From: an uncultured virus (IMG/VR IMGVR_UViG_3300035698_023946)
Lineage: Duplodnaviria > Heunggongvirae > Uroviricota > Caudoviricetes
Virus record (IMG/VR): IMGVR_UViG_3300035698_023946
Strand: one strand, 5' to 3'
Length of the DNA stretch: 64,000 nt
Under the pieces are notes generated by a model. The model searched no databases, was not told the DNA's origin, and saw nothing but the letters and a program-made list of their open reading frames with translations. The position numbers and the translations under genes were made by a program. This document shows, piece by piece, positions 1 through 64,000 of the stretch; position 1 is the first letter of the stretch; each line of letters starts with the position of its first letter.

Positions 1-272
1 ACTGGAACGCTTCCAGCCAGTAAACCGGCAATCGATTTATAATAAGAAAACCGATCTACTAACTTTACAGAAGATAATTGACTACGACTTTCTAGTCGAT
101 CACTATCTTGAATAAGGTGAGAAAGTAGCTCTAACTGTTCTTCGTCTTCAGGAATATCTAACTTAGATATGTCAACCTTCCGTTCTTCTGCGACGTTTTG
201 TTCCAGAAGACTTCGGTTTTGGATTGCGTTTCCTCTTTGCTTTTGGAAGCTCGATTTTTTCCACTTCATCAT
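1..272 (-). CDS. Hypothetical protein, N-terminal part (runs off the left edge)
   Basis: Manual translation gives an open frame MMKWKKSSFQKQRGNAIQ...LLAGSVP from ATG at 272 to the window edge; not in the ORF track. Confidence 0.45.
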   Translation of the reverse strand, partial: MMKWKKSSFQKQRGNAIQNRSLLEQNVAEERKVDISKLDIPEDEEQLELLSHLIQDSDRLESRSQLSSVKLVDRFSYYKSIAGLLAGSVP

Positions 273-927
273 AATTTGATAAATCCATATTTATTTCAAT
301 ATTAGAGCTTTTATTTTCCCCATTTTCAAATGAAGGAAATCTCTTTATATCGATTACCATTTCTTTCATTTTGATTTTACTAAGACCATGCTCCATATCC
401 AAATCAACATCTGGATAATAAATATGTGTCAAATCCTTCGGTACTGCCACAATATTGTAATTCTTGAAAATATCTGATAACTTCTTTATATTAAACAACT
501 TCAAATGACGATAAACTCTTCTACCGAGCTTTCTTTTAATCTCCTGCCTCAAAAACTCTATGTCATCAGATACCGCAACAAATGATCTAATATTATACTC
601 TATGTCATCGTGAATATCTACCAGATATGCTTCAAAAAACCTTGATTCAGCATTCTTTGCGACCTTATTTTCAAAAACACTTTCATCATCTTTGTTTTTT
701 AATTCTCCAAACTTATACGGGTATAATTCCGGTATTCTTTCGCATGGAAAGTCGTTCAAATCTACCGAACAAGAAAAATCTTGATAATCATTTTCTTCTA
801 AGTTTTCTTTCTTTTTACAACCGTTATACTTGCACCCCACACAAGAACTCCACCGATCATGCAGATATTCCACCGTTTTCTCTGCTTCAATAACTTCATA
901 TTCATCACTACACCCTTCTTTCATCAC
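172..927 (-). CDS. Hypothetical protein with basic C-terminal tail
   Basis: 251-aa ORF; 4-nt overlap with upstream gene. Confidence 0.75.
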   Translation of the reverse strand: MMKEGCSDEYEVIEAEKTVEYLHDRWSSCVGCKYNGCKKKENLEENDYQDFSCSVDLNDFPCERIPELYPYKFGELKNKDDESVFENKVAKNAESRFFEAYLVDIHDDIEYNIRSFVAVSDDIEFLRQEIKRKLGRRVYRHLKLFNIKKLSDIFKNYNIVAVPKDLTHIYYPDVDLDMEHGLSKIKMKEMVIDIKRFPSFENGENKSSNIEINMDLSNYDEVEKIELPKAKRKRNPKPKSSGTKRRRRTEG

Positions 928-2117
928 AACGCTCCTCTCTTTTTTGACTTATATTTATCTACAACTTTTTGCAATTTGTCCCAAATCTTAAAACGTTCAA
1001 TAGTATCTCTTTTATTTTCTTTTCTTTTTCTATCTCTATATTCGTGCCTATTTTTCATAGAATCATAAAGATGTTGATCGATCTCCATGTTTTGAGATAT
1101 TTTACGAATTTTACCATTCATTAATGCTGCTACCGTGCATATCGAACTACCGTTACCTAAAAACCTAACAGTTGATTCAGAACTTATTTTCTTCTTATCA
1201 ATCAGATCGTTTAAAACACATCTATGTTCTTGATCGAATTCATTCATGAAACAATTGACCAAGATAGAATCATTATCTGCTAATTTAACCTTAATAGGAT
1301 AATTGACTTCGCTATGTCTCATGACGGTTATACCCATCCTTCTTTTATTAACTTCGTCTTCAAGCTCTTCGCCTAAAGGTATCACATCTAAAAAGTTCAA
1401 GCTCTCATAATAATGATAAGCAGATTCGAAATTCAAATCAAAAGCCTGACTAAGAACTGACTTCATGTAATTCCTATTATCTCTCATGTTAATTCTATCA
1501 ACAAACTCTTGCTTATAGTTAATAGCTGCATCAAGAAAGTCTTGAGAAGCAGTTAATTCAAATTCTATCAAAAGTCTTGGTGCTCTAGCAATTATGAGAG
1601 GATTGTTTCTTATTGCAACATTCGCATCGATAGGGCATCTAAGAATCTTATCTTCTGTCAAATCTTTAAGACCCAATCCGGTGGCATCAATCATTTGCTC
1701 TTGAAAAATGTCGTAACAAAGAGTATTAACGGTGAAGTCCCTTTCGTAGATATTCCTATTCAACCATGTCAATTCCACTCCCATCCGATTCAATTCACCG
1801 TCGATATCGAAATGTACCAAAGGATTCTGAGCTGATTGAATTTCAATCTCACAACCATCCGAGATCATATGAATAGTTCCGGTGTTATCGAATTTACCCG
1901 GCTCACCAGCACCATGTTGGACCGCCAAGGTGTCTGCGAATTCGAAGTTCTTACCATTTTTTAAAATCAGGTCGATGTCTCCCTCACTAACACCATAGAC
2001 CACATGATCTCGAATAAATCCTCCAACCACAATAGGATATTCACCAATCGATTGGCCAATCGATTTGAAGTCCTCAAACAATCCTTGAACTGCATATGAA
2101 AAGGTTAATTCGTCCAT
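924..2117 (-). CDS. Class II tRNA nucleotidyltransferase / poly(A) polymerase family protein with C-terminal extension
   Basis: VVGGFIRD, GDIDL and ERDFTVN motifs; likely start MDELTF at 2117 (ORF track extends to 2162). Confidence 0.85.
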   Translation of the reverse strand: MDELTFSYAVQGLFEDFKSIGQSIGEYPIVVGGFIRDHVVYGVSEGDIDLILKNGKNFEFADTLAVQHGAGEPGKFDNTGTIHMISDGCEIEIQSAQNPLVHFDIDGELNRMGVELTWLNRNIYERDFTVNTLCYDIFQEQMIDATGLGLKDLTEDKILRCPIDANVAIRNNPLIIARAPRLLIEFELTASQDFLDAAINYKQEFVDRINMRDNRNYMKSVLSQAFDLNFESAYHYYESLNFLDVIPLGEELEDEVNKRRMGITVMRHSEVNYPIKVKLADNDSILVNCFMNEFDQEHRCVLNDLIDKKKISSESTVRFLGNGSSICTVAALMNGKIRKISQNMEIDQHLYDSMKNRHEYRDRKRKENKRDTIERFKIWDKLQKVVDKYKSKKRGAL

Positions 2118-3307
2118 GTTTCCACAAAGTCCCAAATACTTCCAGACTTGTCTCCAAACCAATTTTTAGGAGCTTCTACTACATACTTGATTCCTGAGAC
2201 ATTCCTTAAAACAGGATTTTGTTGATGTGCTTCAAGTTGTTCGACCTTAATCAAACAACCTTCATCATCAAAAGCCGCCACATCTATGTCGAAAGAAACG
2301 TTCTTATTCCAAAAGACATAACTCCCCGGTTTATCGAATAAGAATACAGCTGCTTCATCTTTGGTCAACGGTTGTTGAAACATTAACCCTTGTTCTCTTG
2401 AATGGTCGCTATCGGCCACCATCCTTATTTTAAGCTTTCTGTTTTCCAGTTCAGAAGTAGCTAATTTTCTAATTCCTTCATTTTCCCTAGAGTACCTGAT
2501 GACACTCATCAGTTTTGATGAAGAAAACTTTCTTAGTGAAGAATTCGTCTTAGATCGAACGGAAGCTCCTACACCGAAGGCATTGTCCGGAAGAGTTTGT
2601 CGATCCGGACTAAAAGGATAAGACGATTTTTCTGGATCAGAAATAGAATTATTCCAAGATTCATAATTTGATTTCAAGATCGAAGCATGAAGCGAATTCC
2701 TTATTGTAATCATATTTTGAAATTCTTGCGGTATCATTTCTACTTGTCCAGGTGAATGAAAAAAAATGATCTCTTTATCTGTCTCCTTCCACACCCTAAA
2801 TTTTTGGCCACCTAAATCAATCACACCCTTCGGAGATTGTTCAACACTTTTAAAAGCAACTTTAGAAAACTCATCGTTATCAGATTGAGGAGGATAAGAT
2901 AAAATTTGATTCACGATAGCCTTCTTTCCCTTATCTGTGATTTGGAATCTCCCATCCTCTTCAAGCAGATATCCTCTCCTCATCAATCCTTTAGCTTTAG
3001 AAGAAGTTTTTTCATCTACAGTTAAAACTGGTTCTTCATTTTTAGAATCTTGCCACAATGCGAAAAGAAGGTTTTCATCTTCCTTACTAGCAAATCCTAA
3101 AGAATTACACTGCAAGTCAATTATGTTTTGAAAATCAAAAAAAGAAGCCGGAGACTGGTTCTCTGGAATACCCATGACAATTTCATAAAGATTCGGTTTA
3201 TCGTTAAGACGTATTGACCAATTCCTATCGTCCGATTCATGAGGAGATACATGAGTCCTATAAAATGAATTTTGCGACTTTTTGAAAAGATTGCTAATTA
3301 CTTTCAT
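2105..3307 (-). CDS. Multidomain protein with C-terminal DUF192-like domain
   Basis: C-terminal ADSDHSREQGLMF...VFWNKNVSFDIDVAAFDDEG...YVVEAP resembles DUF192; internal winged-helix-like RRGYLLEEDGRFQITDKGK. Confidence 0.7.
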   Translation of the reverse strand: MKVISNLFKKSQNSFYRTHVSPHESDDRNWSIRLNDKPNLYEIVMGIPENQSPASFFDFQNIIDLQCNSLGFASKEDENLLFALWQDSKNEEPVLTVDEKTSSKAKGLMRRGYLLEEDGRFQITDKGKKAIVNQILSYPPQSDNDEFSKVAFKSVEQSPKGVIDLGGQKFRVWKETDKEIIFFHSPGQVEMIPQEFQNMITIRNSLHASILKSNYESWNNSISDPEKSSYPFSPDRQTLPDNAFGVGASVRSKTNSSLRKFSSSKLMSVIRYSRENEGIRKLATSELENRKLKIRMVADSDHSREQGLMFQQPLTKDEAAVFLFDKPGSYVFWNKNVSFDIDVAAFDDEGCLIKVEQLEAHQQNPVLRNVSGIKYVVEAPKNWFGDKSGSIWDFVETWTN

Positions 3308-4031
3308 TGTAGTAATCCTCTAGTGGTCGAGGTGAGATTATATCTATATCAAAATGTTCTAAAAGTTTCAATCCTCTGTCCTTGTCGTATCCTAATATTT
3401 TTCCAATGGCAAGAGAAAATCTTTTTTCATTGATCGACTTCAAAATCAAATCCTTATACCTAAACATGGCTCTTTGAAGATTCTCATCAATCCTATAGCC
3501 ATATCTGTTCTTAAACATGATTGCTCTCAGTATAATTATAGGATTGTTTTTAACAGAAATTGAGGGATCGATTGGTGTTCTAATCAATTTGTGACGTAAA
3601 TCAGATGCCCCCTTTTCTGTTAAATCATAAACTTTACCTGATCTAATGCTGTAGAGCAAAGAATTTATAGTAAAATCCCTAGAAAAGACATTTAAAGACG
3701 TATGATTCTGATCTACATCATATTTTCTTAACTCTTTTAAGATACTATAATTAGGAGAATAAGATTGAAATTCCAATTTAACTCCTCGATAAAACATATA
3801 GGCAGTTCCTGATCTATGATGATATTTTAAATCTACACCAAAATCGGAACTCAACAGTCCCGCCAATTTGAGGCCATTGTATTCAGGAGAAGTTAAATCT
3901 ATATCATCCCCTTTCGGATGTATCTTTTTTAAGACCTTATGTCGAACGTATCCCCCTACAGCAAATACAATAATTCCAATTGTTTTAGCCGTTCTATCTA
4001 CTTCGTCTAAAACGCTATCGAAATTATTCAT
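3294..4031 (-). CDS. Class II tRNA nucleotidyltransferase / poly(A) polymerase family protein (short)
   Basis: AVGGYVR, DDIDL and SRDFTINS motifs. Confidence 0.85.
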   Translation of the reverse strand: MNNFDSVLDEVDRTAKTIGIIVFAVGGYVRHKVLKKIHPKGDDIDLTSPEYNGLKLAGLLSSDFGVDLKYHHRSGTAYMFYRGVKLEFQSYSPNYSILKELRKYDVDQNHTSLNVFSRDFTINSLLYSIRSGKVYDLTEKGASDLRHKLIRTPIDPSISVKNNPIIILRAIMFKNRYGYRIDENLQRAMFRYKDLILKSINEKRFSLAIGKILGYDKDRGLKLLEHFDIDIISPRPLEDYYNESN

Positions 4032-4036
4032 ATCAA

Positions 4037-4441
4037 TTACGCCATTGCTGCTTCAGGCTCTTTAACAGAAGACTCGTCATAGTACCTTCCATATAAAACA
4101 TCTTTGACGAAGTCTTTCAATACAAATCTCTTAAATACAACTGGAGCTCTTTGACCGGCTTTTAAAACTTGTTCAGAATTTCTGTTGCATCCGGTTATAA
4201 AAACGACCTTCATAGATGGAAATTTATTATGGATATAATCATACAACATGATTCCGTTATTAGGATCTCCATTAATCAAGATGTCAAGAATGACATAATC
4301 GTAATCATTTTTATCTAAGAGCTTTAAAGCCTCACTTGATGAAGTACAATATTCCGATTTTACTTCTTGCATCTCGAACGCTTTATTCAAAAGAAGTGCG
4401 GTTCCGATATAATCATCTACGATTAACACTGATAATCCCAT
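4037..4441 (-). CDS. Stand-alone response regulator receiver (CheY-like) protein
   Basis: LIVDD acidic pocket, ILDI phosphoacceptor Asp, FITG, conserved Lys (FKRF). Confidence 0.85.
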   Translation of the reverse strand: MGLSVLIVDDYIGTALLLNKAFEMQEVKSEYCTSSSEALKLLDKNDYDYVILDILINGDPNNGIMLYDYIHNKFPSMKVVFITGCNRNSEQVLKAGQRAPVVFKRFVLKDFVKDVLYGRYYDESSVKEPEAAMA

Positions 4442-4465
4442 TGCCTTTACCTCTTCTACTTTATT

Positions 4466-4978
4466 TTATAAAAACATGTCTCGCTGACTTCTTTCACTCC
4501 ATGTTTCTGGTTCACAAGATGGAAGTTTTGGCCAGAACTCTCTCATCCAGGGCCACGCTCCTGGCTTTTTGTCAGGACTGTTATTCTTATTTCTCCAATG
4601 CTTTTGCATTCTTCCTATAAATTTAGGATCAGTCCTAGTGACTCTATCAAATTCGGTGATATAACCGAGGTCTTTTGTCTTCTTCTTCTTTTTCTTATTT
4701 TTTGATCGTTTCTTCTTCTTTCTTTCCAATTCGGTACGAACTGGTTTAGTTCCCTTATCCGAACCCCACTCTTCATTCATGGGACCTTCAAGATACATGT
4801 TCCAAGGCGTGACTCTTTCTCTCGTGAAAGTGTCTAAATGAGACAGTGGCCCGGTACCGCGACCAATCCCACTATCTCCCGGATAAGAACCGATCCAATC
4901 ATGATAGTGATCGGTATAGCCTCTTCCTGGAGTTTGAGCCACCTTCTCTAAAAAAGTTTTAGACCTAATGATCTTCAT
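4466..4978 (-). CDS. Hypothetical protein with poly-Lys tract
   Basis: 170-aa ORF containing RKKKKRSKNKKKKKK. Confidence 0.7.
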   Translation of the reverse strand: MKIIRSKTFLEKVAQTPGRGYTDHYHDWIGSYPGDSGIGRGTGPLSHLDTFTRERVTPWNMYLEGPMNEEWGSDKGTKPVRTELERKKKKRSKNKKKKKKTKDLGYITEFDRVTRTDPKFIGRMQKHWRNKNNSPDKKPGAWPWMREFWPKLPSCEPETWSERSQRDMFL

Positions 4979-4979
4979 A

Positions 4980-5615
4980 TTAGTTTCTCAAAAGTTTCTT
5001 GGTTATGTTCATGTATGTGTCTTTCAAACTTCTTCCAGTTTGTTTCTGAAAAGCCCTTGCATAATCGACATATCTTTCTTGGTTATTCTTTGATAAGAAT
5101 ATCTTAACGGGATTGTTATTATTCACAAATTGAGACCAACCTTTTCTAGAAACATAATTCAGCAAATCTTCGTTGGAATAATCATCTCTCATTTTAAGAT
5201 CTTCGATCATAGACTTGACGTATTCATTGATGTTCGATTTGACCCAGCCGGAAAATTTGTTTTCCGACACGGTTTCTCCATCAAATGTTTGTGTGGGGAA
5301 AAGAGGATTTTCTACCGCTTCGGACTGATCTAAAGTTTGTCGTTCTAAAGGAGTCTCAATGGCGGAAGGTTGTTCCGCAGGTAATGGTTGAATTTGCTGA
5401 ACGGGCTGTTGAACGGGCTGTTGAACGGGCTGTTGAACAGACAATTGCTCACCAGAGTTATAATCAACTAAGAACTCACCATATCCTTGATTAAGATTTG
5501 TTGTCTCTTCCATCAGCGCTTGAGATAAGGATTCAAGGCCACTTTCATCTAAGTGCTGAATTTTATGACATAACTTGTAAAAGCAAGACCTGTCTTTTTT
5601 TGAAACGATCATCAT
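4980..5615 (-). CDS. Hypothetical protein with QQPV repeats
   Basis: 211-aa ORF preceded by AGGAG. Confidence 0.75.
   Translation of the reverse strand: MMIVSKKDRSCFYKLCHKIQHLDESGLESLSQALMEETTNLNQGYGEFLVDYNSGEQLSVQQPVQQPVQQPVQQIQPLPAEQPSAIETPLERQTLDQSEAVENPLFPTQTFDGETVSENKFSGWVKSNINEYVKSMIEDLKMRDDYSNEDLLNYVSRKGWSQFVNNNNPVKIFLSKNNQERYVDYARAFQKQTGRSLKDTYMNITKKLLRN
5398..5438. repeat. 12-bp coding tandem repeat (TGAACGGGCTGT, about 3.4 copies)
   Basis: Seen directly; encodes (QQPV)n. Confidence 0.95.
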
Positions 5616-5624
5616 GAAACTCCT

Positions 5625-7169
5625 TTAATTAAGGATTACCGGACCATATAAATCCACATAATCAGAATAGGTTTTATCAAATTCGTATTTTGTGTTAATT
5701 AACTTAATCAATGTAGCAAGAGGTTTTGGATTCGACTCGGATTGAGTGCTCTTTAAAACAGGCTTATCTTCATAATAAGCAACGAAGTCATCTCCATCGC
5801 TATAGATAGAAACCATGTCATTTCCATGAGCGTTATATTTAAGAGGTATGTTGAAAAGCCATTCTCCTCTTGATTCATCTAGAATCTTCATTCTATTTTT
5901 CAACAAGGGGTTATCCTTTAAATCATCGTCTACATCATCGAGAGGAGAGCTATTGATCCCTCCAGACCAATCCATGTTGTCGTGAAGGGTTTTATACATA
6001 TGTTTTGGAGAAGTTTGTCTGACTTCATCATCCCTGCCCTTTCTTCTATGCTGATTGGTTTGCTTATTATAGCCTCCAGGATAAAAATCCTCACGATACG
6101 TTCCCGGTGGTCCCGCCAACACCTTTATGACATTCTTGACCGAAGCGTTTTTCTCATGGAATGTGAAAGGAATGTTATACTGTTTCAAATATTCTTTGAT
6201 TACGTCTATCTTGATTCCTAAACCCAATGAGTTTGCATAAACGTTTTCATCATAAGCAAATGCTACTGCAACACCGATGACTGCTTGTTTATCAGCAGAA
6301 TAAACCATTCCACCACTATCTCCAGGAATGATCTGAGCGTCAATTAAGAATTCTGTTTGTGAGTTTGGCATTTCGGTATTTGAGACGATACCAGAGGTGA
6401 CACTTTTTTGAGCGTTCAAGGGATCTCCGATGACGATGACGCCGTCACCCTTTCTAATCGTTCCGGAATTTCCAAGATTGACAGGATACACTTGGTCTTC
6501 AAACCCTGACGACTGAGTATCGACATAAAGTACAGCAAAATCCACATTCACATCATAAAGAACGATGGACGCTGGAAAATTATAGCCTTTGAATTGAACA
6601 TAAATGGCTAAATTTTGTGCTATCTCTTGATTTCTATCATAATCAGCTGTCATTTGAACGACATGAGCACAGGTCAAAACGTGTTGTTTATTAATGAAAA
6701 AACCAGACCCAGCTCCTTCCTGAGACTGGCCTTGAGCGGATTGAGTTATGACAGAAACAGCTGAATTCTCTATTTGGGAGACATAGTCAGCTAACGTTTG
6801 AGATGTCTTTGGTCTTATTTTTACTCTGCTTTTAAACTGCTTCTTTTTTGGGATATACTTTGAATGTTCAACTTCCTTATTTTGATGAGTTTTTTGAAGT
6901 CTACTTTGTTCGTTCGGCGAGAACGGATAATCATCGAAACTGGTATCCGTATATGGCCCAGTCTTTTCCCTTGGACCACGAGTGTCCTGTGTCCAATCTG
7001 CCGGGTCATGAACTACTTCTTTGTTGTTGTCTTTAAGAGTGGGCTTAACCTTTCGGATAGGTTTCGGGACAAACCTTTGGCGTTCCATCATCCCTTCAGG
7101 GATTTGCATGGAGTCGTTATTTTGAATTCGATGAACCAGATCTGGACCAAAAGATGTTATCAGTTTCAT
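5625..7169 (-). CDS. Trypsin-like (S1/HtrA-type) serine protease domain protein, no PDZ
   Basis: GSGF, LTCAHVV (His), DFAVL (Asp), PGDSGG (Ser). Confidence 0.9.
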   Translation of the reverse strand: MKLITSFGPDLVHRIQNNDSMQIPEGMMERQRFVPKPIRKVKPTLKDNNKEVVHDPADWTQDTRGPREKTGPYTDTSFDDYPFSPNEQSRLQKTHQNKEVEHSKYIPKKKQFKSRVKIRPKTSQTLADYVSQIENSAVSVITQSAQGQSQEGAGSGFFINKQHVLTCAHVVQMTADYDRNQEIAQNLAIYVQFKGYNFPASIVLYDVNVDFAVLYVDTQSSGFEDQVYPVNLGNSGTIRKGDGVIVIGDPLNAQKSVTSGIVSNTEMPNSQTEFLIDAQIIPGDSGGMVYSADKQAVIGVAVAFAYDENVYANSLGLGIKIDVIKEYLKQYNIPFTFHEKNASVKNVIKVLAGPPGTYREDFYPGGYNKQTNQHRRKGRDDEVRQTSPKHMYKTLHDNMDWSGGINSSPLDDVDDDLKDNPLLKNRMKILDESRGEWLFNIPLKYNAHGNDMVSIYSDGDDFVAYYEDKPVLKSTQSESNPKPLATLIKLINTKYEFDKTYSDYVDLYGPVILN

Positions 7170-7981
7170 TATTTATCAGATTTCTTTTCATTTTTATGCT
7201 TTCTTTGCGGAGAAAGAGCTTCTTCTAAATCGCTAGAATCAAAACCCAAATGTTCTTTATTATACTTGTGGCACTTTGGGTCTTCTTTGTTGATGTAAAT
7301 ATCTTCCATTAGAGACGAATTCTGCGTTACAGGTCCTTTCAAGCTCCATTCAACTCCCGGTTCTTTTCGTTCATAAACTGACAATAAGCTTCTCGCTTCC
7401 TTTAAACTTCCAGCTTCATCCTGTTCCACAAAAGAATTTGATTCCTGACTGAAATAACCAATGACATAACCATCCTGTGAATCTTCGTAATTCACAACAG
7501 ATTCAACAACTTTGGCCTCATCAGTTTCAGCACTCACGACATCTCGTTTTTCAACTCTATCTTTGTTCTTCTTGTAAAACTCTTGGTTCTCTTTAGCTCT
7601 AGCTTTTTCTTTCACCATGACATCATGGGTGTAAAGAGGAATCCCGTCTACATCATGAAATCTACTATCATGACATTCGTCGGCACAACCCTTTTCCAAA
7701 AGATCGTGATCTGTTTTAAGATCGTTCACATGAGAGTCCTTCTGTCTAATTTCAAGGATTCCATCACCCTCATCTTCTTCATGATCTAGGTTTTTTTGAT
7801 TGATTTGATAATCATCACCTTCGTCATTCACATGATCGCCAAATAAGGACTCTTCTAAAAATTGTTTTGGTTCCTTTCCAGATTTCTTCAAAAGGCTTGT
7901 CCAAGACTTATCTCGGTCTTCCTTGTCAGAACATCCAGAAATACTAATGAAATTATCAAATATTTGCATGATTTTCTCCAC
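7169..7981 (-). CDS. Acidic hypothetical protein
   Basis: 270-aa ORF; probable start is MQIFD after GGAG. Confidence 0.75.
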   Translation of the reverse strand: MEKIMQIFDNFISISGCSDKEDRDKSWTSLLKKSGKEPKQFLEESLFGDHVNDEGDDYQINQKNLDHEEDEGDGILEIRQKDSHVNDLKTDHDLLEKGCADECHDSRFHDVDGIPLYTHDVMVKEKARAKENQEFYKKNKDRVEKRDVVSAETDEAKVVESVVNYEDSQDGYVIGYFSQESNSFVEQDEAGSLKEARSLLSVYERKEPGVEWSLKGPVTQNSSLMEDIYINKEDPKCHKYNKEHLGFDSSDLEEALSPQRKHKNEKKSDK

Positions 7982-8009
7982 CTAGAGTATTCGATCTACA
8001 TTTTTAAGT

Positions 8010-8035
8010 ATTCTCCTCAAAACGGCTGAAAGCCT
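8010..8035 (-). promoter_or_regulatory. Possible SigH-type promoter (AGGC-N18-GAAT)
   Basis: Minus strand reads AAAGAGGCTTT...GAGAATA in the gap between terL and the downstream block; single instance. Confidence 0.3.
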
Positions 8036-8053
8036 CTTTTTTTGTGAAGAAAA

Positions 8054-10198
8054 TCAGATTCTTCCTGGACCAAATCCATAGCCTTGCACTCCTGCCCCGA
8101 ATATGCTCTGTGAGGCTGGTTGATCTGAAGAGAACCCTATGGCATACGAACCGGAGGAACGACCCATAGGAGAATCGTATGAGGAATAAACAGCCCCTGC
8201 GAGACAATCCGCTAAATCTTTAGTATTCACTTTTCCGCTTTTTGAGACGCTCACCTTTAACCCACGGCCCTTTATGTCTTCGATTCTTCTGAGGCTTTTC
8301 AGTTCATCTATCAACAAATGATCGTTACAACATACGCGAACCTTTCCCTCCTGGAACAATTGTAACAATAAACCGTAAATATTACCACCATTTAAACCAC
8401 TAAAATTAACCGATTTCAAATGAACTCCAGCTTGAGCGAATTTGAACTTACTTTCTTCAGACTGCATCAAATCATAAGTGACCATATGGACATGAAACCT
8501 TTTAGCAATTTCAATCAATTTGTTATTCAATTCATCTATGTTGTAGGTTTCTCTATCTGATCCATCATAAATTCCCGTTCCAGATGATGCATAAGACCAG
8601 TAAAATGAGGAGTCTTCGACAAAAATCTTTTTTTCTTTAATTTTCCTATCTTCCTCCCAGTGCCCTACTAAGCAAGCATAATTTGCGCTACCAGTACCTG
8701 CCCAATCGATATGCATGAAATACCTTTGCGTCAAGTCGGGGACCAGATCGAAAGGAAGTCTCTTCCTTTCATAGTCAATCGAATCATCGATCAAACGATG
8801 CGGAATGAAAACATCAGAACCAGCCGCGACGAACTGTCCTCCATAGACCTTCTTAAACTTAACTGAATTTGGATCTCCACCAAATTCAGATCCATATTTT
8901 CTAACTAGAGACCTAATTGAATAAATCCGATTGTATTCCCATGTCGGCATCTGAAAAACCAAATGTTGATCGAAATAACTTTCGCCTACCACATCGTCAT
9001 AATCTAATTCAGTATCTGGATCGTCCTTGACAATTTGCTCATATTCTTCTTCTTGAGTTTTCTTGACTCTAAATCCTTCCAAATCTGTTCCCTGAACAAA
9101 ATGCTCATAGAATTTTCCTTCAGGTAGATCGGGGGCCGAAATCAAAATGATTCTTCCATCTCCTCTTCGTTCTCTGTAAAGAGAAGATGCCGGAACGAGT
9201 GCTTCAAGAATTGTGGCATCAGCATTAGCTCCTTCTTGATTAAACAATGCAAATTCATCGAATATGGCCAGAACGGCCCCCAACCCATGAGCACCCTTAC
9301 TGTTTGCTCCGACAGTCTTAATCATCAGGCTACCCTTATGCTCTGGTTGACCATGCTCCAACATCCTTTCACCATGAACTATGTCTGCTTCAGTTTTGAA
9401 GTAGATGATTCCATCTCCCTCTAGGTGTATCCACCTACCATCAAAAAACGTTGTTTCAGCTAAATTGTCTAAAATGTATTTTAACATGGGGTCTTTGGCC
9501 TGATCTTGTTTGGTGGCCGCGAGAAGGATTCTTAAAGGCTCGAACCCTCTGATCTTATAATATGCTTGAGGATAATTGAGTAATGTGTCTCCGCACTCTG
9601 GACACTTTTCACCACTTCTCTTATTAACAGCTTCCTTACACCTTTTACAAGTAACAATGCTTAACAGCTTGTAAATTTCATATGTCGCTATGAGAGCTGA
9701 CAAATAAGACTTTCCACTACGACGACCGAGAACGAGGACCAAATAGTCAAATGGATTCTGAGATACATTCGGATCTTTTAAGATATTGAATTTTTCACCC
9801 AACCAATAATTACCTCCCCACTGTTGAACGTCGTCCTCGATTATGGATTCATCATTTATGATGTTTACGATATCTTCATCCTTAGACAATTTTTTCATAT
9901 AACTATTGTCAACATAAGAGCTATAATTACAAACCGTCTTTATGAGATCGGCATCTTCCGAAGTTAACTCCAAATTCTCATTCCCTAAAGTTTTGTAGTA
10001 AAAAAGCTTAAGACATAATTTCATATAAGGAAATTCTGAAAAATCTGTATGAACAAAATCTTCAGCAAAAGTAATGATATCTACGATGTTCTTTTGATCT
10101 GTCTTAGACATGATCTCGGACTGCTTATCTCTAAGCACTTCCGACATTATTTCTGAGATAGATTTAACTTTTTGTTGCTTCGGTTTTCTTCTTACCAT
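8054..10198 (-). CDS. terL: Terminase large subunit
   Basis: LGRRSGKS Walker A, AIFDE Walker B, ILISAP motif III, HIDWA and DLADCL nuclease motifs. Confidence 0.9.
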   Translation of the reverse strand: MVRRKPKQQKVKSISEIMSEVLRDKQSEIMSKTDQKNIVDIITFAEDFVHTDFSEFPYMKLCLKLFYYKTLGNENLELTSEDADLIKTVCNYSSYVDNSYMKKLSKDEDIVNIINDESIIEDDVQQWGGNYWLGEKFNILKDPNVSQNPFDYLVLVLGRRSGKSYLSALIATYEIYKLLSIVTCKRCKEAVNKRSGEKCPECGDTLLNYPQAYYKIRGFEPLRILLAATKQDQAKDPMLKYILDNLAETTFFDGRWIHLEGDGIIYFKTEADIVHGERMLEHGQPEHKGSLMIKTVGANSKGAHGLGAVLAIFDEFALFNQEGANADATILEALVPASSLYRERRGDGRIILISAPDLPEGKFYEHFVQGTDLEGFRVKKTQEEEYEQIVKDDPDTELDYDDVVGESYFDQHLVFQMPTWEYNRIYSIRSLVRKYGSEFGGDPNSVKFKKVYGGQFVAAGSDVFIPHRLIDDSIDYERKRLPFDLVPDLTQRYFMHIDWAGTGSANYACLVGHWEEDRKIKEKKIFVEDSSFYWSYASSGTGIYDGSDRETYNIDELNNKLIEIAKRFHVHMVTYDLMQSEESKFKFAQAGVHLKSVNFSGLNGGNIYGLLLQLFQEGKVRVCCNDHLLIDELKSLRRIEDIKGRGLKVSVSKSGKVNTKDLADCLAGAVYSSYDSPMGRSSGSYAIGFSSDQPASQSIFGAGVQGYGFGPGRI

Positions 10199-10203
10199 TA
10201 TAA

Positions 10204-11025
10204 TTAGACTTTAGAAGGATCAGGGCGATGACGAACCATGGTCTCGACTACCTCCTTCGCTTTCTCAGGGGTTTCTCCGGCAAATATGTTACTGATCCAA
10301 GTCTCGCAAAACTCAATGAGAGATTTATTGATGTCGTCTGCCGTGAGCTCGTTTCTCAACATTTTTTCTTGTCTATCTAACAAATCGGCATAAGCTTTCA
10401 CAGAAGTATTTGAAGCTCTTATGAATTCGAAGAATACTCTTTTATCCTTACCTATGTCCAGAGTATTGATGAGAAGTATGTTCCTATTAAGAATTCCCTT
10501 CAAACGATCTATATCATCAGAAGTTGACAGATTCCTATTCTTAGCGACTTCATCCGTGATACTTTTTTCATAATGAGCAATTTGCAATCTATTTGTTTCT
10601 TCTATTGGAAGAAAGTGCTTGTTCATATGCCTATAAAAAGCAGTTTCAGAAGGACTCTCTTCAGCACCATAAGTATCAATGATGTACCTAAGTACATCTT
10701 GAGCATTGCCATTAGACGTTCTATAAATTTCATGTATTCTCGGGTCTCTAGAAGCAAATTGACAAGTTTTACAATTTCTTTTATAATGAAAATCTAAAGC
10801 TTTCAGATCCATTATATCTCCATCATTGGTATATCCCTCTTCTTCAATTTCTTCAATATCCACCTCTTCATCGAAACCGTCCATCTCATCTTCATCCATG
10901 GGAATCATATTAGATAGAGAATCTTCCATTTCCTCAGACTGCCTAGAAATAGGGGCAATATCTTCTGGATCGATCTCTACGATTTCAACTTTTCCTTCTA
11001 AATCTTTAACATCTGGTTCTTTCAT
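10204..11025 (-). CDS. Putative terminase small subunit / HTH-containing protein
   Basis: Immediately upstream of terL; CKTC plus FYRHMNKH segment followed by a helical region. Confidence 0.45.
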   Translation of the reverse strand: MKEPDVKDLEGKVEIVEIDPEDIAPISRQSEEMEDSLSNMIPMDEDEMDGFDEEVDIEEIEEEGYTNDGDIMDLKALDFHYKRNCKTCQFASRDPRIHEIYRTSNGNAQDVLRYIIDTYGAEESPSETAFYRHMNKHFLPIEETNRLQIAHYEKSITDEVAKNRNLSTSDDIDRLKGILNRNILLINTLDIGKDKRVFFEFIRASNTSVKAYADLLDRQEKMLRNELTADDINKSLIEFCETWISNIFAGETPEKAKEVVETMVRHRPDPSKV

Positions 11026-11029
11026 TTTT

Positions 11030-11584
11030 TCACAATCCTAGTTTGTATTTGCATTTCACACTTGAAGATTTTTTAGTTAAAAATGGGCAAGTATCACAAA
11101 GTTCCTTTTTAATTTCACTTTTTCTCATAGGGCAATAGCAATGTCGTTCAAAATTATGTTCATAAAAATTCAATTCTCTTCCATCATGCTCTTTTAAACT
11201 ATCAATGACGATCATTCTTGGTGACCAAATTCCAAACATATCGAAATAAAATCTTTCACACCATAAAAAAGATTCATCAAAAACAATATTCAACTTGTAG
11301 TTGTCATTGTTTAAAAACTTTTTAGCCGCACTACTAAATATACGTATTTTTTGTCCGACATATATCTTTAGCGTATTATGGATCTCGTCTAGGAGTCTGT
11401 CGTCATAGCTATCGTTAATAGCCGTTATGGCTTCTTGTATTTGCAATTCTACGATATGTTCAATAGGTAGGATGGGACCTATAGAATAAGAAAAAGACAG
11501 TACTTCAACAATACTGTCTAATTCATACGAGAAGATAGTTTCTGTTACGATGTCTTTAACATCTTCGTATTCTGTAGGACGCAC
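11030..11584 (-). CDS. Hypothetical protein with C-terminal Cys cluster
   Basis: 184-aa ORF with CYCP...CDTCP...C. Confidence 0.7.
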   Translation of the reverse strand: MRPTEYEDVKDIVTETIFSYELDSIVEVLSFSYSIGPILPIEHIVELQIQEAITAINDSYDDRLLDEIHNTLKIYVGQKIRIFSSAAKKFLNNDNYKLNIVFDESFLWCERFYFDMFGIWSPRMIVIDSLKEHDGRELNFYEHNFERHCYCPMRKSEIKKELCDTCPFLTKKSSSVKCKYKLGL

Positions 11585-11613
11585 TTGGAAACATGGCGCT
11601 TACCTTTTTTAAA

Positions 11614-12573
11614 TTAAGCAACGATCACAACTCTAGATTTGTAAACATCTTCTTGAGAGTAAACTTCTGTACACAAGTGTTTTCCATCTCTAGCAACACC
11701 CCAATCTGGATGGCGATGTAATTCAATTGCAATTCCTTCAGTATTTGCAGAAGAGACGATCCCCTCTACAATCCCTTTGTTAGGAATATTCCATTCAACA
11801 ATAGCGCCTGTTTCTATTTTACGATTGTTAGAATCAACATATACTAAATCCGGTTTTTCTTCAGAAGAATCATCGACTAGCCAGTAGCATTCACAGCTTT
11901 CATTGTTGCAAACTTTCACCAAGGGGTCATCTACCAATGTGGCCACAATCGCTCTTGGATTTCCATTATTTATGTCAAAATCAACAAAATCATTTTCCGT
12001 GAAAGCTCCTCTCGCCTTAACTACGACACTGACCTGAGAATCTTCTTGTCCGAAAACGTAATAAGCATAAATCTGACCTAATTTATGTTCGGCACCAACA
12101 ATCGGCATTCCTCTAGCGTTATTAACATCTAAAGTATTGTTTACTACAGATTCCATTGTTGTTACTTTAGCGAAGTTCTTCGTTCCACAAGAAGTGCAAA
12201 CTTGGCCATTCGCCTTAAGATCTTGCAAATGAGACTGTTCTCCACAACTCATACATTCGTAAATGTGCTCTAAATCGATTTGTTCTTCAACAGATCGATT
12301 TTCTTCTTGTAAGTCTGGATTATCAATCACAATCCCTGGGCAATTTGCAATGGCACACACTCCCTGATTCTTTACTGCATCTTCTTCTGTAAAAAGATCC
12401 CCACAAGTATCACAAACAAATTTGGCATACCTTCTCATCGACTCTCTAGCTGCCAATCTCTTTTGAATTTGAGGATTGTTTGAATTCTCTTGTAAATTAA
12501 CCAAAAATCGATGCATCCAGCCATCGGGGTCTTGTTGCATTTTTAACAATTCTGCAGTCTCTTGATTAAACAT
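11614..12573 (-). CDS. Zinc-ribbon-containing hypothetical protein
   Basis: CDTC, CAIANC, CMSC, CTSC. Confidence 0.75.
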   Translation of the reverse strand: MFNQETAELLKMQQDPDGWMHRFLVNLQENSNNPQIQKRLAARESMRRYAKFVCDTCGDLFTEEDAVKNQGVCAIANCPGIVIDNPDLQEENRSVEEQIDLEHIYECMSCGEQSHLQDLKANGQVCTSCGTKNFAKVTTMESVVNNTLDVNNARGMPIVGAEHKLGQIYAYYVFGQEDSQVSVVVKARGAFTENDFVDFDINNGNPRAIVATLVDDPLVKVCNNESCECYWLVDDSSEEKPDLVYVDSNNRKIETGAIVEWNIPNKGIVEGIVSSANTEGIAIELHRHPDWGVARDGKHLCTEVYSQEDVYKSRVVIVA

Positions 12574-12591
12574 AATACTGGTCTCCTTAGA

Positions 12592-13740
12592 CTATTTAGG
12601 AACATTTATTAATTCCCTATCTATTAAATGCGATATAGCTATGCAAATCGCGTCAGCTTCATGCTCCTGTATCATTTTCGCCTTTTTATCCGAATGCTTC
12701 ACGGCCCACTTGATTGTCGCTTCCTTATCAGAAGCCGCATCTCCCAAAACCTTCAATTTGAAGTGTTTTGGAGAAATAGTTAAAAAAGGTATACTATATT
12801 GTTCTGCGATAAGTCTAAAAACTCCTACATTTTCATTCAACAAAGTACGAATCTTTGCAACCCCAAATCCATAGGCCGATTCTGACACAATGACCTTACA
12901 AGAATAATCAGAGACTAATTTTTCAACAAACTCATATATTTTCTTGATCGTTTTCTCACGACTGAAATAACTTGGCATCTCAAAAGTTCCAGACTCAACA
13001 CACTTGAACTTTCCATTCCGGTAATTCATGACACAGAATCCTAAATTAGTAGTTGTCGGTGGATCGATTGTCAAAAAGTTAAAATTACTGTAAAAGTTGA
13101 TCCCACCATAGAACAATGACTGAAGAATATCTTTAACGGTTAAATCTTCACACATTTCAATTACCACTGGCATATTAGAATTTTTTATCAAACCCCTCAA
13201 CTCGCGGCGGTATTTGTCAAAAGCATAATTAGATTTATGTAAACTCTTATGATAATACAAATCTGTCAAAGGAAACAACTCGACACCAAACTTGTTGTCA
13301 CCATCAGAGTACATCGCTCCACCTGAAGTCTCATATAAATGAAAGTCACAATTAAGAAAATTGCATAAAAATTTGAATAAGTCTTTTTGAGACTCTATGA
13401 TATCTTCTAAAGTTCCATCATAAAAAAAAGTATTCGCAATTTCCTTATACAATCTAGACTTTCCGCCATTACTACCCTCTATCAGAGACATCGCATCTTC
13501 AGGGATGTTCCCGTCCGGATATTCAAGACAGATATTGTTATAGTTCCAAATACGACTACCAAAATCTTTCAACTCTTCAGATTTCAACATCACATTTTTG
13601 TAATTGCTGAATTTAGAAGAGACATGTTTATGTAGTTTGGGGTTATAACGAGCTACAGCATGTGGGTTAAAAGTTCGATACTTTTCAAAAAAATGTTCTG
13701 AATCTTTAAGTATTTTTTCAGTTGTAATTCTAGCAGCCAT
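12592..13740 (-). CDS. ruvC: RuvC-like Holliday junction resolvase with long N-terminal domain
   Basis: LTIDP..TNLGF, IVSES, ISPKHFK, HEADAICIA. Confidence 0.8.
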   Translation of the reverse strand: MAARITTEKILKDSEHFFEKYRTFNPHAVARYNPKLHKHVSSKFSNYKNVMLKSEELKDFGSRIWNYNNICLEYPDGNIPEDAMSLIEGSNGGKSRLYKEIANTFFYDGTLEDIIESQKDLFKFLCNFLNCDFHLYETSGGAMYSDGDNKFGVELFPLTDLYYHKSLHKSNYAFDKYRRELRGLIKNSNMPVVIEMCEDLTVKDILQSLFYGGINFYSNFNFLTIDPPTTTNLGFCVMNYRNGKFKCVESGTFEMPSYFSREKTIKKIYEFVEKLVSDYSCKVIVSESAYGFGVAKIRTLLNENVGVFRLIAEQYSIPFLTISPKHFKLKVLGDAASDKEATIKWAVKHSDKKAKMIQEHEADAICIAISHLIDRELINVPK

Positions 13741-13741
13741 G

Positions 13742-13788
13742 ACAGTATGATATCTCCAAAATTTTTGTCTTTAGAGATATTATACTGT
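13742..13788 (-). promoter_or_regulatory. Stem-loop covering the ruvC Shine-Dalgarno, with TATAAT in its 5' arm
   Basis: ACAGTATGATATCTC (13742-13756) pairs with GAGATATTATACTGT (13774-13788), one mismatch. Confidence 0.65.
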
Positions 13789-13829
13789 TTTTGAAATGAA
13801 GATAAGGAATAAAATTTTAGGAGGAATTG

Positions 13830-14465
13830 TCAATCTTTAAAAAATCTTGCATAAATATCATCCATGATATCGCTAGACCTATCATAAAGATCACTTAAAG
13901 ATCCGTCATTATGAACTACATAATCACAATCTTCATCCTTTATTGACAAACCATTATCAGAAATGTGATCAGACAATTCGGCTCCTTCAGTTCTCTGGAC
14001 ATCTATGATGATCACATTCTTAAAACGTTCTTTAAACTTTTCGATTTCATTGTCGAAACGAACATCGGTGATAAATCCGACGGTATTACCTCCAAAAACA
14101 TCTGGAGACTTAAAGTATTCATGGATCAACTGAGTAGTCCTTTCGATCCAAACGTCATCAAAAAACATCTTCCTGAAGATATCTGACCCAATGATCTGCA
14201 TCAATTGCCTAGGAGTCGCATTCTTCGTCAATCCTTCAATTGGAACTCCACAGGGCTTTTCTTTCAAATCAGACTCCATCTGTTCCTTCTTCAATCCAAA
14301 AGCCGTATGACAAATGACCTTTATCGGGTAAGCCAAAGCCCACTGCTGAACGTACAGCCCAGAATAGTAGGATATCGCATGAGTGGCCATCCCCTCAGCC
14401 AAGGAATTCTTACCCGACCGACTTCCAGTATCTTTCGCAGTCAATAATGCCAAAACTTCCGCCAT
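13830..14465 (-). CDS. Deoxynucleoside monophosphate kinase
   Basis: SRSGKN P-loop, TPRQLMQIIG, ITDVRFDNE, HISD, NDGS. Confidence 0.85.
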   Translation of the reverse strand: MAEVLALLTAKDTGSRSGKNSLAEGMATHAISYYSGLYVQQWALAYPIKVICHTAFGLKKEQMESDLKEKPCGVPIEGLTKNATPRQLMQIIGSDIFRKMFFDDVWIERTTQLIHEYFKSPDVFGGNTVGFITDVRFDNEIEKFKERFKNVIIIDVQRTEGAELSDHISDNGLSIKDEDCDYVVHNDGSLSDLYDRSSDIMDDIYARFFKD

Positions 14466-14475
14466 GATTCATCTC

Positions 14476-15450
14476 CTATTTTAAAAGCAAAGAATCGAAT
14501 CCCATCAGAACCAATCCTAAATCACGCCTCTTCACACCGTCATCATGAGTGAACTTTCCACCCACTTCTTGAGACATCATTGAACAAAGATATCTGTAAA
14601 CGTAATCGATTTTCTCATGCCCCATCTTATTCAAATACTTCATACTCTTAGATATATAATAATATTTAAGATCTGTCAAATCTTGAATCCTATTGAGATC
14701 AATTTCATAGCCTTCATCTTTAAAAGCATTGAAAGCTTTCGAGTAGTTGAAGAAGGTTCCTCTTAAAATATCCAAGAAAGCTGTATAATTGATATCTTTC
14801 CTATCGAGAAAGGAATAGACCTTTTCCCAATCCATATTTTTTATCGCCGAGATCACACCTAACATATAATTGTTTTCTATACAGCTCGTTAAGCAGTATA
14901 AGTCATCCATGTTTGTTATTCCATAAGTAGATGCGACTAAAAGTACGGCATCTAAATCGTTCATGATTCCGCCAATTCTTGAATTAAGGACTAGCCATTC
15001 GACCAAACCCCCATCAAACACTCCCTTATATTGTGGCAAAGACAAGACAAGGTCTTTGATTCTGCGAACTTGAGCTAAGTCCGTATCTCCGAACTTGCTG
15101 TGAATTGGTTTGCAATTTACGAATTTACTACTTCCTACAGTTTTATAAAAAGTGGTACCCTTCAAATACTTGACTTCATAAGAAAAGAAAACGTAAATCT
15201 TCTTATCACATGAAAGGAGATTGTCTAAAACAGACTTGTTTTTTAAGGAGGCGTTTGAAGTTAAGATGATACACAAAATGTCAAACTTAGGAGTTGAAGA
15301 AAAAATATCTTGAGAAAAATAGGACTGACATATCTCATCGAAACTTTTGGGAGAATAAAAGTATTTTAATCTCTTGCCTTCATTATTTTTTTCAATCAAG
15401 GCTAATTCAAAGTTTACTACGTTCACATCTCCATGAAAACATTTTATCAT
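14476..15450 (-). CDS. DNA polymerase III delta (HolA)-like clamp-loader subunit
   Basis: Size and HolA-like segments (SQDIFS, VNCKP); dnaX and dnaN are in the same region. Confidence 0.55.
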   Translation of the reverse strand: MIKCFHGDVNVVNFELALIEKNNEGKRLKYFYSPKSFDEICQSYFSQDIFSSTPKFDILCIILTSNASLKNKSVLDNLLSCDKKIYVFFSYEVKYLKGTTFYKTVGSSKFVNCKPIHSKFGDTDLAQVRRIKDLVLSLPQYKGVFDGGLVEWLVLNSRIGGIMNDLDAVLLVASTYGITNMDDLYCLTSCIENNYMLGVISAIKNMDWEKVYSFLDRKDINYTAFLDILRGTFFNYSKAFNAFKDEGYEIDLNRIQDLTDLKYYYISKSMKYLNKMGHEKIDYVYRYLCSMMSQEVGGKFTHDDGVKRRDLGLVLMGFDSLLLK

Positions 15451-15911
15451 TTCGCGTTCCTGTTACTAATGAAAAGACATCGGGTTTCTTCCACGATCAA
15501 GATTTCAGATATCAGATGATCCTCTGAGACGATACTATACGTGCAACCTTCTTGATAATTTACTAGGACATACTTTTTCTTCAGCATCCCAATGCATAAG
15601 AAAAAATGACCTTCAAAATCATACTTCTCGCTATCATGTGAAACGTCAAAAAGAACGATCCCACCAGACTTCATGTGCAAGTAAACTTCCCACAATCTAG
15701 GGTCGTTCCTATACTTCACCTTCAATCTCTTGTATTGCTTCAAAGATCTACGCAAACCCGTCATGTAAGAGCCTTTAAAACTACAATTGCATCTTTTACA
15801 GAATTTCTTGAAATGATTCTTGTACGTCGTTCTAACTCCAGCCCACTTGACCACATTCATCACAGCAATTGGTCCGCAAGAGTACTTGTCATATTGTTTC
15901 AAATATCTCAT
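15447..15911 (-). CDS. C39-like cysteine peptidase
   Basis: QYDKYSCGPIA, GHFF, LVN (Gln-Cys-His-Asn). Confidence 0.7.
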   Translation of the reverse strand: MRYLKQYDKYSCGPIAVMNVVKWAGVRTTYKNHFKKFCKRCNCSFKGSYMTGLRRSLKQYKRLKVKYRNDPRLWEVYLHMKSGGIVLFDVSHDSEKYDFEGHFFLCIGMLKKKYVLVNYQEGCTYSIVSEDHLISEILIVEETRCLFISNRNAK

Positions 15912-16249
15912 TCACCTACCTCTGCAAAATTAAAATATTTGTATTCTTTTCCATCATGTGTGACACGAATGGGACTCACGCAAATCAATCCTCCGCTAGA
16001 GTAGTCACAAGGGGTTTTATCCTTGTCCTCTTCAGAGGCGTCAAAGGCACTTCTGGAGCCTTTCTTCCATCTTCCGATACACGAGAAGCCTATCGCTCCG
16101 TCAGGTGCTCCAGCGTCGATGTAGTCCTGTATAGAGGCGATGTGTCCACACACAGGACATACGAAATTCCAATCATTCTGCCTTTCACCAAATCGCTTGA
16201 CTCCTTCTGCCTTCCACTCCTCATATGTCATTTCTTTGATATCAGACAT
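15908..16249 (-). CDS. VVA0879-like Cys-rich phage protein
   Basis: EW.AEG..RFG, W.FVCP.CGH, FSCIGR, CDY..GGL. Confidence 0.6.
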   Translation of the reverse strand: MSDIKEMTYEEWKAEGVKRFGERQNDWNFVCPVCGHIASIQDYIDAGAPDGAIGFSCIGRWKKGSRSAFDASEEDKDKTPCDYSSGGLICVSPIRVTHDGKEYKYFNFAEVGE

Positions 16250-16294
16250 TTTGAATTTCCCTTCATCTTAAGATTGATCCAAAAGACTCTTTTC

Positions 16295-17758
16295 TCAACT
16301 TTTCAAGAGGATTTCACTTTTTAATCTTTGTACAAACTCTTTAGTTAATTTAACCTCTTCTTCATTCATGTATTCTGATTCTTCTTTATTCTTCAATTTT
16401 TCATCTAGCCCTTTGCGGCAAGCGATCAATTTATTGTCAAGATTGTCACACATTTCATTGCTTCGGCGGTCGATAATTTGGTCACGATCTTTTCCTATTG
16501 ATACCCATCTGATCTTCATACCGATTTGCTCTTCAATGAATTCGACATACTTTCTGGCATTCTCTGGAAGATCTTCAAAACGCCTACAACTACTTATGTC
16601 TTCTCTCCAACCAGGAAGATACGAATATACTGGACTCATGAAGCGTAAATCTTTTGTGAGTGGGAAGTCGTCCACCGCTTCACCTGTTCTTTGATCTTCA
16701 TAGGCGATGCAAACTGGGATTTCATCGTAGTTATCAAGAATATCTAATTTGGTTAAAAAGATATCTGTGGCACCATGAAGTTCTAAACCATATTTCACTC
16801 CCACCAAATCTAGATTTCCTACTCTACGCTTATTTCCACTAGTTCTACCTATCTCATCTCCAAGAGAAACTAATTTATCTGCTTCTTCATCTTTGATCGC
16901 CGTGACAAAATCGCCGCTGCCTACGGTGGTGGCATAACTTTTTATCAAAGTAATCACTTTGTCAACATGTTTTGGAGAAATTCCACATGACACAGGAACA
17001 AAAGATGCCAAACAACAAGAAGAAGTGACATGCGGAAAAATTCCATGGAAAATTGATCTTTGGCTTCCGAGCTGCGTTTCGGCAAAAATTGACTTTCCTT
17101 CCTCTAAATATTTATTAATAAGTTTTCTAGTATCTGTCAAATACGATTTTATTCTATCTCTATAAGATTTGATTTCCCGCAAAATCTCTTCAGGAGTTGT
17201 AATGGTAAGATCTTCCGAAATTAAACCTTGATCACGATACATCCCGCAAATAGCAACTTTGATATCATATGCATCTTTCAATCTATCCAAAATATATTCA
17301 TCACTTTCATATATCTCATTTATCTGTAAACTTTTCTTAGAAGATCTATCTGAATCTGCCTGAGTAACTCCCTTGCATGTACTGAAGAATTTATTCTTAC
17401 CAAGCCTTGCTTCTTCAATTAAATTTAGGTCAATATGATAAGGAAGAATCAAATGGAGACGATCAGAAATTGCAATTTTGGGATCAATGCCCATGCTATT
17501 TAACTCGTCCAACTCAAGTAAGAACTGGGACGGGTTTAGAAGCACGGCTGTTGCAATCACGTTCAAACAATCTGGATTAAAACAACCAGAAGGCATCGCG
17601 TGACAAGTAAACGAGCCGAATTCGTTACTGATTTCGCCTCCGCGATTATTTCCACCATTAACTCTAATCATCATATCTGCATCTTTAGCGAACAAATCAC
17701 AAGCACGAGATTTGCCGCTATCACCGCCAAACGAATCTGCGATCACTGTGATTCCCAT
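16295..17758 (-). CDS. purA: Adenylosuccinate synthetase family protein (divergent)
   Basis: GDSGKS, MPSG, PHVTSS, RRVG, LTKLD, LPGW, LPENA, SIG. Confidence 0.9.
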   Translation of the reverse strand: MGITVIADSFGGDSGKSRACDLFAKDADMMIRVNGGNNRGGEISNEFGSFTCHAMPSGCFNPDCLNVIATAVLLNPSQFLLELDELNSMGIDPKIAISDRLHLILPYHIDLNLIEEARLGKNKFFSTCKGVTQADSDRSSKKSLQINEIYESDEYILDRLKDAYDIKVAICGMYRDQGLISEDLTITTPEEILREIKSYRDRIKSYLTDTRKLINKYLEEGKSIFAETQLGSQRSIFHGIFPHVTSSCCLASFVPVSCGISPKHVDKVITLIKSYATTVGSGDFVTAIKDEEADKLVSLGDEIGRTSGNKRRVGNLDLVGVKYGLELHGATDIFLTKLDILDNYDEIPVCIAYEDQRTGEAVDDFPLTKDLRFMSPVYSYLPGWREDISSCRRFEDLPENARKYVEFIEEQIGMKIRWVSIGKDRDQIIDRRSNEMCDNLDNKLIACRKGLDEKLKNKEESEYMNEEEVKLTKEFVQRLKSEILLKS

Positions 17759-17794
17759 TTCTAATCCTCCATAATAGATTTTTTGAATTCTTTA

Positions 17795-18100
17795 TTAATC
17801 TTTTTCCCAACTTTCACAAGTCCACCACTTCTGCCTCTTGACATGTTTCAATTCTTTCACAGTTTCCAAGATAAACCAATTCCATGAAAACACACGGCAT
17901 TGACCCTTGACAGCTTTTCCTCTCCAAATGGGGACGTGAGTATATTTCGTCAATTCATTAACGAACCATTCATCCATCTCAAAGACGTGAGGTTTCCATA
18001 ACCATTTGATGTCAGTCCAGAACTTGGTCAATGGATTATATCTTCTGCTCCAAAAATCGTCTTGTGACCAATCGCAACTATGACAGTGTAGGTAAGCCAT
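17795..18100 (-). CDS. Hypothetical protein
   Basis: 101-aa Trp-rich ORF with CHSC. Confidence 0.7.
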   Translation of the reverse strand: MAYLHCHSCDWSQDDFWSRRYNPLTKFWTDIKWLWKPHVFEMDEWFVNELTKYTHVPIWRGKAVKGQCRVFSWNWFILETVKELKHVKRQKWWTCESWEKD

Positions 18101-18277
18101 TTATTCTGTTTCTATCCACTTTTCAATCTCATCCGCATCACAATCATCCGAATACTCACAATACTTAGAACATTCAGGAAGCATTTTCGCAATGTTCTCT
18201 TTATCTTGGTCTGTCAGGACAACCATAATTGGGCCATCGTCCGAACTATGAATTACGTTTCCTATTTTTACTTTCAT
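18101..18277 (-). CDS. Small hypothetical protein (58 aa)
   Basis: Manual translation MKVKIGNVIHSSDDGPIMVVLT...EIEKWIETE fills the gap exactly; ATGA overlap and GGAGG upstream. Confidence 0.7.
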   Translation of the reverse strand: MKVKIGNVIHSSDDGPIMVVLTDQDKENIAKMLPECSKYCEYSDDCDADEIEKWIETE

Positions 18278-18606
18278 TCTTTTCCTCCATTTTGTTGCGA
18301 TCTTTTCATCGCCTGATAATAACCAGCCGCTTCAACGCTTCCTGCTCCACCTTGTAATTCCCATCCGTCGTTCAATGCCTGATTTACCTTTACTGACAAA
18401 TCATCCGTACTTTTCCCCCACAAAATAATGTAATTATCATTTTGACTGATTTCAGACGAATTGAAATCAGAAGAATTTTGCGAAATAGAAGATCTGATTT
18501 CATCCAGTCTTACTCTATCAGGACGAATAAATACTATATCTACAAAATACAATACTGCTATAGCTAAGACGATCACAATCAAATTTCCAATTACATTATT
18601 ATTCAT
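18274..18606 (-). CDS. Membrane-anchored DUF1737-like protein
   Basis: N-terminal TM helix; LSVKVNQALNDGWELQGG...YYQAM. Confidence 0.65.
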   Translation of the reverse strand: MNNNVIGNLIVIVLAIAVLYFVDIVFIRPDRVRLDEIRSSISQNSSDFNSSEISQNDNYIILWGKSTDDLSVKVNQALNDGWELQGGAGSVEAAGYYQAMKRSQQNGGKE

Positions 18607-18621
18607 CGGATCTTCTCCTTA

Positions 18622-18678
18622 ATCGCTATCGAATGGTAGTTTGTCCGCAATGCGGACAAACTACCATTCGATAGCGAT
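18622..18678. repeat. 57-bp palindrome (perfect 28-bp arms, 1-nt centre)
   Basis: ATCGCTATCGAATGGTAGTTTGTCCGCA-A-TGCGGACAAACTACCATTCGATAGCGAT. Confidence 0.97.
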
Positions 18679-18700
18679 CTGAATTTTCCTTCTTCAGCAT
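18626..18700 (-). CDS. 24-aa mini-ORF or truncated Zn-knuckle gene running through the palindrome
   Basis: MLKKENSDRYRMVVCPHCGQTTIR*; ATG directly follows the upstream stop codon. Confidence 0.35.
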   Translation of the reverse strand: MLKKENSDRYRMVVCPHCGQTTIR

Positions 18701-19051
18701 TTATTCCCCCAAGGGCCAATATTCCATTTCATGTCTTGCGATGAGACCCAATGCTGTTTTCCATTTATCCTCATCTAGATAATCATCAAAAATAACCTTT
18801 CCATCTGGCCCGTCCACCCATGGAGTCCAAACCCCATCGATATCAACACAGCAAGGCTGAAAAATTTTAGTAATACACATTGAAGCATATCTTTCATCTT
18901 CTTCAGCATCAAAATGAGATCCAATACCATAAGCATGGGAATTACTTTTTATCTGACATACGAATCTATTATCAGATTCAAATACAATTTTACCCTTGCC
19001 ATCAAAATCTCTTTGCACCCATTTTTTCAATTCTTCTAATGTTTCATTCAT
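18701..19051 (-). CDS. Hypothetical protein
   Basis: 116-aa ORF, AGGAG upstream. Confidence 0.75.
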   Translation of the reverse strand: MNETLEELKKWVQRDFDGKGKIVFESDNRFVCQIKSNSHAYGIGSHFDAEEDERYASMCITKIFQPCCVDIDGVWTPWVDGPDGKVIFDDYLDEDKWKTALGLIARHEMEYWPLGE

Positions 19052-19063
19052 TTTAATATTCTC

Positions 19064-19252
19064 CTATTTTCTATTATTTACCAATTTGTTCTTATACAAG
19101 TGTTTTCTCAAAAACAATAACAAATCTCTGCCTTCTTTTGTTGGAATTGAACAAGACCCACCGCAGTGATGACAATCCACTTCTTTTCCATCAGCAATTG
19201 ACGGTCCCTCTCCCAGGCAAACTGGACAAGTTTCTTCAAGACATTGTATCAT
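19064..19252 (-). CDS. Anti-TRAP (RtpA)-like DnaJ-type zinc finger protein
   Basis: LEETCPVCLGEG...CHHCGGSCSIPTKEGRDLLLFLRKHL; start MIQC follows AAGGAG. Confidence 0.6.
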   Translation of the reverse strand: MIQCLEETCPVCLGEGPSIADGKEVDCHHCGGSCSIPTKEGRDLLLFLRKHLYKNKLVNNRK

Positions 19253-19583
19253 TTTCTTTCTCCTTAAAATACTTTTCATGTCTATCATAAAGATATTTCT
19301 GCATCTCTTCTGTGATTATCTTCCGCTTCGGCTTCCACCAATGTGTGTACAGACCTCTTAAACCAGTGAAAAAATAAATCACTGACAACGTGAGCATACC
19401 GTATTGACCGCTCATCAAAGTGACATAAATCCATAATGGTTGAACGCAAATTATGATGCAAAATCCAGCGATCCTATACTTGTCTTTCTTACAGCTGAGA
19501 AGCCACATATATGCAACACCGCAGATAAAGATTATAGATTGGATCATTATCTCAATCATCTGAAATCCTTTCAGGATTTTCAA
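19236..19583 (-). CDS. Small membrane protein (about 3 TM)
   Basis: Hydrophobic segments; QPLW...GQYG. Confidence 0.7.
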   Translation of the reverse strand: MKILKGFQMIEIMIQSIIFICGVAYMWLLSCKKDKYRIAGFCIIICVQPLWIYVTLMSGQYGMLTLSVIYFFTGLRGLYTHWWKPKRKIITEEMQKYLYDRHEKYFKEKENDTMS

Positions 19584-19806
19584 AAGAGTAACTCCAACAA
19601 CCTTCCTTGATTTTGTATTTTACAAACTTATCTTCAAACTCACTCTCTAACTCGATGTAAGCAGATTCATCCATTTCATCATTCATCTTTTCAAATAAGC
19701 TAAGGAAATCTTCTCTCATGTCGAATGGTACCAAATACCAAAAGAAATCCAAGCCATTGACGAAACACCATTTTTTAACCATTTTTTTCTGACTCCAACA
19801 CGTCAT
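19552..19806 (-). CDS. Hypothetical protein
   Basis: 84-aa ORF. Confidence 0.65.
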   Translation of the reverse strand: MTCWSQKKMVKKWCFVNGLDFFWYLVPFDMREDFLSLFEKMNDEMDESAYIELESEFEDKFVKYKIKEGCWSYSFENPERISDD

Positions 19807-19807
19807 A

Positions 19808-19837
19808 ATTATTGTGAGATTTCATGTCAACTGTCAA
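19808..19837 (-). promoter_or_regulatory. Possible sigma70-type promoter (tandem TTGACA; AATAAT)
   Basis: Minus strand TTGACAgTTGACAtgaaatctcacAATAAT in an intergenic gap. Confidence 0.45.
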
Positions 19838-19847
19838 GCACCCTTTC

Positions 19848-20078
19848 CTAAACGAAAAAATCTCCTATACTAGACTTTGATTGAAACCGAATTTCACAAA
19901 CATTCGCATCCAGGTCCCATCTCCAAGTGTAGTCTGAAAATGCAGAATAGTAAATCTCCTTTGATCCAATGTCTAAATCAAGAATAACCTCATTAAAGAT
20001 ATATTCACAGGACGGAAGACGAATGTTTTCAATACCGACTACACAAACTATATTATGGGGTTTAATCTTCATCTCCAA
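19848..20078 (-). CDS. Hypothetical protein
   Basis: 76-aa ORF. Confidence 0.6.
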   Translation of the reverse strand: MEMKIKPHNIVCVVGIENIRLPSCEYIFNEVILDLDIGSKEIYYSAFSDYTWRWDLDANVCEIRFQSKSSIGDFFV

Positions 20079-20310
20079 AAACCTTTCTTAGATGATAATG
20101 ATTATGACCGTCTTCACGGATGACTGAAGACACGCGATGAGCTTCACCGTCGATGAATATGATATCATTTTGTGACAAATTAACATGTTCGACTCTAACT
20201 GCCAAAGATATCGTGAATAAGGCCAAAAGAGCAATGAGAAAATATATCAAATAAAATCTAATCATCATCTTCCTCAGTCTTATCAAAATTCTCAATATTT
20301 TCAGAAGCAA
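20062..20310 (-). CDS. Small membrane-anchored protein
   Basis: One hydrophobic helix; probable start MMIRF. Confidence 0.6.
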   Translation of the reverse strand: MLLKILRILIRLRKMMIRFYLIYFLIALLALFTISLAVRVEHVNLSQNDIIFIDGEAHRVSSVIREDGHNHYHLRKVFGDED

Positions 20311-20614
20311 ATTTAAACAACTTATTCAACACCTCGGCATGTTTCTTAAAATCTTCTTTACCACAAAAATGAAGATACCCAGGAGTACTTGTTCCGCTGT
20401 TGTCTCCAAAATCTATATGAGAGCAGCCGTCCCACTTTATATTCCCACTTAAATACAATTCTTTATCAATACATTTATTGTCAGAAAGATTCCATGAAAG
20501 CGCTTTATACACATGAAATTTCATGTCATGTTCAATATCTTCATCAATTTCTGCTATAAATAAAGGGCATCCAAAATCGTCTATCAATATATCTTCAATC
20601 ATCATCTTCCTCAC
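20258..20614 (-). CDS. Hypothetical phage protein
   Basis: IKWDGCSH...YLHFCG segment. Confidence 0.7.
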   Translation of the reverse strand: MRKMMIEDILIDDFGCPLFIAEIDEDIEHDMKFHVYKALSWNLSDNKCIDKELYLSGNIKWDGCSHIDFGDNSGTSTPGYLHFCGKEDFKKHAEVLNKLFKFASENIENFDKTEEDDD

Positions 20615-20616
20615 TT

Positions 20617-20814
20617 TCAGAACAAATCAACATCTAATTTGTCAATCTCTTCCTTATCCTCTTTGGTACAGGGCCATGGAAGAAAGTGTTCTCCCAATTC
20701 CTCAGTAATCGCTTCTTTGACCGCTCCTTTAAAAAGCTTTTCTAAATGATTCCTATTTGTACATTTACCATAGTCTAATTCTAAGGCGCTGATAAATTCA
20801 TCTATCTTACTCAT
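20617..20814 (-). CDS. Hypothetical protein
   Basis: 65-aa ORF with upstream RBS. Confidence 0.65.
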   Translation of the reverse strand: MSKIDEFISALELDYGKCTNRNHLEKLFKGAVKEAITEELGEHFLPWPCTKEDKEEIDKLDVDLF

Positions 20815-20826
20815 GATTCATCCCCC

Positions 20827-22014
20827 TTATCCTTTAGTGATATTTAAAGCATGAGTTTGTGCTTCATGCAATCCGCCCAATGTGGCCATTCTAAATCTTG
20901 CCTTCTTTCTAAAATCCCGTATGTTACGTGCTCCCGTATAAGTCAAACCAGATCGAACTCCACAGAGAAGGTCTTCCACGACATCTTCAGTCATTCCGGT
21001 ATAAGGCAAATCGACTGAAATACCCTCGACGTAATATCCCGACTTTCTTTTTTCAGAGTAATTTTTCTGTTCTTCTTCCGAAGCCATCCCTCGGTAACGA
21101 ACTCCAACTATCTCGTAATTTCCTTCTTTATCAAAATTGCCAGCCACCTTGTCAGCCGGAGATGAAAAAGTCGTACTCAGTAAGCTCCCCAAATCTAAAG
21201 CGTCTGCTCCGACTGCCAAAGACTTCACCAAATCTGAACTGATCCTCAAACCACCATCCGCAAAACACTTTAAATTCATTTCTTCACAACGGGAGGCGCA
21301 TTCAATCAATGATTGAAATAATGGAATCCCATGACCGGTTTTCATTCGAGTGCTACAGATGCTACCGCTTCCAATTCCCACACGAACGCCATCGCAATAT
21401 GGTCGTAGAAATTCAGCCGCTGCCGGAGTCGCAATAGTTCCCGCGAGTATTTTAGGGATTGGAACGATGTTGGAATTACAATAATCTTGCAATTCCTTCA
21501 ATGTCTCTTTATAGATTTCGGTATGAGCGTGAGCGGCATCCAGAACTATGAAATATTTGAATTCTCTTGAAATCTCAAGAGTGTGATTGAACTTCTTCAC
21601 AGCACGTTCAAAATACTTGATCCTTTCTTTCCATGTCCCACAACTCACCGCAAACCCGACGACATAATCTGTGCCATCATATATCTCGTCACGATCAGGA
21701 TCGTGAAGAGCAGTTTCAAACATGCCTCCCTGCTCTTCTGGTTTACAACCGCGATGGAGCATTCCAGTGCCCCCACAACGCAACATGGCTTGGATCATCT
21801 CTGGGCCACACACAGTGCTCATGCAAGTGGCCACAATCGGGTTCGCTATCTTATAACCGTCGAAAATCTCCCAACTCAAATCGACTTCATCCCTCGATGC
21901 AATATTCGAATATTGTGGAACTAACCATACATCATCGAAAGTGAGAGCGGCTTTGTCGTTGACGAAGACCTCTCTTTCTAATCCATAACTAGGATTTAAG
22001 ATTTCTGACCCCAT
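20827..22014 (-). CDS. guaB: IMP dehydrogenase / GMP reductase family protein (no CBS domains)
   Basis: LTFDDV.LVP, LDAAHAH, GIGSGSICSTR, ADGG, YRGMAS, VEG, SGLTYTGA. Confidence 0.9.
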   Translation of the reverse strand: MGSEILNPSYGLEREVFVNDKAALTFDDVWLVPQYSNIASRDEVDLSWEIFDGYKIANPIVATCMSTVCGPEMIQAMLRCGGTGMLHRGCKPEEQGGMFETALHDPDRDEIYDGTDYVVGFAVSCGTWKERIKYFERAVKKFNHTLEISREFKYFIVLDAAHAHTEIYKETLKELQDYCNSNIVPIPKILAGTIATPAAAEFLRPYCDGVRVGIGSGSICSTRMKTGHGIPLFQSLIECASRCEEMNLKCFADGGLRISSDLVKSLAVGADALDLGSLLSTTFSSPADKVAGNFDKEGNYEIVGVRYRGMASEEEQKNYSEKRKSGYYVEGISVDLPYTGMTEDVVEDLLCGVRSGLTYTGARNIRDFRKKARFRMATLGGLHEAQTHALNITKG

Positions 22015-22071
22015 ATCTTCTCCTTCATTTTATAGTCTATCACATACTCGCAGTGATGTCAACCCAACAAT
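22011..22071. repeat. 61-bp direct repeat, copy 1 (promoter + RBS + ATG of guaB)
   Basis: Matches 22352-22412 with one mismatch. Confidence 0.95.
22034..22062 (-). promoter_or_regulatory. Sigma70-type promoter TTGACA-N17-TAGACT (extended -10)
   Basis: Read directly; followed by AAGGAG and the guaB ATG. Confidence 0.8.
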
Positions 22072-22079
22072 CCGCCGTT

Positions 22080-22355
22080 TTATTCCAATCTTTCAATAAT
22101 TGAATCCAACTGAGAAAGTAGTTGTTCATGTTGTTTGAAAATAGTAAAAGGATGACTCACCAAATGCTCTCTAATCTTTTGTAAACATTTAGTATCTTCG
22201 TTTACCTTATCCTTTTTCAAACTATGCAATGCTTTTAGCCCTCCTGCAATGCCGTTAGCATCATCACAAAATTGCTGTCTTTCTTCTGGAGTGGCGGAAG
22301 CCGCCCATTCTCTAAAAGCATTGGCGATACAAGGTTTTAATAATTTCTGGTCCAT
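22080..22355 (-). CDS. Hypothetical protein between the direct repeats
   Basis: 91-aa ORF whose ATG lies in repeat copy 2. Confidence 0.75.
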   Translation of the reverse strand: MDQKLLKPCIANAFREWAASATPEERQQFCDDANGIAGGLKALHSLKKDKVNEDTKCLQKIREHLVSHPFTIFKQHEQLLSQLDSIIERLE

Positions 22356-22412
22356 ATCTTCTCCTTCATTTTATAGTCTATCACATACTCGCAATGATGT
22401 CAACCCAACAAT
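22352..22412. repeat. 61-bp direct repeat, copy 2
   Basis: Matches 22011-22071 with one mismatch. Confidence 0.95.
22375..22403 (-). promoter_or_regulatory. Sigma70-type promoter TTGACA-N17-TAGACT (duplicate)
   Basis: Read directly. Confidence 0.8.
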
Positions 22413-22735
22413 GGAAATTCAATCTTCAGCAGAATAAAACCGACAACTAAAAAGATAAAACCGATCCACTGATGTGGTAGGAAAGCATTTGCCTGACCCA
22501 GAAACAAAAACATCGCATATTGAGATATAAAAAATAAGAAATCATAAAGAAGGGCATCAAAAAGCAATCGCGTCGAATACAAGCTGACAAAAACCCAATA
22601 TTGGCCAAATGCCCCTAGCAAGAATAATCCAATTGCCCAAAACAATTTTGTTGTGGCCATATTGGTTTGAACGCTCAACCAAGCATACAACCCATAATGA
22701 AGAATCACACAAGGGACCCACAGCCAATACGGCAT
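22400..22735 (-). CDS. Small 4-TM membrane protein (DMT/SMR-like size)
   Basis: Four hydrophobic helices in 111 aa. Confidence 0.7.
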   Translation of the reverse strand: MPYWLWVPCVILHYGLYAWLSVQTNMATTKLFWAIGLFLLGAFGQYWVFVSLYSTRLLFDALLYDFLFFISQYAMFLFLGQANAFLPHQWIGFIFLVVGFILLKIEFPLLG

Positions 22736-22738
22736 TTG

Positions 22739-23296
22739 TCAACACCTTCTTTTATCTAGGTCTTGCAACTTATGCCTCAATTCTACTCGAAGAGATATTT
22801 CCGATGGAGGGTGAGAGGAAATCGGTATCCCATTAATAAATTCTGGCAATTTACTATAATCCCAATCGTCTATGCTGGAAAGCAGTTGTCTTCCCTCCAA
22901 GTAAAGAGCAATCTTATCAAATTTCGCAACTGATTCTTTCTCTCTCGGACAATGGAATCTTTCATGCACAATTTGGATTATCTTTTCTTCGATTTTCTGA
23001 TAACCGGGAAGCAAGTGTTTAAATGGAGACAAAAGGTCCGAAAGATATATCTCTGAGATGTCATGAATGAGGCAAGCGTCCAGAGTATCTTGTGATGACT
23101 CATTCTTCTTAGCCAATTGAAGAACAAATAAGGTATGTTCTGCGACAGAATAGAATCTTCTACAATGCCCTCCAAACCTTGTCAACAAAGGCATCGCATG
23201 AACGATATCGTCAATGCTTATTTGTTCAGGCTTTGGATCGATAGTTGAGAAAGCTATTCCTGAAAAAGTCCGGATGTAATCTTGATCGCTAATCAT
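22739..23296 (-). CDS. HD-domain phosphohydrolase (YfbR/YfdR-like 5'-deoxynucleotidase)
   Basis: RFGGH, YSVAEH, LIHDISE.YLSD, conserved later Asp. Confidence 0.85.
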   Translation of the reverse strand: MISDQDYIRTFSGIAFSTIDPKPEQISIDDIVHAMPLLTRFGGHCRRFYSVAEHTLFVLQLAKKNESSQDTLDACLIHDISEIYLSDLLSPFKHLLPGYQKIEEKIIQIVHERFHCPREKESVAKFDKIALYLEGRQLLSSIDDWDYSKLPEFINGIPISSHPPSEISLRVELRHKLQDLDKRRC

Positions 23297-23316
23297 AAAT
23301 TCTCCTAATTCAAACC

Positions 23317-24306
23317 TTACGATTCGTCATACGGAACCGACCAGTAACAAGTTCCATTTCTTCTGAGATAAATGATTTCGGCTCCGACCAAAACATTATG
23401 AACCAAATTATGGTAAGGACAAACTTTTGGAATAAACCTATTTGTAAACCCATATTCTCCCTCATCACAAAAGTTATCAAAAACTGTAGACAGATTATTT
23501 GAGATGCATATATACTTAGAGTTGTCTACACTTTTTTTAACATAATGACAATCTGAAAAAAGACCTATCAGTTGAAAACTGTCAGCCGTGGGACTTTCCA
23601 CATATTCATACCGACCATGCTCTCTAAAGATATCATATACAATTTTCATATGAAGAAGAGAATGAATTCTAAAGTTAATATTTCTCAAAGTCGAAGAAAA
23701 AGAATCTCCATCCGGATGATCTTTTAAACAAAACGATCTAAAATCTTTGTCTACTATATCTATGGAATTTCCAGTCAATATATGCTTAAATTTTAGATCT
23801 GTCAACAACCGAATGAATTTGTTAAACAACTCATCTTCAACATTGGCTATGGTGATCATCCAATCAATCCTAGAAACGATCCCATACAAGAAGGTGTAAG
23901 CATACAATTCTAAAAAAAGATCGCAATCATCACCCCGCAAAAAACAATCTCGACCTAAAGCTAAAAACGGATCGGAAAATCCACTTCCAAGCCAGCTTTC
24001 GATATGGAATGGGTTTTTAAGATCTTTGAGGTCTTGTGGTTCAACTTCCTTCAGAGAATCCTCTCCAGCATCATAAATTAACAATGGCTGATTTTCAGAA
24101 CATCCAATCGATATTGATTCACAATCATATTTCAAATAATTATCAACGAAAAATGAATGAGATTTTAAAACTCTTCCTAACTTCCAACATTGCGGTGATT
24201 TTTTGTCAGCAACAACAATCTCATCAGATTCGTCGATTTTATTTAAAAACTTCCAACCATTTGGTGTCAGAGCTTCAGTGAGTATGTCATAACCTTGTCT
24301 CTTCAT
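23317..24306 (-). CDS. Free-standing degenerate intein/LAGLIDADG-like protein B
   Basis: GYDILTEALTPNGWKFL (block A-like) and VHNVLV...IYLRRNGTCYWS (block F/G-like); start MKRQ at 24306 (track 24324). Confidence 0.75.
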   Translation of the reverse strand: MKRQGYDILTEALTPNGWKFLNKIDESDEIVVADKKSPQCWKLGRVLKSHSFFVDNYLKYDCESISIGCSENQPLLIYDAGEDSLKEVEPQDLKDLKNPFHIESWLGSGFSDPFLALGRDCFLRGDDCDLFLELYAYTFLYGIVSRIDWMITIANVEDELFNKFIRLLTDLKFKHILTGNSIDIVDKDFRSFCLKDHPDGDSFSSTLRNINFRIHSLLHMKIVYDIFREHGRYEYVESPTADSFQLIGLFSDCHYVKKSVDNSKYICISNNLSTVFDNFCDEGEYGFTNRFIPKVCPYHNLVHNVLVGAEIIYLRRNGTCYWSVPYDES

Positions 24307-25291
24307 CTTTTGTGAACGCTCCACTTCCTAAGAATAGATGTCCGCTTCTTCTAAGCAGAAGAACATTGGTCGGCTTTGCTGCCACATTGAAAAAGAATTC
24401 ACCACTTACGGATTCTTCCTTAACATCTATCTTATTTCCGGATCTCAAGATGTATGAAGAATCCTCCAAAGTAAATTCAATGGCAGGGTCTGAACTGATT
24501 TTGACAGGAAGAGAACCTTGGAATGCCATTACTTGAAAATTATCGAGAGTGATTTTGTCAATCGCATTCCTGCCTGCATTCAAAGTATTCAACGATTTTC
24601 CACTTTCGCTATAATGAACGACAGACTCTATGAATGCCCGTTTGGCTTGTGGGTCAAGCATAGACAACCATGTCGGAACGATGAAACTGAACGAGCTTTC
24701 TCCATCATCCAGCATCTCAACCACAGGTGCTATCCCGATCAAATGTTCTTCTGAACTAATCTTGACACCTTCTCCAGTCTCATCTATGACAACTTGTTGA
24801 TATACGCAAACGGCTTTCAACTCTTCTATGTATTCTTCTTTTCTAGATGAATCTAAATAAATCACATAATCTTCGACCCTATAACCGTAAACGAAAATAA
24901 AAGCCATGAGCTTTGCTGCCGAAATACGATCTAAAATTTTATCATCCTTTGCGACATCTTCTTCATACGATAAAGTCTTAGGCAAATAGTATTTCAACGC
25001 CGGATCTAAATCTGTGAACAATCTAAATTTGAATTCATCTACATTTTTTTCATCAGAAGTATAGAACCTGATATCTCTTGTTGCCACGATGTCAATGATG
25101 TTAGACTTAATCTTATAGACTTCTGAAACATTGCTCTTCTTAATTATCCTAAGCGGTTTCATGAAAGCCAATCCATTATCGACAATCGTTCCAATCAAAT
25201 CCTCAGCCATGATTTCAGAAAAGAATTTGAACCCTTCTGCCGTGAAGATTTCTGTCTTTGAATCATAAAATCCCACAAACTCATCAATCAT
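24287..25291 (-). CDS. Free-standing degenerate intein/LAGLIDADG-like protein A
   Basis: FYDSKTEIFTAEGFKFF (block A-like) and FFNVAAKPTNVLLLRRSGHLFLGSG (block F/G-like); start MIDEF at 25291 (track 25306). Confidence 0.75.
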   Translation of the reverse strand: MIDEFVGFYDSKTEIFTAEGFKFFSEIMAEDLIGTIVDNGLAFMKPLRIIKKSNVSEVYKIKSNIIDIVATRDIRFYTSDEKNVDEFKFRLFTDLDPALKYYLPKTLSYEEDVAKDDKILDRISAAKLMAFIFVYGYRVEDYVIYLDSSRKEEYIEELKAVCVYQQVVIDETGEGVKISSEEHLIGIAPVVEMLDDGESSFSFIVPTWLSMLDPQAKRAFIESVVHYSESGKSLNTLNAGRNAIDKITLDNFQVMAFQGSLPVKISSDPAIEFTLEDSSYILRSGNKIDVKEESVSGEFFFNVAAKPTNVLLLRRSGHLFLGSGAFTKDEETRL

Positions 25292-25625
25292 TGGGTTCGT
25301 CTCCAACAGGTTTTAAATTATGCTCTTCTTCTAAAACAGCATAAATATTTCCACTCTCCACGATAAGAAACCCTTCCTCTAGGGAGTGCTTGATATCCAT
25401 GACGTTAAACAAGACTAAATCCCCAACTGAGAATTCTCGATCACCAAGTGACTCACTTATCTTATGAACCACTCCTTCCCACGCCATCTCTCCATTAGAA
25501 GCCTCTCTAACGACCGCATTTTCAGGGATGATGATTCCACCATCAGTTCTAGACTCCACATCTTCTACAATTTCAATCAATACCGCATCACCAATCAATC
25601 TCAAGTCATCAATATCAACATTCAT
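25284..25625 (-). CDS. groES: Co-chaperonin GroES (Cpn10)
   Basis: LIGDAVLI, RTDGGIIIP, VGDLVLF, IYAVLE. Confidence 0.85.
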   Translation of the reverse strand: MNVDIDDLRLIGDAVLIEIVEDVESRTDGGIIIPENAVVREASNGEMAWEGVVHKISESLGDREFSVGDLVLFNVMDIKHSLEEGFLIVESGNIYAVLEEEHNLKPVGDEPND

Positions 25626-25640
25626 ACTGTTTCTCCTATT

Positions 25641-26912
25641 TTAAAATGGAACTTCTTCTTCTTCAAAATCCTCATCAGCATCATCGTCACTATCATTACT
25701 ATCGTCATCTATGATCGCTTGAAAGTAATGATATGACGACAACATCTGCGGATACACCTTTAAAAGTTTCGGTTTATCTTCTTCATCGTTAATGATCTTA
25801 ATTTCAACGATATCTCCCTCCATCTTCGACAATGCTTCACGAAGCAGGGACGTATTAATTAGGCTCATGCAATTCACAGACTGTTCCATGACTTCTAGAT
25901 CTTCTTTATAATTGCATCTATCTAAGATAGAGTCTTCAGTTGTGGCACTCAAACTAACCATACTAGGGCCGAAGGCATTGAGCATACATAGTTGAGGTGA
26001 CACCGCCTTAATTCTATCTAAACACTGAATCAATTTTTTCCTGCCAACGACCACTTTCCCTTCTTTTGTTTTTGATTCATAAATGTCTTTCCAAACGGGA
26101 AAGTCTAAATCAATTGGAACAGCAATTATTTGAAAGCTTCTAACTTCATCAATGTCATGTTGTACAGAAATTATGTCATTATCTAAAGAGTTCTTACCAA
26201 ACGATATACATATCGAGTTTTTAGTGTTATAGTATTTTGACCCAGAAACCAAAACATCTTTTCTAAGCAAGTATTGTTCATCTTCTGAAACTTTTTCTTC
26301 TACTTCATAAACCGCCAAATTAGGACCTGATCCTCCGACAAAATACACCTTTTGTTTTTCCTTATCAAAAGATAAGCATAAGTTATGTAAGTCGTATCTA
26401 TTCGGATCTTTGCCACATAAAAAAGACAGTCTCTTAACCGCTTCCAAATAAAGAGAAGCCTCCATGGTCACCGAATCATCCACCTTAGACAAGGTCAAAG
26501 CCTCTAAAGGATAATCATCGACATTTCCACATTGAATCTCTTGTTTAGATTTATCGAAAGAAACATTCATCACAAAAGACTCTTCTTCATTCTCGTCTAC
26601 GGCAGGAATTTCCTTAAAATCAAATTCAACCCATTCGTTAGTAGAAAACTTTTGAACGATCTGAAATAAAACCTTCGAATACATGAGGCATTCTCCAGAA
26701 GATTCTACGACCAAAGAATCTGCCTCTGCCTTCACCGTATTGACAAACATCAATTTTAAGTTAGTACCAAAAAATTGAACCATATCATTTGAGCATTTTA
26801 TGTAAATGCTCTTCACTGATGGCGGAAGCGTTTCATCGATAGTAGAAAACAATGGCTGATAAGCAAACGATAAAGCATCACTTAACATTTTTCTTCTAAT
26901 TTTAAATTTCAT
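25641..26912 (-). CDS. dnaN: DNA polymerase III beta sliding clamp
   Basis: MKFKI, GTNL, DDYP and FP.W repeats of the three-domain clamp; acidic tail. Confidence 0.8.
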   Translation of the reverse strand: MKFKIRRKMLSDALSFAYQPLFSTIDETLPPSVKSIYIKCSNDMVQFFGTNLKLMFVNTVKAEADSLVVESSGECLMYSKVLFQIVQKFSTNEWVEFDFKEIPAVDENEEESFVMNVSFDKSKQEIQCGNVDDYPLEALTLSKVDDSVTMEASLYLEAVKRLSFLCGKDPNRYDLHNLCLSFDKEKQKVYFVGGSGPNLAVYEVEEKVSEDEQYLLRKDVLVSGSKYYNTKNSICISFGKNSLDNDIISVQHDIDEVRSFQIIAVPIDLDFPVWKDIYESKTKEGKVVVGRKKLIQCLDRIKAVSPQLCMLNAFGPSMVSLSATTEDSILDRCNYKEDLEVMEQSVNCMSLINTSLLREALSKMEGDIVEIKIINDEEDKPKLLKVYPQMLSSYHYFQAIIDDDSNDSDDDADEDFEEEEVPF

Positions 26913-27496
26913 TTCACTTTAGCCTTTTTGTTAGGAACTAGAACTTTATCTATCAAACCGTACTTCTTAGCTACCTCTGGAGTCATGTGAAAATCTCGAT
27001 CTGCATCTTCTTTTATTTTCTTTAACGTTTTCCCTGTGTGCGATGCCATGATCTTAAACAGTTTTTCATTAGCAGACTCCATATGTGCGAATTGAACTTT
27101 GACATCCTCATACGACCCCTTAGTTCCCCCGAGAACTTGATGAATCATGATATCTGCATTAGGTAATGATTGACGATGCCCCAGTTCTCCTCCACAAAGA
27201 AGAACGGCTCCCATCGAACAAGCTTGACCAAAAGCAACGGTATGAACCGGGGCCTGAATATTGTTCATTGTGTCATAAATTGCCAATCCATCCACCACCG
27301 ATCCTCCTGGAGAATTGATATAAAGACTGATGGGTGTTGATGAAGATGTCCCATTAAGGTATAAGAATTGAGCGACAACGACTTCTGAAGTCATCGAATC
27401 AATTTCTCCCGTCAACAAAACGATCCTATCCTTCAACAATCGAGAATAAACATCAAATGCAGCATCTTTATCTTTAACGATTGGAACAAACGTCAT
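26909..27496 (-). CDS. clpP: ATP-dependent Clp protease proteolytic subunit
   Basis: DVYSRLLKDRI, YINSPGG, ACSMG, IMIHQ, DRD, YGLID. Confidence 0.97.
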   Translation of the reverse strand: MTFVPIVKDKDAAFDVYSRLLKDRIVLLTGEIDSMTSEVVVAQFLYLNGTSSSTPISLYINSPGGSVVDGLAIYDTMNNIQAPVHTVAFGQACSMGAVLLCGGELGHRQSLPNADIMIHQVLGGTKGSYEDVKVQFAHMESANEKLFKIMASHTGKTLKKIKEDADRDFHMTPEVAKKYGLIDKVLVPNKKAKVK

Positions 27497-27505
27497 GGGC
27501 AGCTC

Positions 27506-27967
27506 CTATAGCGGTAGTATCTTTCTCTCATCTTGTATCAAGTCTGAATTCGTCATCTCCGTTCCAAACTTAGACATCCATTTACCATATTTCGTTCCGC
27601 ACTCACCACAAGCCAATTTAAAATCAGAACGAGTCATGGCCGAATCATCATAGGCGAATGAGAACTCGTCAATTGTCTCTTCTATCATTTTAGTCACATC
27701 GTCGATAAAGTCAAGTATGTTGTCCTCTTGATCTTCCGGCAACGCCTCATCTAAAGAGTCTCCGTTAAAAGCAGCGGTGTGATAAGGCAAGCTACTCAAC
27801 TTCTTTTTTAATTCATCAAAAAATCTTTTATTCATGATTTCGATTCCTTTTGAAAAAGACCCTTGGGTGCATCGAGCACCCAAGGTGACAGAAACGACAA
27901 CGCTACTTTTTAATGTATTTTTTGTAATAGGAGGGAGTGCAATAAACGCCTTTGCTAATTCTTGCAA
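27506..27967 (-). CDS. Hypothetical protein
   Basis: ORF; true start is probably the internal MNKRFF. Confidence 0.65.
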   Translation of the reverse strand: MQELAKAFIALPPITKNTLKSSVVVSVTLGARCTQGSFSKGIEIMNKRFFDELKKKLSSLPYHTAAFNGDSLDEALPEDQEDNILDFIDDVTKMIEETIDEFSFAYDDSAMTRSDFKLACGECGTKYGKWMSKFGTEMTNSDLIQDERKILPL

Positions 27968-28172
27968 GACGATCCTTGCGAATGAGATGCCGTAGAGCGG
28001 CAGTCAGCTGTTTTTGCGTCTTAACGTGGCGGCGGGAGGATGGATTTGTCTTTTTGAGGACTTCCCGGACATAGCCGGTTGGAGAAACTTGAAGATCCTC
28101 CATGACCTTCATAACTGCATCAGAGATGACAAATGTTGACTTTTTTGCTGATTTTGATCGTGAAATAACCAT
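27903..28172 (-). CDS. Small basic putative DNA-binding protein
   Basis: 89 aa, K/R-rich, winged-helix-like LARISKGVY; AAAGGAG RBS. Confidence 0.65.
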   Translation of the reverse strand: MVISRSKSAKKSTFVISDAVMKVMEDLQVSPTGYVREVLKKTNPSSRRHVKTQKQLTAALRHLIRKDRLARISKGVYCTPSYYKKYIKK

Positions 28173-28228
28173 TGTGAAACTCCTTTCGGACTATAAAATA
28201 TATCCTCTTATCTGAGGAATTTAACTTT

Positions 28229-28256
28229 ATTCTACGGACTAGGCCGTGGCGTACAA
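28229..28256 (-). promoter_or_regulatory. Probable sigma70-type promoter TTGTAC-N16-TAGAAT
   Basis: Intergenic; read directly. Confidence 0.5.
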
Positions 28257-28267
28257 AGCTTAAATCT

Positions 28268-29044
28268 CTAATCTTTTTTCTTTTTATTGTACTTTCTTTT
28301 TACTTCGTATTCGCGTTTCTTATTCTTCTGAACGTTACTTTCCGATTCTTTCTTTCGAATATCCTCGCTAAATATGTGTGGTATTTTTGTTTTCACTCTT
28401 TGGATTGCATTACCAACACTTTTTCTATTCTTTTTAAGCATATCGGCGATTTCTTTATACGGATGCTTATGTAAGTATAAGGTGAAAGCTTGAGCTTCTA
28501 ATTCAGATAAATTGGAATATAGCTTTTCTTCTAATGAAAGTATGTATTCCTTATGACAAAGTTCTTCTAAATAAGAAAAATCATTTTGGTGGATAATGTC
28601 TTCAAAATTTATCGAATTACCATCTGTATCTGTTCTAACTGGTGCTTGTAAAGAGTAGTTGAAATTCATTGGTCGATTCTTTTTTCTTTCGACATCGTTG
28701 AGCATAGATTTCAGCTTACCAGTGAACAGTATTCTACAGTACGAACGAAAATCATGACATTTTAACGGATCGAACATTTTTACCGCTCGGACTACCTGAA
28801 GGCAACATTCTTGATAGATATCATCTTCATCCATCCCTTTTATATGCCATTTAATCTTAATTAAGTCAGTATCTTTTTTTACTATATTTAGAAGATATTT
28901 AAAAGATTCATTATTCTCCGTTCTTCTGTATCTTCCCACATGAAATAAGACTTTTCCCAACTCATCTAAATCTTCGTATTTTACATTATTTACTAAAATA
29001 CTGTCTATTTGTTTTTTGGTTAACTTTCTTCTTCCTCGGACCAT
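28268..29044 (-). CDS. RNA polymerase sigma factor, SigH-like
   Basis: Region 2 DEDDIYQE...AVKMFD...FRSY; region 4 LSELE...YKEIA...KSVGNAIQRVK. Confidence 0.85.
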   Translation of the reverse strand: MVRGRRKLTKKQIDSILVNNVKYEDLDELGKVLFHVGRYRRTENNESFKYLLNIVKKDTDLIKIKWHIKGMDEDDIYQECCLQVVRAVKMFDPLKCHDFRSYCRILFTGKLKSMLNDVERKKNRPMNFNYSLQAPVRTDTDGNSINFEDIIHQNDFSYLEELCHKEYILSLEEKLYSNLSELEAQAFTLYLHKHPYKEIADMLKKNRKSVGNAIQRVKTKIPHIFSEDIRKKESESNVQKNKKREYEVKRKYNKKKKD

Positions 29045-29088
29045 TTTTCTATTTTAGCAATAGAATAATGATCATCTGTAAAATCTGC

Positions 29089-30225
29089 TTATGGCGTTTT
29101 TGTCACCTCGTTAAGCAGCGGTGCATTTTCACATAAATCTATGCACTCACTAAAACCTAAATTCAACAAGTGTTTATGATCTGGATAACTTTCAGAAAAC
29201 TGACACTTATCCAATAAACACCTTATCAAACTTCTAATTGTTTGCGTATCTTTTATAATCTCAGAATGACCTTTAACTCTATCCGCGTATTCCTCCTCAT
29301 TAAATTGTAAAAGTTCATTGTTTCTAGTGTGCTTGTAAAGTAGGACATCTCCCAAATATGCAATCAATCTGGTAAACACTTTCAAAGCTGGATAATTGCT
29401 ATCATCCATAACGCTAGAAATTTTATAGATATTATACGCATTACGGTTAATCATATTGTCTATAATGTAATAAACGACCTTCAAAGTAAGACCTCTAGAA
29501 AATGATGTAGCTGTTTTTAATGTGACATTACCTCCATCTGTTAAAGCGCATTTGTCCATTGTATTCAAGGCATCTCGCAAAGATCCATCTGTACCATACA
29601 TGATTTCAGCGATTGCTGCATCTTCATAAAGGAAACCTTCTTCCAAACAAACTTTTTTAAGATAATTGACAGAATCATCAAAATTAGGTTTCTTAAGATC
29701 GAATCTCATGCATCTATTAATCAATGGATCTTCCAACTTGTCCACATTCGTAGTACAGAACATGAAACAATTTTTGCCTCGCTCATTTTCTAAAACTTTG
29801 AGAAGAAGATTCTGAGAAGCTTTCGGAAGTTGTTGAGCTTCATCAATGATGAAGATTCTCATTGAGAGATCCATCGTCGAAGAGAAGGTGCTTTCTTTGA
29901 GATTTCTCATGTCATCAATACCTCTTTGATCGGCAGCATTGATTTCTCTAAAATCGATGGACTTGTCCGACATGATCGACTTGCAGAACCGGCATTCCCC
30001 ACACGGACCCTGTAGGCCACCCTCAGTGACCGGAGAAGAGCAATTGACATACATAGCATAGATTCTTGCCAAAGTCGTCTTACCGGCTCCGGAAGCCCCA
30101 TAAAAGAGAATGGAATTGGGGATTTGATCGGCAATCCTGGTCGCCGACAACGTTTGCTTGATCAATTGATGACCGACGACTTCAGAAAACTTTCTAGGTC
30201 TTTTTCTAATTGCCAGAGGCTTCAT
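29089..30225 (-). CDS. dnaX: DNA polymerase III gamma/tau subunit
   Basis: RPRKFSEVVGH, GASGAGKTT, PCGECRFC, EINAA, IIDEAQ, NRC, GSLRDA. Confidence 0.95.
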   Translation of the reverse strand: MKPLAIRKRPRKFSEVVGHQLIKQTLSATRIADQIPNSILFYGASGAGKTTLARIYAMYVNCSSPVTEGGLQGPCGECRFCKSIMSDKSIDFREINAADQRGIDDMRNLKESTFSSTMDLSMRIFIIDEAQQLPKASQNLLLKVLENERGKNCFMFCTTNVDKLEDPLINRCMRFDLKKPNFDDSVNYLKKVCLEEGFLYEDAAIAEIMYGTDGSLRDALNTMDKCALTDGGNVTLKTATSFSRGLTLKVVYYIIDNMINRNAYNIYKISSVMDDSNYPALKVFTRLIAYLGDVLLYKHTRNNELLQFNEEEYADRVKGHSEIIKDTQTIRSLIRCLLDKCQFSESYPDHKHLLNLGFSECIDLCENAPLLNEVTKTP

Positions 30226-30436
30226 TCTTCACATCCTCGTACCGTTCTAAAATGTCCTGATAAGACCTGTCGATTTCTTGATAATCAATGATGATCTGTT
30301 CTTCGATTTCAGGTTCAGATACCACATCATTAAACGAACTAGAATAAATGAAAATAAGAATGATATAAATAACGGGAATTAACGACGCCATGCATAACGC
30401 CTTGATAATCCAATCCGGAATACGTTTATACGCCAT
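30206..30436 (-). CDS. Small membrane protein
   Basis: One TM helix; AGGAG RBS. Confidence 0.7.
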   Translation of the reverse strand: MAYKRIPDWIIKALCMASLIPVIYIILIFIYSSSFNDVVSEPEIEEQIIIDYQEIDRSYQDILERYEDVKNEASGN

Positions 30437-30455
30437 TATTTTCTCTCCTAATTTC

Positions 30456-30484
30456 AGTATAGTCCATCATAGAAAAAATATCAA
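30456..30484 (-). promoter_or_regulatory. Sigma70-type promoter TTGATA-N17-TATACT
   Basis: Read directly; intergenic, followed by AGGAG. Confidence 0.7.
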
Positions 30485-30493
30485 CGATTCTAC

Positions 30494-33400
30494 TTAGGCA
30501 GTTACTGATGATTCAATCTTTTTGACACTTTTTCTTCGGGCCGTTCCACCCGCCACTGAAAAATCGACCTTACCATCCTTCGTCAGCTTACATGTGACGA
30601 CAGCTCCGGTTCTTAGTTTTCTTCCAATCGGATCTCCGTCATCACTGTGCTGCACATAGAATTGAGCAAGTTCATCAAGGATTAAATTATCAATTGTTCT
30701 TCGGATTTGTCTAGCACCGTACTCTTTAGAGTACCCCTTTTCGATGACCGTCTTAATCAATGGTTTTGTAAGTTTGATCGAAAACCCTCTCACATCTTTA
30801 ATGTGTTGATTGTAGTCATCAATGATGAGCTGGACGATTCCTTCAAGAGATTCATGATTCAATTCTTTGAAAACTACGATCTCATCAATTCTGTTAATAA
30901 ATTCAGCATTCATTTTAGATTTAACCACATTTATAGTTTTATCCTTAAGGCTTATGTATTCCGATTTTTCTCGACTGTCATCATCGGATGAAAAACCCAT
31001 CAAATCATGATCTCCAATTTGACTTCCAAGATTAGTTGTCATGATGATGATCGTATTCTTGCAGTCTACAGAAGACCCGGTCTTTTTATCAATGAGGCGA
31101 CCTTCTTCAAGAAGGGGCAAAATAAGCTCCCATACTTTAGGATCTGCTTTTTCAATTTCATCCAGCAAAATGACGGAATATGGTTTTTGCTTAATCTTGT
31201 TAGAAAGACCCCCTCCTTCATCGAAACCGACATATCCGGGAGGAGAATTATGAACTCCTAAATCAAAGGCGGTATAAGACTTGTCCTCTTTCACACTCAA
31301 GTCGTGAACTAATCCTCGATAACTGAAAAGATTATTTGAAATAAGTTTAGCTGTCTTATAATCTCTCAAATGCAGACCCAAACCATCTGCTTCATCATAT
31401 TCTTCTTTTTTCTCAAACCACTTAAAACCCATCTTGGCAAAGCTTAACAAAATACTTAAGATCTGAAAAACATAATACAAACCTAAGATGGCCGACTTTT
31501 TCTTAATTGGCTCTGGCTCTTTCCATTCGCACGGAATTAATAAATGATCAGTTTTATTCAATCGTTTAGCTTCAATCCATTCGATCTTTCTTTTTTCATT
31601 AGCCTGTCTAAACACGAGGAACTTATGCTCAGAAGTACAGCGAACCACGATGTCGCCCTTCTTAGGATGCCTTATCTTCAGCTGTTGCAAAAATCCACTA
31701 TGATTATACTCGTATGTTTCTTCAACTTCCTGAAAACGATTCTTACAAGTGAGAACCTTGTCCCCCTCCTTAACTTGCTCAATCGGAACTGGTCCTCTTT
31801 CTGTTCTGACCATAGACCCGGTAGCGAAGCAACCAACTAGACCAGACACAGAATGCTTTTCTGAATAAGAACTCATGTCTTCTCGAATTAATGACGACTC
31901 TTCCCCAAACATGACTTGAGCCAATTTTCTAGCAGTTTCCGTTTTTCCAACTCCAGTTTTACCAGCAAACAAAAGCGTTGCGATAGGTTTCTTAGGAGAT
32001 TTTAATCCAGTCCTCCCTCTGATGACGGCAGTGTAAACGGATTTAACAGCTTCATCTTGACCCTTGATATGATGAAGTAAATCTTTTTCTACTTTTCTTA
32101 GGTTGGATACGTCATCAAGACCTTTTGAAATTGGAACACCAGTCATCGCCGTTACCGTTTCGGCCACTTCTTCGATAGAAATTTCTTTAAGGCCCTTATC
32201 TAGGGACTTCATGACTTTCACTTCTTCGACTTGCAATGAATCATAAAGCTTTTCTCGTTTTTTCTGCTCTGTTTTACATCTCTCCCATTTTTTCTCTTTC
32301 ATCAATTTAGAGATACCCTGCTCTACTTCAAGAATTTCATTTTCTATTCTTTCTATAGACTCACTTTTAGGGATACATTGTAACTTCTTCTTCGCACCAA
32401 CTTCATCCATGATGTCAATCGCTTTATCGGGAAAATTCTTATCAGAGATGTATCGGGAACTTATTTTAACGATATAATCCAAAACTCTTTCTCTAAATCT
32501 AATTCCATGAAACTTTTCATATTGAGGAGCAATTCCTTGAAGAATTTTGAGAGTTTCTTTCTTGTTTGGCTCTTCAATCTTAATCGTACTGAATCGCCTA
32601 GAAAGTGCAGCATCAGGTTCGATTGCTCTCTTGTATTCTCTCCAGGTAGTGCTTCCGATGCATTGAAACTCTCCCTTGGACAAAGATGGCTTTAAGATGT
32701 TCGCCGCGTCCATGGCACCTTCGGCACTTCCGGCAGACACGATCATATGAACTTCATCTATGGCTAAAATGATTGAAGAGTCTTTCTCGACTTCTTTGAT
32801 GATGGTTTTTAAACGCTGTTCAAACTCTCCTCGATACTTCGTCCCAGCCACTAACATCGCTAAATCTAAAAGTACGATTCTCTTACTAAAAAGTTCTTTT
32901 GGAGTTTCTTTTCTAACGATTCGTGTTGCTAAGCCCTCTAAAATAGCAGTCTTGCCAACACCCGCATCCCCTACGATCAATGGGTTGTTTTTGTTCATTC
33001 GACATAGGATATGAACCAAACGATTGATTTCTTTTTCTCGACCAACGATTTTGCCGATCTTACCTTCTCTCACTCGCTTATTTAAATCTGTTCCAAACAC
33101 CTCAATCAAAGGTTCTCTTGAATTTCCTCTTTCTCCAGAACTGCCAGCTGTGACTAAGTTGTCCTTGTCATCTTCAGTCTTTCCACCATCTATGATGAGT
33201 CTGTCGTAAGCATTTTCAAGCCTGCCCAATGTGATCTTTGAATTATCAAATAGATCCTTAATAAACCCCTCTATAGAAGCCATCGCCATCACCACATGTT
33301 CTGTAGAAACAACTTCTGCCCCACGTTCTTGAGAGATGGAACAAGCCTGTTTGATGACCTCTTCGAATTCTTTAGAAAAAGCAATTTCTTCAATACTTTT

Positions 33401-33625
33401 GTTATATTCGACCTTATCTAGAGAATCTAAATAAAGCATTATTTCTTTTTGAGTTTCCGCACGATCCAATTGACAATCAACTAACAGTTGATTTCCGATC
33501 CCCCATTTCAAATTAAGAATCGACAATAGATAATGTTCAGGAAGGATGTACTCGTTCTCAAAATTGATACACTCTTTTGTGGCATGTTTGATGATTGCTT
33601 CGTGCAGATCGTTAAATTTGGGCAT
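30494..33625 (-). CDS. clpC: ClpC-type Hsp100 ATPase with intein
   Basis: Clp-N repeats, GDAGVGKT, KYRGEFE, short UVR-like middle domain, GKTGVGKT, PPGYVG, LDEIEK, LMGF ClpP-binding loop, GAR. Confidence 0.95.
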   Translation of the reverse strand: MPKFNDLHEAIIKHATKECINFENEYILPEHYLLSILNLKWGIGNQLLVDCQLDRAETQKEIMLYLDSLDKVEYNKSIEEIAFSKEFEEVIKQACSISQERGAEVVSTEHVVMAMASIEGFIKDLFDNSKITLGRLENAYDRLIIDGGKTEDDKDNLVTAGSSGERGNSREPLIEVFGTDLNKRVREGKIGKIVGREKEINRLVHILCRMNKNNPLIVGDAGVGKTAILEGLATRIVRKETPKELFSKRIVLLDLAMLVAGTKYRGEFEQRLKTIIKEVEKDSSIILAIDEVHMIVSAGSAEGAMDAANILKPSLSKGEFQCIGSTTWREYKRAIEPDAALSRRFSTIKIEEPNKKETLKILQGIAPQYEKFHGIRFRERVLDYIVKISSRYISDKNFPDKAIDIMDEVGAKKKLQCIPKSESIERIENEILEVEQGISKLMKEKKWERCKTEQKKREKLYDSLQVEEVKVMKSLDKGLKEISIEEVAETVTAMTGVPISKGLDDVSNLRKVEKDLLHHIKGQDEAVKSVYTAVIRGRTGLKSPKKPIATLLFAGKTGVGKTETARKLAQVMFGEESSLIREDMSSYSEKHSVSGLVGCFATGSMVRTERGPVPIEQVKEGDKVLTCKNRFQEVEETYEYNHSGFLQQLKIRHPKKGDIVVRCTSEHKFLVFRQANEKRKIEWIEAKRLNKTDHLLIPCEWKEPEPIKKKSAILGLYYVFQILSILLSFAKMGFKWFEKKEEYDEADGLGLHLRDYKTAKLISNNLFSYRGLVHDLSVKEDKSYTAFDLGVHNSPPGYVGFDEGGGLSNKIKQKPYSVILLDEIEKADPKVWELILPLLEEGRLIDKKTGSSVDCKNTIIIMTTNLGSQIGDHDLMGFSSDDDSREKSEYISLKDKTINVVKSKMNAEFINRIDEIVVFKELNHESLEGIVQLIIDDYNQHIKDVRGFSIKLTKPLIKTVIEKGYSKEYGARQIRRTIDNLILDELAQFYVQHSDDGDPIGRKLRTGAVVTCKLTKDGKVDFSVAGGTARRKSVKKIESSVTA
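31247..31831 (-). mobile_element. Mini-intein (195 aa) in ClpC NBD2
   Basis: GLVG|CFATGS ... CTSEH ... VHDLSV ... VHN|SPPGYVG; no LAGLIDADG motif. Confidence 0.92.
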
Positions 33626-33678
33626 GGTTATAGTTCCCCTGTGTTGGACTATCTGAAATAAAATGTGCAGACAATTTC

Positions 33679-33707
33679 ATTATACAACAAAAAAGAAATT
33701 AATTCAA
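33679..33707 (-). promoter_or_regulatory. Sigma70-type promoter TTGAAT-N17-TATAAT upstream of clpC
   Basis: Read directly; intergenic. Confidence 0.75.
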
Positions 33708-33717
33708 GAGATGCAGT

Positions 33718-33918
33718 TTAAAGGCTGTTTTTCGAGGTACAATCTATGGAAATAAATGGACGGGAAGTGCCTTGCTCAACACTATAATTGATTTTTACAG
33801 AACTGCAAGATTTAAAAATATCGACTCTTTCGGTCAAGTCCTTAATGGACTCTAAAAAATCTTCTTTACTTTCACAATCATAAGAACCATAACTTCTTCT
33901 ATGATATTGTTCTTTCAT
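33718..33918 (-). CDS. Hypothetical protein
   Basis: Probable start MKEQY right after the nrdJ stop. Confidence 0.6.
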   Translation of the reverse strand: MKEQYHRRSYGSYDCESKEDFLESIKDLTERVDIFKSCSSVKINYSVEQGTSRPFISIDCTSKNSL

Positions 33919-33919
33919 T

Positions 33920-36172
33920 TTAAAGTATCTCGCATTTTCCGCCACCACAGGCGATTTCTTCAATCAATTTAGTGTTATCTTCTTCTTCAATGAGTTGTTC
34001 ATAATCAACAGACTTGTACTCTCTTTTTAAATCGCACCAAACTTTCCAATTATGAACCTCTTTCAAAAGATAGGTGGTTTTTTTCAGATCATGCTGTAAA
34101 TATCTTTCTGCAAACTGGTCTACCCTTCTAAACCAATCCAATCTTTCATTGTGAAGACCCAAAACACGCTCGTATTCTCTTTTGGAACGATAATCATCTC
34201 TGACTGGCTCATCCACACCCTTGCCTTCGACAACGATGTAACTACAAGCCTCCCAAAGATCATCAAAAACCCTTAACCCATCGACAATCAATCCGGAAGC
34301 CATCAGTGTCCCATCTCCATAGAGTCTGACCAACTGTTTTGGAGTATGGACCGCACACATCGGAGCTTGAGGATAATCAAGATCGCCACGAATAGGGATT
34401 AAAGATACCCCTGTGAAGTAATTTCTATTTTGAAAAATATACTTCGTCACATCTACCCATTCTTCATCTCTGATATGAATCGTATTACTCACATTGTGAT
34501 TCAACCAAGGTGAAATTCCCCTATCTTTATGAGTCCCTGGTAACACCCAGTTTTTTTGAGTCGATTTAACATAATCCAGCAATTCAATGGCACTGATTTG
34601 GTTTTTTGTTTTCGCACCATCGGGGACTTCTACGCAAAATGTGACAATCTCATCTGTCTCATTCGCACTCCAAATACTTTTTTCAACAGCAGATGGATTA
34701 AGCTTTTTGAAATACTGAAGTACAGATTCATTTTTATTAGCCTGCATACGCCTAAAGTAGGTCGTAGCATGATGAGGGTGGATCCCTGATGAAGTTCCAA
34801 GAACTAATGATGACGTTCCAGCCGGCTTAATGCAAGTCGTCCTAGCAGCCGGATTTATTCCGATCTTTAAAGCAATTTTTTCATTTACCTTATTGATTAA
34901 TTTGGCCATTTTTGTTTGAATATTAGGATCAAACAAAACTTCTGGGTTACTCATCATTCCGGTGATAGAAACTCCTAACAGGGCTTCTTTACGAACGATA
35001 TTCTCTGTCGCTTCTCCGAGATATGGAAAATCAGAATATCCGGCTTGAGCGGTTCCTATGATAGCCGCTGCCTTAGCAGCGATTTCAAAATCTTCTTCTG
35101 TCTTTACCTTTCCACCATTAATCTCCGAAAGATTGCAAAACCCCCAACCGGTTTTTTTAGTAATTTCGTCATAAGCAAAAAACGAAATTTCGCTACACGG
35201 ATTAACTAGCATCTCCAAATCATCCACCCAAATAAATCCGGGTTCACCAAATTGTTTGGTAGATTCCATGATCTTCTTGAAGTCTTCAAATGAAGTTTCT
35301 CCACGAAGCAAAACTGCTGAATTATTCGATCTACCACGTTGTGGATTTTCTTCAAGCCAATTACCAGTCTTAGCATTCAACATATCTTCGTCATCTAGAG
35401 AGAACAAGGCAATACAGCTAGACCTTCTAACTCCTCCAGATAAAACCGCGTCAGAAGAATGCATGATGAGGTCATAAGCGTCAATCGTCCTTAAACGACA
35501 TTCATTCTTGATATAGTTTTCTTTTCTTGAATAGCAGGATTCAAAAACTACCCGGCATTTTTCTAATGCATTTTCTAAAGGTTTTGAACCTGGGGCTTTT
35601 CCAGAAGACGAAGAAAGATTAGACCCTTCTGGTCTAATTAGTGAATAATCAAAATCAATATTAGCTCCAGCATATTCTGGAAAAGGTCCATCATGGATAT
35701 ATGATGAAATTAAAACACCAAGTGCATCAGCCCATCCTTCAATAGAATCGGGGATTGTATAGGCTCTTCTCTTTGCATGTCTTTTTTTGATTAAAGGAGG
35801 AATTTTATTTACGTGATGTTTTTGGACACTAAACCCTGCTCCAGAACCGCAAAGAAGAACAAAAAATGATTCTTGAAAAAATCGAGGTCGATCACAATAC
35901 GAACTCGAACAATTGAACAATCTGCAATGTTTCTTTAAAATTGGTTCTCCACCAAATTGAAGAGCACGTTGAGAACCTAAAACTCTTTTCCGTCTAACTT
36001 TATCGAAAGCCCAATTCAACTCTTCTTCTATTTCTGGATATCTCGTCAAATGCATTTCAAGAACCCTATCTACCGCTTCATTCCAAGTTTCTCTTCTCTT
36101 TAAATCGGACCTATATCTTGCATACTTGGATACAAAGGTATATTCTTGCATTGCTTTTAACGAAGTTGACAT
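33920..36172 (-). CDS. nrdJ: Class II (B12-dependent) ribonucleotide reductase, RTPR-type
   Basis: FNCS, GGVRRS, NPCSEI, FCNLSEI, CIKPAGT, C-terminal CGGGKCE. Confidence 0.92.
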   Translation of the reverse strand: MSTSLKAMQEYTFVSKYARYRSDLKRRETWNEAVDRVLEMHLTRYPEIEEELNWAFDKVRRKRVLGSQRALQFGGEPILKKHCRLFNCSSSYCDRPRFFQESFFVLLCGSGAGFSVQKHHVNKIPPLIKKRHAKRRAYTIPDSIEGWADALGVLISSYIHDGPFPEYAGANIDFDYSLIRPEGSNLSSSSGKAPGSKPLENALEKCRVVFESCYSRKENYIKNECRLRTIDAYDLIMHSSDAVLSGGVRRSSCIALFSLDDEDMLNAKTGNWLEENPQRGRSNNSAVLLRGETSFEDFKKIMESTKQFGEPGFIWVDDLEMLVNPCSEISFFAYDEITKKTGWGFCNLSEINGGKVKTEEDFEIAAKAAAIIGTAQAGYSDFPYLGEATENIVRKEALLGVSITGMMSNPEVLFDPNIQTKMAKLINKVNEKIALKIGINPAARTTCIKPAGTSSLVLGTSSGIHPHHATTYFRRMQANKNESVLQYFKKLNPSAVEKSIWSANETDEIVTFCVEVPDGAKTKNQISAIELLDYVKSTQKNWVLPGTHKDRGISPWLNHNVSNTIHIRDEEWVDVTKYIFQNRNYFTGVSLIPIRGDLDYPQAPMCAVHTPKQLVRLYGDGTLMASGLIVDGLRVFDDLWEACSYIVVEGKGVDEPVRDDYRSKREYERVLGLHNERLDWFRRVDQFAERYLQHDLKKTTYLLKEVHNWKVWCDLKREYKSVDYEQLIEEEDNTKLIEEIACGGGKCEIL

Positions 36173-36174
36173 TT

Positions 36175-36564
36175 CTACTCCTTTCCTTTATCAAACTGAT
36201 CTAATGACGACAACATTTCATTCCACTTCTTACAATCCTCTGCATGATTCAATACGGGATCATTCTGAGGGCTGAACCCTCCCTCTTCTGGATAAGACAA
36301 ATTTATTTCTGGACGATGGTCTTTGAGATGAACCCATGAATAATACAATTTAATCATTTCTTCTCTAATGTCAGCACCAGGAGGAAATGAATAATCCCAA
36401 GGAGAGAAAGACAGTAAAATCTCTCCCTTCTTGGGATGTCTTTCAACAACCTCTTTATCTAGAATCTGACCAGAAACGCATACTATCGGAGCTGCTTGAC
36501 CGGTCTTATCATCTACCCAAACGTCTTCAATTCTAACTTTACAAACCTTATGACTGCCACTCAT
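36175..36564 (-). CDS. Hypothetical protein
   Basis: 129-aa ORF. Confidence 0.7.
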   Translation of the reverse strand: MSGSHKVCKVRIEDVWVDDKTGQAAPIVCVSGQILDKEVVERHPKKGEILLSFSPWDYSFPPGADIREEMIKLYYSWVHLKDHRPEINLSYPEEGGFSPQNDPVLNHAEDCKKWNEMLSSLDQFDKGKE

Positions 36565-36565
36565 C

Positions 36566-36832
36566 CTACTCTCCAGGGCTATCTTCGTTGGCGATATACT
36601 CTTTCAATACCGTCACATCTTGATCCTTCATTGTAGTAAATGTTGGTTCAATTTTCAAGTCTTCCTCTTTCTTGTTCACCCTGCTGTTGAGGATTTTTTC
36701 ACGTTGTGCCTTAGTGATTCCTCGTTCCTCCCCAGTCACAGTACAACGATACTTGTGTCTACCTTGAGTATCTATTCCCAAGTCTTCATGGGGGGTCAAA
36801 CGACCTAGTGTCGAACTTCTTAACATTCTCAT
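36566..36832 (-). CDS. Hypothetical protein
   Basis: 88-aa ORF. Confidence 0.65.
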   Translation of the reverse strand: MRMLRSSTLGRLTPHEDLGIDTQGRHKYRCTVTGEERGITKAQREKILNSRVNKKEEDLKIEPTFTTMKDQDVTVLKEYIANEDSPGE

Positions 36833-36833
36833 A

Positions 36834-37256
36834 TTATCCTTCTCCTTTGTCAGGACTTAATACATTTGCGGCATGGCGCAAAATTATTCTGGCTTCAACT
36901 TTGGAAACCAGTAAAGCATCTTCAATCCTAGTTCCTAAATAATCAAAAAAGTTGAACATGTTAGGATTGTAATCTTGATATCTTTCTGTTAACTCTTTCA
37001 TTCTTGATCTATAATATACGTCACTAATGTCAAAGGCTCTCATAAGGGATCTTACATTAGAATAGGAATCTAATTGCTGTTCATGTGTCATCTTGTCTTT
37101 CAAGGACTCCAAATCTACTTCAGAAATATCCCTTAATTTTCCTCGTTCTTGTTGTTCTCCGATGATTCTAAAATAAGGTTCTTGATCTAGGTTTGAAAAA
37201 CAACCAGAAAATAAGAACATAAATAAGAACATGAATAAAAATTGTATACTTTTCAT
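36834..37256 (-). CDS. Putative lipoprotein
   Basis: MKSIQFLFMFLFMFLFSGC signal with lipobox. Confidence 0.7.
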   Translation of the reverse strand: MKSIQFLFMFLFMFLFSGCFSNLDQEPYFRIIGEQQERGKLRDISEVDLESLKDKMTHEQQLDSYSNVRSLMRAFDISDVYYRSRMKELTERYQDYNPNMFNFFDYLGTRIEDALLVSKVEARIILRHAANVLSPDKGEG

Positions 37257-37999
37257 TCTAAAATTCTCCTAAATAAGACGCTTCTTCTTATAGGTTTAAA
37301 AGAGGTGGCAGTTGGACGATTATATTCACTTTTAACAATGACCAACGGGGTTGAGCGGTTAAATTCTCCGTTTATAGAAGACTGAACAGTAAGCCGTCCT
37401 GTTTTAGGATATTTTAAAAGTCTTACATTAAGAACGATTCTGTTCTTGTATGCGAAGCCATCAATAGTGAAATCCTCATCTTTTTTTAATCGCTCCTGAT
37501 CTGCGGTATGTGATATTGACAAGTCAATGACATCATCAAATTTAAAGCGCAGATATTCTCGGGAGAATATCTGCGTCAATGTGATCGTGAATTCTATCGG
37601 TAGTCGCCTAGTTCTTATTATAGTCGGGTTCACGGATATGTCAAGATCGACCGGAATACTTGGAGTTACAGAAAACAAAGTGGACCTTTCCGATCCACTT
37701 TCCGTTTCTGAGACCCATTCATCCTCTTCATCGGTCAATCCGTCTCCATCATTGTCAGTCCCGTCTTCTCCGGGATTGGAGCCTTCTGGAGGGACTTCTG
37801 ACCCGTCATCGTCTCCATCATCTCCTGGACCTAAGAACTCACCCGAAGTACAGCTCACGATGTTTCCAAAAAGATCTGTACAGGTGCAATCCTCAATCAA
37901 TTCTCCATTTTCATCTCTGCAATTTTCACTAAAAATAGTTTGAGCAGAGACAGAAATAGACCAGCAAAACAATGTTGCGACTAAAAAAACTTGTTTCAT
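37253..37999 (-). CDS. Secreted protein with acidic DxDGDG Ca-binding-like motif
   Basis: Signal peptide ending VSA; DGTDNDGDGLTDEED. Confidence 0.7.
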   Translation of the reverse strand: MKQVFLVATLFCWSISVSAQTIFSENCRDENGELIEDCTCTDLFGNIVSCTSGEFLGPGDDGDDDGSEVPPEGSNPGEDGTDNDGDGLTDEEDEWVSETESGSERSTLFSVTPSIPVDLDISVNPTIIRTRRLPIEFTITLTQIFSREYLRFKFDDVIDLSISHTADQERLKKDEDFTIDGFAYKNRIVLNVRLLKYPKTGRLTVQSSINGEFNRSTPLVIVKSEYNRPTATSFKPIRRSVLFRRILE

Positions 38000-38397
38000 T
38001 ATTCAGTCGCATTATCCTTGTCTTGAACAAAATAAGTAACAGCAGCTTCGAATATTCTTCTGACAACCCATTCGACAGCCGGTTTAAAGAGAGGAGTCAA
38101 CCATATCGGCAGCTTCACTCCTAATTTATCTTTAGCATATCCCCAAACAATCAAAACAACATCTGTCAATGTTCGAATTTGATCGTCTTGAGTCGGCTCA
38201 TCCAAAACCTCTGAATAAAAGTCAACAACTGAACGAGAGAGTCCAATGATAACTTTAATTCGCTCCACGATAGAGCCTTCTTTCCATGGTCCGACAATTT
38301 GTTCAACTTCAGTCAAATATCCAGACACATCAACACTCAATGTGCTCATGATATTTAATCGTTTCTTAATCGCATACCTATAATCAACAATAACCAT
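37999..38397 (-). CDS. Hypothetical protein
   Basis: 132-aa helical ORF. Confidence 0.65.
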   Translation of the reverse strand: MVIVDYRYAIKKRLNIMSTLSVDVSGYLTEVEQIVGPWKEGSIVERIKVIIGLSRSVVDFYSEVLDEPTQDDQIRTLTDVVLIVWGYAKDKLGVKLPIWLTPLFKPAVEWVVRRIFEAAVTYFVQDKDNATE

Positions 38398-38399
38398 AA

Positions 38400-38753
38400 T
38401 TATTCTCCTTCAACGCTATCGACGATGTCTTCGGCAGAAATCTCTAACGAAGACAGCTTAGATAATGAAATTTCAATAGGTTCGCCCGACTTGATTGACA
38501 AGCGAAGATCTTTTTCTAAATTTGGAATCAGATTGATCCCAAACCCGCGAATATAACATAAAGAACTATGTAACAATTCTTTCATGGTCATTTCTTCACA
38601 TTTTAACAGAGCTTTTTTACGCAGGATCTTCCCACAAAACCGTAAATCTTTAGATGTAAATACATTTTGACATGAACAACACAAATATTGATATTTGGTT
38701 GTTTGTTCAACATTCATAGACCCACAATAAACACAATATGCTTTTTCTGACAT
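38400..38753 (-). CDS. Zinc-ribbon protein
   Basis: CVYCG ... CCSC. Confidence 0.7.
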   Translation of the reverse strand: MSEKAYCVYCGSMNVEQTTKYQYLCCSCQNVFTSKDLRFCGKILRKKALLKCEEMTMKELLHSSLCYIRGFGINLIPNLEKDLRLSIKSGEPIEISLSKLSSLEISAEDIVDSVEGE

Positions 38754-38757
38754 TATT

Positions 38758-39138
38758 TTAAGCCTTATTGTAAAAATATTTAGATTCTCTAACTACTAAT
38801 TTGAAGATGTAATGCAAACGCATATGAATTCTTGGAGAATGCCATTGTGCTCTCCAATCCATGTCTGCCCCACCATAATCATAAGTGCTTGGTACATTAT
38901 AGCCAGAAAGCCATCTGATGTTGACGTAAAAAAAAGAATCCGTATTATCATCCAAAGATCTTTGATAATCTTCATCAAAAAATATATGATTATCAAAAGC
39001 TTTAGCTATTTCTGTATAATTGTCCACCACAGCCGTCCTAATCGGTATTTCAGTGTCATCAACTATCAAAAGCATGTTTTCAGCGCCATATGCCGCCAAT
39101 GCTTCCATGAATTGATCTAAACGTTCTTCATCAGTCAT
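38758..39138 (-). CDS. Hypothetical protein
   Basis: 126-aa ORF. Confidence 0.7.
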   Translation of the reverse strand: MTDEERLDQFMEALAAYGAENMLLIVDDTEIPIRTAVVDNYTEIAKAFDNHIFFDEDYQRSLDDNTDSFFYVNIRWLSGYNVPSTYDYGGADMDWRAQWHSPRIHMRLHYIFKLVVRESKYFYNKA

Positions 39139-39147
39139 TTTTTAATC

Positions 39148-39363
39148 CTAAAATCCAACAGTAGAAGGTAAAGATTTGGCTTCCTTCATTCGTTTGTCTT
39201 TGATGAACTTCATTTCATTGCGGTGATGACAGTGTGGGCAAATGAAGACGATTTCTCCTGTTAAGAAGTCGATACTCAAAAAACCCATCAAATCTACATT
39301 TTCACCTTCGGTAAATTCTCCCCTGCACTTTGCACACACTATATTAATGCTTAAATTTTTCAT
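39148..39363 (-). CDS. Small zinc-ribbon protein
   Basis: CAKC ... CPHC. Confidence 0.7.
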   Translation of the reverse strand: MKNLSINIVCAKCRGEFTEGENVDLMGFLSIDFLTGEIVFICPHCHHRNEMKFIKDKRMKEAKSLPSTVGF

Positions 39364-39375
39364 GACAATACTTGT

Positions 39376-39918
39376 TCAAAATTCCATCAAAGCTGGGGCG
39401 ATTCCTGCAAATTCTTGAATTTCTAACAAAATGTCCAACCGCATCCCCAACAGCCAAACAAAAGCTTCACCTGTAACAGACTGCGTCGTGTGAATTGATT
39501 CCTCATAAATCTCATCATAAAAAGAAAGTGTCCAAGAATAATCGTTAAACAATAAATGCATCCAATTTTTCGATTTCCCAGTAACTGTGTTAAACACATT
39601 AACATTATAATGTATATTTTTCTCTATTTCTTCCTCATCTTCTCTCGACTTGTCTCGATAAATAGCCAAGCAAATCTTATTATTGGTCAACTCTTTCAAA
39701 GATTGATCGATTGCCATCAATTGTTTATCGGTTTCCCAATCACCAGTCATATGCTTCGCGTTACTAGACTGAATCGCATATTTGTAAAAATCTACCCAAT
39801 TATCAAAGGTGACTTCTTCAGAATTTAAGGAGTCGAGAACCTCCTTGACCTTACTGAATAACTTTTTGCTTTCTTCAGCCATAATCTCTATTTTGTATAA
39901 TCCTTTGTCGGGTAGCAT
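39376..39918 (-). CDS. Hypothetical protein
   Basis: 180-aa ORF. Confidence 0.7.
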   Translation of the reverse strand: MLPDKGLYKIEIMAEESKKLFSKVKEVLDSLNSEEVTFDNWVDFYKYAIQSSNAKHMTGDWETDKQLMAIDQSLKELTNNKICLAIYRDKSREDEEEIEKNIHYNVNVFNTVTGKSKNWMHLLFNDYSWTLSFYDEIYEESIHTTQSVTGEAFVWLLGMRLDILLEIQEFAGIAPALMEF

Positions 39919-40355
39919 CCATATAGATTTGCCAACTTCCGCTTATCTTTCGGAATCTTTTCCCAGTCTTCATTTTTCACGATAGAATCTGACACATATT
40001 TCTTTTGTTGAACTTCATTGCCATTTTTATCAGTAGTTGTTTCCATATAAGAGATATCAGCAGCTTTCGACAGTTCGGGGATCGTCATTCCCGTCGCTTG
40101 CCTACGATGAGTCGCATCCCTCTTATCATTCATGAATTTTTTGAACTTTCCTTCATACTTCAAAGAAGTTATAGGAACAATTGTCGTAGCGACCATGTCT
40201 CCAAGATATCTTTTAACCGAAACATCCTTGTTTTCAATATCACAAAACAGAGTTTCCGGATGAGGGTCGTTGATCCCCTTCTCGACCTTGTAGATGGCGT
40301 TAGGAACGCCCTGCTCATCAAAACCTGCGCCAGGGTTATAATAAAGATACTCCAT
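39888..40355 (-). CDS. Hypothetical protein, N-terminus paralogous to the upstream small ORF (FmdB-like)
   Basis: MEYLYY...KGINDPHPET...VKRY. Confidence 0.7.
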   Translation of the reverse strand: MEYLYYNPGAGFDEQGVPNAIYKVEKGINDPHPETLFCDIENKDVSVKRYLGDMVATTIVPITSLKYEGKFKKFMNDKRDATHRRQATGMTIPELSKAADISYMETTTDKNGNEVQQKKYVSDSIVKNEDWEKIPKDKRKLANLYGCYPTKDYTK

Positions 40356-40370
40356 TTCACAAAATCTCCT

Positions 40371-40565
40371 TTAATGAACGAAACCCATAGGGGCTTTGTT
40401 GAAAAACTGTTTCACAGGAACTTCTTTCCCAAGTTCACTGTCATACATCGTGACCGGATGCGGATCGTTCGGTCCTCTTTCATAAGTGTAAACCTTTCTT
40501 GGTTCATCCCTTTCCTCATCCCAACCATGTTCGACACTATAGTACTGATATTCCATTTCACACAA
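40371..40565 (-). CDS. Small protein paralogous to the downstream ORF (FmdB-like)
   Basis: MEYQYY...RGPNDPHPVT...VKQF. Confidence 0.65.
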   Translation of the reverse strand: MCEMEYQYYSVEHGWDEERDEPRKVYTYERGPNDPHPVTMYDSELGKEVPVKQFFNKAPMGFVH

Positions 40566-40579
40566 TCTCCTTTACTGCT

Positions 40580-40987
40580 TTATGAAGGTAGGGTCAAAGA
40601 TTTATGCCCATCCTTGCTTTCAACCCAAGTGGCACCTGCTAACAAACTTTTTCCAATCGACTCAAACATCGATCTCATTTGTTTACTGGATGCAAAACCA
40701 AGTTTTATATCACTAGAATTTTTTCTAATCTCATCCATCGCTTTTTTTACCCATTCAATTGTTTCTAATGACTTCCAATCAAAATCAATTTCTCCTAATA
40801 TTTCTCCTTCTTCTTCATTAAATGTTTGATTTCCACCAAAATTAATCATAAAATCTTTTCTGATATGAATAAATGCTTCCTGTTCATCTCTGCCACGAGC
40901 ATCAATTCTAATATCCTTAAACTTCCAAACTTTATCTTTTTTACCAAGAGGTGACTCAGTCATTAAATTGTGGATCTTAATTTTCAT
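40580..40987 (-). CDS. Hypothetical protein
   Basis: 135-aa ORF. Confidence 0.7.
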   Translation of the reverse strand: MKIKIHNLMTESPLGKKDKVWKFKDIRIDARGRDEQEAFIHIRKDFMINFGGNQTFNEEEGEILGEIDFDWKSLETIEWVKKAMDEIRKNSSDIKLGFASSKQMRSMFESIGKSLLAGATWVESKDGHKSLTLPS

Positions 40988-40997
40988 AATCTTTCCT

Positions 40998-41336
40998 TCA
41001 CGAAATCCTCATGGCTCCTTTCACCTTCTTGAAAGCCTTATTATAATCTTCCATATTTTTAAAACTCTTTGGCATTTGAGAACCTTTAGGAATTGCGATG
41101 AATCCCTTAATTTTCTTCTTATACCTTGCTACATCGATTGATGTGTGGTGAAACTCTATATCCTCATCTTTTCCATAAAGAAATATTCCTTCTTCAATAA
41201 TTTCATTTGGATCTGTATAAATTTGCTGAACAACAACATATATACGAAACTGTTTGACATCCAACACCTTTGAAGAAGATCTTGTTGTTTTAGGGTTTTC
41301 CTCTTTTTGAATTATTTTTGCATTATTTCTTAGCAT
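40998..41336 (-). CDS. Hypothetical protein
   Basis: 112-aa ORF. Confidence 0.7.
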   Translation of the reverse strand: MLRNNAKIIQKEENPKTTRSSSKVLDVKQFRIYVVVQQIYTDPNEIIEEGIFLYGKDEDIEFHHTSIDVARYKKKIKGFIAIPKGSQMPKSFKNMEDYNKAFKKVKGAMRIS

Positions 41337-41339
41337 AAT

Positions 41340-41660
41340 TTAAAATTCAACCGTAGTAACCTCTTTTAACGGCTTGTCTTCTTTGGCCAGATAGTGGCCG
41401 CAATACCCTACCTCTACGACGCATACAGTGTCTAATTCCATCGCATTCCATAAAAAGTGATCGAAATATCTCTTAACATCACAATCATTGATATGGACAC
41501 ACTCTTCTCCGTTGCGAGTACACGCCAATTCTCTAATGGCGACAGATTCTTCCCCCATGATATGTTTGATCATAGAATCATTCATATCCGGGGCATTAAT
41601 CGAAACATCTTTAGCCACTTTATTTTTAGATTTACTTCTTGGCATTTTTGATCCTGTCAT
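41340..41660 (-). CDS. Hypothetical protein
   Basis: 106-aa ORF with Cys residues. Confidence 0.65.
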   Translation of the reverse strand: MTGSKMPRSKSKNKVAKDVSINAPDMNDSMIKHIMGEESVAIRELACTRNGEECVHINDCDVKRYFDHFLWNAMELDTVCVVEVGYCGHYLAKEDKPLKEVTTVEF

Positions 41661-42378
41661 TCAGTCTCTCTAACTGTTTTTCAAAAATAGAGATCATATC
41701 AAAACTCTTGTTGCCATAAGCTTCAGAAAGCTTTTTAATCAAATCGGCCTTATACTCTCTTAAGACTTTTAAATCATTATTCACAAATTTACTCATATGC
41801 TTATTTACTTCAATCTGGATTTTCGACAATTCCTCAACAATTTCCTTGTCATAATCTTTCTTGCTCTTACTCGCAGGTACGGTTGGAGCAATTCCGGTAA
41901 GAGAAAGAATTTTCAACGGACCTAAAAGAGGAGAAACCCAATCTCCCTGTATTTCTGCATCCAAATCAGACGGATCTGACGTTTCTTCAATAATTCTAGT
42001 TAATACAAACAGTAGAATATCATTAAAACTGCCAAAACACTCAATACACCCCTTCCTGCTTTGAGACAAAAAATCAGCGAAATTGATACCACAACTATTG
42101 CACGTTCTTAACTGTTCTTCTTTCGGTATATCCGACATGATATTAACAATCGAATGAACCACATCTTCCTTACTTTCTTCACTAGAGCCTGATTCTTTCA
42201 TCTTTTTAATTTCTAACCCACCTTTGGCTATTTTTTTTGCTATATCATCGATGTTTGGATTTACTTTAAAATTTATAGTAGTTAATACATACTCCATTTC
42301 ATACGCATCCAAAAGAAGTCGAAAAACTTCACCACATGCAGAAATTGTCAATTTATATTTGGGATTATAGTTTTTCAT
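41632..42378 (-). CDS. McsA-like protein (CxxC pair plus UVR-like tail)
   Basis: TCNSCGINFADFLSQSRKGCIECFGSF matches the McsA CxxCG..F....R.GCxxC..F pattern; C-terminal coiled helical pair. Confidence 0.6.
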   Translation of the reverse strand: MKNYNPKYKLTISACGEVFRLLLDAYEMEYVLTTINFKVNPNIDDIAKKIAKGGLEIKKMKESGSSEESKEDVVHSIVNIMSDIPKEEQLRTCNSCGINFADFLSQSRKGCIECFGSFNDILLFVLTRIIEETSDPSDLDAEIQGDWVSPLLGPLKILSLTGIAPTVPASKSKKDYDKEIVEELSKIQIEVNKHMSKFVNNDLKVLREYKADLIKKLSEAYGNKSFDMISIFEKQLERLNDRIKNAKK

Positions 42379-45300
42379 GTTTACTCAAAGAGTTGATTAT
42401 GTTGTCCGCCAGCTTTTCACCCAAGACGGTTTTACACCTCTCTACATTTGATAATATATCTCTTTTGTTTCTGATTCCATTCTTGTAGAGGTTCTGAGCT
42501 CGTTTTTTACCAATCCCTTCGATGGTCACTAATGGACAAAGCTGATATGGAACCCCATTCATTATACGATGAAAGAGAGCATTCCATTCAGAGGGATGAT
42601 ATTGGTATCCTTTTTTACAGGCAAGTTTTCCATGACGCAGGTGAATTATTTTCAAAGTTTCTATCGTTCTTTCTAAATCGAACTTCAATTGAGAGATAGT
42701 GCTCCTGAATGCTGAATCTATCTCATCCCCATTCATTAGAGCGAAGTAACAAGCACCAATTTTAGAAACACCATCCGGAGATCTTCTGGCATATTTCAAA
42801 TATTTCTCCATATTAGAAGTTTCCCTTTCGGCCTTACTTGCAAAAGGTCTCCTAATCTTATACTCATAGCAATTAGCTAAAGCTGTCGCAACTTTTTCGT
42901 TTGTCTTCAGTATAGAAACTCTGTCAGCTTGAGTTGTTGTGGTCCTCTTAGAATTAATGTCATTGATATTAGAAAAGTTCTTATACCAATAGTAAACATC
43001 ATATGGGTTCTGATACATGAAAGAAGGGATTTGACCAAGTGCCGTTATCTTATAAGTGTCCCTACCTCCTACTTCTTCTTTAGAAATCATCTTAAGCATT
43101 TCTAGCTTATTAAAAACCTCATCACAATAATTCTTAGTAAGGCAAACTCCCTGGATATGTGCCAGAGTATGCTTGTACCAATTGTAAAAGTCATCTTTAG
43201 TTTGAATGTTTTCTATCATTACTTCCGAGACCACATTAAACACTAAGTTAGGAACGTCACAAATGTTAGATTTAACAACAAACCCTTTTCTAATGCGTTC
43301 TATCTCAGATGCCACCTGAGAAGACGGAAGCATTATGTAAACATCACCCTTCTGATCGTATGCAGGTCTACCTGATCGTCCAGACATTTGATCGATATCA
43401 CAAACCTCCATGGGAGTCAATCCAAAAGTAGTATGTGCGATGATGACTCTTCGGGCCGGAAGATTACAATTGTGAGATATTAATCCGTTTCCAACATATG
43501 AATGGTTTTTATCTACCTCTATTTCAACAAACTCTCCAGAGCCTACTTCCTCTATAGACTTAATCCTTCTCCATAAAAAATCCCCATTAACTAGAGACTT
43601 CAAATCTTCAGAACAATTTGGCATATTTTCGATAATTTTTAACAGTTTTCCCCTGGTAATTTCTGATTTATTTTCTATATTCCAGAGATCAACCTTAAAA
43701 GACGTAGCCGATGCTCCAAAATTTTTCAGTTCTCTTCGAAGCAAATGTCTAACTGGAACCAAATCGTTGCAATTGTATTCTTGATATTGTTTAGACTCGC
43801 ATAGTCTCCTCAACATATCCTGCTTTCTTGAAAGACAAAATCCAATTCTGTTTAAAAAATTATTAGCGTTCTTTCCATATATCCTAAGTCTCCAAATTAA
43901 TTCCCTACGGGCAGGTTGATAACGACCATTAATTATGGTATCCTGTATACGCTTCGACCCCACTTCTGATCTAATTCCAAAGCACAATAGTATTTGCTGC
44001 ACTTTTCTGACAAGAGCTGGGCTTATACTATTCAACTCTACAGACATATTCCCATTTCCATGATCACAAACTCCACCATCTGCATCAAACAAACCTTTAA
44101 GATAACTTCCAATCATATTTTTATTTACAATTACATCATTTGGAATATCCAAAACAGACTTATCTGTTTTTGTCAAAAGACAATCTAAAAATTCATCAGT
44201 TATTTTTCTGCACTTAGTCACTATATGATAAACCCCATTTTGGTCTGGTCTTGGAAAAGGAACATCATATGAAAAATAATCACAAAGAATTTTATGGACA
44301 ATCTTAAGATTGTCAAGATCCTCTATTCCAGAACAAATGTCTAACGAATATTTCGGAGCACCATCGGCATAGTTCCCGTTCCTAACCAAGCAGCCATCCC
44401 CTACGGCATATCCTAACGCATATCCGAATGAATCGAATTTAAAACCATCCCACATCTTATATGTAGATGGAACGGCAACATAATCATCGCTAGATAAATT
44501 TTCAACACGGTTCCATCCGGGAGATTCTCTTCCAGCCGCACTATAAAACAAATGTTCTGGACTAACATCGCAGACTTCTCCAGAACACATTGTCACACGA
44601 TAGAACTTATCAATCTTCCTAGATTCAACTCTTCTAATAGCGTCATCAGAAAACTCTCTTCCATTAAATGACTTTACGAGATCTCCACATTTCAAATCTT
44701 CAACGTTCTTCATGGCTCCATTAGACATCTGTACAAATGAACCTTTCTTATAGCACCCCCATGCTAAAGTTGAAGTAGATATTAAATATTTTATTTCATT
44801 ATTTTTGAATTTAGATTCAAGTTCTGACCTTTGCCTCAAACTTAGATCGGCATTATGAAAACCAGATTCAATACCAAATGCTTTCAAGTACTCTTTAAAC
44901 TTATAACCCCATGATTTTGTTCCAGAAAAAATAATATGTTGATCTTTTGGGTTCTTCAACATTTGTTCTTTACAAGCGACCATACGATATCTATCAATTT
45001 GGCTGTAATGGCTCTTGATGGATAAAACTCCATCACTAAATTCGACGAAATGTCGATCTAATAAACAGGGTCTATATTCAGATTCCACAATAACAGTTTT
45101 TCTTTTTGAACAAATTGTTTCCAACCACTCAAGCAAGTCAACCTTATTAGGTGCAGTAGCACTCATGAAGATGACCCTACAATCGGGGTTATGTTTACAA
45201 AACCTCATCAATGCGCTTTCTAGTTTTGGTCCACGGTTTTCCGATCCAATCAAATGGACTTCATCTACAACTAAGATTTTAACACGATCTAACCATTTGT

Positions 45301-45766
45301 TAGAACTGTAGTTCCGAGTTTTACTATCAAGCATTTCGGAAGTCGCAACGATGATGTCCGAAGTATTCAACTGTTCCTTTTTTTCATCCGTCATATAATG
45401 GTCGCCAGTTATAGGCAAGATATCTTTCGACCCAAAAGTGTGCGTCTCATCGGTCCATTCATTCAACTTTTCTTCTGTTAATGATTTCAAGGGGAACAGA
45501 CATAATGCGGCACTGCCAGGATAATCCTTCAAAGATTGTGCGACAAACATCTCCATAGCGACAGTTTTTCCAGAAGCTGTCGGAGAAGTGATGATCACAT
45601 TGCAATCTTCTTCTAATATTTCGACGACAGACGACTGCATCGGATTGAGGTGCTCGAAAGGATAGTGTATGATATCCTTGACGGTATCAGTTCTTACCAA
45701 TAATTGCCTAGGGTTATGCTCTCCTAAAGGCTGAGCTTCTTCTCTTATGATTTTTCTTTTATTCAT
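42365..45766 (-). CDS. Ski2/Hel308-like SF2 helicase with intein
   Basis: PTASGKT, DEVH, MSAT, YRPC, TLAWG|CNLPA, QMSGRSGR, C-terminal HhH GIGKKRA. Confidence 0.92.
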   Translation of the reverse strand: MNKRKIIREEAQPLGEHNPRQLLVRTDTVKDIIHYPFEHLNPMQSSVVEILEEDCNVIITSPTASGKTVAMEMFVAQSLKDYPGSAALCLFPLKSLTEEKLNEWTDETHTFGSKDILPITGDHYMTDEKKEQLNTSDIIVATSEMLDSKTRNYSSNKWLDRVKILVVDEVHLIGSENRGPKLESALMRFCKHNPDCRVIFMSATAPNKVDLLEWLETICSKRKTVIVESEYRPCLLDRHFVEFSDGVLSIKSHYSQIDRYRMVACKEQMLKNPKDQHIIFSGTKSWGYKFKEYLKAFGIESGFHNADLSLRQRSELESKFKNNEIKYLISTSTLAWGCYKKGSFVQMSNGAMKNVEDLKCGDLVKSFNGREFSDDAIRRVESRKIDKFYRVTMCSGEVCDVSPEHLFYSAAGRESPGWNRVENLSSDDYVAVPSTYKMWDGFKFDSFGYALGYAVGDGCLVRNGNYADGAPKYSLDICSGIEDLDNLKIVHKILCDYFSYDVPFPRPDQNGVYHIVTKCRKITDEFLDCLLTKTDKSVLDIPNDVIVNKNMIGSYLKGLFDADGGVCDHGNGNMSVELNSISPALVRKVQQILLCFGIRSEVGSKRIQDTIINGRYQPARRELIWRLRIYGKNANNFLNRIGFCLSRKQDMLRRLCESKQYQEYNCNDLVPVRHLLRRELKNFGASATSFKVDLWNIENKSEITRGKLLKIIENMPNCSEDLKSLVNGDFLWRRIKSIEEVGSGEFVEIEVDKNHSYVGNGLISHNCNLPARRVIIAHTTFGLTPMEVCDIDQMSGRSGRPAYDQKGDVYIMLPSSQVASEIERIRKGFVVKSNICDVPNLVFNVVSEVMIENIQTKDDFYNWYKHTLAHIQGVCLTKNYCDEVFNKLEMLKMISKEEVGGRDTYKITALGQIPSFMYQNPYDVYYWYKNFSNINDINSKRTTTTQADRVSILKTNEKVATALANCYEYKIRRPFASKAERETSNMEKYLKYARRSPDGVSKIGACYFALMNGDEIDSAFRSTISQLKFDLERTIETLKIIHLRHGKLACKKGYQYHPSEWNALFHRIMNGVPYQLCPLVTIEGIGKKRAQNLYKNGIRNKRDILSNVERCKTVLGEKLADNIINSLSKHEKL
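43469..44755 (-). mobile_element. Intein with LAGLIDADG homing endonuclease (429 aa)
   Basis: LAWG|CYKKGS ... SPEH ... LGYAVGDG ... LKGLFDADG ... ISHN|CNLP. Confidence 0.95.
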
Positions 45767-47144
45767 TTGTTTCCGTATATTTCATCATTATTTTTTGACA
45801 TTCTTTGTTTTCCTTTATGATTTTAAGCCAACACTTAATCTCGTCTTCAGAGACATTTCCATGACCGAGGACAGAACAAATGGTATTATTTGGATAATCA
45901 TTAATTATCGACAGCTCTAATGCTTCAGAAACAATTTGAAGCATATCTGAATCAATCTTTCCTTTACCCGTATAAAACTTATGTCTTCTTTGATGGTTGT
46001 TCGTTTGACTACAAAAATCTTCAATTATGAATTGAGACAAATCTTCTAGCATATTTTGGATTACACCTATCTCATCATAATTTTCATAGGTCTTTCCTAC
46101 TTGATGAACCTTCTTATCCTTAATTACTGTATTATACATCTGTGTGAAATTGTTTTTCAAAAAATCCAGATTATCATTCGTAAAAAGATACCGATCATAA
46201 ACAACGATATCTTTATCATAAAATACATTCGAAATCGGAGATTCTAAAACATCTAACAAATTAAAGCTCTCTTCATTCATGTCTGAATTAAACGAGGTAT
46301 CTATAGACATCGTTTTATTTTCTAAAGGATCGTTGGGAAATTTGGTTTGATATTCACAAAGAGTTTTTTGTGATACAAGCCTTTTTAACTCTTTTTCAGA
46401 AATTCCATTTCTTTTCAGCTTGTACTTAGACCTTATAAACTGATGGAATTTTTCATGCCCCATATATCCCTTTAATCCAGGACCATTAGGATTATCCAAT
46501 TTCATTAAATGGGATGAATTTATTTGGCCAGTATCACAACCGCAAATTTTACAAACAACTATAGGGTTTTTGGAAATCAATTCTTTCTTTCTTTTAAAAT
46601 CTGTATGACGATGACTGATTCCAGTCCACATATAGGTGTTGAATTTACTAACATCACTTCCTTCTTTTTTTCTACCATAACTCAAAACCAGTTTAAAACA
46701 GGAAAGATACATCTCGTTAACGATGTCTTCTTTTTCATACTCCGGATACAACCTGCAATCATAATCAATTTTCTTCTTATATTTTTTGAAGAACACTTCA
46801 AAAAATGGGCTTATGAATTGACCTCCTGAATCCGTAAACCCGTCTCTGTAAAAATCGTAATCGATATTATTTATGTTTTTTTTCAATCCTTCATGCTCAC
46901 AATTCAAACAAATCAATGGACTTTCAAATTTCTTCCTCGTATGAACGACCTCATCGTAGATAAAAGAATCCCCACAATGAGAACACTCCCATCTATACAT
47001 CCTTAAAAATCTATCGTGTTGTCTCTGAAGATTTAAAACCAAATCTTCATCAGACAACCCTTTCAAATAGCTCTTAAATGAATCAACCATCCAGTCCTCT
47101 CCATTAAATTTTATGATATTTGAATTTCCATTCCCCACTTTCAT
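45759..47144 (-). CDS. Divergent sigma-factor-like protein with zinc-binding insertions
   Basis: EKEDIVNEM...SKFNTYMW region-2-like segment; MSIDT...LLDVL region-3-like segment; CSHC/CLNC and CKIC...H. Confidence 0.5.
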   Translation of the reverse strand: MKVGNGNSNIIKFNGEDWMVDSFKSYLKGLSDEDLVLNLQRQHDRFLRMYRWECSHCGDSFIYDEVVHTRKKFESPLICLNCEHEGLKKNINNIDYDFYRDGFTDSGGQFISPFFEVFFKKYKKKIDYDCRLYPEYEKEDIVNEMYLSCFKLVLSYGRKKEGSDVSKFNTYMWTGISHRHTDFKRKKELISKNPIVVCKICGCDTGQINSSHLMKLDNPNGPGLKGYMGHEKFHQFIRSKYKLKRNGISEKELKRLVSQKTLCEYQTKFPNDPLENKTMSIDTSFNSDMNEESFNLLDVLESPISNVFYDKDIVVYDRYLFTNDNLDFLKNNFTQMYNTVIKDKKVHQVGKTYENYDEIGVIQNMLEDLSQFIIEDFCSQTNNHQRRHKFYTGKGKIDSDMLQIVSEALELSIINDYPNNTICSVLGHGNVSEDEIKCWLKIIKENKECQKIMMKYTETNE

Positions 47145-47892
47145 TAACAGACATGTCCTGAAACAAACAAGGATATTCTCTTAAACAAATCTCCGCCACC
47201 GTTGTGAATATCCCTCTTATTTCCACTTCTGCCTCCTTACTTGTTCTGATTTCTATCAAATGGCGTAAAGCTCTTATATTTGCCGTCATCATGATATTTG
47301 TCGCAACACCTATCGGAGCAAGTCTTCTAAATGCAGAAGTCAATATTTTCTTCTTATCAAAATTTTCATCATCTATTTCATAGTGTTCGGCTAACCGTGA
47401 TTGTATGTTCTCCAAATTCTCAATAGTATCTTTAAACAATTGTTTCATTTCAGCATCTTCTTCAATCTCAGGAGGCAACCAATAACCGATTTCTTTCAAG
47501 CGAACGTACCTCAAAGATTCTTGAGAATAACCACAACCAGCACGATGTCTCGTAAGTTCATGAGTCAATATCCTACTCACATTTTTAAAGATGAAAGTCA
47601 TATTAACGTGTTCGAGAACAGATCCATGACCCGACTTGATTATGTTGCCGATATAGGATTCCGTCCCTTGCCTAACCTTGTTCACGTTCGGTTGAGAACA
47701 TTCTGGTTTTTCCGGGTCATACGGTTGCCATGAACGATAACAAATCCTTCCTGCCGCTTCAACCAATATCTCCCCATCAACTTGTGATGTCGGGACCCAA
47801 TCTGGACCAGCGATGGAAGCCAAATACTCCCAAAGATCATTGGTCAATTCTGGTTTTGAAACAAGATAAACTTCTGGCTCGACTATTGGCAT
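47104..47892 (-). CDS. thyX: Flavin-dependent thymidylate synthase
   Basis: AGRICY, GHGSVLEH, THELTRHR....SQESLRY, NIRALRH, EIR. Confidence 0.95.
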   Translation of the reverse strand: MPIVEPEVYLVSKPELTNDLWEYLASIAGPDWVPTSQVDGEILVEAAGRICYRSWQPYDPEKPECSQPNVNKVRQGTESYIGNIIKSGHGSVLEHVNMTFIFKNVSRILTHELTRHRAGCGYSQESLRYVRLKEIGYWLPPEIEEDAEMKQLFKDTIENLENIQSRLAEHYEIDDENFDKKKILTSAFRRLAPIGVATNIMMTANIRALRHLIEIRTSKEAEVEIRGIFTTVAEICLREYPCLFQDMSVNESGEWKFKYHKI

Positions 47893-47893
47893 A

Positions 47894-48847
47894 TCATTTC
47901 ACCTTGAGAAGACCTTGATAAAGAACGCTTCCGCCCTTGGCTCCAAAAACTCTCGGAAAGCACTTGTGGAAATATGCACACGGAGCAAATCCTGGATAAC
48001 CCTTACACTGCATTTCATTAGAGCCAACTTCTGAAGCAGAAAACAAATGTTCATCGTTGAACGAAGGAACGACTCTGCGTTCAACCAGTTCGCTCAAATA
48101 TTTTGTCTGATTAATGATCTTGTCGATAATGTCATCATCCCTTTTACAATAAAACTCTTTATGCATCATTTTATTTCTATTTTCATAGAGTAAGTAACCT
48201 GAATCTATATCTAATAGCCACATGTAGGCATTCAACTGAACGACATGATAATTAATCGGCATATTTTTATTCTTCTTAACTAAAACATCTTCAAAAGCAT
48301 ACTGAGAGCATGATTTAAAATCAATACATTGAAAATCATGCTCGTCACTTAATTTCAAAACTCCATCCGTGTTTCCCTTGATGTTTAAATCATCATTTCT
48401 TACTTCTAACTCAACATATTCGAATTGAACACAACTACAACCCTCACAACTTGAAGGTTTTGGAGTTCCATAAGGAACCGATTCCTTACCAATGATTTTA
48501 TCACAACCTTTACATCTCCACCAGCCATACAGGACTCCGGTATCAGCTAAATGTCTTTGGAACTTGGAATGAATGCTGTGTCCTTCTGCGAAAATCTGTA
48601 TAGTTCTCATCGTGGTATAATCGTTTTTACCCACTTCGTAAAAATCCAGGATATTGCGAAGACCACAAGAACCTAAAGTTGAAGGATGCCAATAAGAAAA
48701 ATCTCTATTCTGATTATCTCGATACACCTTCAATAAACGATCATAATATCTAGGAATAACGTTTCTAGATTCAGACACGTTCTTATAAATCGATTTATCT
48801 TCATACAAATTACCCAATGGGTCTATTTCTAACTTTACCGAATTCAT
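47894..48847 (-). CDS. PD-(D/E)XK Cas4-like exonuclease
   Basis: HPS...C, GHSIH, GNTDG, IDFKS, QLNAYM, C-terminal Cys cluster. Confidence 0.8.
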   Translation of the reverse strand: MNSVKLEIDPLGNLYEDKSIYKNVSESRNVIPRYYDRLLKVYRDNQNRDFSYWHPSTLGSCGLRNILDFYEVGKNDYTTMRTIQIFAEGHSIHSKFQRHLADTGVLYGWWRCKGCDKIIGKESVPYGTPKPSSCEGCSCVQFEYVELEVRNDDLNIKGNTDGVLKLSDEHDFQCIDFKSCSQYAFEDVLVKKNKNMPINYHVVQLNAYMWLLDIDSGYLLYENRNKMMHKEFYCKRDDDIIDKIINQTKYLSELVERRVVPSFNDEHLFSASEVGSNEMQCKGYPGFAPCAYFHKCFPRVFGAKGGSVLYQGLLKVK

Positions 48848-48849
48848 TT

Positions 48850-49566
48850 TCAGTCTCCAAAAGAAGCGATAGTCTCTAAAACAGGTCCAACTCCGTGTTG
48901 TTGAATAAATTCTGCGGGATCAGAGTTGGCTGGAAGATTAACTTTGATGACATCAACATCTTGTTTTTTTAAAGATCGCACCGACTTGTCTGCCCCAAGA
49001 TTACCAGCCTCATCAGCATCTAACATGAGGAAAATCTTATAACAACCAAGACCTTTGAGTCTCGAAGCTTGAATCATATTAAAATTAGAACATAATACAG
49101 CCACAGTGTTCCTTAATCCGTTTTGATAACAAGCCCACAAATCAAATTCCCCCTCTACGACAATAACGTATCCTGCTTGGCGAATATGCTTTAACGCATT
49201 TTTTAAGCCATAAAGATAATGCTTCTTTGCAAAGGATTGATGCCACCACAACGGCTTATAATTAGTGACCGGGTGTAATTTAGACTGTAAAACCTCAGAA
49301 TTATACAAAGATACAACATCTCCATTCGAGTCCTTATACGACGGGAACCTTCCAGCAAAGCCCTTTATCTCCCCGTGAATATTCCATAATGGCACAGTCA
49401 AGCGTCCGGACAACTCTGGATGAGCTCTCGGAGGACACCAACCTAAATGAAACTCCTTAACAATATCTAAACTAATATTTCGGTTCCGTATATACTCCAA
49501 ACATTTAGAACCTTCTTCTAAGATCAGTTGTTCTCTAAAATACCTGTTAAGATGAAAGTTGTCCAT
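48850..49566 (-). CDS. dnaG: DnaG-type primase catalytic core (TOPRIM) lacking the zinc-binding domain
   Basis: YIRNRNI, F.LGW, GRL.VP, GFAGR, LYGL, VEGEFD, LDADEAG, DP. Confidence 0.9.
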   Translation of the reverse strand: MDNFHLNRYFREQLILEEGSKCLEYIRNRNISLDIVKEFHLGWCPPRAHPELSGRLTVPLWNIHGEIKGFAGRFPSYKDSNGDVVSLYNSEVLQSKLHPVTNYKPLWWHQSFAKKHYLYGLKNALKHIRQAGYVIVVEGEFDLWACYQNGLRNTVAVLCSNFNMIQASRLKGLGCYKIFLMLDADEAGNLGADKSVRSLKKQDVDVIKVNLPANSDPAEFIQQHGVGPVLETIASFGD

Positions 49567-49756
49567 GATTTTCTTCGTTGTACTTTTCTAATGATTCAGA
49601 AACAATTTCTGGATTTCTTGACGACCAGGGTTCTCCGTCTATTCCATGCCCGACCCATGCCATCGGATTTCCATCCCATGCCATCTTTTTACGACCAGTA
49701 ATTACTCCAATTTTTCCATGACCGCACTTAGCGACCTTGCCAATAAGATCATTCAT
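49547..49756 (-). CDS. Small hypothetical protein
   Basis: 69-aa ORF with AAAGGAG RBS and upstream promoter. Confidence 0.7.
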   Translation of the reverse strand: MNDLIGKVAKCGHGKIGVITGRKKMAWDGNPMAWVGHGIDGEPWSSRNPEIVSESLEKYNEENHGQLSS

Positions 49757-49771
49757 ATCGCGTCTCCTTTA

Positions 49772-49800
49772 ATTATAGTTTGAGATAGATAAAAAGACAA
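49772..49800 (-). promoter_or_regulatory. Sigma70-type promoter TTGTCT-N17-TATAAT
   Basis: Read directly; the -35 overlaps the terminator tail. Confidence 0.7.
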
Positions 49801-49825
49801 GGGGGGAGGCCAAGCCTCCCCCCTT
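49791..49825 (-). terminator. Rho-independent terminator after recA
   Basis: Plus strand AAGGGGGGAGGC-CAA-GCCTCCCCCCTT stem; on the minus strand followed by GTCTTTTT. Confidence 0.85.
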
Positions 49826-49832
49826 CGGGATA

Positions 49833-50957
49833 CTACTTGTTAGAAATGAGAAAGTTTTGAACTTCAGCTATAGATACAGAATCCGTTCCGTTAGACTTTA
49901 CCAATTCTTCATAAATATCTAACATAAAACCCTCTTTGATCATAGCCTCTTTGAACTCCTCCTCTCCTTCAATAGATTGCTCTTTGAAAGAGTAGGTGTC
50001 TCCTCTCACAGAAATGATTTTTTTATTTGGAGTTTCGATGAAAGAATGCTCTCTTCCTCTCCAAAAAACTCTATCTGCGATTGAAACTGATTCAAAATAG
50101 ACAGGCATACGATCTTCACCAATAGGTGAACCAATCTTATTCTTCGATATCTTAATCAATGAATAATTACCAATTTGATGACCATCCTTTATAATTGGAC
50201 CATTGTTGCTTTTTGAAACCGGACGAACCATCAACCTCACATCATAAGCATGTCGAATGGCTCTTCCTCCAGGAGTATAGGTCGGATCGTATCCCGACAT
50301 CTTAGCTGGACCGCCGCCCATTCCGGGCTTTTCTCTTAACTGATTGACAAAAAGAAAACAAATATTATGCATTAAGGCGGCTTTCTTTATTCCTTTCATA
50401 TGTTTGCTCATTATTGCAGGAATAAGAGTCGTTCTTTTCTCTTCATCTCGTTCATAAAGGTCTTTAGGTATCAAAGAAGCAATGCTATCTACGATCACTA
50501 ATGACAACTTTCCAGAAAGTTCTGGAGCAACTTTCTTATAAAGAAAAGAAATCAACTTTTCAGCATCGTAATCGTTTTCCTGTACAATGAACCGTTCTTT
50601 ACTCACATTCACTCCGACTTCTTTCGTTCTTGACTCCGTGATGGACCCTTCCAAATCACAATAAAGAACGCATTCATTAGGATACATTTGCTGAGCAGAT
50701 GAAGCGATCTTTAAAGCAAAGTGAGATTTTCCTCCTGATTCAGGACCGAAAAGTTCTACCAACCCGCCTCTCGGCAACCCTTGCCCGGAGGCAAGGGAAG
50801 CGTCGAGAATTGGTAAATAAGTACGGATGTACTGAGAATATCTAACGTCATCTTCAAAATTCAAGATTTCTAAGTCTTTTTCTTTTGCAAGAGTGGAAAA
50901 AATATCCCAAGTACTTCCTCCTTCTGGTTCTATCATCTCTTTCTTTCTTCTAGGCAT
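49833..50957 (-). CDS. recA: RecA/UvsX recombinase
   Basis: GLPRG..VELFGPESGGKS, VDSIASL, FVNQLR, TPGGRA, KNKI. Confidence 0.93.
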   Translation of the reverse strand: MPRRKKEMIEPEGGSTWDIFSTLAKEKDLEILNFEDDVRYSQYIRTYLPILDASLASGQGLPRGGLVELFGPESGGKSHFALKIASSAQQMYPNECVLYCDLEGSITESRTKEVGVNVSKERFIVQENDYDAEKLISFLYKKVAPELSGKLSLVIVDSIASLIPKDLYERDEEKRTTLIPAIMSKHMKGIKKAALMHNICFLFVNQLREKPGMGGGPAKMSGYDPTYTPGGRAIRHAYDVRLMVRPVSKSNNGPIIKDGHQIGNYSLIKISKNKIGSPIGEDRMPVYFESVSIADRVFWRGREHSFIETPNKKIISVRGDTYSFKEQSIEGEEEFKEAMIKEGFMLDIYEELVKSNGTDSVSIAEVQNFLISNK

Positions 50958-50963
50958 CAGAGA

Positions 50964-52100
50964 TTAACCCACCGGGACCGGGTTCAATTCATTCATGATG
51001 TCTTCAATGGTGGTCCCTTCTGAGGCGGGGGGAGAAGTGACCGGTTGAATCTGTTGAGAAACTTGTCCTACTGGGGCAGTTCCCGCAACTGGAGCAGCCA
51101 CAGGCTGCGCTTGAGGAACGGGAGGCTGACCAAAGCTCTCTACGGCCTGTGGGGGAGCCACAGGAGTGTTCTGAGCCGTTGGGACGGCAAGAGGAACTGT
51201 TGCGGCCACAGGAACCGCTACTGGTGCTGCAGCGACCGGTTGAGCCGGTTGTGCAGTCACTGGGACAGGAGGCGGAGATGAAACGGTGGCGGACGCTGGT
51301 TGTCCAGCGCCTGCCCGACGATAATCCGGACTTTCGTCATACTGAATTCCATCAACTCTCATACTCAAGGGGCATTTAAAGGGGTGATACTCTACCGCCA
51401 ATTCCCAAAGACCATTAAATTTGTCATTCGGGTCTTGATACTTGAACTTACACGCCGACGCCATTTCTTTTTCGTTCAAAGGAGAAGCTTGTTTAAAATA
51501 GTCTACAGAGTAGTTGACTGCCTCGCCCACAGGAGCCTGTTGAGTGGTAATGATGAAATCTGGCCCTTGAACTAAATCGAACGGAGGAAAAGGATTGATT
51601 TCTCCCTCAAAAGTGAAGAAGTTTTCAAACAACCCGTTATAAGGCCCTGTCAAGATTTTGATTGGTACGGGACCATCGGGATTTTCTGCTTGTTCATCAC
51701 GATCAATGACATTAATCGCATATTTCAACTGCGGTTTCTTTTCAGTTTTCTCAAAGATCGGACAAACTGCTTCAGCTTCGGAATAAGGAGAGCTATCTGC
51801 TTTGAGATAAACTCTTTCAGAGATCTCTTTTACTTGCCCGTTTTCATCTTGACATTCTTTAACCATATCGAGAAGAAGAGTTCTCGGCGAGATTTTATAC
51901 CCCTGACCGGGAATGTAGTGAGCATAATATGGGAAAAAACCGCTAACCAATCGAATGCGATGTTTTCCGATTTCAGAAATTTTCATGTACTTAGAATTGC
52001 GATTGCCTGACCCGGAACCTGCTCCGGAACCACCTCTGTTTTGACCCATTGAGGGTCCTTTGATTGTTGTGCCTAAAAAACCTAATCCAGTTGTAGACAT
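50964..52100 (-). CDS. Putative single-stranded DNA-binding protein with Pro/Ala/Val-rich linker
   Basis: RIRLV, CPI, YAINVIDR, G.DFII pattern of phage gp32-like SSBs; adjacent to recA. Confidence 0.65.
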   Translation of the reverse strand: MSTTGLGFLGTTIKGPSMGQNRGGSGAGSGSGNRNSKYMKISEIGKHRIRLVSGFFPYYAHYIPGQGYKISPRTLLLDMVKECQDENGQVKEISERVYLKADSSPYSEAEAVCPIFEKTEKKPQLKYAINVIDRDEQAENPDGPVPIKILTGPYNGLFENFFTFEGEINPFPPFDLVQGPDFIITTQQAPVGEAVNYSVDYFKQASPLNEKEMASACKFKYQDPNDKFNGLWELAVEYHPFKCPLSMRVDGIQYDESPDYRRAGAGQPASATVSSPPPVPVTAQPAQPVAAAPVAVPVAATVPLAVPTAQNTPVAPPQAVESFGQPPVPQAQPVAAPVAGTAPVGQVSQQIQPVTSPPASEGTTIEDIMNELNPVPVG

Positions 52101-52104
52101 TTTG

Positions 52105-52605
52105 TTATACCTCTTTTAATTGAGTTTTGTATTGCAGATAGCTAAAGACACGCGATAAGGTGTCATGTTTCTGCTTGTATGATTCCTTGAACATCGCCAC
52201 GCGATCTATTGTGGAATCTAAATTATTCAAAACTTCGATATACTTTAGCAGATCTAACTCCGCCATGTGCTTCTTTTCAGGTTGGGTCAACTTAGCTATT
52301 TGAATATCTTCTTCTCGAATTCTAAGAAAAACAACCTTGTCAAAAATAGTTTCATACCTCCTTTTAATATTTCTCAAATCCCAAAATATAGAAGAGCATC
52401 TCTCCGTGATACTTTGGAATATCATCATTTGTTCTGAGAACTTGTCCATATCGAGTTTAAATTTTTTCGACTCTAATATGTCTAACTCTCTTGTGTAAGC
52501 GTCGATTTTAACTTTAATCTCTTCCAAATTCACAGAACTTACAAAATAGTTTAAGCCGTCTTGGTACTTGATATCTTTCACATCCATTTCTAAAATCATC
52601 TTCAC
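52105..52605 (-). CDS. Helical protein, possibly a UvsY-like recombination mediator
   Basis: Coiled-coil character; position next to ssb/recA. Confidence 0.4.
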   Translation of the reverse strand: MKMILEMDVKDIKYQDGLNYFVSSVNLEEIKVKIDAYTRELDILESKKFKLDMDKFSEQMMIFQSITERCSSIFWDLRNIKRRYETIFDKVVFLRIREEDIQIAKLTQPEKKHMAELDLLKYIEVLNNLDSTIDRVAMFKESYKQKHDTLSRVFSYLQYKTQLKEV

Positions 52606-52949
52606 TCCTTGCCATAGTTCGCCAAATCATCAAATGATAATTCTGTGGATTCTACGGGCTTCTGAGTTTCTTGATTGCCATCCATGAACTCATCTATCGT
52701 CTTCAAACTATCTTGTTGCGATTCTTCTCCTTGTGCCAAATTGGGAAATTTGGAAGCCATCACGACTTCACTTTCCCTCCCTAGTAATTTTACGACTTTG
52801 CCACATTTACCCAGCACTGAAACAGTCAATTCGGCAAAAGATTTTCCTTCACTTTCTCCATCCTCTAATTCCACACTCTGAGACACTTCCATTGTCTCAT
52901 AATTTCCCAAATTAACTTTCAATGTAAAATGCAACTGCTTTGTTTTCAT
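52602..52949 (-). CDS. Hypothetical phage protein
   Basis: KVNLGNYET motif; AGGAG RBS. Confidence 0.7.
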   Translation of the reverse strand: MKTKQLHFTLKVNLGNYETMEVSQSVELEDGESEGKSFAELTVSVLGKCGKVVKLLGRESEVVMASKFPNLAQGEESQQDSLKTIDEFMDGNQETQKPVESTELSFDDLANYGKE

Positions 52950-52964
52950 CTTTCGATATTCTCC

Positions 52965-54899
52965 TTAAATCGCTTGTTTCTGAGAAAGCTTTCCGCTATT
53001 TTTGTAATGGGAGTTTACCTTTAAAGACTTATGATTCGGAGGTTTAACTTTCTTAGAAAGTTCCCCCGTGAAAACTTTCGGACCTGCTCTTTCTCTCTTC
53101 TTAGTATACGCCCATACATGGTATTTATCTCGGAAAGATTTCATGTTTTCCGATCCTTTAAAGGAAGAAAAATATTTATTCTCAAAGAAGATTTCCATAA
53201 CATCGGACCCTATAGAAATGTTCGAAACCTTTCCTAAGAAATCGTCAAAATCATCAAAAGGTTGTAAATCTGCAATCTGTTTTCCAAAACCTAAACCAAT
53301 ACCCTTTTCAACATGAAATGGCTCTATGATAGTTCTTTCATCAAGAACAGAAAACCCTTCTTTACTCAAATTGATATCTGGAGGTTTTATAGTATACCCG
53401 TTCTTTTTCAGTTCCTTATAATACCTTTCCAGTTTTTGATCCGCATCAGCTAAATAATTCAAAGTGACCGTCATCCAAGAAGCCATGAAATATGGATAAT
53501 AGTAGTTCTTCAAATGAGCGGTCTGCATGGAAAGAACGGCATAAGCCACACTGTGGGACTTGTTAAAAGCATACTTTCCAAATTCAACCATGATATTCCA
53601 AAGTTGATTGGCAAATGAATCATTAATCAAGCCTACAGACGAGCAGCCATTCAACCACATATTTTTCAGCTGCTCAATCTTCTTTTCATCATCTTGCTTT
53701 TTCCCAATGAATTTTCTAATCTTATCTGATTCTGTGGCAGTGAACCCTGCTAAAATTCTTGTCATCTTCATGACCTGTTCTTGGTAAAGAATCAGGCCGA
53801 AAGTTTCTTCTAAAATTCCCTTAAGAGAAGGATGATAATATGTGACTTTTAAAGGATCGTCTTTTCTCTCGCCATACAGAGAATGATAATCCGCAGCCTT
53901 TGGTCCTGGACGAACTAAGGCATTTGCGGCAACAACGTCTCTAAATGATTCTGGCTTAACTGGGCCTAAGACCTCTAACATGTCATACTTTTCAAATTGA
54001 AAAATCCCATTTGTCTTTTTGTCGTAAAATATATTCTTGATGACATCCTTGTCATTTAAATCAATGTTATCTAAGTCTACTTTCTCACCAGTTTTTTCTT
54101 CAATCATATCTAAACATTGATGAAGGTGTTTCAACGTCATCAGCCCCAATATGTCATTCTTAAGAAGACCTATGTTTTCAACATCATCTTTATCGTATTC
54201 TATGATGAACTCATCTTTGACACGACGAATCGGAACGTATTCTTCTAAATCTTTATCAGCAACGATAATCCCTGCAGGATGTTTCCCTCCATATAATTGA
54301 ACTCCATTAATTTGTCTCGCTTGCTCGAACACCTCAGCATACTTCTCGACGTATTCTTTTAAATCAGTTCTGTCAATTGCCTCATCGAATGTTTCCGCTC
54401 TAGGATTTACCTTTTTCGACATGAACTGTGAAAACTGATCGGCATTCATGTCTCCTTCTTTTACATCATTGACCTTAAATGCGAATTGAACTGCCGACTT
54501 AGATTTAATGACTTGATGAGTAGAAATGAATCCAGTATTTTTTTCCCCATACTTTTTAATGATATGCTCGAAAACTGGACCTCTTTCTTCAAAATCGACA
54601 TCGATGTCAGGAGGAGCCTCTCGTGTCAAATTGTACTCTGCTTCAAAAACACTTGATTTAAAAAAGTTTGGTTCCTTATTTGTGATCCCAAGAAGATAAG
54701 CCACCATAGAGTTTGTACGATTTCGAGTTCCTCCAGTTTTTCCACTTCTATAAATCTCCATAAGATCCTTCAATAGATCAGTATTATCGAGAAAGAAGTC
54801 CATCTCTTCCTTAAACCTATCTTTATATTGATAGATCAAATTCTTTCTATCTTCAAGCATATTCTTTATTATGAATGTAATGATCTTAGTATGATCCAT
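52965..54899 (-). CDS. dnaE: DNA polymerase III alpha, C-terminal (catalytic) part
   Basis: PDIDVDF, HPAGI, KNDILGL, GIFQFE, RPGP, YQEQVM, YAFNKSHSVAY, PPDINLS, KGIG. Confidence 0.95.
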   Translation of the reverse strand: MDHTKIITFIIKNMLEDRKNLIYQYKDRFKEEMDFFLDNTDLLKDLMEIYRSGKTGGTRNRTNSMVAYLLGITNKEPNFFKSSVFEAEYNLTREAPPDIDVDFEERGPVFEHIIKKYGEKNTGFISTHQVIKSKSAVQFAFKVNDVKEGDMNADQFSQFMSKKVNPRAETFDEAIDRTDLKEYVEKYAEVFEQARQINGVQLYGGKHPAGIIVADKDLEEYVPIRRVKDEFIIEYDKDDVENIGLLKNDILGLMTLKHLHQCLDMIEEKTGEKVDLDNIDLNDKDVIKNIFYDKKTNGIFQFEKYDMLEVLGPVKPESFRDVVAANALVRPGPKAADYHSLYGERKDDPLKVTYYHPSLKGILEETFGLILYQEQVMKMTRILAGFTATESDKIRKFIGKKQDDEKKIEQLKNMWLNGCSSVGLINDSFANQLWNIMVEFGKYAFNKSHSVAYAVLSMQTAHLKNYYYPYFMASWMTVTLNYLADADQKLERYYKELKKNGYTIKPPDINLSKEGFSVLDERTIIEPFHVEKGIGLGFGKQIADLQPFDDFDDFLGKVSNISIGSDVMEIFFENKYFSSFKGSENMKSFRDKYHVWAYTKKRERAGPKVFTGELSKKVKPPNHKSLKVNSHYKNSGKLSQKQAI

Positions 54900-56233
54900 T
54901 AAAAATAATCCCTTTCTGAAGTGTGATAGATTTCATCTGCCGAAAGAAATCTATCAAAATCTAAATCATGTATGATCGGATCTATTTGCGTAATTCCCAA
55001 CAAAAACAAAATCAAAGAACCTGCGGCAGAACCGCGTCCCGGTCCGACAAGGATATTCTTTTTTCTGGCAGCGTCGATGTAATCTTTCACCATGAGGAAA
55101 TCTATGCAGAATTCAGGATTGCAAGATAAAACTCCCATTTCTCTTTTCAATCTCTTGACATAAATTCTCGAAGTAAGTTTTCTTTTTACTAATTCTTTTG
55201 TTGCAAGAAATCTCACATACTTTACTTCAGAGACTTCTTCAGAAACATTCTTTTTCAAGAATTCCTGAAACTCTTCATCCTTATCTAAATCAAAAAAATC
55301 TACTGATGGTAAGCGGATATCGACCTTATCTCCTAACGAAAGCATCGGAATGTGGACATTGCAACTATGGGCCAACTCATAAGCGTTAATCAAAGACTGT
55401 TTATCTGAGTCCCACTCTTGATACATTCTTTTTGGAGATTTCAAAAAATAATTCAACGTGTCTTGCGGCTTATGGGAGTTTTCTAATGCATTCTCGTTCT
55501 TTCGTCCTCCCAACGAGTGAATATTCATCTTAATGTATCTGGACACATATTGATGAGAATGAACGTAATGAACATCATTTGTGACGATAGTTTTTATCCC
55601 AAGTTTATTCGCAATCTTACGAGTGCCTTCGACAACATTGAACTGTCTTGCAACTAAAGTCTCCGTATCTTTTGATAAGTGCTTTTCATTTCCATCAACA
55701 CCTTGATACATCAATTCTAAATAAAAGTTATCTCCAAAAGCTTCCTTGTATTTAGAAGCAAGATATTCCGCATTACTAAAATTGTCTTCAACGATGGCCT
55801 TTGGAATCTCTCCTAAGATACATGCACTTCCAATTATCACACCTTCCTTATATTTGTCTAATTCTTCAAAATCAATCCTTGGCTTTTTATAAAACCCTTC
55901 ACGATTTGCGACCGTGCTTAAACGCACAAGATTTCGATATCCCTCATTATTTTTGGCAATCAACAATATGTGATGAGTTTTGTTATTCACGTCATCCGTC
56001 TGACGCATATTGTTACAAATATAAGATTCAATGCCAAGGACTGGATGGATATCTTGTTTCTTACAAGCTTCATAAAACTTCAATGCTCCAGAAAGAGTCC
56101 CATGATCGCTCAACCCAACGGCATCATATCCTATCTCCTTAGCATGTTTGACAAGATCTTTGATATTACAAATGCCATCATAGGTTGAAAAATCGCTGTG
56201 GACATGGAGATGTGAGTACTTATAAGGTTCCAA
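54899..56233 (-). CDS. dnaE: DNA polymerase III alpha, N-terminal (PHP) part
   Basis: HLHVHS, SDHG, GIE, KPRID, SACILGE, TNDVHY, GPGRGSAAGS, FDRFL. Confidence 0.95.
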   Translation of the reverse strand: MEPYKYSHLHVHSDFSTYDGICNIKDLVKHAKEIGYDAVGLSDHGTLSGALKFYEACKKQDIHPVLGIESYICNNMRQTDDVNNKTHHILLIAKNNEGYRNLVRLSTVANREGFYKKPRIDFEELDKYKEGVIIGSACILGEIPKAIVEDNFSNAEYLASKYKEAFGDNFYLELMYQGVDGNEKHLSKDTETLVARQFNVVEGTRKIANKLGIKTIVTNDVHYVHSHQYVSRYIKMNIHSLGGRKNENALENSHKPQDTLNYFLKSPKRMYQEWDSDKQSLINAYELAHSCNVHIPMLSLGDKVDIRLPSVDFFDLDKDEEFQEFLKKNVSEEVSEVKYVRFLATKELVKRKLTSRIYVKRLKREMGVLSCNPEFCIDFLMVKDYIDAARKKNILVGPGRGSAAGSLILFLLGITQIDPIIHDLDFDRFLSADEIYHTSERDYF

Positions 56234-56677
56234 TTAAACTCTCCTTTTATGAAACTCTTTTTGTAGCATGGCTACAGGATGCTCTAAAAGATACGCTAAA
56301 GAAATTCCGGTTGGGATGTCAAAATCAAGAATTGTTAAAGAGGACTCTTCCGACTGATCGATTATCGTTATCCTTATCACTGGTTTATCATCTACGTCAT
56401 AAGACAAAAACATACTATTAACAATAAGATTCGACCCCTTCAGTATATTGTAAATGTTTACGATATTGAATTCTTGAAACAATCTATTTTTAAGTAATAC
56501 AATTTCATGTAAGGCATAATGCCCAAAAGAATTAATAGGACAATCTATCCGAATATCTTTCTCTTCTGGATTCACAAAAAAAGAAACCCTTTCTCCATCC
56601 AAATCGGAGATGATACTATATGTCAAACTAGTATATGCCAAATCGGTATTTTTTACATCCATCAGAAAACCTCGCAT
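56234..56677 (-). CDS. Possible bifunctional-nuclease (DUF151)-like protein, degenerate
   Basis: Size and DFDIPTGISLA..LEHPV resemble the DxRPSDAIALA...PI motif. Confidence 0.4.
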   Translation of the reverse strand: MRGFLMDVKNTDLAYTSLTYSIISDLDGERVSFFVNPEEKDIRIDCPINSFGHYALHEIVLLKNRLFQEFNIVNIYNILKGSNLIVNSMFLSYDVDDKPVIRITIIDQSEESSLTILDFDIPTGISLAYLLEHPVAMLQKEFHKRRV

Positions 56678-57180
56678 TCCTTCATTCGTTCAATATCTTC
56701 TTTCGTCACAATATAGTTTCCAACAGGTCTATAACATATCGACAAGGAATCATTATATGGAAAACTCTCTCCATTATTGAAAACATGTCTCACATAGTAT
56801 CTGATGAGAGACGATTTTGCGAATCCAAAAGTAAGTTTGACTTCAGGTCTCACATATCTTATCATAGTCTGATAGGTATCTTTTAAACAAGATGCACTGA
56901 CAAGTTTATTTGCTTTAAAAGTTCCACCCATTCCAAAACCCATCTTGTCATCAAAATCTTTATCAAAAATTCTAACATGAAAAAGAACATCATTTTCTGC
57001 ATCACATTTTATGATTCTATCTTTCAATGTCTCTTTAACATAATCGTAATCAAAACTCTCATCCCAATTTTCACCAAAAAATTTAATCAATCCATCAGAT
57101 ATTTGCCCTATCTGTTTATCCTGATTAATTAAAAACTCGCGTGGAAAATTCAAAAAGTATTTATCAACCAAATTCGACAT
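56662..57180 (-). CDS. Hypothetical protein
   Basis: 172-aa ORF. Confidence 0.7.
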   Translation of the reverse strand: MSNLVDKYFLNFPREFLINQDKQIGQISDGLIKFFGENWDESFDYDYVKETLKDRIIKCDAENDVLFHVRIFDKDFDDKMGFGMGGTFKANKLVSASCLKDTYQTMIRYVRPEVKLTFGFAKSSLIRYYVRHVFNNGESFPYNDSLSICYRPVGNYIVTKEDIERMKECEVF

Positions 57181-57439
57181 GTTTGTAGGATATCTCTTCT
57201 TTCTTCCTGTCGTAATTCACAAACCACATACTCTGTTTATCATTTACAGTTGAATTACATATGGATATATGTACTTCACTCATACTTAAAAACATATTAT
57301 CAAAAAAAAGATTAAGAGTATGTTTCCCGTGATCTGCATAAACTTTATTGCCTCTATATTTATGCACATCTGTTCCATGAATCCAAAAATCATCTTTACC
57401 AGATTTTTCAATCAAAGAATTATGTAGCTTGAGTAACAT
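57164..57439 (-). CDS. Hypothetical protein
   Basis: 91-aa ORF, TAATG-coupled to the upstream gene. Confidence 0.65.
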   Translation of the reverse strand: MLLKLHNSLIEKSGKDDFWIHGTDVHKYRGNKVYADHGKHTLNLFFDNMFLSMSEVHISICNSTVNDKQSMWFVNYDRKKEEISYKHVEFG

Positions 57440-58272
57440 TAATCATTTGTCCTCACTTCACTCTGTCTGTTTGGACCGAAAGATAAACCACACAACCATT
57501 CTGCAATATCTCTCCTATTCCCCGGAACACCAAAACAACTCTCAGCACGATTCCAAACATCTTCTAAAGGAAAAAGATTAAAGTGATTCATTCTAGATGT
57601 TTTTGAAATATCTTGACCTTGACTATCTAAAATTCTAGGATGTAAAAAGATATCATATTCAGGAAAACTTAAAACATCTCTCCAAAAAGAATATAGTTCA
57701 AAAGGATTAGTATGGTTATCTAATAAAAAACTATACGGATGATAAAGACTATCATCAACAACTTGACAATTTGTTTTTAAAACATATGAAACTACCTCAT
57801 GCATGAAATATGGATTCCACAACATTTCATCAACAGGAAGATTTCCTTTTTTATCAGAAGTGTTCATTTTATAAAAACATCTCAATACATCAAATAAAGG
57901 AACGCCATTCACAGATTTATGAAAATGTTTTTCTGGGATACAATAAAGTATTCCCTTGCTAATAATAGTTTCGTTTTCTAACTCTAAAAACTTTTCATGA
58001 GCTACTTTAGAATAAATGTTATCACTAAATTTTCCACAATTCTTAAAGTAAGGGAACAATTCTTCAATAGTTTTGACAATTCTTTCAGTTATTTTATTCA
58101 TCGAAGATGGATTAAAAAACCCATCATACAGATTCCAGTAATTCACCTGAATATCATCAATCACGAATCCGACATCTTCACCATCTTTGTCAGCCAAATA
58201 GTCGATCAAACACATTGACGCTAAATGTCCTAGATGAAGATCGCCAGAGGCGGTAGGCATGAATCGATACAT
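57439..58272 (-). CDS. Class I aminoacyl-tRNA synthetase (GluRS/GluQ-like) catalytic-domain-only protein
   Basis: RFMPTASGDLHLGH (HIGH), FVIDD, HPRILDSQGQDISKT (KMSKS-like). Confidence 0.75.
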   Translation of the reverse strand: MYRFMPTASGDLHLGHLASMCLIDYLADKDGEDVGFVIDDIQVNYWNLYDGFFNPSSMNKITERIVKTIEELFPYFKNCGKFSDNIYSKVAHEKFLELENETIISKGILYCIPEKHFHKSVNGVPLFDVLRCFYKMNTSDKKGNLPVDEMLWNPYFMHEVVSYVLKTNCQVVDDSLYHPYSFLLDNHTNPFELYSFWRDVLSFPEYDIFLHPRILDSQGQDISKTSRMNHFNLFPLEDVWNRAESCFGVPGNRRDIAEWLCGLSFGPNRQSEVRTND

Positions 58273-58281
58273 ATCGGTCCC

Positions 58282-59307
58282 TTATCTCAAATTGTCTAAA
58301 CTCCAATGCTCGTCTGTTATTGAATCGGTGAAACCAACATCCTTATAACACTCTTTAGAATAAATTTTATTGATTTGACGAACACCTTCTATATCTCCAT
58401 CTCGAATCAAATCGATCACCATCCTTACAACATCCATTCTTTCTTTCTTGACATCTTTATATCCGATCCTAGTCAATCTGTCAGTTTTTTCAAAGGTACT
58501 TTCATTAACAAACATTGAAACAAAATCATAATTGTTCAAGTATGCCGTCGTTGCAGTTGTTGGAAATCCAAAAACACCCATGGCCCCCCACCCGATCTTA
58601 CATGAAAATTGTCGCTTCATAGAATTCTGTTCAAGAATGACTGATGGTAAATATTTACAATCATGTATTCCTTGTGTCGGACAATATAAATGTAAATCAA
58701 TTCCAGATTTTTCAGCATACGAACATATCTCCACATTGTCCAATTCATGCTTATATTTAGCGTTTGCTCCAAATCCGGGGCACATCATTGTCGCCAGCTG
58801 TTTGTCAAACCCATGTTTTAAAGCCAAATCCATTAAGCACTTATGAAACCCCATCCAAGCATCATGATTTTCAAGAAATTTTCCTTCCAATACCTCTTGA
58901 GTATTTCTGATAGGAAATGTACTTTCTTCAGACGTTGCCAATTTAATCATGTAGACATCTATGTCAAAATCTTTCATAGAGATCATGACATTTTCAGACC
59001 TTGACACAAGCAAACTCATTTCTGTTTGATTTATCATATGATTGCTATCATGCCATAAAACAGATTTAAAACTACCATCTTCCATCCTGTTCAACTTAGA
59101 AACGCATGTAGGAAAGGCGATTATTCCAAAACCTCGTTCCTTTATGGGATCATGAACGAATTCCATCAACTCACAAGCAACAATGATGTCATCAAAACCA
59201 CTCTCTTTCATTCGATCAAGATATCGATACAATTCATCATAATCGATGACTCCATCGACCATGTGTTTATACCATATATCTAAATTAGTAGTGACGAACT
59301 TCATCAA
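58282..59307 (-). CDS. Hypothetical protein (alpha/beta, possibly TIM-barrel enzyme)
   Basis: 341-aa ORF with ATGA overlap to pyrG; LDRMKESGFDDIIV. Confidence 0.7.
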   Translation of the reverse strand: MMKFVTTNLDIWYKHMVDGVIDYDELYRYLDRMKESGFDDIIVACELMEFVHDPIKERGFGIIAFPTCVSKLNRMEDGSFKSVLWHDSNHMINQTEMSLLVSRSENVMISMKDFDIDVYMIKLATSEESTFPIRNTQEVLEGKFLENHDAWMGFHKCLMDLALKHGFDKQLATMMCPGFGANAKYKHELDNVEICSYAEKSGIDLHLYCPTQGIHDCKYLPSVILEQNSMKRQFSCKIGWGAMGVFGFPTTATTAYLNNYDFVSMFVNESTFEKTDRLTRIGYKDVKKERMDVVRMVIDLIRDGDIEGVRQINKIYSKECYKDVGFTDSITDEHWSLDNLR

Positions 59308-60968
59308 ACTTCATTCCTACTTATACGATTAAGGAAAGCCATGAAAAGAGGATGAGGATAAAGGAATTTACTCTTATACTCAGGATGATATTGAGTTCCG
59401 ATGAACCATGGGTCATCGGAAGTTTTCGCACTATCTAATTCCATGGCCTCTACTAATCCATCTTCATTCACAGCAACGACCTTTAACCGGTACTCTGCTA
59501 ACTGTGGAACAAATTCATTATTAATCTCATATCTATGACGATGCCTCTCGCTAATATATGGTTGTTTATTCTCATCGACAAGGACTTTGTTGATTCCTGT
59601 GCCATACTTCATATATGCTTTTAAAAAGTCAGAAGAACTATCGATAAGATTAGCTCGATACGCTCCGAGCCTCATCGTTCCACTTCTTTCGGTAACTTCC
59701 TTTTGACATTCCATTAAGTGAACTAAAGGTGTTCCTGGTCGTTCTTCTAGAAACTCTTCATATGTCGCATCTTTAATTCCGACAATTTCTCTTGCAAATG
59801 CGACCACAGAAGTTTGCAAACCCAAACACAAACCTAAACATGGCAAGGAATGATAATAAGCGTACAGGAAAGAGTCCTCTTTATCTTCCACTCCTCTAAA
59901 TCCAAACCCTCCAGGGATGATTATGCCGTCACAATCAATATCCCTAGACTCTCCGTAATACTTAATTTCGGCATCAATTCCTATAGAAATCGCTGACTGG
60001 TAAATGGCTTCAGCGATGCTCTTATATGAATCCGTGACGTCTGTATATTTCCCAAAAATTCCAATTCGTTTGGACGAACCGGTCTTAACATCTATTCTGC
60101 TGACTTTGTCAAGCCACTCTGTGTTTCTTTTGTCAAAATCGACATCCATCCTAAAATGCCTAAAGATAGATTTAGAAAGATCGTTCCAATGATGTACTGG
60201 AATTCTATATACAGGACTAGTATCGTCCATATAAATGATATCTCGTCTGTTTACATTGCAAAACATAGAAAGCTTTTCGGCCATTCCTTCAAGTTTACTG
60301 CTTATAACTCCTTTTTCGATTCTACAAAGAAGCAGGTCTAAAGAAACTCCCAACGCTCTCAATTCTTCACAAGACTTTTGAACTGGTTTTGTTTTAAATT
60401 CATCAGCTGATTGCATTTTATGAATAACCGCAAGATGGCAAAAACAAACTCGCCTTTCATCTCGATCAAAAGATGATCCGATCTGCCTAATCGCTTCAAT
60501 GATAGGCATGCTTTCCATATCTCCAACAGTACCGCCGATTTCAACAATTACGAAATCCACATCATCATCATGACCTTCTAAAATCCTTTTCTTGATTTCA
60601 TTAGTTACATGAGGAATTACAGTGACACAATCACCATCATACTCTCCCTTCTTTTCTTTCGTGATGACTTCTTCATAAACAGACCCCATCGTTGCGATAA
60701 CATTTTTATCTATCTTTGCATTGGTGAATCTGGAATAATGCCCTAAATCTAAATCAGTCTCTGCTCCATCGTCAGTCACATAAACTTCGCCATGCTGACT
60801 TGGATTCATTGTTCCGGCATTAGAGTTGATGTAACCATCGACCTTACGAAAAGAAATCTTAAATCCAAACGACTCTAAAAGAGTTCCTATCGTCGCACTT
60901 GTAATGCCTTTTCCAAGACTCGAATTCACCCCACCGGTCACAAAAATATATCTCGGTTGTTTTTCCAT
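59304..60968 (-). CDS. pyrG: CTP synthase
   Basis: TGGVNSSLGKG, GTMNP.QHGE, ETDLDLG, EIGGTVGD, PGGFG, GLCLGLQ, ERHRHRYE, QYHPE. Confidence 0.97.
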   Translation of the reverse strand: MEKQPRYIFVTGGVNSSLGKGITSATIGTLLESFGFKISFRKVDGYINSNAGTMNPSQHGEVYVTDDGAETDLDLGHYSRFTNAKIDKNVIATMGSVYEEVITKEKKGEYDGDCVTVIPHVTNEIKKRILEGHDDDVDFVIVEIGGTVGDMESMPIIEAIRQIGSSFDRDERRVCFCHLAVIHKMQSADEFKTKPVQKSCEELRALGVSLDLLLCRIEKGVISSKLEGMAEKLSMFCNVNRRDIIYMDDTSPVYRIPVHHWNDLSKSIFRHFRMDVDFDKRNTEWLDKVSRIDVKTGSSKRIGIFGKYTDVTDSYKSIAEAIYQSAISIGIDAEIKYYGESRDIDCDGIIIPGGFGFRGVEDKEDSFLYAYYHSLPCLGLCLGLQTSVVAFAREIVGIKDATYEEFLEERPGTPLVHLMECQKEVTERSGTMRLGAYRANLIDSSSDFLKAYMKYGTGINKVLVDENKQPYISERHRHRYEINNEFVPQLAEYRLKVVAVNEDGLVEAMELDSAKTSDDPWFIGTQYHPEYKSKFLYPHPLFMAFLNRISRNEV

Positions 60969-60969
60969 T

Positions 60970-61803
60970 TCAATCTGCTCCTTCGTTTTCCCAACGAATT
61001 ATATCTGATAAACTTTTCCCAGCTGGGTTTTCAAGATGAACTCCAGTATGTGCATAATATAAACAAAGAACGGCGGCGAGATCGAAAAAACCACATAAGT
61101 AAATTCCATCTTCTTCAATTTCTTGCTTATGCAAATAAAAGTTATGATAATCTCTATCCAAAATAACTATTGATGACAAATATTCAATCATCTTCACATC
61201 AAGATCTTCCTCTGAATCAGCAAAGAACATTTTTACGACACATGGGTTCCACGCTCTAGAATTCGGAACAATGACCATGTATGAAACATACGAATCCTTT
61301 TTTAAGGCACCATAGTTACCAGTCATATCGATTTGGGAAGTAGACCTGATACCGAAATGCTTTACCAAATAATTTCCATTGAATCGGCCAAAAATGGCGT
61401 CCGAATAATCGAAAAAGCCTTTATCAACTAATTTGTATTTGACATTTCTTTCGAGCGGAGAAGTCGAATGAATTATCGAGATTTCCTCCTCTTCCTCTTC
61501 TTCTTCATCTTCTGCAAAAAAGTCAAAATCAGGGTCTGCCGCAACGTAGTCAATTTCATCAATACCCATGACAAGATCATGTTCTTCGGATAAATGTTTT
61601 ACCCGTGGGCCAATGAAAAACGTTTTATCTTTCAATGTATTAATATTGACCCCCCATATACCAGTACTTTTGTAAAGCAAAAGGTCTAAGTCATCGCACA
61701 TATGTATGATGTCTTTTTCTTGAACGTCAGCCACCTTCTCAAAAAATGGAACTGCGCTTCTTAGTAATTCTGGTTGGGAGGGAATGAGCTTGTAATGGTG
61801 CAT
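60970..61803 (-). CDS. Hypothetical protein with poly-Glu tract
   Basis: 277-aa ORF. Confidence 0.7.
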   Translation of the reverse strand: MHHYKLIPSQPELLRSAVPFFEKVADVQEKDIIHMCDDLDLLLYKSTGIWGVNINTLKDKTFFIGPRVKHLSEEHDLVMGIDEIDYVAADPDFDFFAEDEEEEEEEEISIIHSTSPLERNVKYKLVDKGFFDYSDAIFGRFNGNYLVKHFGIRSTSQIDMTGNYGALKKDSYVSYMVIVPNSRAWNPCVVKMFFADSEEDLDVKMIEYLSSIVILDRDYHNFYLHKQEIEEDGIYLCGFFDLAAVLCLYYAHTGVHLENPAGKSLSDIIRWENEGAD

Positions 61804-62419
61804 TTTTTTTCAACTCCATACTTTTTTTATCAGATACCACATCTATTAACTTTATAGAATCCGGATCATAATCTTCTTCATCATACATCTTATCAATAGT
61901 TTTATAATGACTCAGTATAAAATCTAATGTTTCTTCAGAAGCGTCTATTTCGATCATCTCTCTAAACCGTGTCATAATTGTGGACACTTTACAATCGAAT
62001 TTCTTTATCTCTTCTTTCATCTCAGAAAGAGTAATTCCCTTAGAATCGAATAGTTGCAAAAACTTTTCCAACTCCCTTATCATTAATCCATCATCTTCTT
62101 CTTTAGACCAGCCTAAACTGATTCCATAATTTTCCTCAATATATTCTAAAACCTCTTGCCAAGAACTTATTCCATTAACTTGCTTAATCAGCTCAATTTG
62201 ATCCCCTCCCTTCTTACAGCCAAAACAATGCCACAAGTTCTCTTCAAAATCAATCGAACAAGAAGGAGTGTTCTCTCTATGAATAGGACATAAAACCATT
62301 TCCGTTGACGATCTTTTGGAATATTCTATTCCAAAATCTTTCAAAACATCTTCAATAGAAATTATGTTTTTAATCTTTTGTGCAAGTTCTTTTGAAACTT
62401 TAAAATCTTTAGTATCCAT
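61739..62419 (-). CDS. CHC2 zinc-finger protein (primase zinc-binding domain without TOPRIM)
   Basis: LCPIHRENTPSC ... WHCFGC..GGD.I. Confidence 0.88.
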   Translation of the reverse strand: MDTKDFKVSKELAQKIKNIISIEDVLKDFGIEYSKRSSTEMVLCPIHRENTPSCSIDFEENLWHCFGCKKGGDQIELIKQVNGISSWQEVLEYIEENYGISLGWSKEEDDGLMIRELEKFLQLFDSKGITLSEMKEEIKKFDCKVSTIMTRFREMIEIDASEETLDFILSHYKTIDKMYDEEDYDPDSIKLIDVVSDKKSMELKKNAPLQAHSLPTRITKKRSSIF

Positions 62420-62446
62420 TTTCGTGTCTGTTTTATTTTAGTCCGT

Positions 62447-64000
62447 TCAGGTAGAATCGTCAAGAAGGTCGTCTACTGACCGTAGGCCCTGGAGTTCTCT
62501 CATATCCGACAACAAGACCTCGTCATCATCTGGCTCACTTTTCTTAACGGAAACTCCAGTAGTCAGCTCTTCCTCGTCTTCTTTTGACAAAAAAGCCTCC
62601 AACCCGTACTTGTCAGTCACCTCTTCAACTTCAGAAGAGATTTCACTTCCGGTGAGCGTCAACGATTCTGAAGTGGTTCCCTCAATCACAAATTCAGGAT
62701 CTCTAAAAGCACAAATATCCCTTTCGAATCTTAAGGGGATATGAATATCGGCAACACCGTTTCTGTTCTTAACTATTTTCAAATTGCATTGACACTTATC
62801 CTGATTGCTCATCTCAATTCCAAACATCGAATCAGAATCTTGAAATATTTGATCTGATTGACTGATGTCTTCACCAAAAATCTCAGTAACTCTAACTCCC
62901 TTTTTTTCTTTCACGGCTGTAGATTTAACTTGAGAAGCGGCAACGATGGGGATATGCCACTTCTTTGCTACGGCTCTCAAATCTTTTGTCACTGTTCCAA
63001 ATTCCATATCTATTCTAGCACCATATCTTTCACCCGGCTTGATGAGAGAAATTTGATCGACAAAAACAATATCAGGGACCCAGGTTTGAAAATGATTCTC
63101 AACAATCATCTCTATATTTGAAACAGAAAATTTTCTAGCTCCTAACTGGAGAATGGCATATCTTCCACCATCTGGCTGATTTTCACAATTCTTTTTCATC
63201 TCCTTCTTATATGCAATCAGTCTATCAGATTCTTCATCCGTCACCTGTCCCCTAATGATAGAAGTCAATGGAATCCCTGTTTCCGAACTACTTATCTTAT
63301 GAGACCACATCAACATGTCATCTTCACAAGAAACAATGAGCACTTTTTTACCATGAAGACATTGCAACCAAGACATGCACTTCATAAGCGTACTCTTACC
63401 CGTTGCAGGCCGACCTGCGACAACATTTAACGTCCCTTTCTCGAAACCATTGAACCAATGATCGACAGAAGGATAGTAAGTAGGTATCCCTGCATATTTT
63501 TCAGGATTTTCTTTACGTAATCGTATGTCTTCTAACTGAGGTTCTATTTCATTAATGAAATCTAATACTTGCCATTCTCTCTCCTCTATATTGTGCTGTA
63601 GTGAAAGAAGTTTTTTGGTAAGATTTTTTACAGTTTCTCCAAAAGACTCTGTACCCTTCTTTCTTTCTTCCATAAATTCAACAACTAACTCGCCGGTTTT
63701 TTTAGAAAGTGCATCATCTTTGAATTTATTGAAATAGTAATCAAAAGATTCATCATCTGGACAAGAATCGTAAATACTATTGAAAAATGTTTCGTATTCA
63801 TGATAAGTCTCAGGATCGATTTTAGAAGAATTTCTAACATCTTCCATGTATACAGATTTTGTCAGTAAATTAGTAGTATTGTAATAATAATGAACGGCCA
63901 TTTCAAAAAGATCACGAACACCTTCATTGATAAACCATTCCGGCTGTATATTCCCACTAACAGCCGTCTCAATCAATTCCTTACTTCGGAATAGATACGA
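62447..64000 (-). CDS. dnaB: Replicative DnaB-like helicase (start probably beyond the right edge)
   Basis: GIPT, AGRPATGKS, FVDQI, ASQ, QDSD, KNRNG; frame stays open to 64000. Confidence 0.92.
   Translation of the reverse strand, partial: SYLFRSKELIETAVSGNIQPEWFINEGVRDLFEMAVHYYYNTTNLLTKSVYMEDVRNSSKIDPETYHEYETFFNSIYDSCPDDESFDYYFNKFKDDALSKKTGELVVEFMEERKKGTESFGETVKNLTKKLLSLQHNIEEREWQVLDFINEIEPQLEDIRLRKENPEKYAGIPTYYPSVDHWFNGFEKGTLNVVAGRPATGKSTLMKCMSWLQCLHGKKVLIVSCEDDMLMWSHKISSSETGIPLTSIIRGQVTDEESDRLIAYKKEMKKNCENQPDGGRYAILQLGARKFSVSNIEMIVENHFQTWVPDIVFVDQISLIKPGERYGARIDMEFGTVTKDLRAVAKKWHIPIVAASQVKSTAVKEKKGVRVTEIFGEDISQSDQIFQDSDSMFGIEMSNQDKCQCNLKIVKNRNGVADIHIPLRFERDICAFRDPEFVIEGTTSESLTLTGSEISSEVEEVTDKYGLEAFLSKEDEEELTTGVSVKKSEPDDDEVLLSDMRELQGLRSVDDLLDDST

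Follow-up and report, generated by a model that had tools for sequence, protein, structure and literature searches.

Two class II nucleotidyltransferases with a replaced EDxxR motif flank a DUF192 gene in a viral gene cassette

Two nucleotidyltransferases of the CCA-adding family, NTase-A and NTase-B, are encoded in a cassette of three genes within the window (i.e. the whole stretch of 64,000 nucleotides that was analysed), and in both of them the EDxxR motif is replaced. This motif is the textbook protein template for nucleic-acid synthesis and is regarded as near-invariant in class II enzymes; its Asp and Arg pair with the base of CTP or ATP at the Watson-Crick edge. We lean towards the view that NTase-A and NTase-B actively extend RNA 3' ends through a nucleotide pocket of altered specificity, that they work together with the product of the gene between them (X-DUF192), and that they are not ordinary CCA-adders. 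The accessible parts of the literature on DUF192, on EDxxR and CCA addition, and on phage CCA-adding enzymes describe neither this variant nor the cassette, and among the DUF192 matches listed, as far as their accessible text goes, none concerns a phage nucleotidyltransferase.

Cassette organization and catalytic core

The cassette (924-4031) lies on the minus strand in the order NTase-B, X(winged helix)-DUF192, NTase-A. Its features, together with the gene directly upstream, are the following.

924..2117 (ATG) or 924..2162 (TTG), minus strand: NTase-A, 397 aa from the ATG or 412 aa from the TTG
924..2117, minus strand: NTase-A domain plan, consisting of head, neck, helical region and basic C-terminal segment
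978..1085, minus strand: basic C-terminal segment of NTase-A (HL..R..EYRDRKRKE.K), conserved across the 22 sequences of alignment A7
1593..1607, minus strand: motif D of NTase-A, NNPLI for EDxxR, residues 171-175 from ATG 2117, aligned to edplr/ddplr of 9ns4 and 9ns2
1971..2024, minus strand: motif A of NTase-A (GGFIRD ... GDIDL), with G32, G33, R36, D37, D47 and D49 invariant in alignment A7
2105..3307, minus strand: X-DUF192 fusion, 400 aa, winged-helix-like X domain at the N terminus and DUF192 domain at the C terminus
2153..2419, minus strand: DUF192 domain, residues 297-385 (PF02643, 57.8 bits against a cutoff of 27, 1.2e-15)
2774..3160, minus strand: X domain, winged-helix-like, residues ~50-178
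3294..4031, minus strand: NTase-B, a class II nucleotidyltransferase of 245 aa with head and neck domains only
3534..3548, minus strand: motif D of NTase-B, NNPII for EDxxR, residues 162-166, aligned to ddplr/edplr/edpvr of solved enzymes
3897..3956, minus strand: motif A of NTase-B (GGYVRH ... DDIDL) with the catalytic carboxylates; G26, G27, R30, D43 and D45 invariant in alignment A1
4037..4441, minus strand: stand-alone response-regulator receiver (PF00072, 51 bits), directly upstream of NTase-B

The genes are tightly packed and probably co-translated. The start of X-DUF192 overlaps the NTase-B stop by 14 nt, and NTase-A, beginning at the ATG at 2117, shares its first 13 nt with the end of the DUF192 gene. 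This ATG is the most likely start of NTase-A, instead of the TTG at 2162, because the homologs (P0029-P0033) begin there. The receiver gene may also be part of the cassette; the order receiver, NTase-B and X-DUF192 was found again in a related locus (L011, 55% identical).

The preliminary description had assigned both ORFs to the CCA family and had reported that both keep GGxxR, DxD and RDFTxN, and on both points it was borne out. NTase-A and NTase-B are class II enzymes that scored above the gathering cutoff of Pfam PF01743 (PolyA_pol head, cutoff 23), with 49.6 bits for the ORF 924..2162 and 53.2 bits for the ORF 3294..4031, and all three motifs are present in each translation. The motifs read GGFIRD, GDIDL, ERDFTVN and AIRNNPLIIARAPR in NTase-A, and GGYVRH, DDIDL, SRDFTIN and SVKNNPIIILRAIM in NTase-B. 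The GGxxR and DxD positions of motif A do not vary in alignments A1, A3 and A7. Within motif B, R-D and T..N are kept in both, and the first Arg of RRD is replaced by Glu in NTase-A and by Ser in NTase-B. The AlphaFold2 model of NTase-B (pLDDT 93.8) had class II CCA- and A-adding enzymes as its best Foldseek matches (4wby, E 7.5e-14, TMq 0.75), with TMt values of 0.44-0.53, so that the model spans only about half of each target, i.e. head and neck.

The body and tail domains PF12627 and PF13735 matched neither enzyme in the Pfam search (E up to 0.01); the C-terminal half of NTase-A, which lies outside the predicted models, may hold a divergent body domain. Neither enzyme reached the cutoff of the NCBIfam equivalog models (A-tRNAntase, pcnB, tRNA_CCA_actino, PRK13299 and PRK10885), the best scores being 42.7 and 51.6 bits against cutoffs of 290-1440 (e.g. 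51.6 against 1440 and 47.7 against 438.8). The tail of NTase-A, in which L350, Y360, R363, K364 and E367 are nearly invariant in the 22 sequences of alignment A7, is by its composition a candidate RNA-binding segment. In the same alignment, the whole architecture of NTase-A proved common to the nucleotidyltransferases abutting DUF192 in loci L030-L084.

Replacement of motif D within a viral clade

Alignment by phmmer to solved class II enzymes (9kma, 9ns4, 9ns2, 4wby and 3h37) confirmed that EDxxR is replaced in both proteins: NNPLI and NNPII fall column for column on (E/D)DP(L/V/T)R, and the LRAxxF that follows stays in register in both. An intact EDxxR elsewhere in the proteins had been named as the finding that would contradict this claim, and no displaced copy was detected. 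A scan of the whole of NTase-A found no second [ED][ED]xxR, and the sole such match in NTase-B is DEVDR (residues 9-13), which lies far from the neck, in the helix at the N terminus. Asn and Ile of motif D are invariant in all five homologs of NTase-A (P0029-P0033), and N, P, I and I are invariant in alignment A3. Among seven close homologs of NTase-B, Ile is found in all, Asn in six and Asp in one.

The pattern xNPΦΦ marks a large clade of short class II enzymes, represented here only by viral and metagenome sequence. In this sample, which was picked by similarity to NTase-B and includes related loci that are not independent, so that the counts are not prevalences, Asn was present in 83 of the 96 rows without Asp and Arg and occurred together with Arg in none of these 83. 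Mixed states of motif D were rare (15 of the 249 rows, placed on a FastTree tree with a weak backbone). The catalytic core was largely retained in the 96 rows (GG..R in 92, DxD in 82 and RD in 93), and the clade also conserves the Asn-Pro within the rebuilt motif. The Asp of GGxxRD, for which NTase-B has His, was found in 38 of the 96 rows versus 131 of the 138 DxxR rows. These patterns support the earlier suggestion that the substitution is selected, as it is conserved in both protein families and in a large viral clade, with Asp and Arg changing in concert. The accompanying argument, that the same substitution had arisen in two diverged copies, does not hold: the two copies do not represent two independent events, because both sit in one phage super-clade in which xNPΦΦ is common.

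Among orthologs in the sister clade of NTase-A that are 64-77% identical, motif D reads DPKR, NPKI or SPKN. In an IQ-TREE tree, which kept the motif D columns (their retention can only favour grouping by state), the well-supported branches forced at least four changes between the DxxR, NxxI and SxxN states. Monophyly of the DxxR rows, a group chosen for the AU test after sight of the first tree, was rejected in this clade (p 0.0013). Across its head and neck, only two columns, both in motif D, separate the two states.

The X-DUF192 partner and gene neighbourhood

The DUF192 domain matched PDB entry 3pjy (E 1.1e-4), and its A31, G40, L41, F55 and E111 are invariant in alignment A6 (26 sequences). 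Searches with jackhmmer detected the X domain in 19 other loci, with three different arrangements of the genes. X and DUF192 form one protein in the window and also in L011; in other loci the two are separate neighbouring genes. X had no Pfam match. Its model (pLDDT 64.8, core 79-91) matched winged helices of MarR, DtxR and Rio2-N over the core 25-102 with Z of 6-8, the range of common arrangements, and the top 50 were mostly MarR/DtxR-type regulators. Since these Z values are middling, the assignment of X to the winged-helix fold is tentative.

That a DUF192 gene is flanked by the nucleotidyltransferases had been noted before, and the link extends well beyond the window. A DUF192 gene was found in 21 of 25 related loci whose nucleotidyltransferase lacks Asp and Arg (8 of 9 among those with adequate flanks), and Pfam confirmed the domain in five scanned neighbours. 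In these 21 loci X, too, is linked to DUF192 and the enzyme, with differing order. As a control, the 80 nearest loci from prokaryote genomes were taken; all of them carry DxxR, and none has DUF192 within 8 kb.

A separate canonical CCA-adding enzyme is encoded directly downstream of X, DUF192 and the nucleotidyltransferase in six of the nine loci with at least 3 kb of downstream sequence. The six loci belong to the sister clade of NTase-A; their canonical enzymes are full-length (head, RNA-binding and HD), with EDxxR seen in five. A canonical enzyme beside the cassette implies that the cassette enzyme is not simply the phage's CCA-adder. No canonical CCA enzyme was detected within the 64-kb window, which is part of the genome only. 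Neither the window nor any of 33 related loci contains tRNA genes, and the window has no Rfam matches; nothing there points directly to tRNA. Close orthologs with DxxR share the cassette, and its function must therefore suit a canonical pocket too.

Proposed function, alternatives and known systems

The cassette is carried by a large salt-lake phage. Under the reading that we favour, both enzymes would be catalytically competent, template-independent class II nucleotidyltransferases, judging by the intact DxD, GGxxR and ribose/triphosphate motif RDFTxN. The protein template has been rebuilt: Asn stands for Asp and Ile for Arg, and the position of Glu is free to vary. An Asn amide can serve as hydrogen-bond donor as well as acceptor, and the guanidinium group is lost; RNA 3' ends might then be extended with a nucleotide choice differing from, or broader than, C-C-A. 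The target would probably be the 3' end of a tRNA or of another structured RNA. NTase-B itself carries neither body nor tail domain, NTase-A has its basic tail instead, and X-DUF192 would act with both by supplying substrate binding or control. Such a role would complement canonical CCA addition instead of replacing it.

More speculatively, and here we are doubtful, the cassette could belong to a virus-specific RNA-end-writing system of three parts, in which a winged-helix protein and DUF192 accompany one short class II nucleotidyltransferase or two. With it, phages would repeatedly re-programme the nucleotide written on the 3' ends of tRNA or other RNA, in an arms race against those host defences by which such ends are inspected or attacked; the base-reading residues would flip between discrete states (D..R, N..I and S..N) among close orthologs. 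If this were true, DUF192 would be placed in a functional context for the first time, and the engineered (U,G)-adding CCA enzymes would have counterparts in nature. A virus-borne clade with concerted replacement of EDxxR and state switching amounts to a set of natural experiments on how a protein template specifies bases, and it may yield RNA 3'-tailing enzymes with new nucleotide preferences. The conserved link of these enzymes to a winged-helix protein and to DUF192 offers a testable context for a widespread domain family without known function, and the cassette points to an unexplored layer at which phages control, repair or sabotage the 3' ends of RNA, next to their canonical CCA-adding enzymes.

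Several alternatives have to be weighed against the favoured reading. The enzymes could be ordinary tRNA CCA-adding or repair enzymes, possibly split CC- and A-adders, which reach the same product through another template (an Asn amide that pairs with both C and A, or selection helped by the primer). The closest relatives of solved structure are all enzymes that add CCA, CC or A, PHROGs labels the family as tRNA nucleotidyltransferase, DxxR orthologs occupy the same cassette, and the part of the genome covered by the window has no canonical CCA enzyme. Moreover, the accessible text of one study reports backup synthesis that still yields CCA in CCA-adding enzymes with the templating Arg replaced, so that loss of this Arg alone leaves CCA addition possible (PMC2532741). 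We nevertheless regard this explanation as somewhat unlikely. As far as the accessible text of a second study goes, in vivo selections on the human enzyme for A- or CCA-repair never yielded a substitution of Asp165 or Arg168, even though the library included Asn, and in CC-adding enzymes variation is confined to the first template position, with both residues retained (PMC11784652). NTase-B also lacks body and tail domains, all NCBIfam CCA and PAP models stayed far under their cutoffs, and related phages have a separate canonical CCA enzyme beside the cassette. A biological role as host-directed weapons, delivered or made early, which put wrong nucleotides on the 3' ends of host tRNA or other RNA and so block charging or mark decay, with X-DUF192 as the targeting or safety subunit, seems unlikely to us. 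In its favour, many clade members are C-terminal domains of proteins of 800-1130 aa in which no further domain is recognised, a polyvalent-protein-type ADP-ribosyltransferase (PF18760) is fused to one ortholog, and repeated switching of pocket states suits a conflict system; E. coli PAP R215A, without its templating Arg, adds A, C and U at random according to the accessible text (PMC2532741). However, the neighbouring canonical CCA enzyme suits repair at least equally, and the chemistry would be the same as in the favoured reading, from which this one differs in biological role only.

It is quite improbable that the enzymes nucleotidylate something else than an RNA 3' end, for instance a protein (possibly X-DUF192), the end of a DNA or a small molecule. 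In favour of such a target, the pocket for reading C and A has been lost, body and tail domains for RNA binding are missing from NTase-B, no function is known for the partner domains, and the modelled winged helix could bind DNA. On the other hand, the ribose/triphosphate residues of motif B and the full head-neck architecture of RNA-extending class II enzymes are kept, NTase-A has a conserved basic tail, and we know of no precedent for nucleotidylation by class II enzymes of anything other than RNA 3' ends. We give very little credence to inactive pseudoenzymes that only bind RNA or nucleotides, as decoys or sponges. The base-reading Asp and Arg are gone, and many clade members have lost the Asp of GGxxRD, in whose place NTase-B has His, but DxD, GG..R and RD are kept across the clade, and even the Asn-Pro of the rebuilt motif is conserved.

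Compared with known systems, the favoured RNA 3'-end nucleotidyltransferases share the head-neck fold seen in CCA-adding enzymes that belong to class II (Geobacillus 1miv, Thermotoga 3h37/5hc9, Planococcus 6qy6, human 1ou5/4x4w and Arabidopsis 9kma; Foldseek E 1e-11 to 1e-13, TMq 0.70-0.77), their motif A (GGxxR...DxD), motif B (RDFTxN) and the LRAxxF helix after motif D. They differ in having Asn and Ile for the templating Asp and Arg, with the Glu not kept, in the missing body and tail of NTase-B, and in the linkage to X and DUF192, which is absent at the 80 nearest cellular loci. As in the split CC-/A-adding pairs (Aquifex 1vfg/4wby/4wc2; S. pombe cca1/cca2, 9ns2/9ns4), which are the best PDB sequence matches of the phage enzymes, there are two class II paralogs per genome. 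The preliminary description had drawn on this split as an analogy, but it is a poor fit, because both partners of such pairs retain Asp and Arg (PMC11784652, accessible text), whereas both phage enzymes lack them; most related loci have one such nucleotidyltransferase plus X and DUF192. Both enzymes also match PHROG 2244 and 24229 (E 1e-7 to 1e-15), phage families whose name, 'tRNA nucleotidyltransferase', is no more than an annotation; these are weak matches to a part of each protein, and PHROG 24229 has the length of NTase-B (245 residues). Bacterial poly(A) polymerase I (PcnB; 3aqk/3aql/3aqm) has the same head-neck core, but the natural enzyme keeps EDxxR, and the NCBIfam PcnB models gave 31-48 bits on the phage enzymes against cutoffs of 306-702. 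The engineered form of this polymerase that lacks the templating Arg is, from the accessible description, the nearest experimental analogue of the Arg-less phage pocket (PMC2532741).

Three overlapping genes in phage DNA

The window is phage DNA, with genes for a large terminase, a head protease, a sigma factor, DNA replication and nucleotide metabolism; all of its genes are on the minus strand, and its G+C content is about 36%. Its terminase was at most 24.5% identical to any known phage record compared, and among known phage records its nucleotidyltransferases had no match above 30% identity; the best IMG/VR match was 35% identical. The DNA of the window was found in six DNA sequencing runs, all but one labeled salt lake metagenome, and no RNA run was among the runs containing it. 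Neither the window nor 33 related loci yielded a tRNA gene. Rfam at gathering score gave zero matches in the window, and promoter and terminator scans of window 1-8200 returned counts that did not differ from those in shuffles.

The genes considered here encode two class II nucleotidyltransferase paralogs with a PolyA_pol head (NTase-A and NTase-B) and, between them, a protein that joins a domain X to DUF192:

3294..4031, minus strand: NTase-B, 245 aa
2105..3307, minus strand: X-DUF192 fusion gene, 400 aa, middle of the three overlapping ORFs
924..2162 as listed, minus strand: NTase-A, 397 aa from the ATG at 2117, where its homologs begin

NTase-B and the middle gene share 14 nt at their stop and start; the middle gene and NTase-A, counted from its ATG, share 13 nt in the same way. 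Within the 64-kb window, neither a further class II enzyme nor a second DUF192 gene was found. For the middle gene an alternative start exists at window 3175 (the ESM Atlas version begins at residue 45); the longer ORF from 3307 was preferred because its ortholog in the related locus L011 aligns upstream of residue 45. A Cys-rich ORF of 251 aa (172-927, minus strand) starts 4 nt inside the NTase-A end. It is without a Pfam, PHROG or NCBIfam match and without a relative among 89 related loci, and may represent a fourth gene of the cassette that only this phage has. NTase-B is preceded by a stand-alone response-regulator receiver (4037-4441, minus strand), as in L011 (602-961), and in L033 (11736-14278) a PAS histidine kinase and a receiver-PAS protein come after the cassette, i.e. 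the X, DUF192 and nucleotidyltransferase genes.

Elsewhere, the window carries a PurZ-type adenylosuccinate-synthetase homolog (16295-17758, minus strand; phrog_1211, E 8e-76), near a dNMP kinase (13830-14465), an HD-type dNMP phosphatase (22739-23296), a dehydrogenase (20827-22014) and a thymidylate synthase (47104-47892); the phage may replace a DNA base, e.g. with 2-aminoadenine. The DNA polymerase (phrog_405) is split into abutting minus-strand ORFs (54899-56233, the N-terminal 444 aa, and 52965-54899, the C-terminal 644 aa), and the primase is also split (48850-49566 and 61739-62419). An ATP-dependent protease/chaperone-like protein of 1043 aa (30494-33625; phrog_4871, E 1e-204), a GroES-like gene (25284-25625) and the sigma factor (28268-29044) all lie on the minus strand. 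Related contigs encode Cpn60 and RecA, and LAGLIDADG inteins occur in a DEAD-box helicase and another large gene (L033 4021-7575, L049 3913-7023, L020 16950-20705).

Replacement of the templating motif

Both nucleotidyltransferases passed the PF01743 cutoff in Pfam, as did the middle gene for PF02643 (DUF192), and both keep GGxxR, DxD and RDFTxN. The preliminary description had proposed that in both paralogs NNPxI replaces EDxxR (motif D, whose Asp and Arg read the base of CTP or ATP), and this was confirmed by phmmer against solved structures, namely the CCA enzyme of Arabidopsis, cca1/cca2 of S. pombe, the enzyme of 4wby (Aquifex-type) and that of Thermotoga. NNPII, at residues 162-166 of NTase-B, and NNPLI, at residues 171-175 of NTase-A, fall on ddplr, edplr or edpvr of these enzymes, with the following LRAxxF helix in register. 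An EDxxR elsewhere did not turn up: NTase-A has no other [ED][ED]xxR, and the single one in NTase-B, DEVDR, belongs to the N-terminal helix (residues 9-13). The AlphaFold2 model of NTase-B (pLDDT 93.8) matched class II CCA- and A-adding enzymes in Foldseek (E 1e-11 to 1e-13, TMq 0.70-0.77). The model spans roughly half of every target (TMt 0.44-0.53), so that NTase-B is predicted to consist of head and neck alone. The two paralogs share 29% identity across 192 residues.

The replacement extends to their relatives. In seven close NTase-B homologs (51-58% identical) the motif is (S/T/V)(N/D)PIIILRAIMF, with Ile in 7/7 and Asn in 6/7, and in five homologs of NTase-A (34-63% identical) N, P, I and I are invariant, the first position being N or F. 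When a profile built from the NTase-B family was run against 1.84 billion representatives, it gave 15,032 matches at E <=1e-3, the best 150 of which were pooled with the related loci and thinned to <90% identity, leaving 249 domains. These comprised 138 with (D/E)xxR, 96 with neither Asp nor Arg, and 15 mixed, counts that are not prevalences because the domains were selected for similarity to NTase-B. Among the 96, the Asp position holds Asn in 83 and Ser in 9, and the Arg position I, V, L, M, A or N; Asn never occurs together with Arg (0/83). The catalytic core is largely retained in these 96 (GG..R 92/96, DxD 82/96, RD 93/96). Loss of the Asp of GGxxRD is correlated with the motif D change (this Asp is present in 38/96 vs 131/138 DxxR domains).

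In many family members the nucleotidyltransferase forms the C-terminal domain of an 800-1130-aa protein, and the rest of the protein is without a match. In 28 such proteins, the N-terminal 550-900 residues showed no other informative Pfam family with few exceptions: P0183 has a 2'-5' RNA ligase-like domain, P0092 has SLH, and two further matches were sub-threshold. PHROG matched nothing in the fused proteins besides the nucleotidyltransferase, ESM Atlas gave no usable match for residues 1-860 of P0061, and BLASTP found no similarity between the N-terminal parts and other window ORFs. In L044 (9932-12961), an ADP-ribosyltransferase domain of polyvalent-protein type (PF18760, E 8e-16) is fused to the cassette nucleotidyltransferase.

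Switching between pocket states

A FastTree phylogeny of all 249 domains, computed without the motif D columns and weak in its backbone, separates a cellular group of 88 rows (DxxR in 80/88) from a phage/metagenome group of 161 rows (92 without Asp and Arg, 58 with, 11 mixed). NTase-B lies in its own clade of nine rows (support 99). The clade of NTase-A has 10 rows (support 98), and its grouping with the clade of enzymes here called NTase-long is weak (83). NTase-A and the NTase-long clade have the full architecture in common, including a conserved basic C-terminal segment in which L350, Y360, R363, K364 and E367 are nearly invariant (22 sequences). The preliminary description had taken the same substitution in two diverged copies to suggest a selected non-CCA specificity; the two copies do not count as independent evidence, as the weak backbone leaves one loss and two losses indistinguishable.

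NTase-long itself varies at motif D (DPKR/EPKR, NPKI/NPKN, SPKN/SCKN and SPNR), and the state differs between orthologs that are 64-77% identical. In an IQ-TREE tree (LG+C20, 27 rows), well-supported branches force at least four changes between DxxR and non-DxxR; the alignment retained the motif columns, which could bias the tree only towards grouping by state. Holding the seven DxxR rows together was rejected by the AU test (p 0.0013), for a group chosen after a first tree had been seen and with the weaknesses of the model inherited. Across head and neck, the two motif D columns are the only perfect separators of the states. Three DUF192 and six X columns also separate DxxR from non-DxxR loci, but with samples of 3-4 vs 7 and shared ancestry they were set aside. 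The motif changes in concert, its states are discrete and intermediates are rare; together these sequence patterns argue for alternative pockets maintained by selection rather than decay.

The cassette, its neighbors and known enzymes

In the middle protein, X occupies residues ~50-178 and DUF192 residues 297-385. The core of the X model (pLDDT 79-91 across residues 31-93 of the modeled piece) matches the winged helices of MarR, DtxR and Rio2-N at Z 6-8, values that are middling, so that we assign a winged-helix-like fold only tentatively. DUF192 and X were aligned separately (alignments A6 and A8); full-length MAFFT alignments (A4, A5) that combined the fusion protein and its single-domain relatives wrongly put half of X onto DUF192. 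The loci came from scans for the NTase-B family (9 from IMG/VR and the best 80 of 192 from JGI metagenomes), and all 89 were searched by jackhmmer, which placed DUF192 in 34/89, with Pfam confirmation in 5/5 neighbors scanned, and X in 19/89.

Gene orders of the cassette
X, DUF192, NTase-long; genes abut or overlap: L027-L051, L084
Short NTase, X, then DUF192 0.6-4.4 kb downstream: L001, L013-L017, L021, L023
X fused to DUF192: window and L011

The window joins the first two orders around a single X-DUF192 gene. That the paralogs flank a DUF192 gene, as initially described, was upheld by PF02643 at the middle ORF and by recurrence of the link in related loci. Where the enzyme lacks Asp and Arg, DUF192 is present in 21/25 loci (8/9 where flanks are adequate), and three of the four loci without it end within 275 nt of the enzyme gene. 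DUF192 accompanies a DxxR enzyme in 12/59 loci; in a control of the 80 nearest loci, one genome per prokaryote species, DxxR was found in 80/80 and DUF192 within 8 kb in 0/80. Related loci share ancestry, which makes these counts dependent; the link holds across three gene orders, one fusion, and enzyme identities down to 25-35%. When NTase-A (alignment A7) and the DUF192 domain (A6) were predicted as a complex, the score was 0.01 (mark 0.32), which speaks neither for nor against binding. In eight loci with a DxxR short NTase (L039, L043, L045, L052, L054, L076, L085, L088) DUF192 lies 6-8 kb further downstream, within 500-740-aa proteins with no other recognized domain, and an ESM Atlas cluster pairs viral DUF192 with DUF6321.

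A second full-length enzyme, with PolyA_pol head, RNA-binding, and HD or tRNA_NucTran2_2 domains, lies 0-3 kb downstream in six of the nine NTase-long loci having at least 3 kb downstream, and EDxLR or DDxLR was seen in 5/6 of these.

Canonical CCA-adding enzymes beside the cassette (large, 820-1130 aa; HD domains)
L029, 2969-5881
L036, 9153-12089
L040, 6243-8882
L044, 12937-16332
L049, 11394-13859
L050, 11528-14590

With a separate canonical enzyme next door, the cassette enzyme would therefore supplement, not replace, CCA synthesis in those phages. This adjacency is the sole hint in our analysis linking the cassette to tRNA ends.

We propose that the NxxI enzymes have transferase activity and would choose nucleotides differently from, or more loosely than, C/A; an Asn amide can pair with base edges of either polarity. 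NTase-B is without a body or tail domain, NTase-A has its basic tail in their place, and X-DUF192 may provide substrate binding or control. Cho, Verlinde and Weiner reportedly engineered U,G-adding enzymes in work of 2007. The Asp and Arg of EDxxR are described as forming Watson-Crick-like bonds with CTP and ATP (PMC2532741, PMC11784652). In the human-enzyme library described in PMC11784652, E, D, R, N, K, S, G, T and A were allowed at three positions; in the selections presented there, only E/D/G were recovered at the first, and changes of Asp165 and Arg168 never in A- or CCA-repair selections. The same account confines variation in CC-adders to the first template position (PMC11784652). PMC2532741 describes random addition of A, C and U by E. 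coli PAP R215A, and CCA-adding enzymes that can still produce CCA without the Arg.

The literature searched contained nothing on DUF192 function and described neither the motif D variant nor the cassette; in the sections available of a jumbo-phage survey, phage CCA-adding enzymes appear only as tRNA-end repair (PMC7824862). The points of interest are a template that changes in concert and switches, and a first context for DUF192. By their sequences, NTase-A and NTase-B are members of the class II superfamily; motif D, the body and tail domains, and NCBIfam cutoffs exclude them from its CCA-, CC- and A-adding and PAP families.

Follow-up and report, generated by a model that had tools for sequence, protein, structure and literature searches.

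What does an uncultured salt-lake phage gain from a 277-aa protein that carries the HIGH and KMSKS signatures of an aminoacyl-tRNA synthetase (aaRS), and on which acceptor would such a protein act? The gene lies in a window of 64 kb (the whole stretch of DNA analysed here), within a cluster of six ORFs that the initial annotation had read as one undescribed ligase pathway embedded between dnaB and dnaE. The cluster is real, and ORF calling recovered its six members in the order and with the coordinates claimed, all of them on the minus strand (Table 1). The reading that we favour, with a probability of roughly 40%, is that three of these genes form a cassette in which an amino acid ligase acts on a sugar-like or other non-canonical acceptor, together with a barrel enzyme and a 172-aa protein as partners.

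Table 1. The gene cluster around the synthetase-like protein and its flanks in the 64-kb window.
Feature	Coordinates	Strand	Evidence or remark
DnaB-like helicase, upstream flank	62447-63976	-	DnaB_C 1.3e-27
Primase CHC2 Zn-ribbon protein, upstream flank	61739-62419	-	Zn_ribbon_DnaG 6.3e-19
277-aa acidic ORF	60970-61803	-	Poly-Glu run; ORF call
pyrG, 554 aa, predicted glutamine-hydrolysing CTP synthase	59304-60968	-	CTP_synth_N + GATase
341-aa conserved partner, probable (beta/alpha)8 TIM-barrel enzyme	58282-59307	-	Homologs and low-confidence AF2 model
277-aa predicted GluRS/GluQRS-like class I adenylate-forming ligase, catalytic core only	57439-58272	-	AF2 fold, Foldseek, family profile, motifs
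91-aa ORF, between ligase and 172-aa gene	57164-57439	-	ORF call
172-aa third cassette member	56662-57180	-	L003 homolog
147-aa ORF, between cassette and DnaE	56234-56677	-	ORF call
DnaE-type polymerase ORF 1, downstream flank	54899-56233	-	PHP 3.1e-49; palm start (DNA_pol3_alpha)
DnaE-type polymerase ORF 2, downstream flank	52965-54899	-	Palm (DNA_pol3_alpha), fingers (DNA_pol3_finger 3.4e-46), HhH

The placement between replication genes was likewise borne out. The DnaB/primase block upstream (61739..63976) matches phrog_19 at 2.2e-56, and downstream lies a DnaE encoded by two ORFs (52965..56233), both of which carry DNA_pol3_alpha and which match phrog_405. The tight packing reported for the cluster is also present: stop and start codons overlap at the pyrG/341-aa junction (TGATG) and at the ligase/91-aa junction (TAATG), the 341-aa and ligase genes are spaced by a 9-nt gap, and overlaps of 17 and 16 nt join the 91-aa to the 172-aa gene and the 172-aa to the 147-aa gene, respectively. 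It is important to note that the entire window is a single co-directional gene string in which every gene is tightly packed, and adjacency therefore carries little weight. The acidic ORF shares its first 65 nt with the primase Zn-ribbon ORF, and its true start may be located further in; it gave no match in Pfam, PHROGs, NCBIfam, PADLOC, the Atlas or the phage collection. The family searches returned no significant match for the 147-aa ORF or for the 91-aa ORF, and no homolog of the latter was found. Elsewhere in the window, two PolyA_pol-head / tRNA nucleotidyltransferase-like genes are present (924-2162 and 3294-4031).

The nature of the 277-aa HIGH/KMSKS protein is best seen in its predicted fold. 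The AF2 model (pLDDT 86.7, pTM 0.86) retrieved 159 Foldseek matches at E <= 0.001, headed by GluRS 6b1p (E 2.6e-8), and the matches listed were mostly GluRS, GlnRS or GluQRS, with some MetRS. In the VIA comparison, the model scored Z 16.3 against GluRS 2cfo and 6b1p and against GluQRS 4a91 (rmsd 3.1-3.3, 217-224 residues), while CysRS 3sp1 was a weaker structural match (Z 14.4). Model residues 1-277 cover residues 7-291 of 4a91 (rmsd 3.1 over 219 residues) and align with residues 4-313 of the 487-residue GluRS chain 2cfo_B. The anticodon-binding domain is absent, the protein having only 277 aa and no Anticodon_2 match in Pfam. As modelled, this is a genuine class I synthetase catalytic core of the GluRS/GluQRS type with a Rossmann fold, and both the aaRS-like identity and the lack of an anticodon-binding domain proposed in the initial annotation are upheld. 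The identification draws on the fold, the Pfam match being below threshold: PF00749 gives 13 bits (E 0.049) over residues 3-30 only, against a gathering cut-off of 23.4. Across the family, the Pfam model matches five of the nine aligned members at E <= 0.1 (best E 3.1e-20), and the family profile finds GluRS 6b1p among the PDB sequences at E 4.8e-5, in two stretches. The sole NCBIfam match of the ligase is GluQRS NF004315 (E 6.4e-4; 19.2 bits against a cut-off of 250; residues 3-42 only). The family comprises nine proteins among 1.84 billion representatives searched, and its members are 34-49% identical. Their pI ranges from 5.2 to 6.9 and that of a bacterial GluQRS from locus L001 is 5.9, so net charge does not discriminate.

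The HIGH motif of the ligase reads H13-L-G-H16 and its KMSKS counterpart I-S-K224-T. H13, G15 and H16 are invariant in all nine sequences of one alignment, and in an alignment of eight family members with three canonical sequences, R3, H13, G15, D40, D173 and K224 are invariant throughout (11/11). The RF.P..G.LH.GH, I(E/D)D, VVD and SK motifs of the family align with GluRS; extra segments follow IDD and precede VVD, and the family alignment contains no invariant Cys. A profile alignment to Helicobacter pylori GluRS shows that the segment TNCQVVDDS, previously taken as the counterpart of THVIRGED, had been misaligned: QVVD faces IVDD, and it is YSFLLDNH that faces VIRGDDH. The column of the (V/I)RG arginine is occupied by L, L, K, A, A, L, H and L in the eight family members and by R in the three canonical sequences, and the profile alignment concurs in the absence of this arginine from the ligase. 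The family retains the N-terminal Arg of RF.P and both Asp residues of I-D-D. From GluRS and GlnRS structures, we take R3 and D39/D40 to contact the amino acid, its alpha-amino group included, and the arginine that is missing presumably fixes the side-chain carboxylate of glutamate. As in GlnRS, only the first Arg is present in the ligase; the VIA structural matches include GlnRS C229R (2rd2). Since the arginine for the glutamate side chain is lost and the Arg and Asp pair are kept, the amino acid activated is probably an alpha-amino acid other than glutamate.

The same residues bear on whether the protein is an enzyme at all. A catalytically dead remnant of a synthetase, with a structural or regulatory role, might be suspected from the extreme divergence from PF00749 and from the tiny size of the family; however, H13, G15, H16, K224 and the Arg/Asp pocket have stayed invariant among members of such low mutual identity. 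Conservation of ATP-binding and pocket residues in this manner is, judging from sequence, a pattern typical of an active enzyme, and a dead remnant appears extremely improbable.

Which neighbours belong to the ligase can be judged from the sole related locus compared (L003), in which homologs of the barrel, ligase and 172-aa genes keep the order of the window and overlap at their junctions. The 341-aa homolog (L003 163-1230) has 29% identity (E 3e-48) and the ligase homolog 39%; directly after the latter, with stop and start overlapping, comes a 192-aa homolog of the 172-aa protein (L003 2039-2617; 28% identity, E 3e-19). When five L003 proteins were compared with the window by tblastn, only the three cassette genes found matches. 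The pyrG gene, the acidic 277-aa ORF, the 91-aa ORF (which has no counterpart in L003) and the replication genes do not accompany the cassette there, and the gene upstream of it, a 54-residue terminal fragment, matches nothing in the window, pyrG included. A second linked case is hinted at by P0002 (ligase, 49% identity) and P0013 (barrel, 56%), for both of which the longest contig is 10,912 nt. On the basis of one locus and this one coincidence, the barrel-ligase-172-aa cassette is, from gene order, conserved (1/1 related loci compared). Of the single pathway first proposed, the part made up of the catalytic-core paralog and the linked 341-aa and 172-aa genes thus stands, while pyrG, the 91-aa ORF and the acidic ORF appear to fall outside it. 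The position inside the replication module, once offered as a clue to function, adds no specific support, given the co-directional window and the L003 cassette, which adjoins a GT9-like gene instead (Glyco_transf_9 in Pfam, E 1.6e-4, 21.5 bits against a cut-off of 22; heptosyltransferase I match at E 3.9e-8).

The linkage also weighs against a plainer explanation, namely that the protein is a genuine minimal, anticodon-blind aminoacyl-tRNA synthetase that charges phage or host tRNA at its 3' end. The catalytic core is complete, with HIGH and the KMSKS lysine intact, and huge phages with up to 15 aaRS have been described (PMC7162821). Nevertheless, the amino-acid pocket is unlike that of GluRS, the ligase falls under every curated family threshold, tRNA genes are absent from the window, and a conserved coupling to two non-translation genes is unexpected for a plain synthetase. 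We regard this explanation as very unlikely.

The pyrG product, by its sequence, is a standard CTP synthase with synthetase and class I glutamine amidotransferase domains (Pfam CTP_synth_N 7.9e-97 and GATase 7.8e-26; TIGR00337 540.4 bits against an equivalog cut-off of 462.75; NF003792 570.3 bits against 308), as had been annotated. Many huge phages are reported to carry purine and pyrimidine synthesis genes as well as tRNA synthetases (PMC7162821). The replication region of the present phage contains scattered nucleotide-supply genes: a purA-like gene, an IMPDH/GMPR-like gene, thyX, RNR and a dNMP kinase. Because it does not precede the L003 cassette and has an ordinary equivalog score, pyrG is probably an independent nucleotide-supply gene outside the cassette, and its adjacency is most likely incidental. 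This bears directly on the route suggested in the initial annotation, in which pyrG and the unknown ORFs would make and install an aminoacylated pyrimidine or another hypermodified DNA base as a counter-defence. The cassette does sit inside the replication block, the stop of pyrG overlaps the start of the barrel gene, and true phage-borne pyrG is rare in the phage collection (16 matching records, most with host-like or fragmentary labels); GT-B glycosyltransferases, as in L003, also decorate phage DNA. Such points are offset by the behaviour of pyrG just described and by packing that is uniform throughout the window. Moreover, hydroxymethylase, DNA transglycosylase and base-kinase genes were not detected in the 64 kb, the thyX product is an ordinary flavin thymidylate synthase, the purA-like gene has the score of a PurA and not of a PurZ, and the PADLOC search gave no match. 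The DNA-base route is consequently distinctly unlikely.

With pyrG set apart, the partners are the 341-aa and 172-aa proteins. The 341-aa protein has homologs at 55-56% identity (P0010-P0013) and no match in Pfam, PHROG, NCBIfam, PADLOC or the PDB sequences. Its AF2 model, built on a two-sequence alignment, has a pLDDT of 49.6, with residues 209-298 under 50. Among the Foldseek matches listed for this low-confidence model, nearly all are (beta/alpha)8-barrel enzymes (best E 6.6e-5), and nearly all are carbohydrate-acting or other sugar-handling enzymes of this fold; most TIM barrels resemble sugar enzymes anyway. The VIA Z values are flat (10.1-11.8), no entry standing out, and since the model is also poor, neither family nor chemistry can be read from it. 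What the model does suggest is that the partner is probably a (beta/alpha)8 TIM-barrel enzyme. The 172-aa protein matched no family library and no PDB sequence, and the family libraries offer no explanation for the cassette partner genes.

In the proposed mechanism, the ligase would make an aminoacyl-AMP from a non-glutamate alpha-amino acid, and a hydroxyl or amine on some non-canonical acceptor would then receive the aminoacyl group, following the transfer logic of GluQRS (to a tRNA nucleoside) or of MshC (to an amino sugar). The acceptor would be sugar-like or nucleotide-sugar-like, a product or a substrate of the barrel enzyme, and the 172-aa protein may serve as an accessory or acceptor-handling subunit. 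A sugar-like acceptor is favoured because of the conserved partners and the glycosyltransferase neighbour in L003; this GT9 match is just under the Pfam cut-off and comes from one contig only, and the 64-kb window itself contains no sugar or glycan gene.

An RNA acceptor is nonetheless fully possible, as the fold spans the whole of GluQRS. In that case the ligase would aminoacylate a modified base or ribose of a host or phage tRNA or of another RNA, with the barrel either preparing the base or working in the manner of a transglycosylase, and with the 172-aa protein helping to handle the RNA. GluQRS 4a91 shares the top structural score and is aligned throughout its length, GluQRS is the only NCBIfam match, the tRNA nucleotidyltransferase-like genes indicate that the phage invests in tRNA biology, and TGT, the queuosine-inserting enzyme, is a TIM barrel. 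The family, however, lacks both the Glu-binding Arg of GluQRS and its zinc knuckle (the CFC...C segment of the L001 protein faces a gap in 8/8 family members), and the NCBIfam score of 19 bits is far from the cut-off of 250. Genes for queuosine or 7-deazaguanine, tRNA genes and Rfam matches are all absent from the window, the matches listed for the poor barrel model include no transglycosylase, and in L003 it is a glycosyltransferase that adjoins the cassette. On balance, we consider the RNA route unlikely.

Returning to the favoured reading of an amino acid ligase with a sugar-like or other non-canonical acceptor, a more far-reaching form of it may be formulated: an undescribed aminoacylation system, in which the synthetase-derived ligase, its pocket rebuilt, would couple a non-glutamate amino acid to a sugar or base destined for phage DNA or host tRNA, the acceptor being built by the barrel enzyme and, in some phages, by a glycosyltransferase. 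This version is unlikely. If true, phages would have a chemically new class of nucleic-acid hypermodification at their disposal, either for escaping host restriction or for retuning translation.

Among known systems, MshC (cysteine:GlcN-Ins ligase, a CysRS paralog) and EpmA/PoxA (a LysRS paralog acting on EF-P) could be compared with the ligase by functional analogy only; they derive from other aaRS lineages, EpmA being class II. In both, as described, a synthetase core delivers its activated amino acid to a recipient that is not tRNA, either a sugar amine or a protein (PMC9437257; PMC3950694). By structure, the best Foldseek and profile matches are with the GluRS/GlnRS catalytic domain (PF00749; 6b1p, 2cfo, 1j09, 1gtr), from which the ligase differs in lacking the anticodon-binding domain, in scoring below the Pfam gathering threshold and in having lost the pocket arginine. 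GluQRS/YadB (4a91, 1nzj), the glutamyl-queuosine tRNA(Asp) synthetase, which glutamylates queuosine-34, shares with it a GluRS core of similar length without anticodon-binding domain, as well as HIGH, the KMSKS lysine, the IED/IDD Asp and the Arg near the N terminus; the ligase family departs from it by the missing (V/I)RG arginine (8/8) and zinc-knuckle segment and by its extra segments. The ligase is also phage-borne and linked to the barrel and 172-aa genes, whereas bacterial GluQRS genes are described as linked to dksA (PMC3542578). A further comparison is with viral mini GluRS-like proteins, phage-borne, core-only and of similar length: clusters from the ESM Atlas, P0009 (phmmer E 9.3e-4) and a 285-aa huge-phage protein of LR745206.1. 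The ESM Atlas structure and feature searches returned tRNA-synt_1c clusters, three of them 100% viral (232-254 aa), and the viral mini clusters are the nearest feature-space neighbours of the ligase (scores 0.87-0.88, at the level of a lead). Unlike the ligase, these proteins keep RIDD/RLDD, (V/I)RG.D and LSKR/ISKT and pass PF00749, and the 634-kb huge-phage record holds no homolog of the barrel partner. Compared with them, the ligase family is a far more divergent offshoot, with partners of its own.

All genes of the window are co-directional (minus strand) and tightly packed, with a G+C content of ~36%. The six ORFs that the initial annotation had listed around pyrG were each recovered at the positions it gave. 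The cluster is flanked upstream by a DnaB-like helicase and a primase Zn-ribbon protein, and downstream by a DnaE-type polymerase encoded in two ORFs. The junction between pyrG and the 341-aa ORF is TGATG, that between the HIGH/KMSKS protein (here, the ligase) and the 91-aa ORF is TAATG, and a 9-nt gap separates the 341-aa ORF from the ligase. Promoter and terminator scans gave counts within ~1.7 sd of shuffled controls and defined no operon boundary; no Rfam matches or tRNA genes were found in the 64-kb window, and PADLOC returned no match. The two polymerase ORFs (444 and 644 aa) abut, and cover positions 15-97 and 68-260, respectively, of the Pfam DNA_pol3_alpha model; the two thus share ~30 positions of the model, among them a '...LLGIT' stretch. 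The gene may truly be split, or the overlap could stem from a frameshift or from a duplication at a former insertion site. The primase is also split into separate proteins, the CHC2 Zn ribbon being encoded next to DnaB and the Toprim/DnaG core ~12 kb away. A 378-aa protein that adjoins a UvsX/RecA-like gene, has a long Pro/Ala/Val/Gln-rich tail and lies at a local G+C peak (43.5%) has no family match and is possibly SSB-like.

Coordinates of the features discussed in the window
Feature	Position	Strand	Basis
277-aa ORF, no family match	60970-61803	-	ORF call
pyrG, 554 aa	59304-60968	-	ORF call + family models
Barrel-like 341-aa ORF	58282-59307	-	ORF call + predicted fold
HIGH/KMSKS protein, 277 aa (ligase)	57439-58272	-	ORF call + predicted fold
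91-aa ORF, no family match	57164-57439	-	ORF call
172-aa ORF, no family match	56662-57180	-	ORF call
147-aa ORF, between 172-aa gene and DnaE	56234-56677	-	ORF call
DnaE-type polymerase, two ORFs	52965-56233	-	
CHC2 Zn-ribbon protein	61739-62419	-	
Toprim/DnaG-core protein	48850-49566	-	
378-aa protein	50964-52100	-	
purA-like gene	16295-17758	-	
ClpB-like ATPase with intein	30494-33625	-	
DEAD/ResIII helicase with intein	42365-45766	-	
PolyA_pol-head/tRNA-nucleotidyltransferase-like genes	924-2162, 3294-4031	-	
Host-like genes	4037-4441, 25284-25625, 26909-27496, 28268-29044	-	

Family models barely recognize the ligase: PF00749 matches residues 3-30 only (E 0.049), and the NCBIfam GluQRS model reaches 19 bits against a cut-off of 250 (E 6.4e-4). 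Run exhaustively against 1.84 billion representatives, phmmer yielded nine relatives at E <= 0.001, comprising seven full-length proteins (264-294 aa; 34-49% identical in the family alignment), one fragment, and a more canonical mini GluRS of 225 aa (P0009). PF00749 is matched by five of the nine aligned family members, and the family profile finds a GluRS sequence at E 4.8e-5. With the family alignment as input, AF2 produced a confident model (pLDDT 86.7, pTM 0.86), for which Foldseek gave GluRS 6b1p as the best match (E 2.6e-8), GluRS, GlnRS and GluQRS making up most of the matches listed. VIA agreed, with Z 16.3 and an rmsd of 3.1-3.3 over 217-224 residues against the GluRS structures 2cfo and 6b1p and E. 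coli GluQRS 4a91; in the last case the model extends over the entire chain. The modelled fold is thus solidly of the GluRS/GluQRS type without an anticodon-binding domain, which bears out the initial annotation. The ligase had no tblastn match in the phage collection, scans of IMG/VR and GTDB genomes gave no related locus, and those of metagenomes gave a single one, L003. Short contigs at least 99% identical to parts of 56200-61900 occurred in four of four salt lake metagenome runs, from four studies, and added no structural variation; the phage therefore appears to recur in this habitat at low depth.

The active site was compared in an alignment of eight ligase-family members with three canonical sequences: P0009, the 285-aa mini GluRS of the huge phage LR745206.1, and the bacterial-type GluQRS encoded on L001, a bacterial-looking contig. 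Amino-acid binding in GluRS and GlnRS relies on an N-terminal Arg and on the Asp of the IED/DDT motif, which grip the amino acid and its alpha-amino group; the glutamate carboxylate is anchored by the (V/I)RG arginine. R3, H13, G15, D40, D173, and K224 are invariant in all 11 sequences, whereas the (V/I)RG arginine, found in the three canonical ones, is absent from all eight family members (L, L, K, A, A, L, H, L); two positions further on, the family has an invariant Asp. An HMM alignment to H. pylori GluRS concurs on the motif columns and sets YSFLLDNH opposite VIRGDDH. TNCQVVDDS, earlier taken as the counterpart of THVIRGED, pairs instead with the IVDD of GluRS. Since the Arg/Asp pair is kept and the (V/I)RG arginine is lost, the ligase probably still adenylates an alpha-amino acid, one other than glutamate. 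That it is a true minimal tRNA synthetase appears very unlikely, and that it is a dead remnant extremely so. Modification of a tRNA nucleoside in the manner of GluQRS, whose entire chain the model covers and whose Cys-rich zinc knuckle (as in the L001 protein) falls in a gap of the family, seems unlikely. Net charge was considered as a test of RNA binding and rejected because the bacterial GluQRS is as acidic as the ligase family.

The 341-aa ORF (here, the barrel) has homologs that are 55-56% identical to it (P0010-P0013). AF2 modelled it poorly (pLDDT 49.6), with alternating strands and helices; for this model, Foldseek gave D-psicose 3-epimerase 2hk0 first (6.6e-5), with aldolases and glycoside hydrolases ranking next, almost all matches listed being (beta/alpha)8-barrel enzymes, and VIA gave Z values of 10.1-11.8, no entry standing out. 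Judged from this model, the protein is probably a TIM barrel outside any assigned family. Pfam at E <= 10 returned noise, and PDB sequences nothing significant, for the barrel and 172-aa families. The 172-aa, 91-aa, 147-aa, and upstream 277-aa proteins matched nothing in family libraries or PDB sequences; the phage collection gave no tblastn match for the barrel or the 172-aa, 147-aa, and upstream 277-aa ORFs, nor the Atlas for the last of these. A GNAT fold, suggested for the 172-aa protein by a C-terminal 'YYV..GF'-like stretch, was kept only as a conjecture, as no search supported it.

The metagenome contig L003 (3.5 kb) keeps the order of barrel, ligase, and 172-aa genes seen in the window, with overlapping junctions. 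Its barrel homolog (355 aa) shows 29% identity (E 3e-48), its ligase relative (P0003) 39%, and its 192-aa homolog of the 172-aa protein 28% (E 3e-19); by tblastn, these are the only ones of its five proteins that match the window. At this one locus, linkage extends to these three genes of the cluster (here, the cassette); no counterpart of pyrG or of the 91-aa ORF occurs on the contig. A GT9-like (heptosyltransferase-like) gene (L003 2617-3498, plus strand), truncated by the contig edge, starts where the 192-aa gene stops; its Pfam match (E 1.6e-4) is just below the cut-off, and heptosyltransferase I gives E 3.9e-8. A word-index search returned one relative each for the ligase, barrel, and 172-aa protein, and is insensitive at such distances, having missed the L003 barrel homolog. 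The longest contig of both P0002 (ligase, 49%) and P0013 (barrel, 56%) measures 10,912 nt, a hint of a second case of linkage. At the comparison locus for the phage mini GluRS (L002), the gene has no barrel neighbour, and the whole record contains no barrel homolog.

The initial annotation had taken the position of the ligase beside pyrG, inside the replication module, as a pointer to nucleotide/DNA-base or tRNA modification. PyrG itself is clear, above equivalog cut-offs (TIGR00337, 540 versus 462.75), and the window carries further nucleotide-supply genes: purA-like, IMPDH/GMP-reductase-like, thyX, class II RNR, and dNMP kinase. Passages of Al-Shayeb et al. (2020; PMC7162821) describe purine and pyrimidine synthesis genes in many huge phages, along with up to 15 tRNA synthetases. 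All of this fits an ordinary role of pyrG in nucleotide supply. That pyrG adjoins the cassette says little, because every gene abuts its neighbour. In L003, a gene other than pyrG precedes the cassette. A pyrG-linked DNA-base pathway is quite improbable, and pyrG and the replication genes are best seen as neighbours. The purA-like gene scores as PurA (335.8 bits, cut-off 402) and reaches only 38.7 bits with PurZ (NCBIfam), so there is no sign of a 2-aminoadenine genome; PHROGs labels it '2-aminooxy adenylosuccinate synthetase' (PurZ-type).

Elsewhere in the window, inteins occur in the ClpB-like ATPase (Hint and Intein_splicing domains) and in the DEAD/ResIII helicase, the latter with a LAGLIDADG homing-endonuclease domain. 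Two PolyA_pol-head/tRNA-nucleotidyltransferase-like genes flank a DUF192-containing ORF. A host-like set comprises a stand-alone response-regulator receiver domain, a GroES/Cpn10 homolog, ClpP, and a sigma-70-family factor, and ClpB is also encoded; such regulators and chaperones are typical of very large phages.

With a probability of about 0.4, and on a thin basis, we favour a cassette in which the ligase would make an aminoacyl-AMP and the amino acid would then be transferred to an acceptor other than a tRNA 3' end. This acceptor would most likely be sugar-like, since the ligase has a barrel partner and, in L003, a glycosyltransferase gene close by. As pyrG and the replication genes are not demonstrated partners, the cassette is the proper experimental focus: with just three genes to study, it could lead to a new aminoacylated product of phage infection, be it a metabolite, a glycan or a nucleoside. 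A search of open-access PMC and bioRxiv for work on phage GluRS-like or GluQRS-like enzymes came up empty.

In the ligase family the adenylation machinery is retained, the amino-acid pocket is rebuilt, and two conserved partners of no known family come along. Core-only synthetase paralogs such as GluQRS, MshC, and EpmA have each uncovered an unexpected aminoacyl-transfer chemistry; the ligase is a very divergent variant of this type, with conserved partners of its own.
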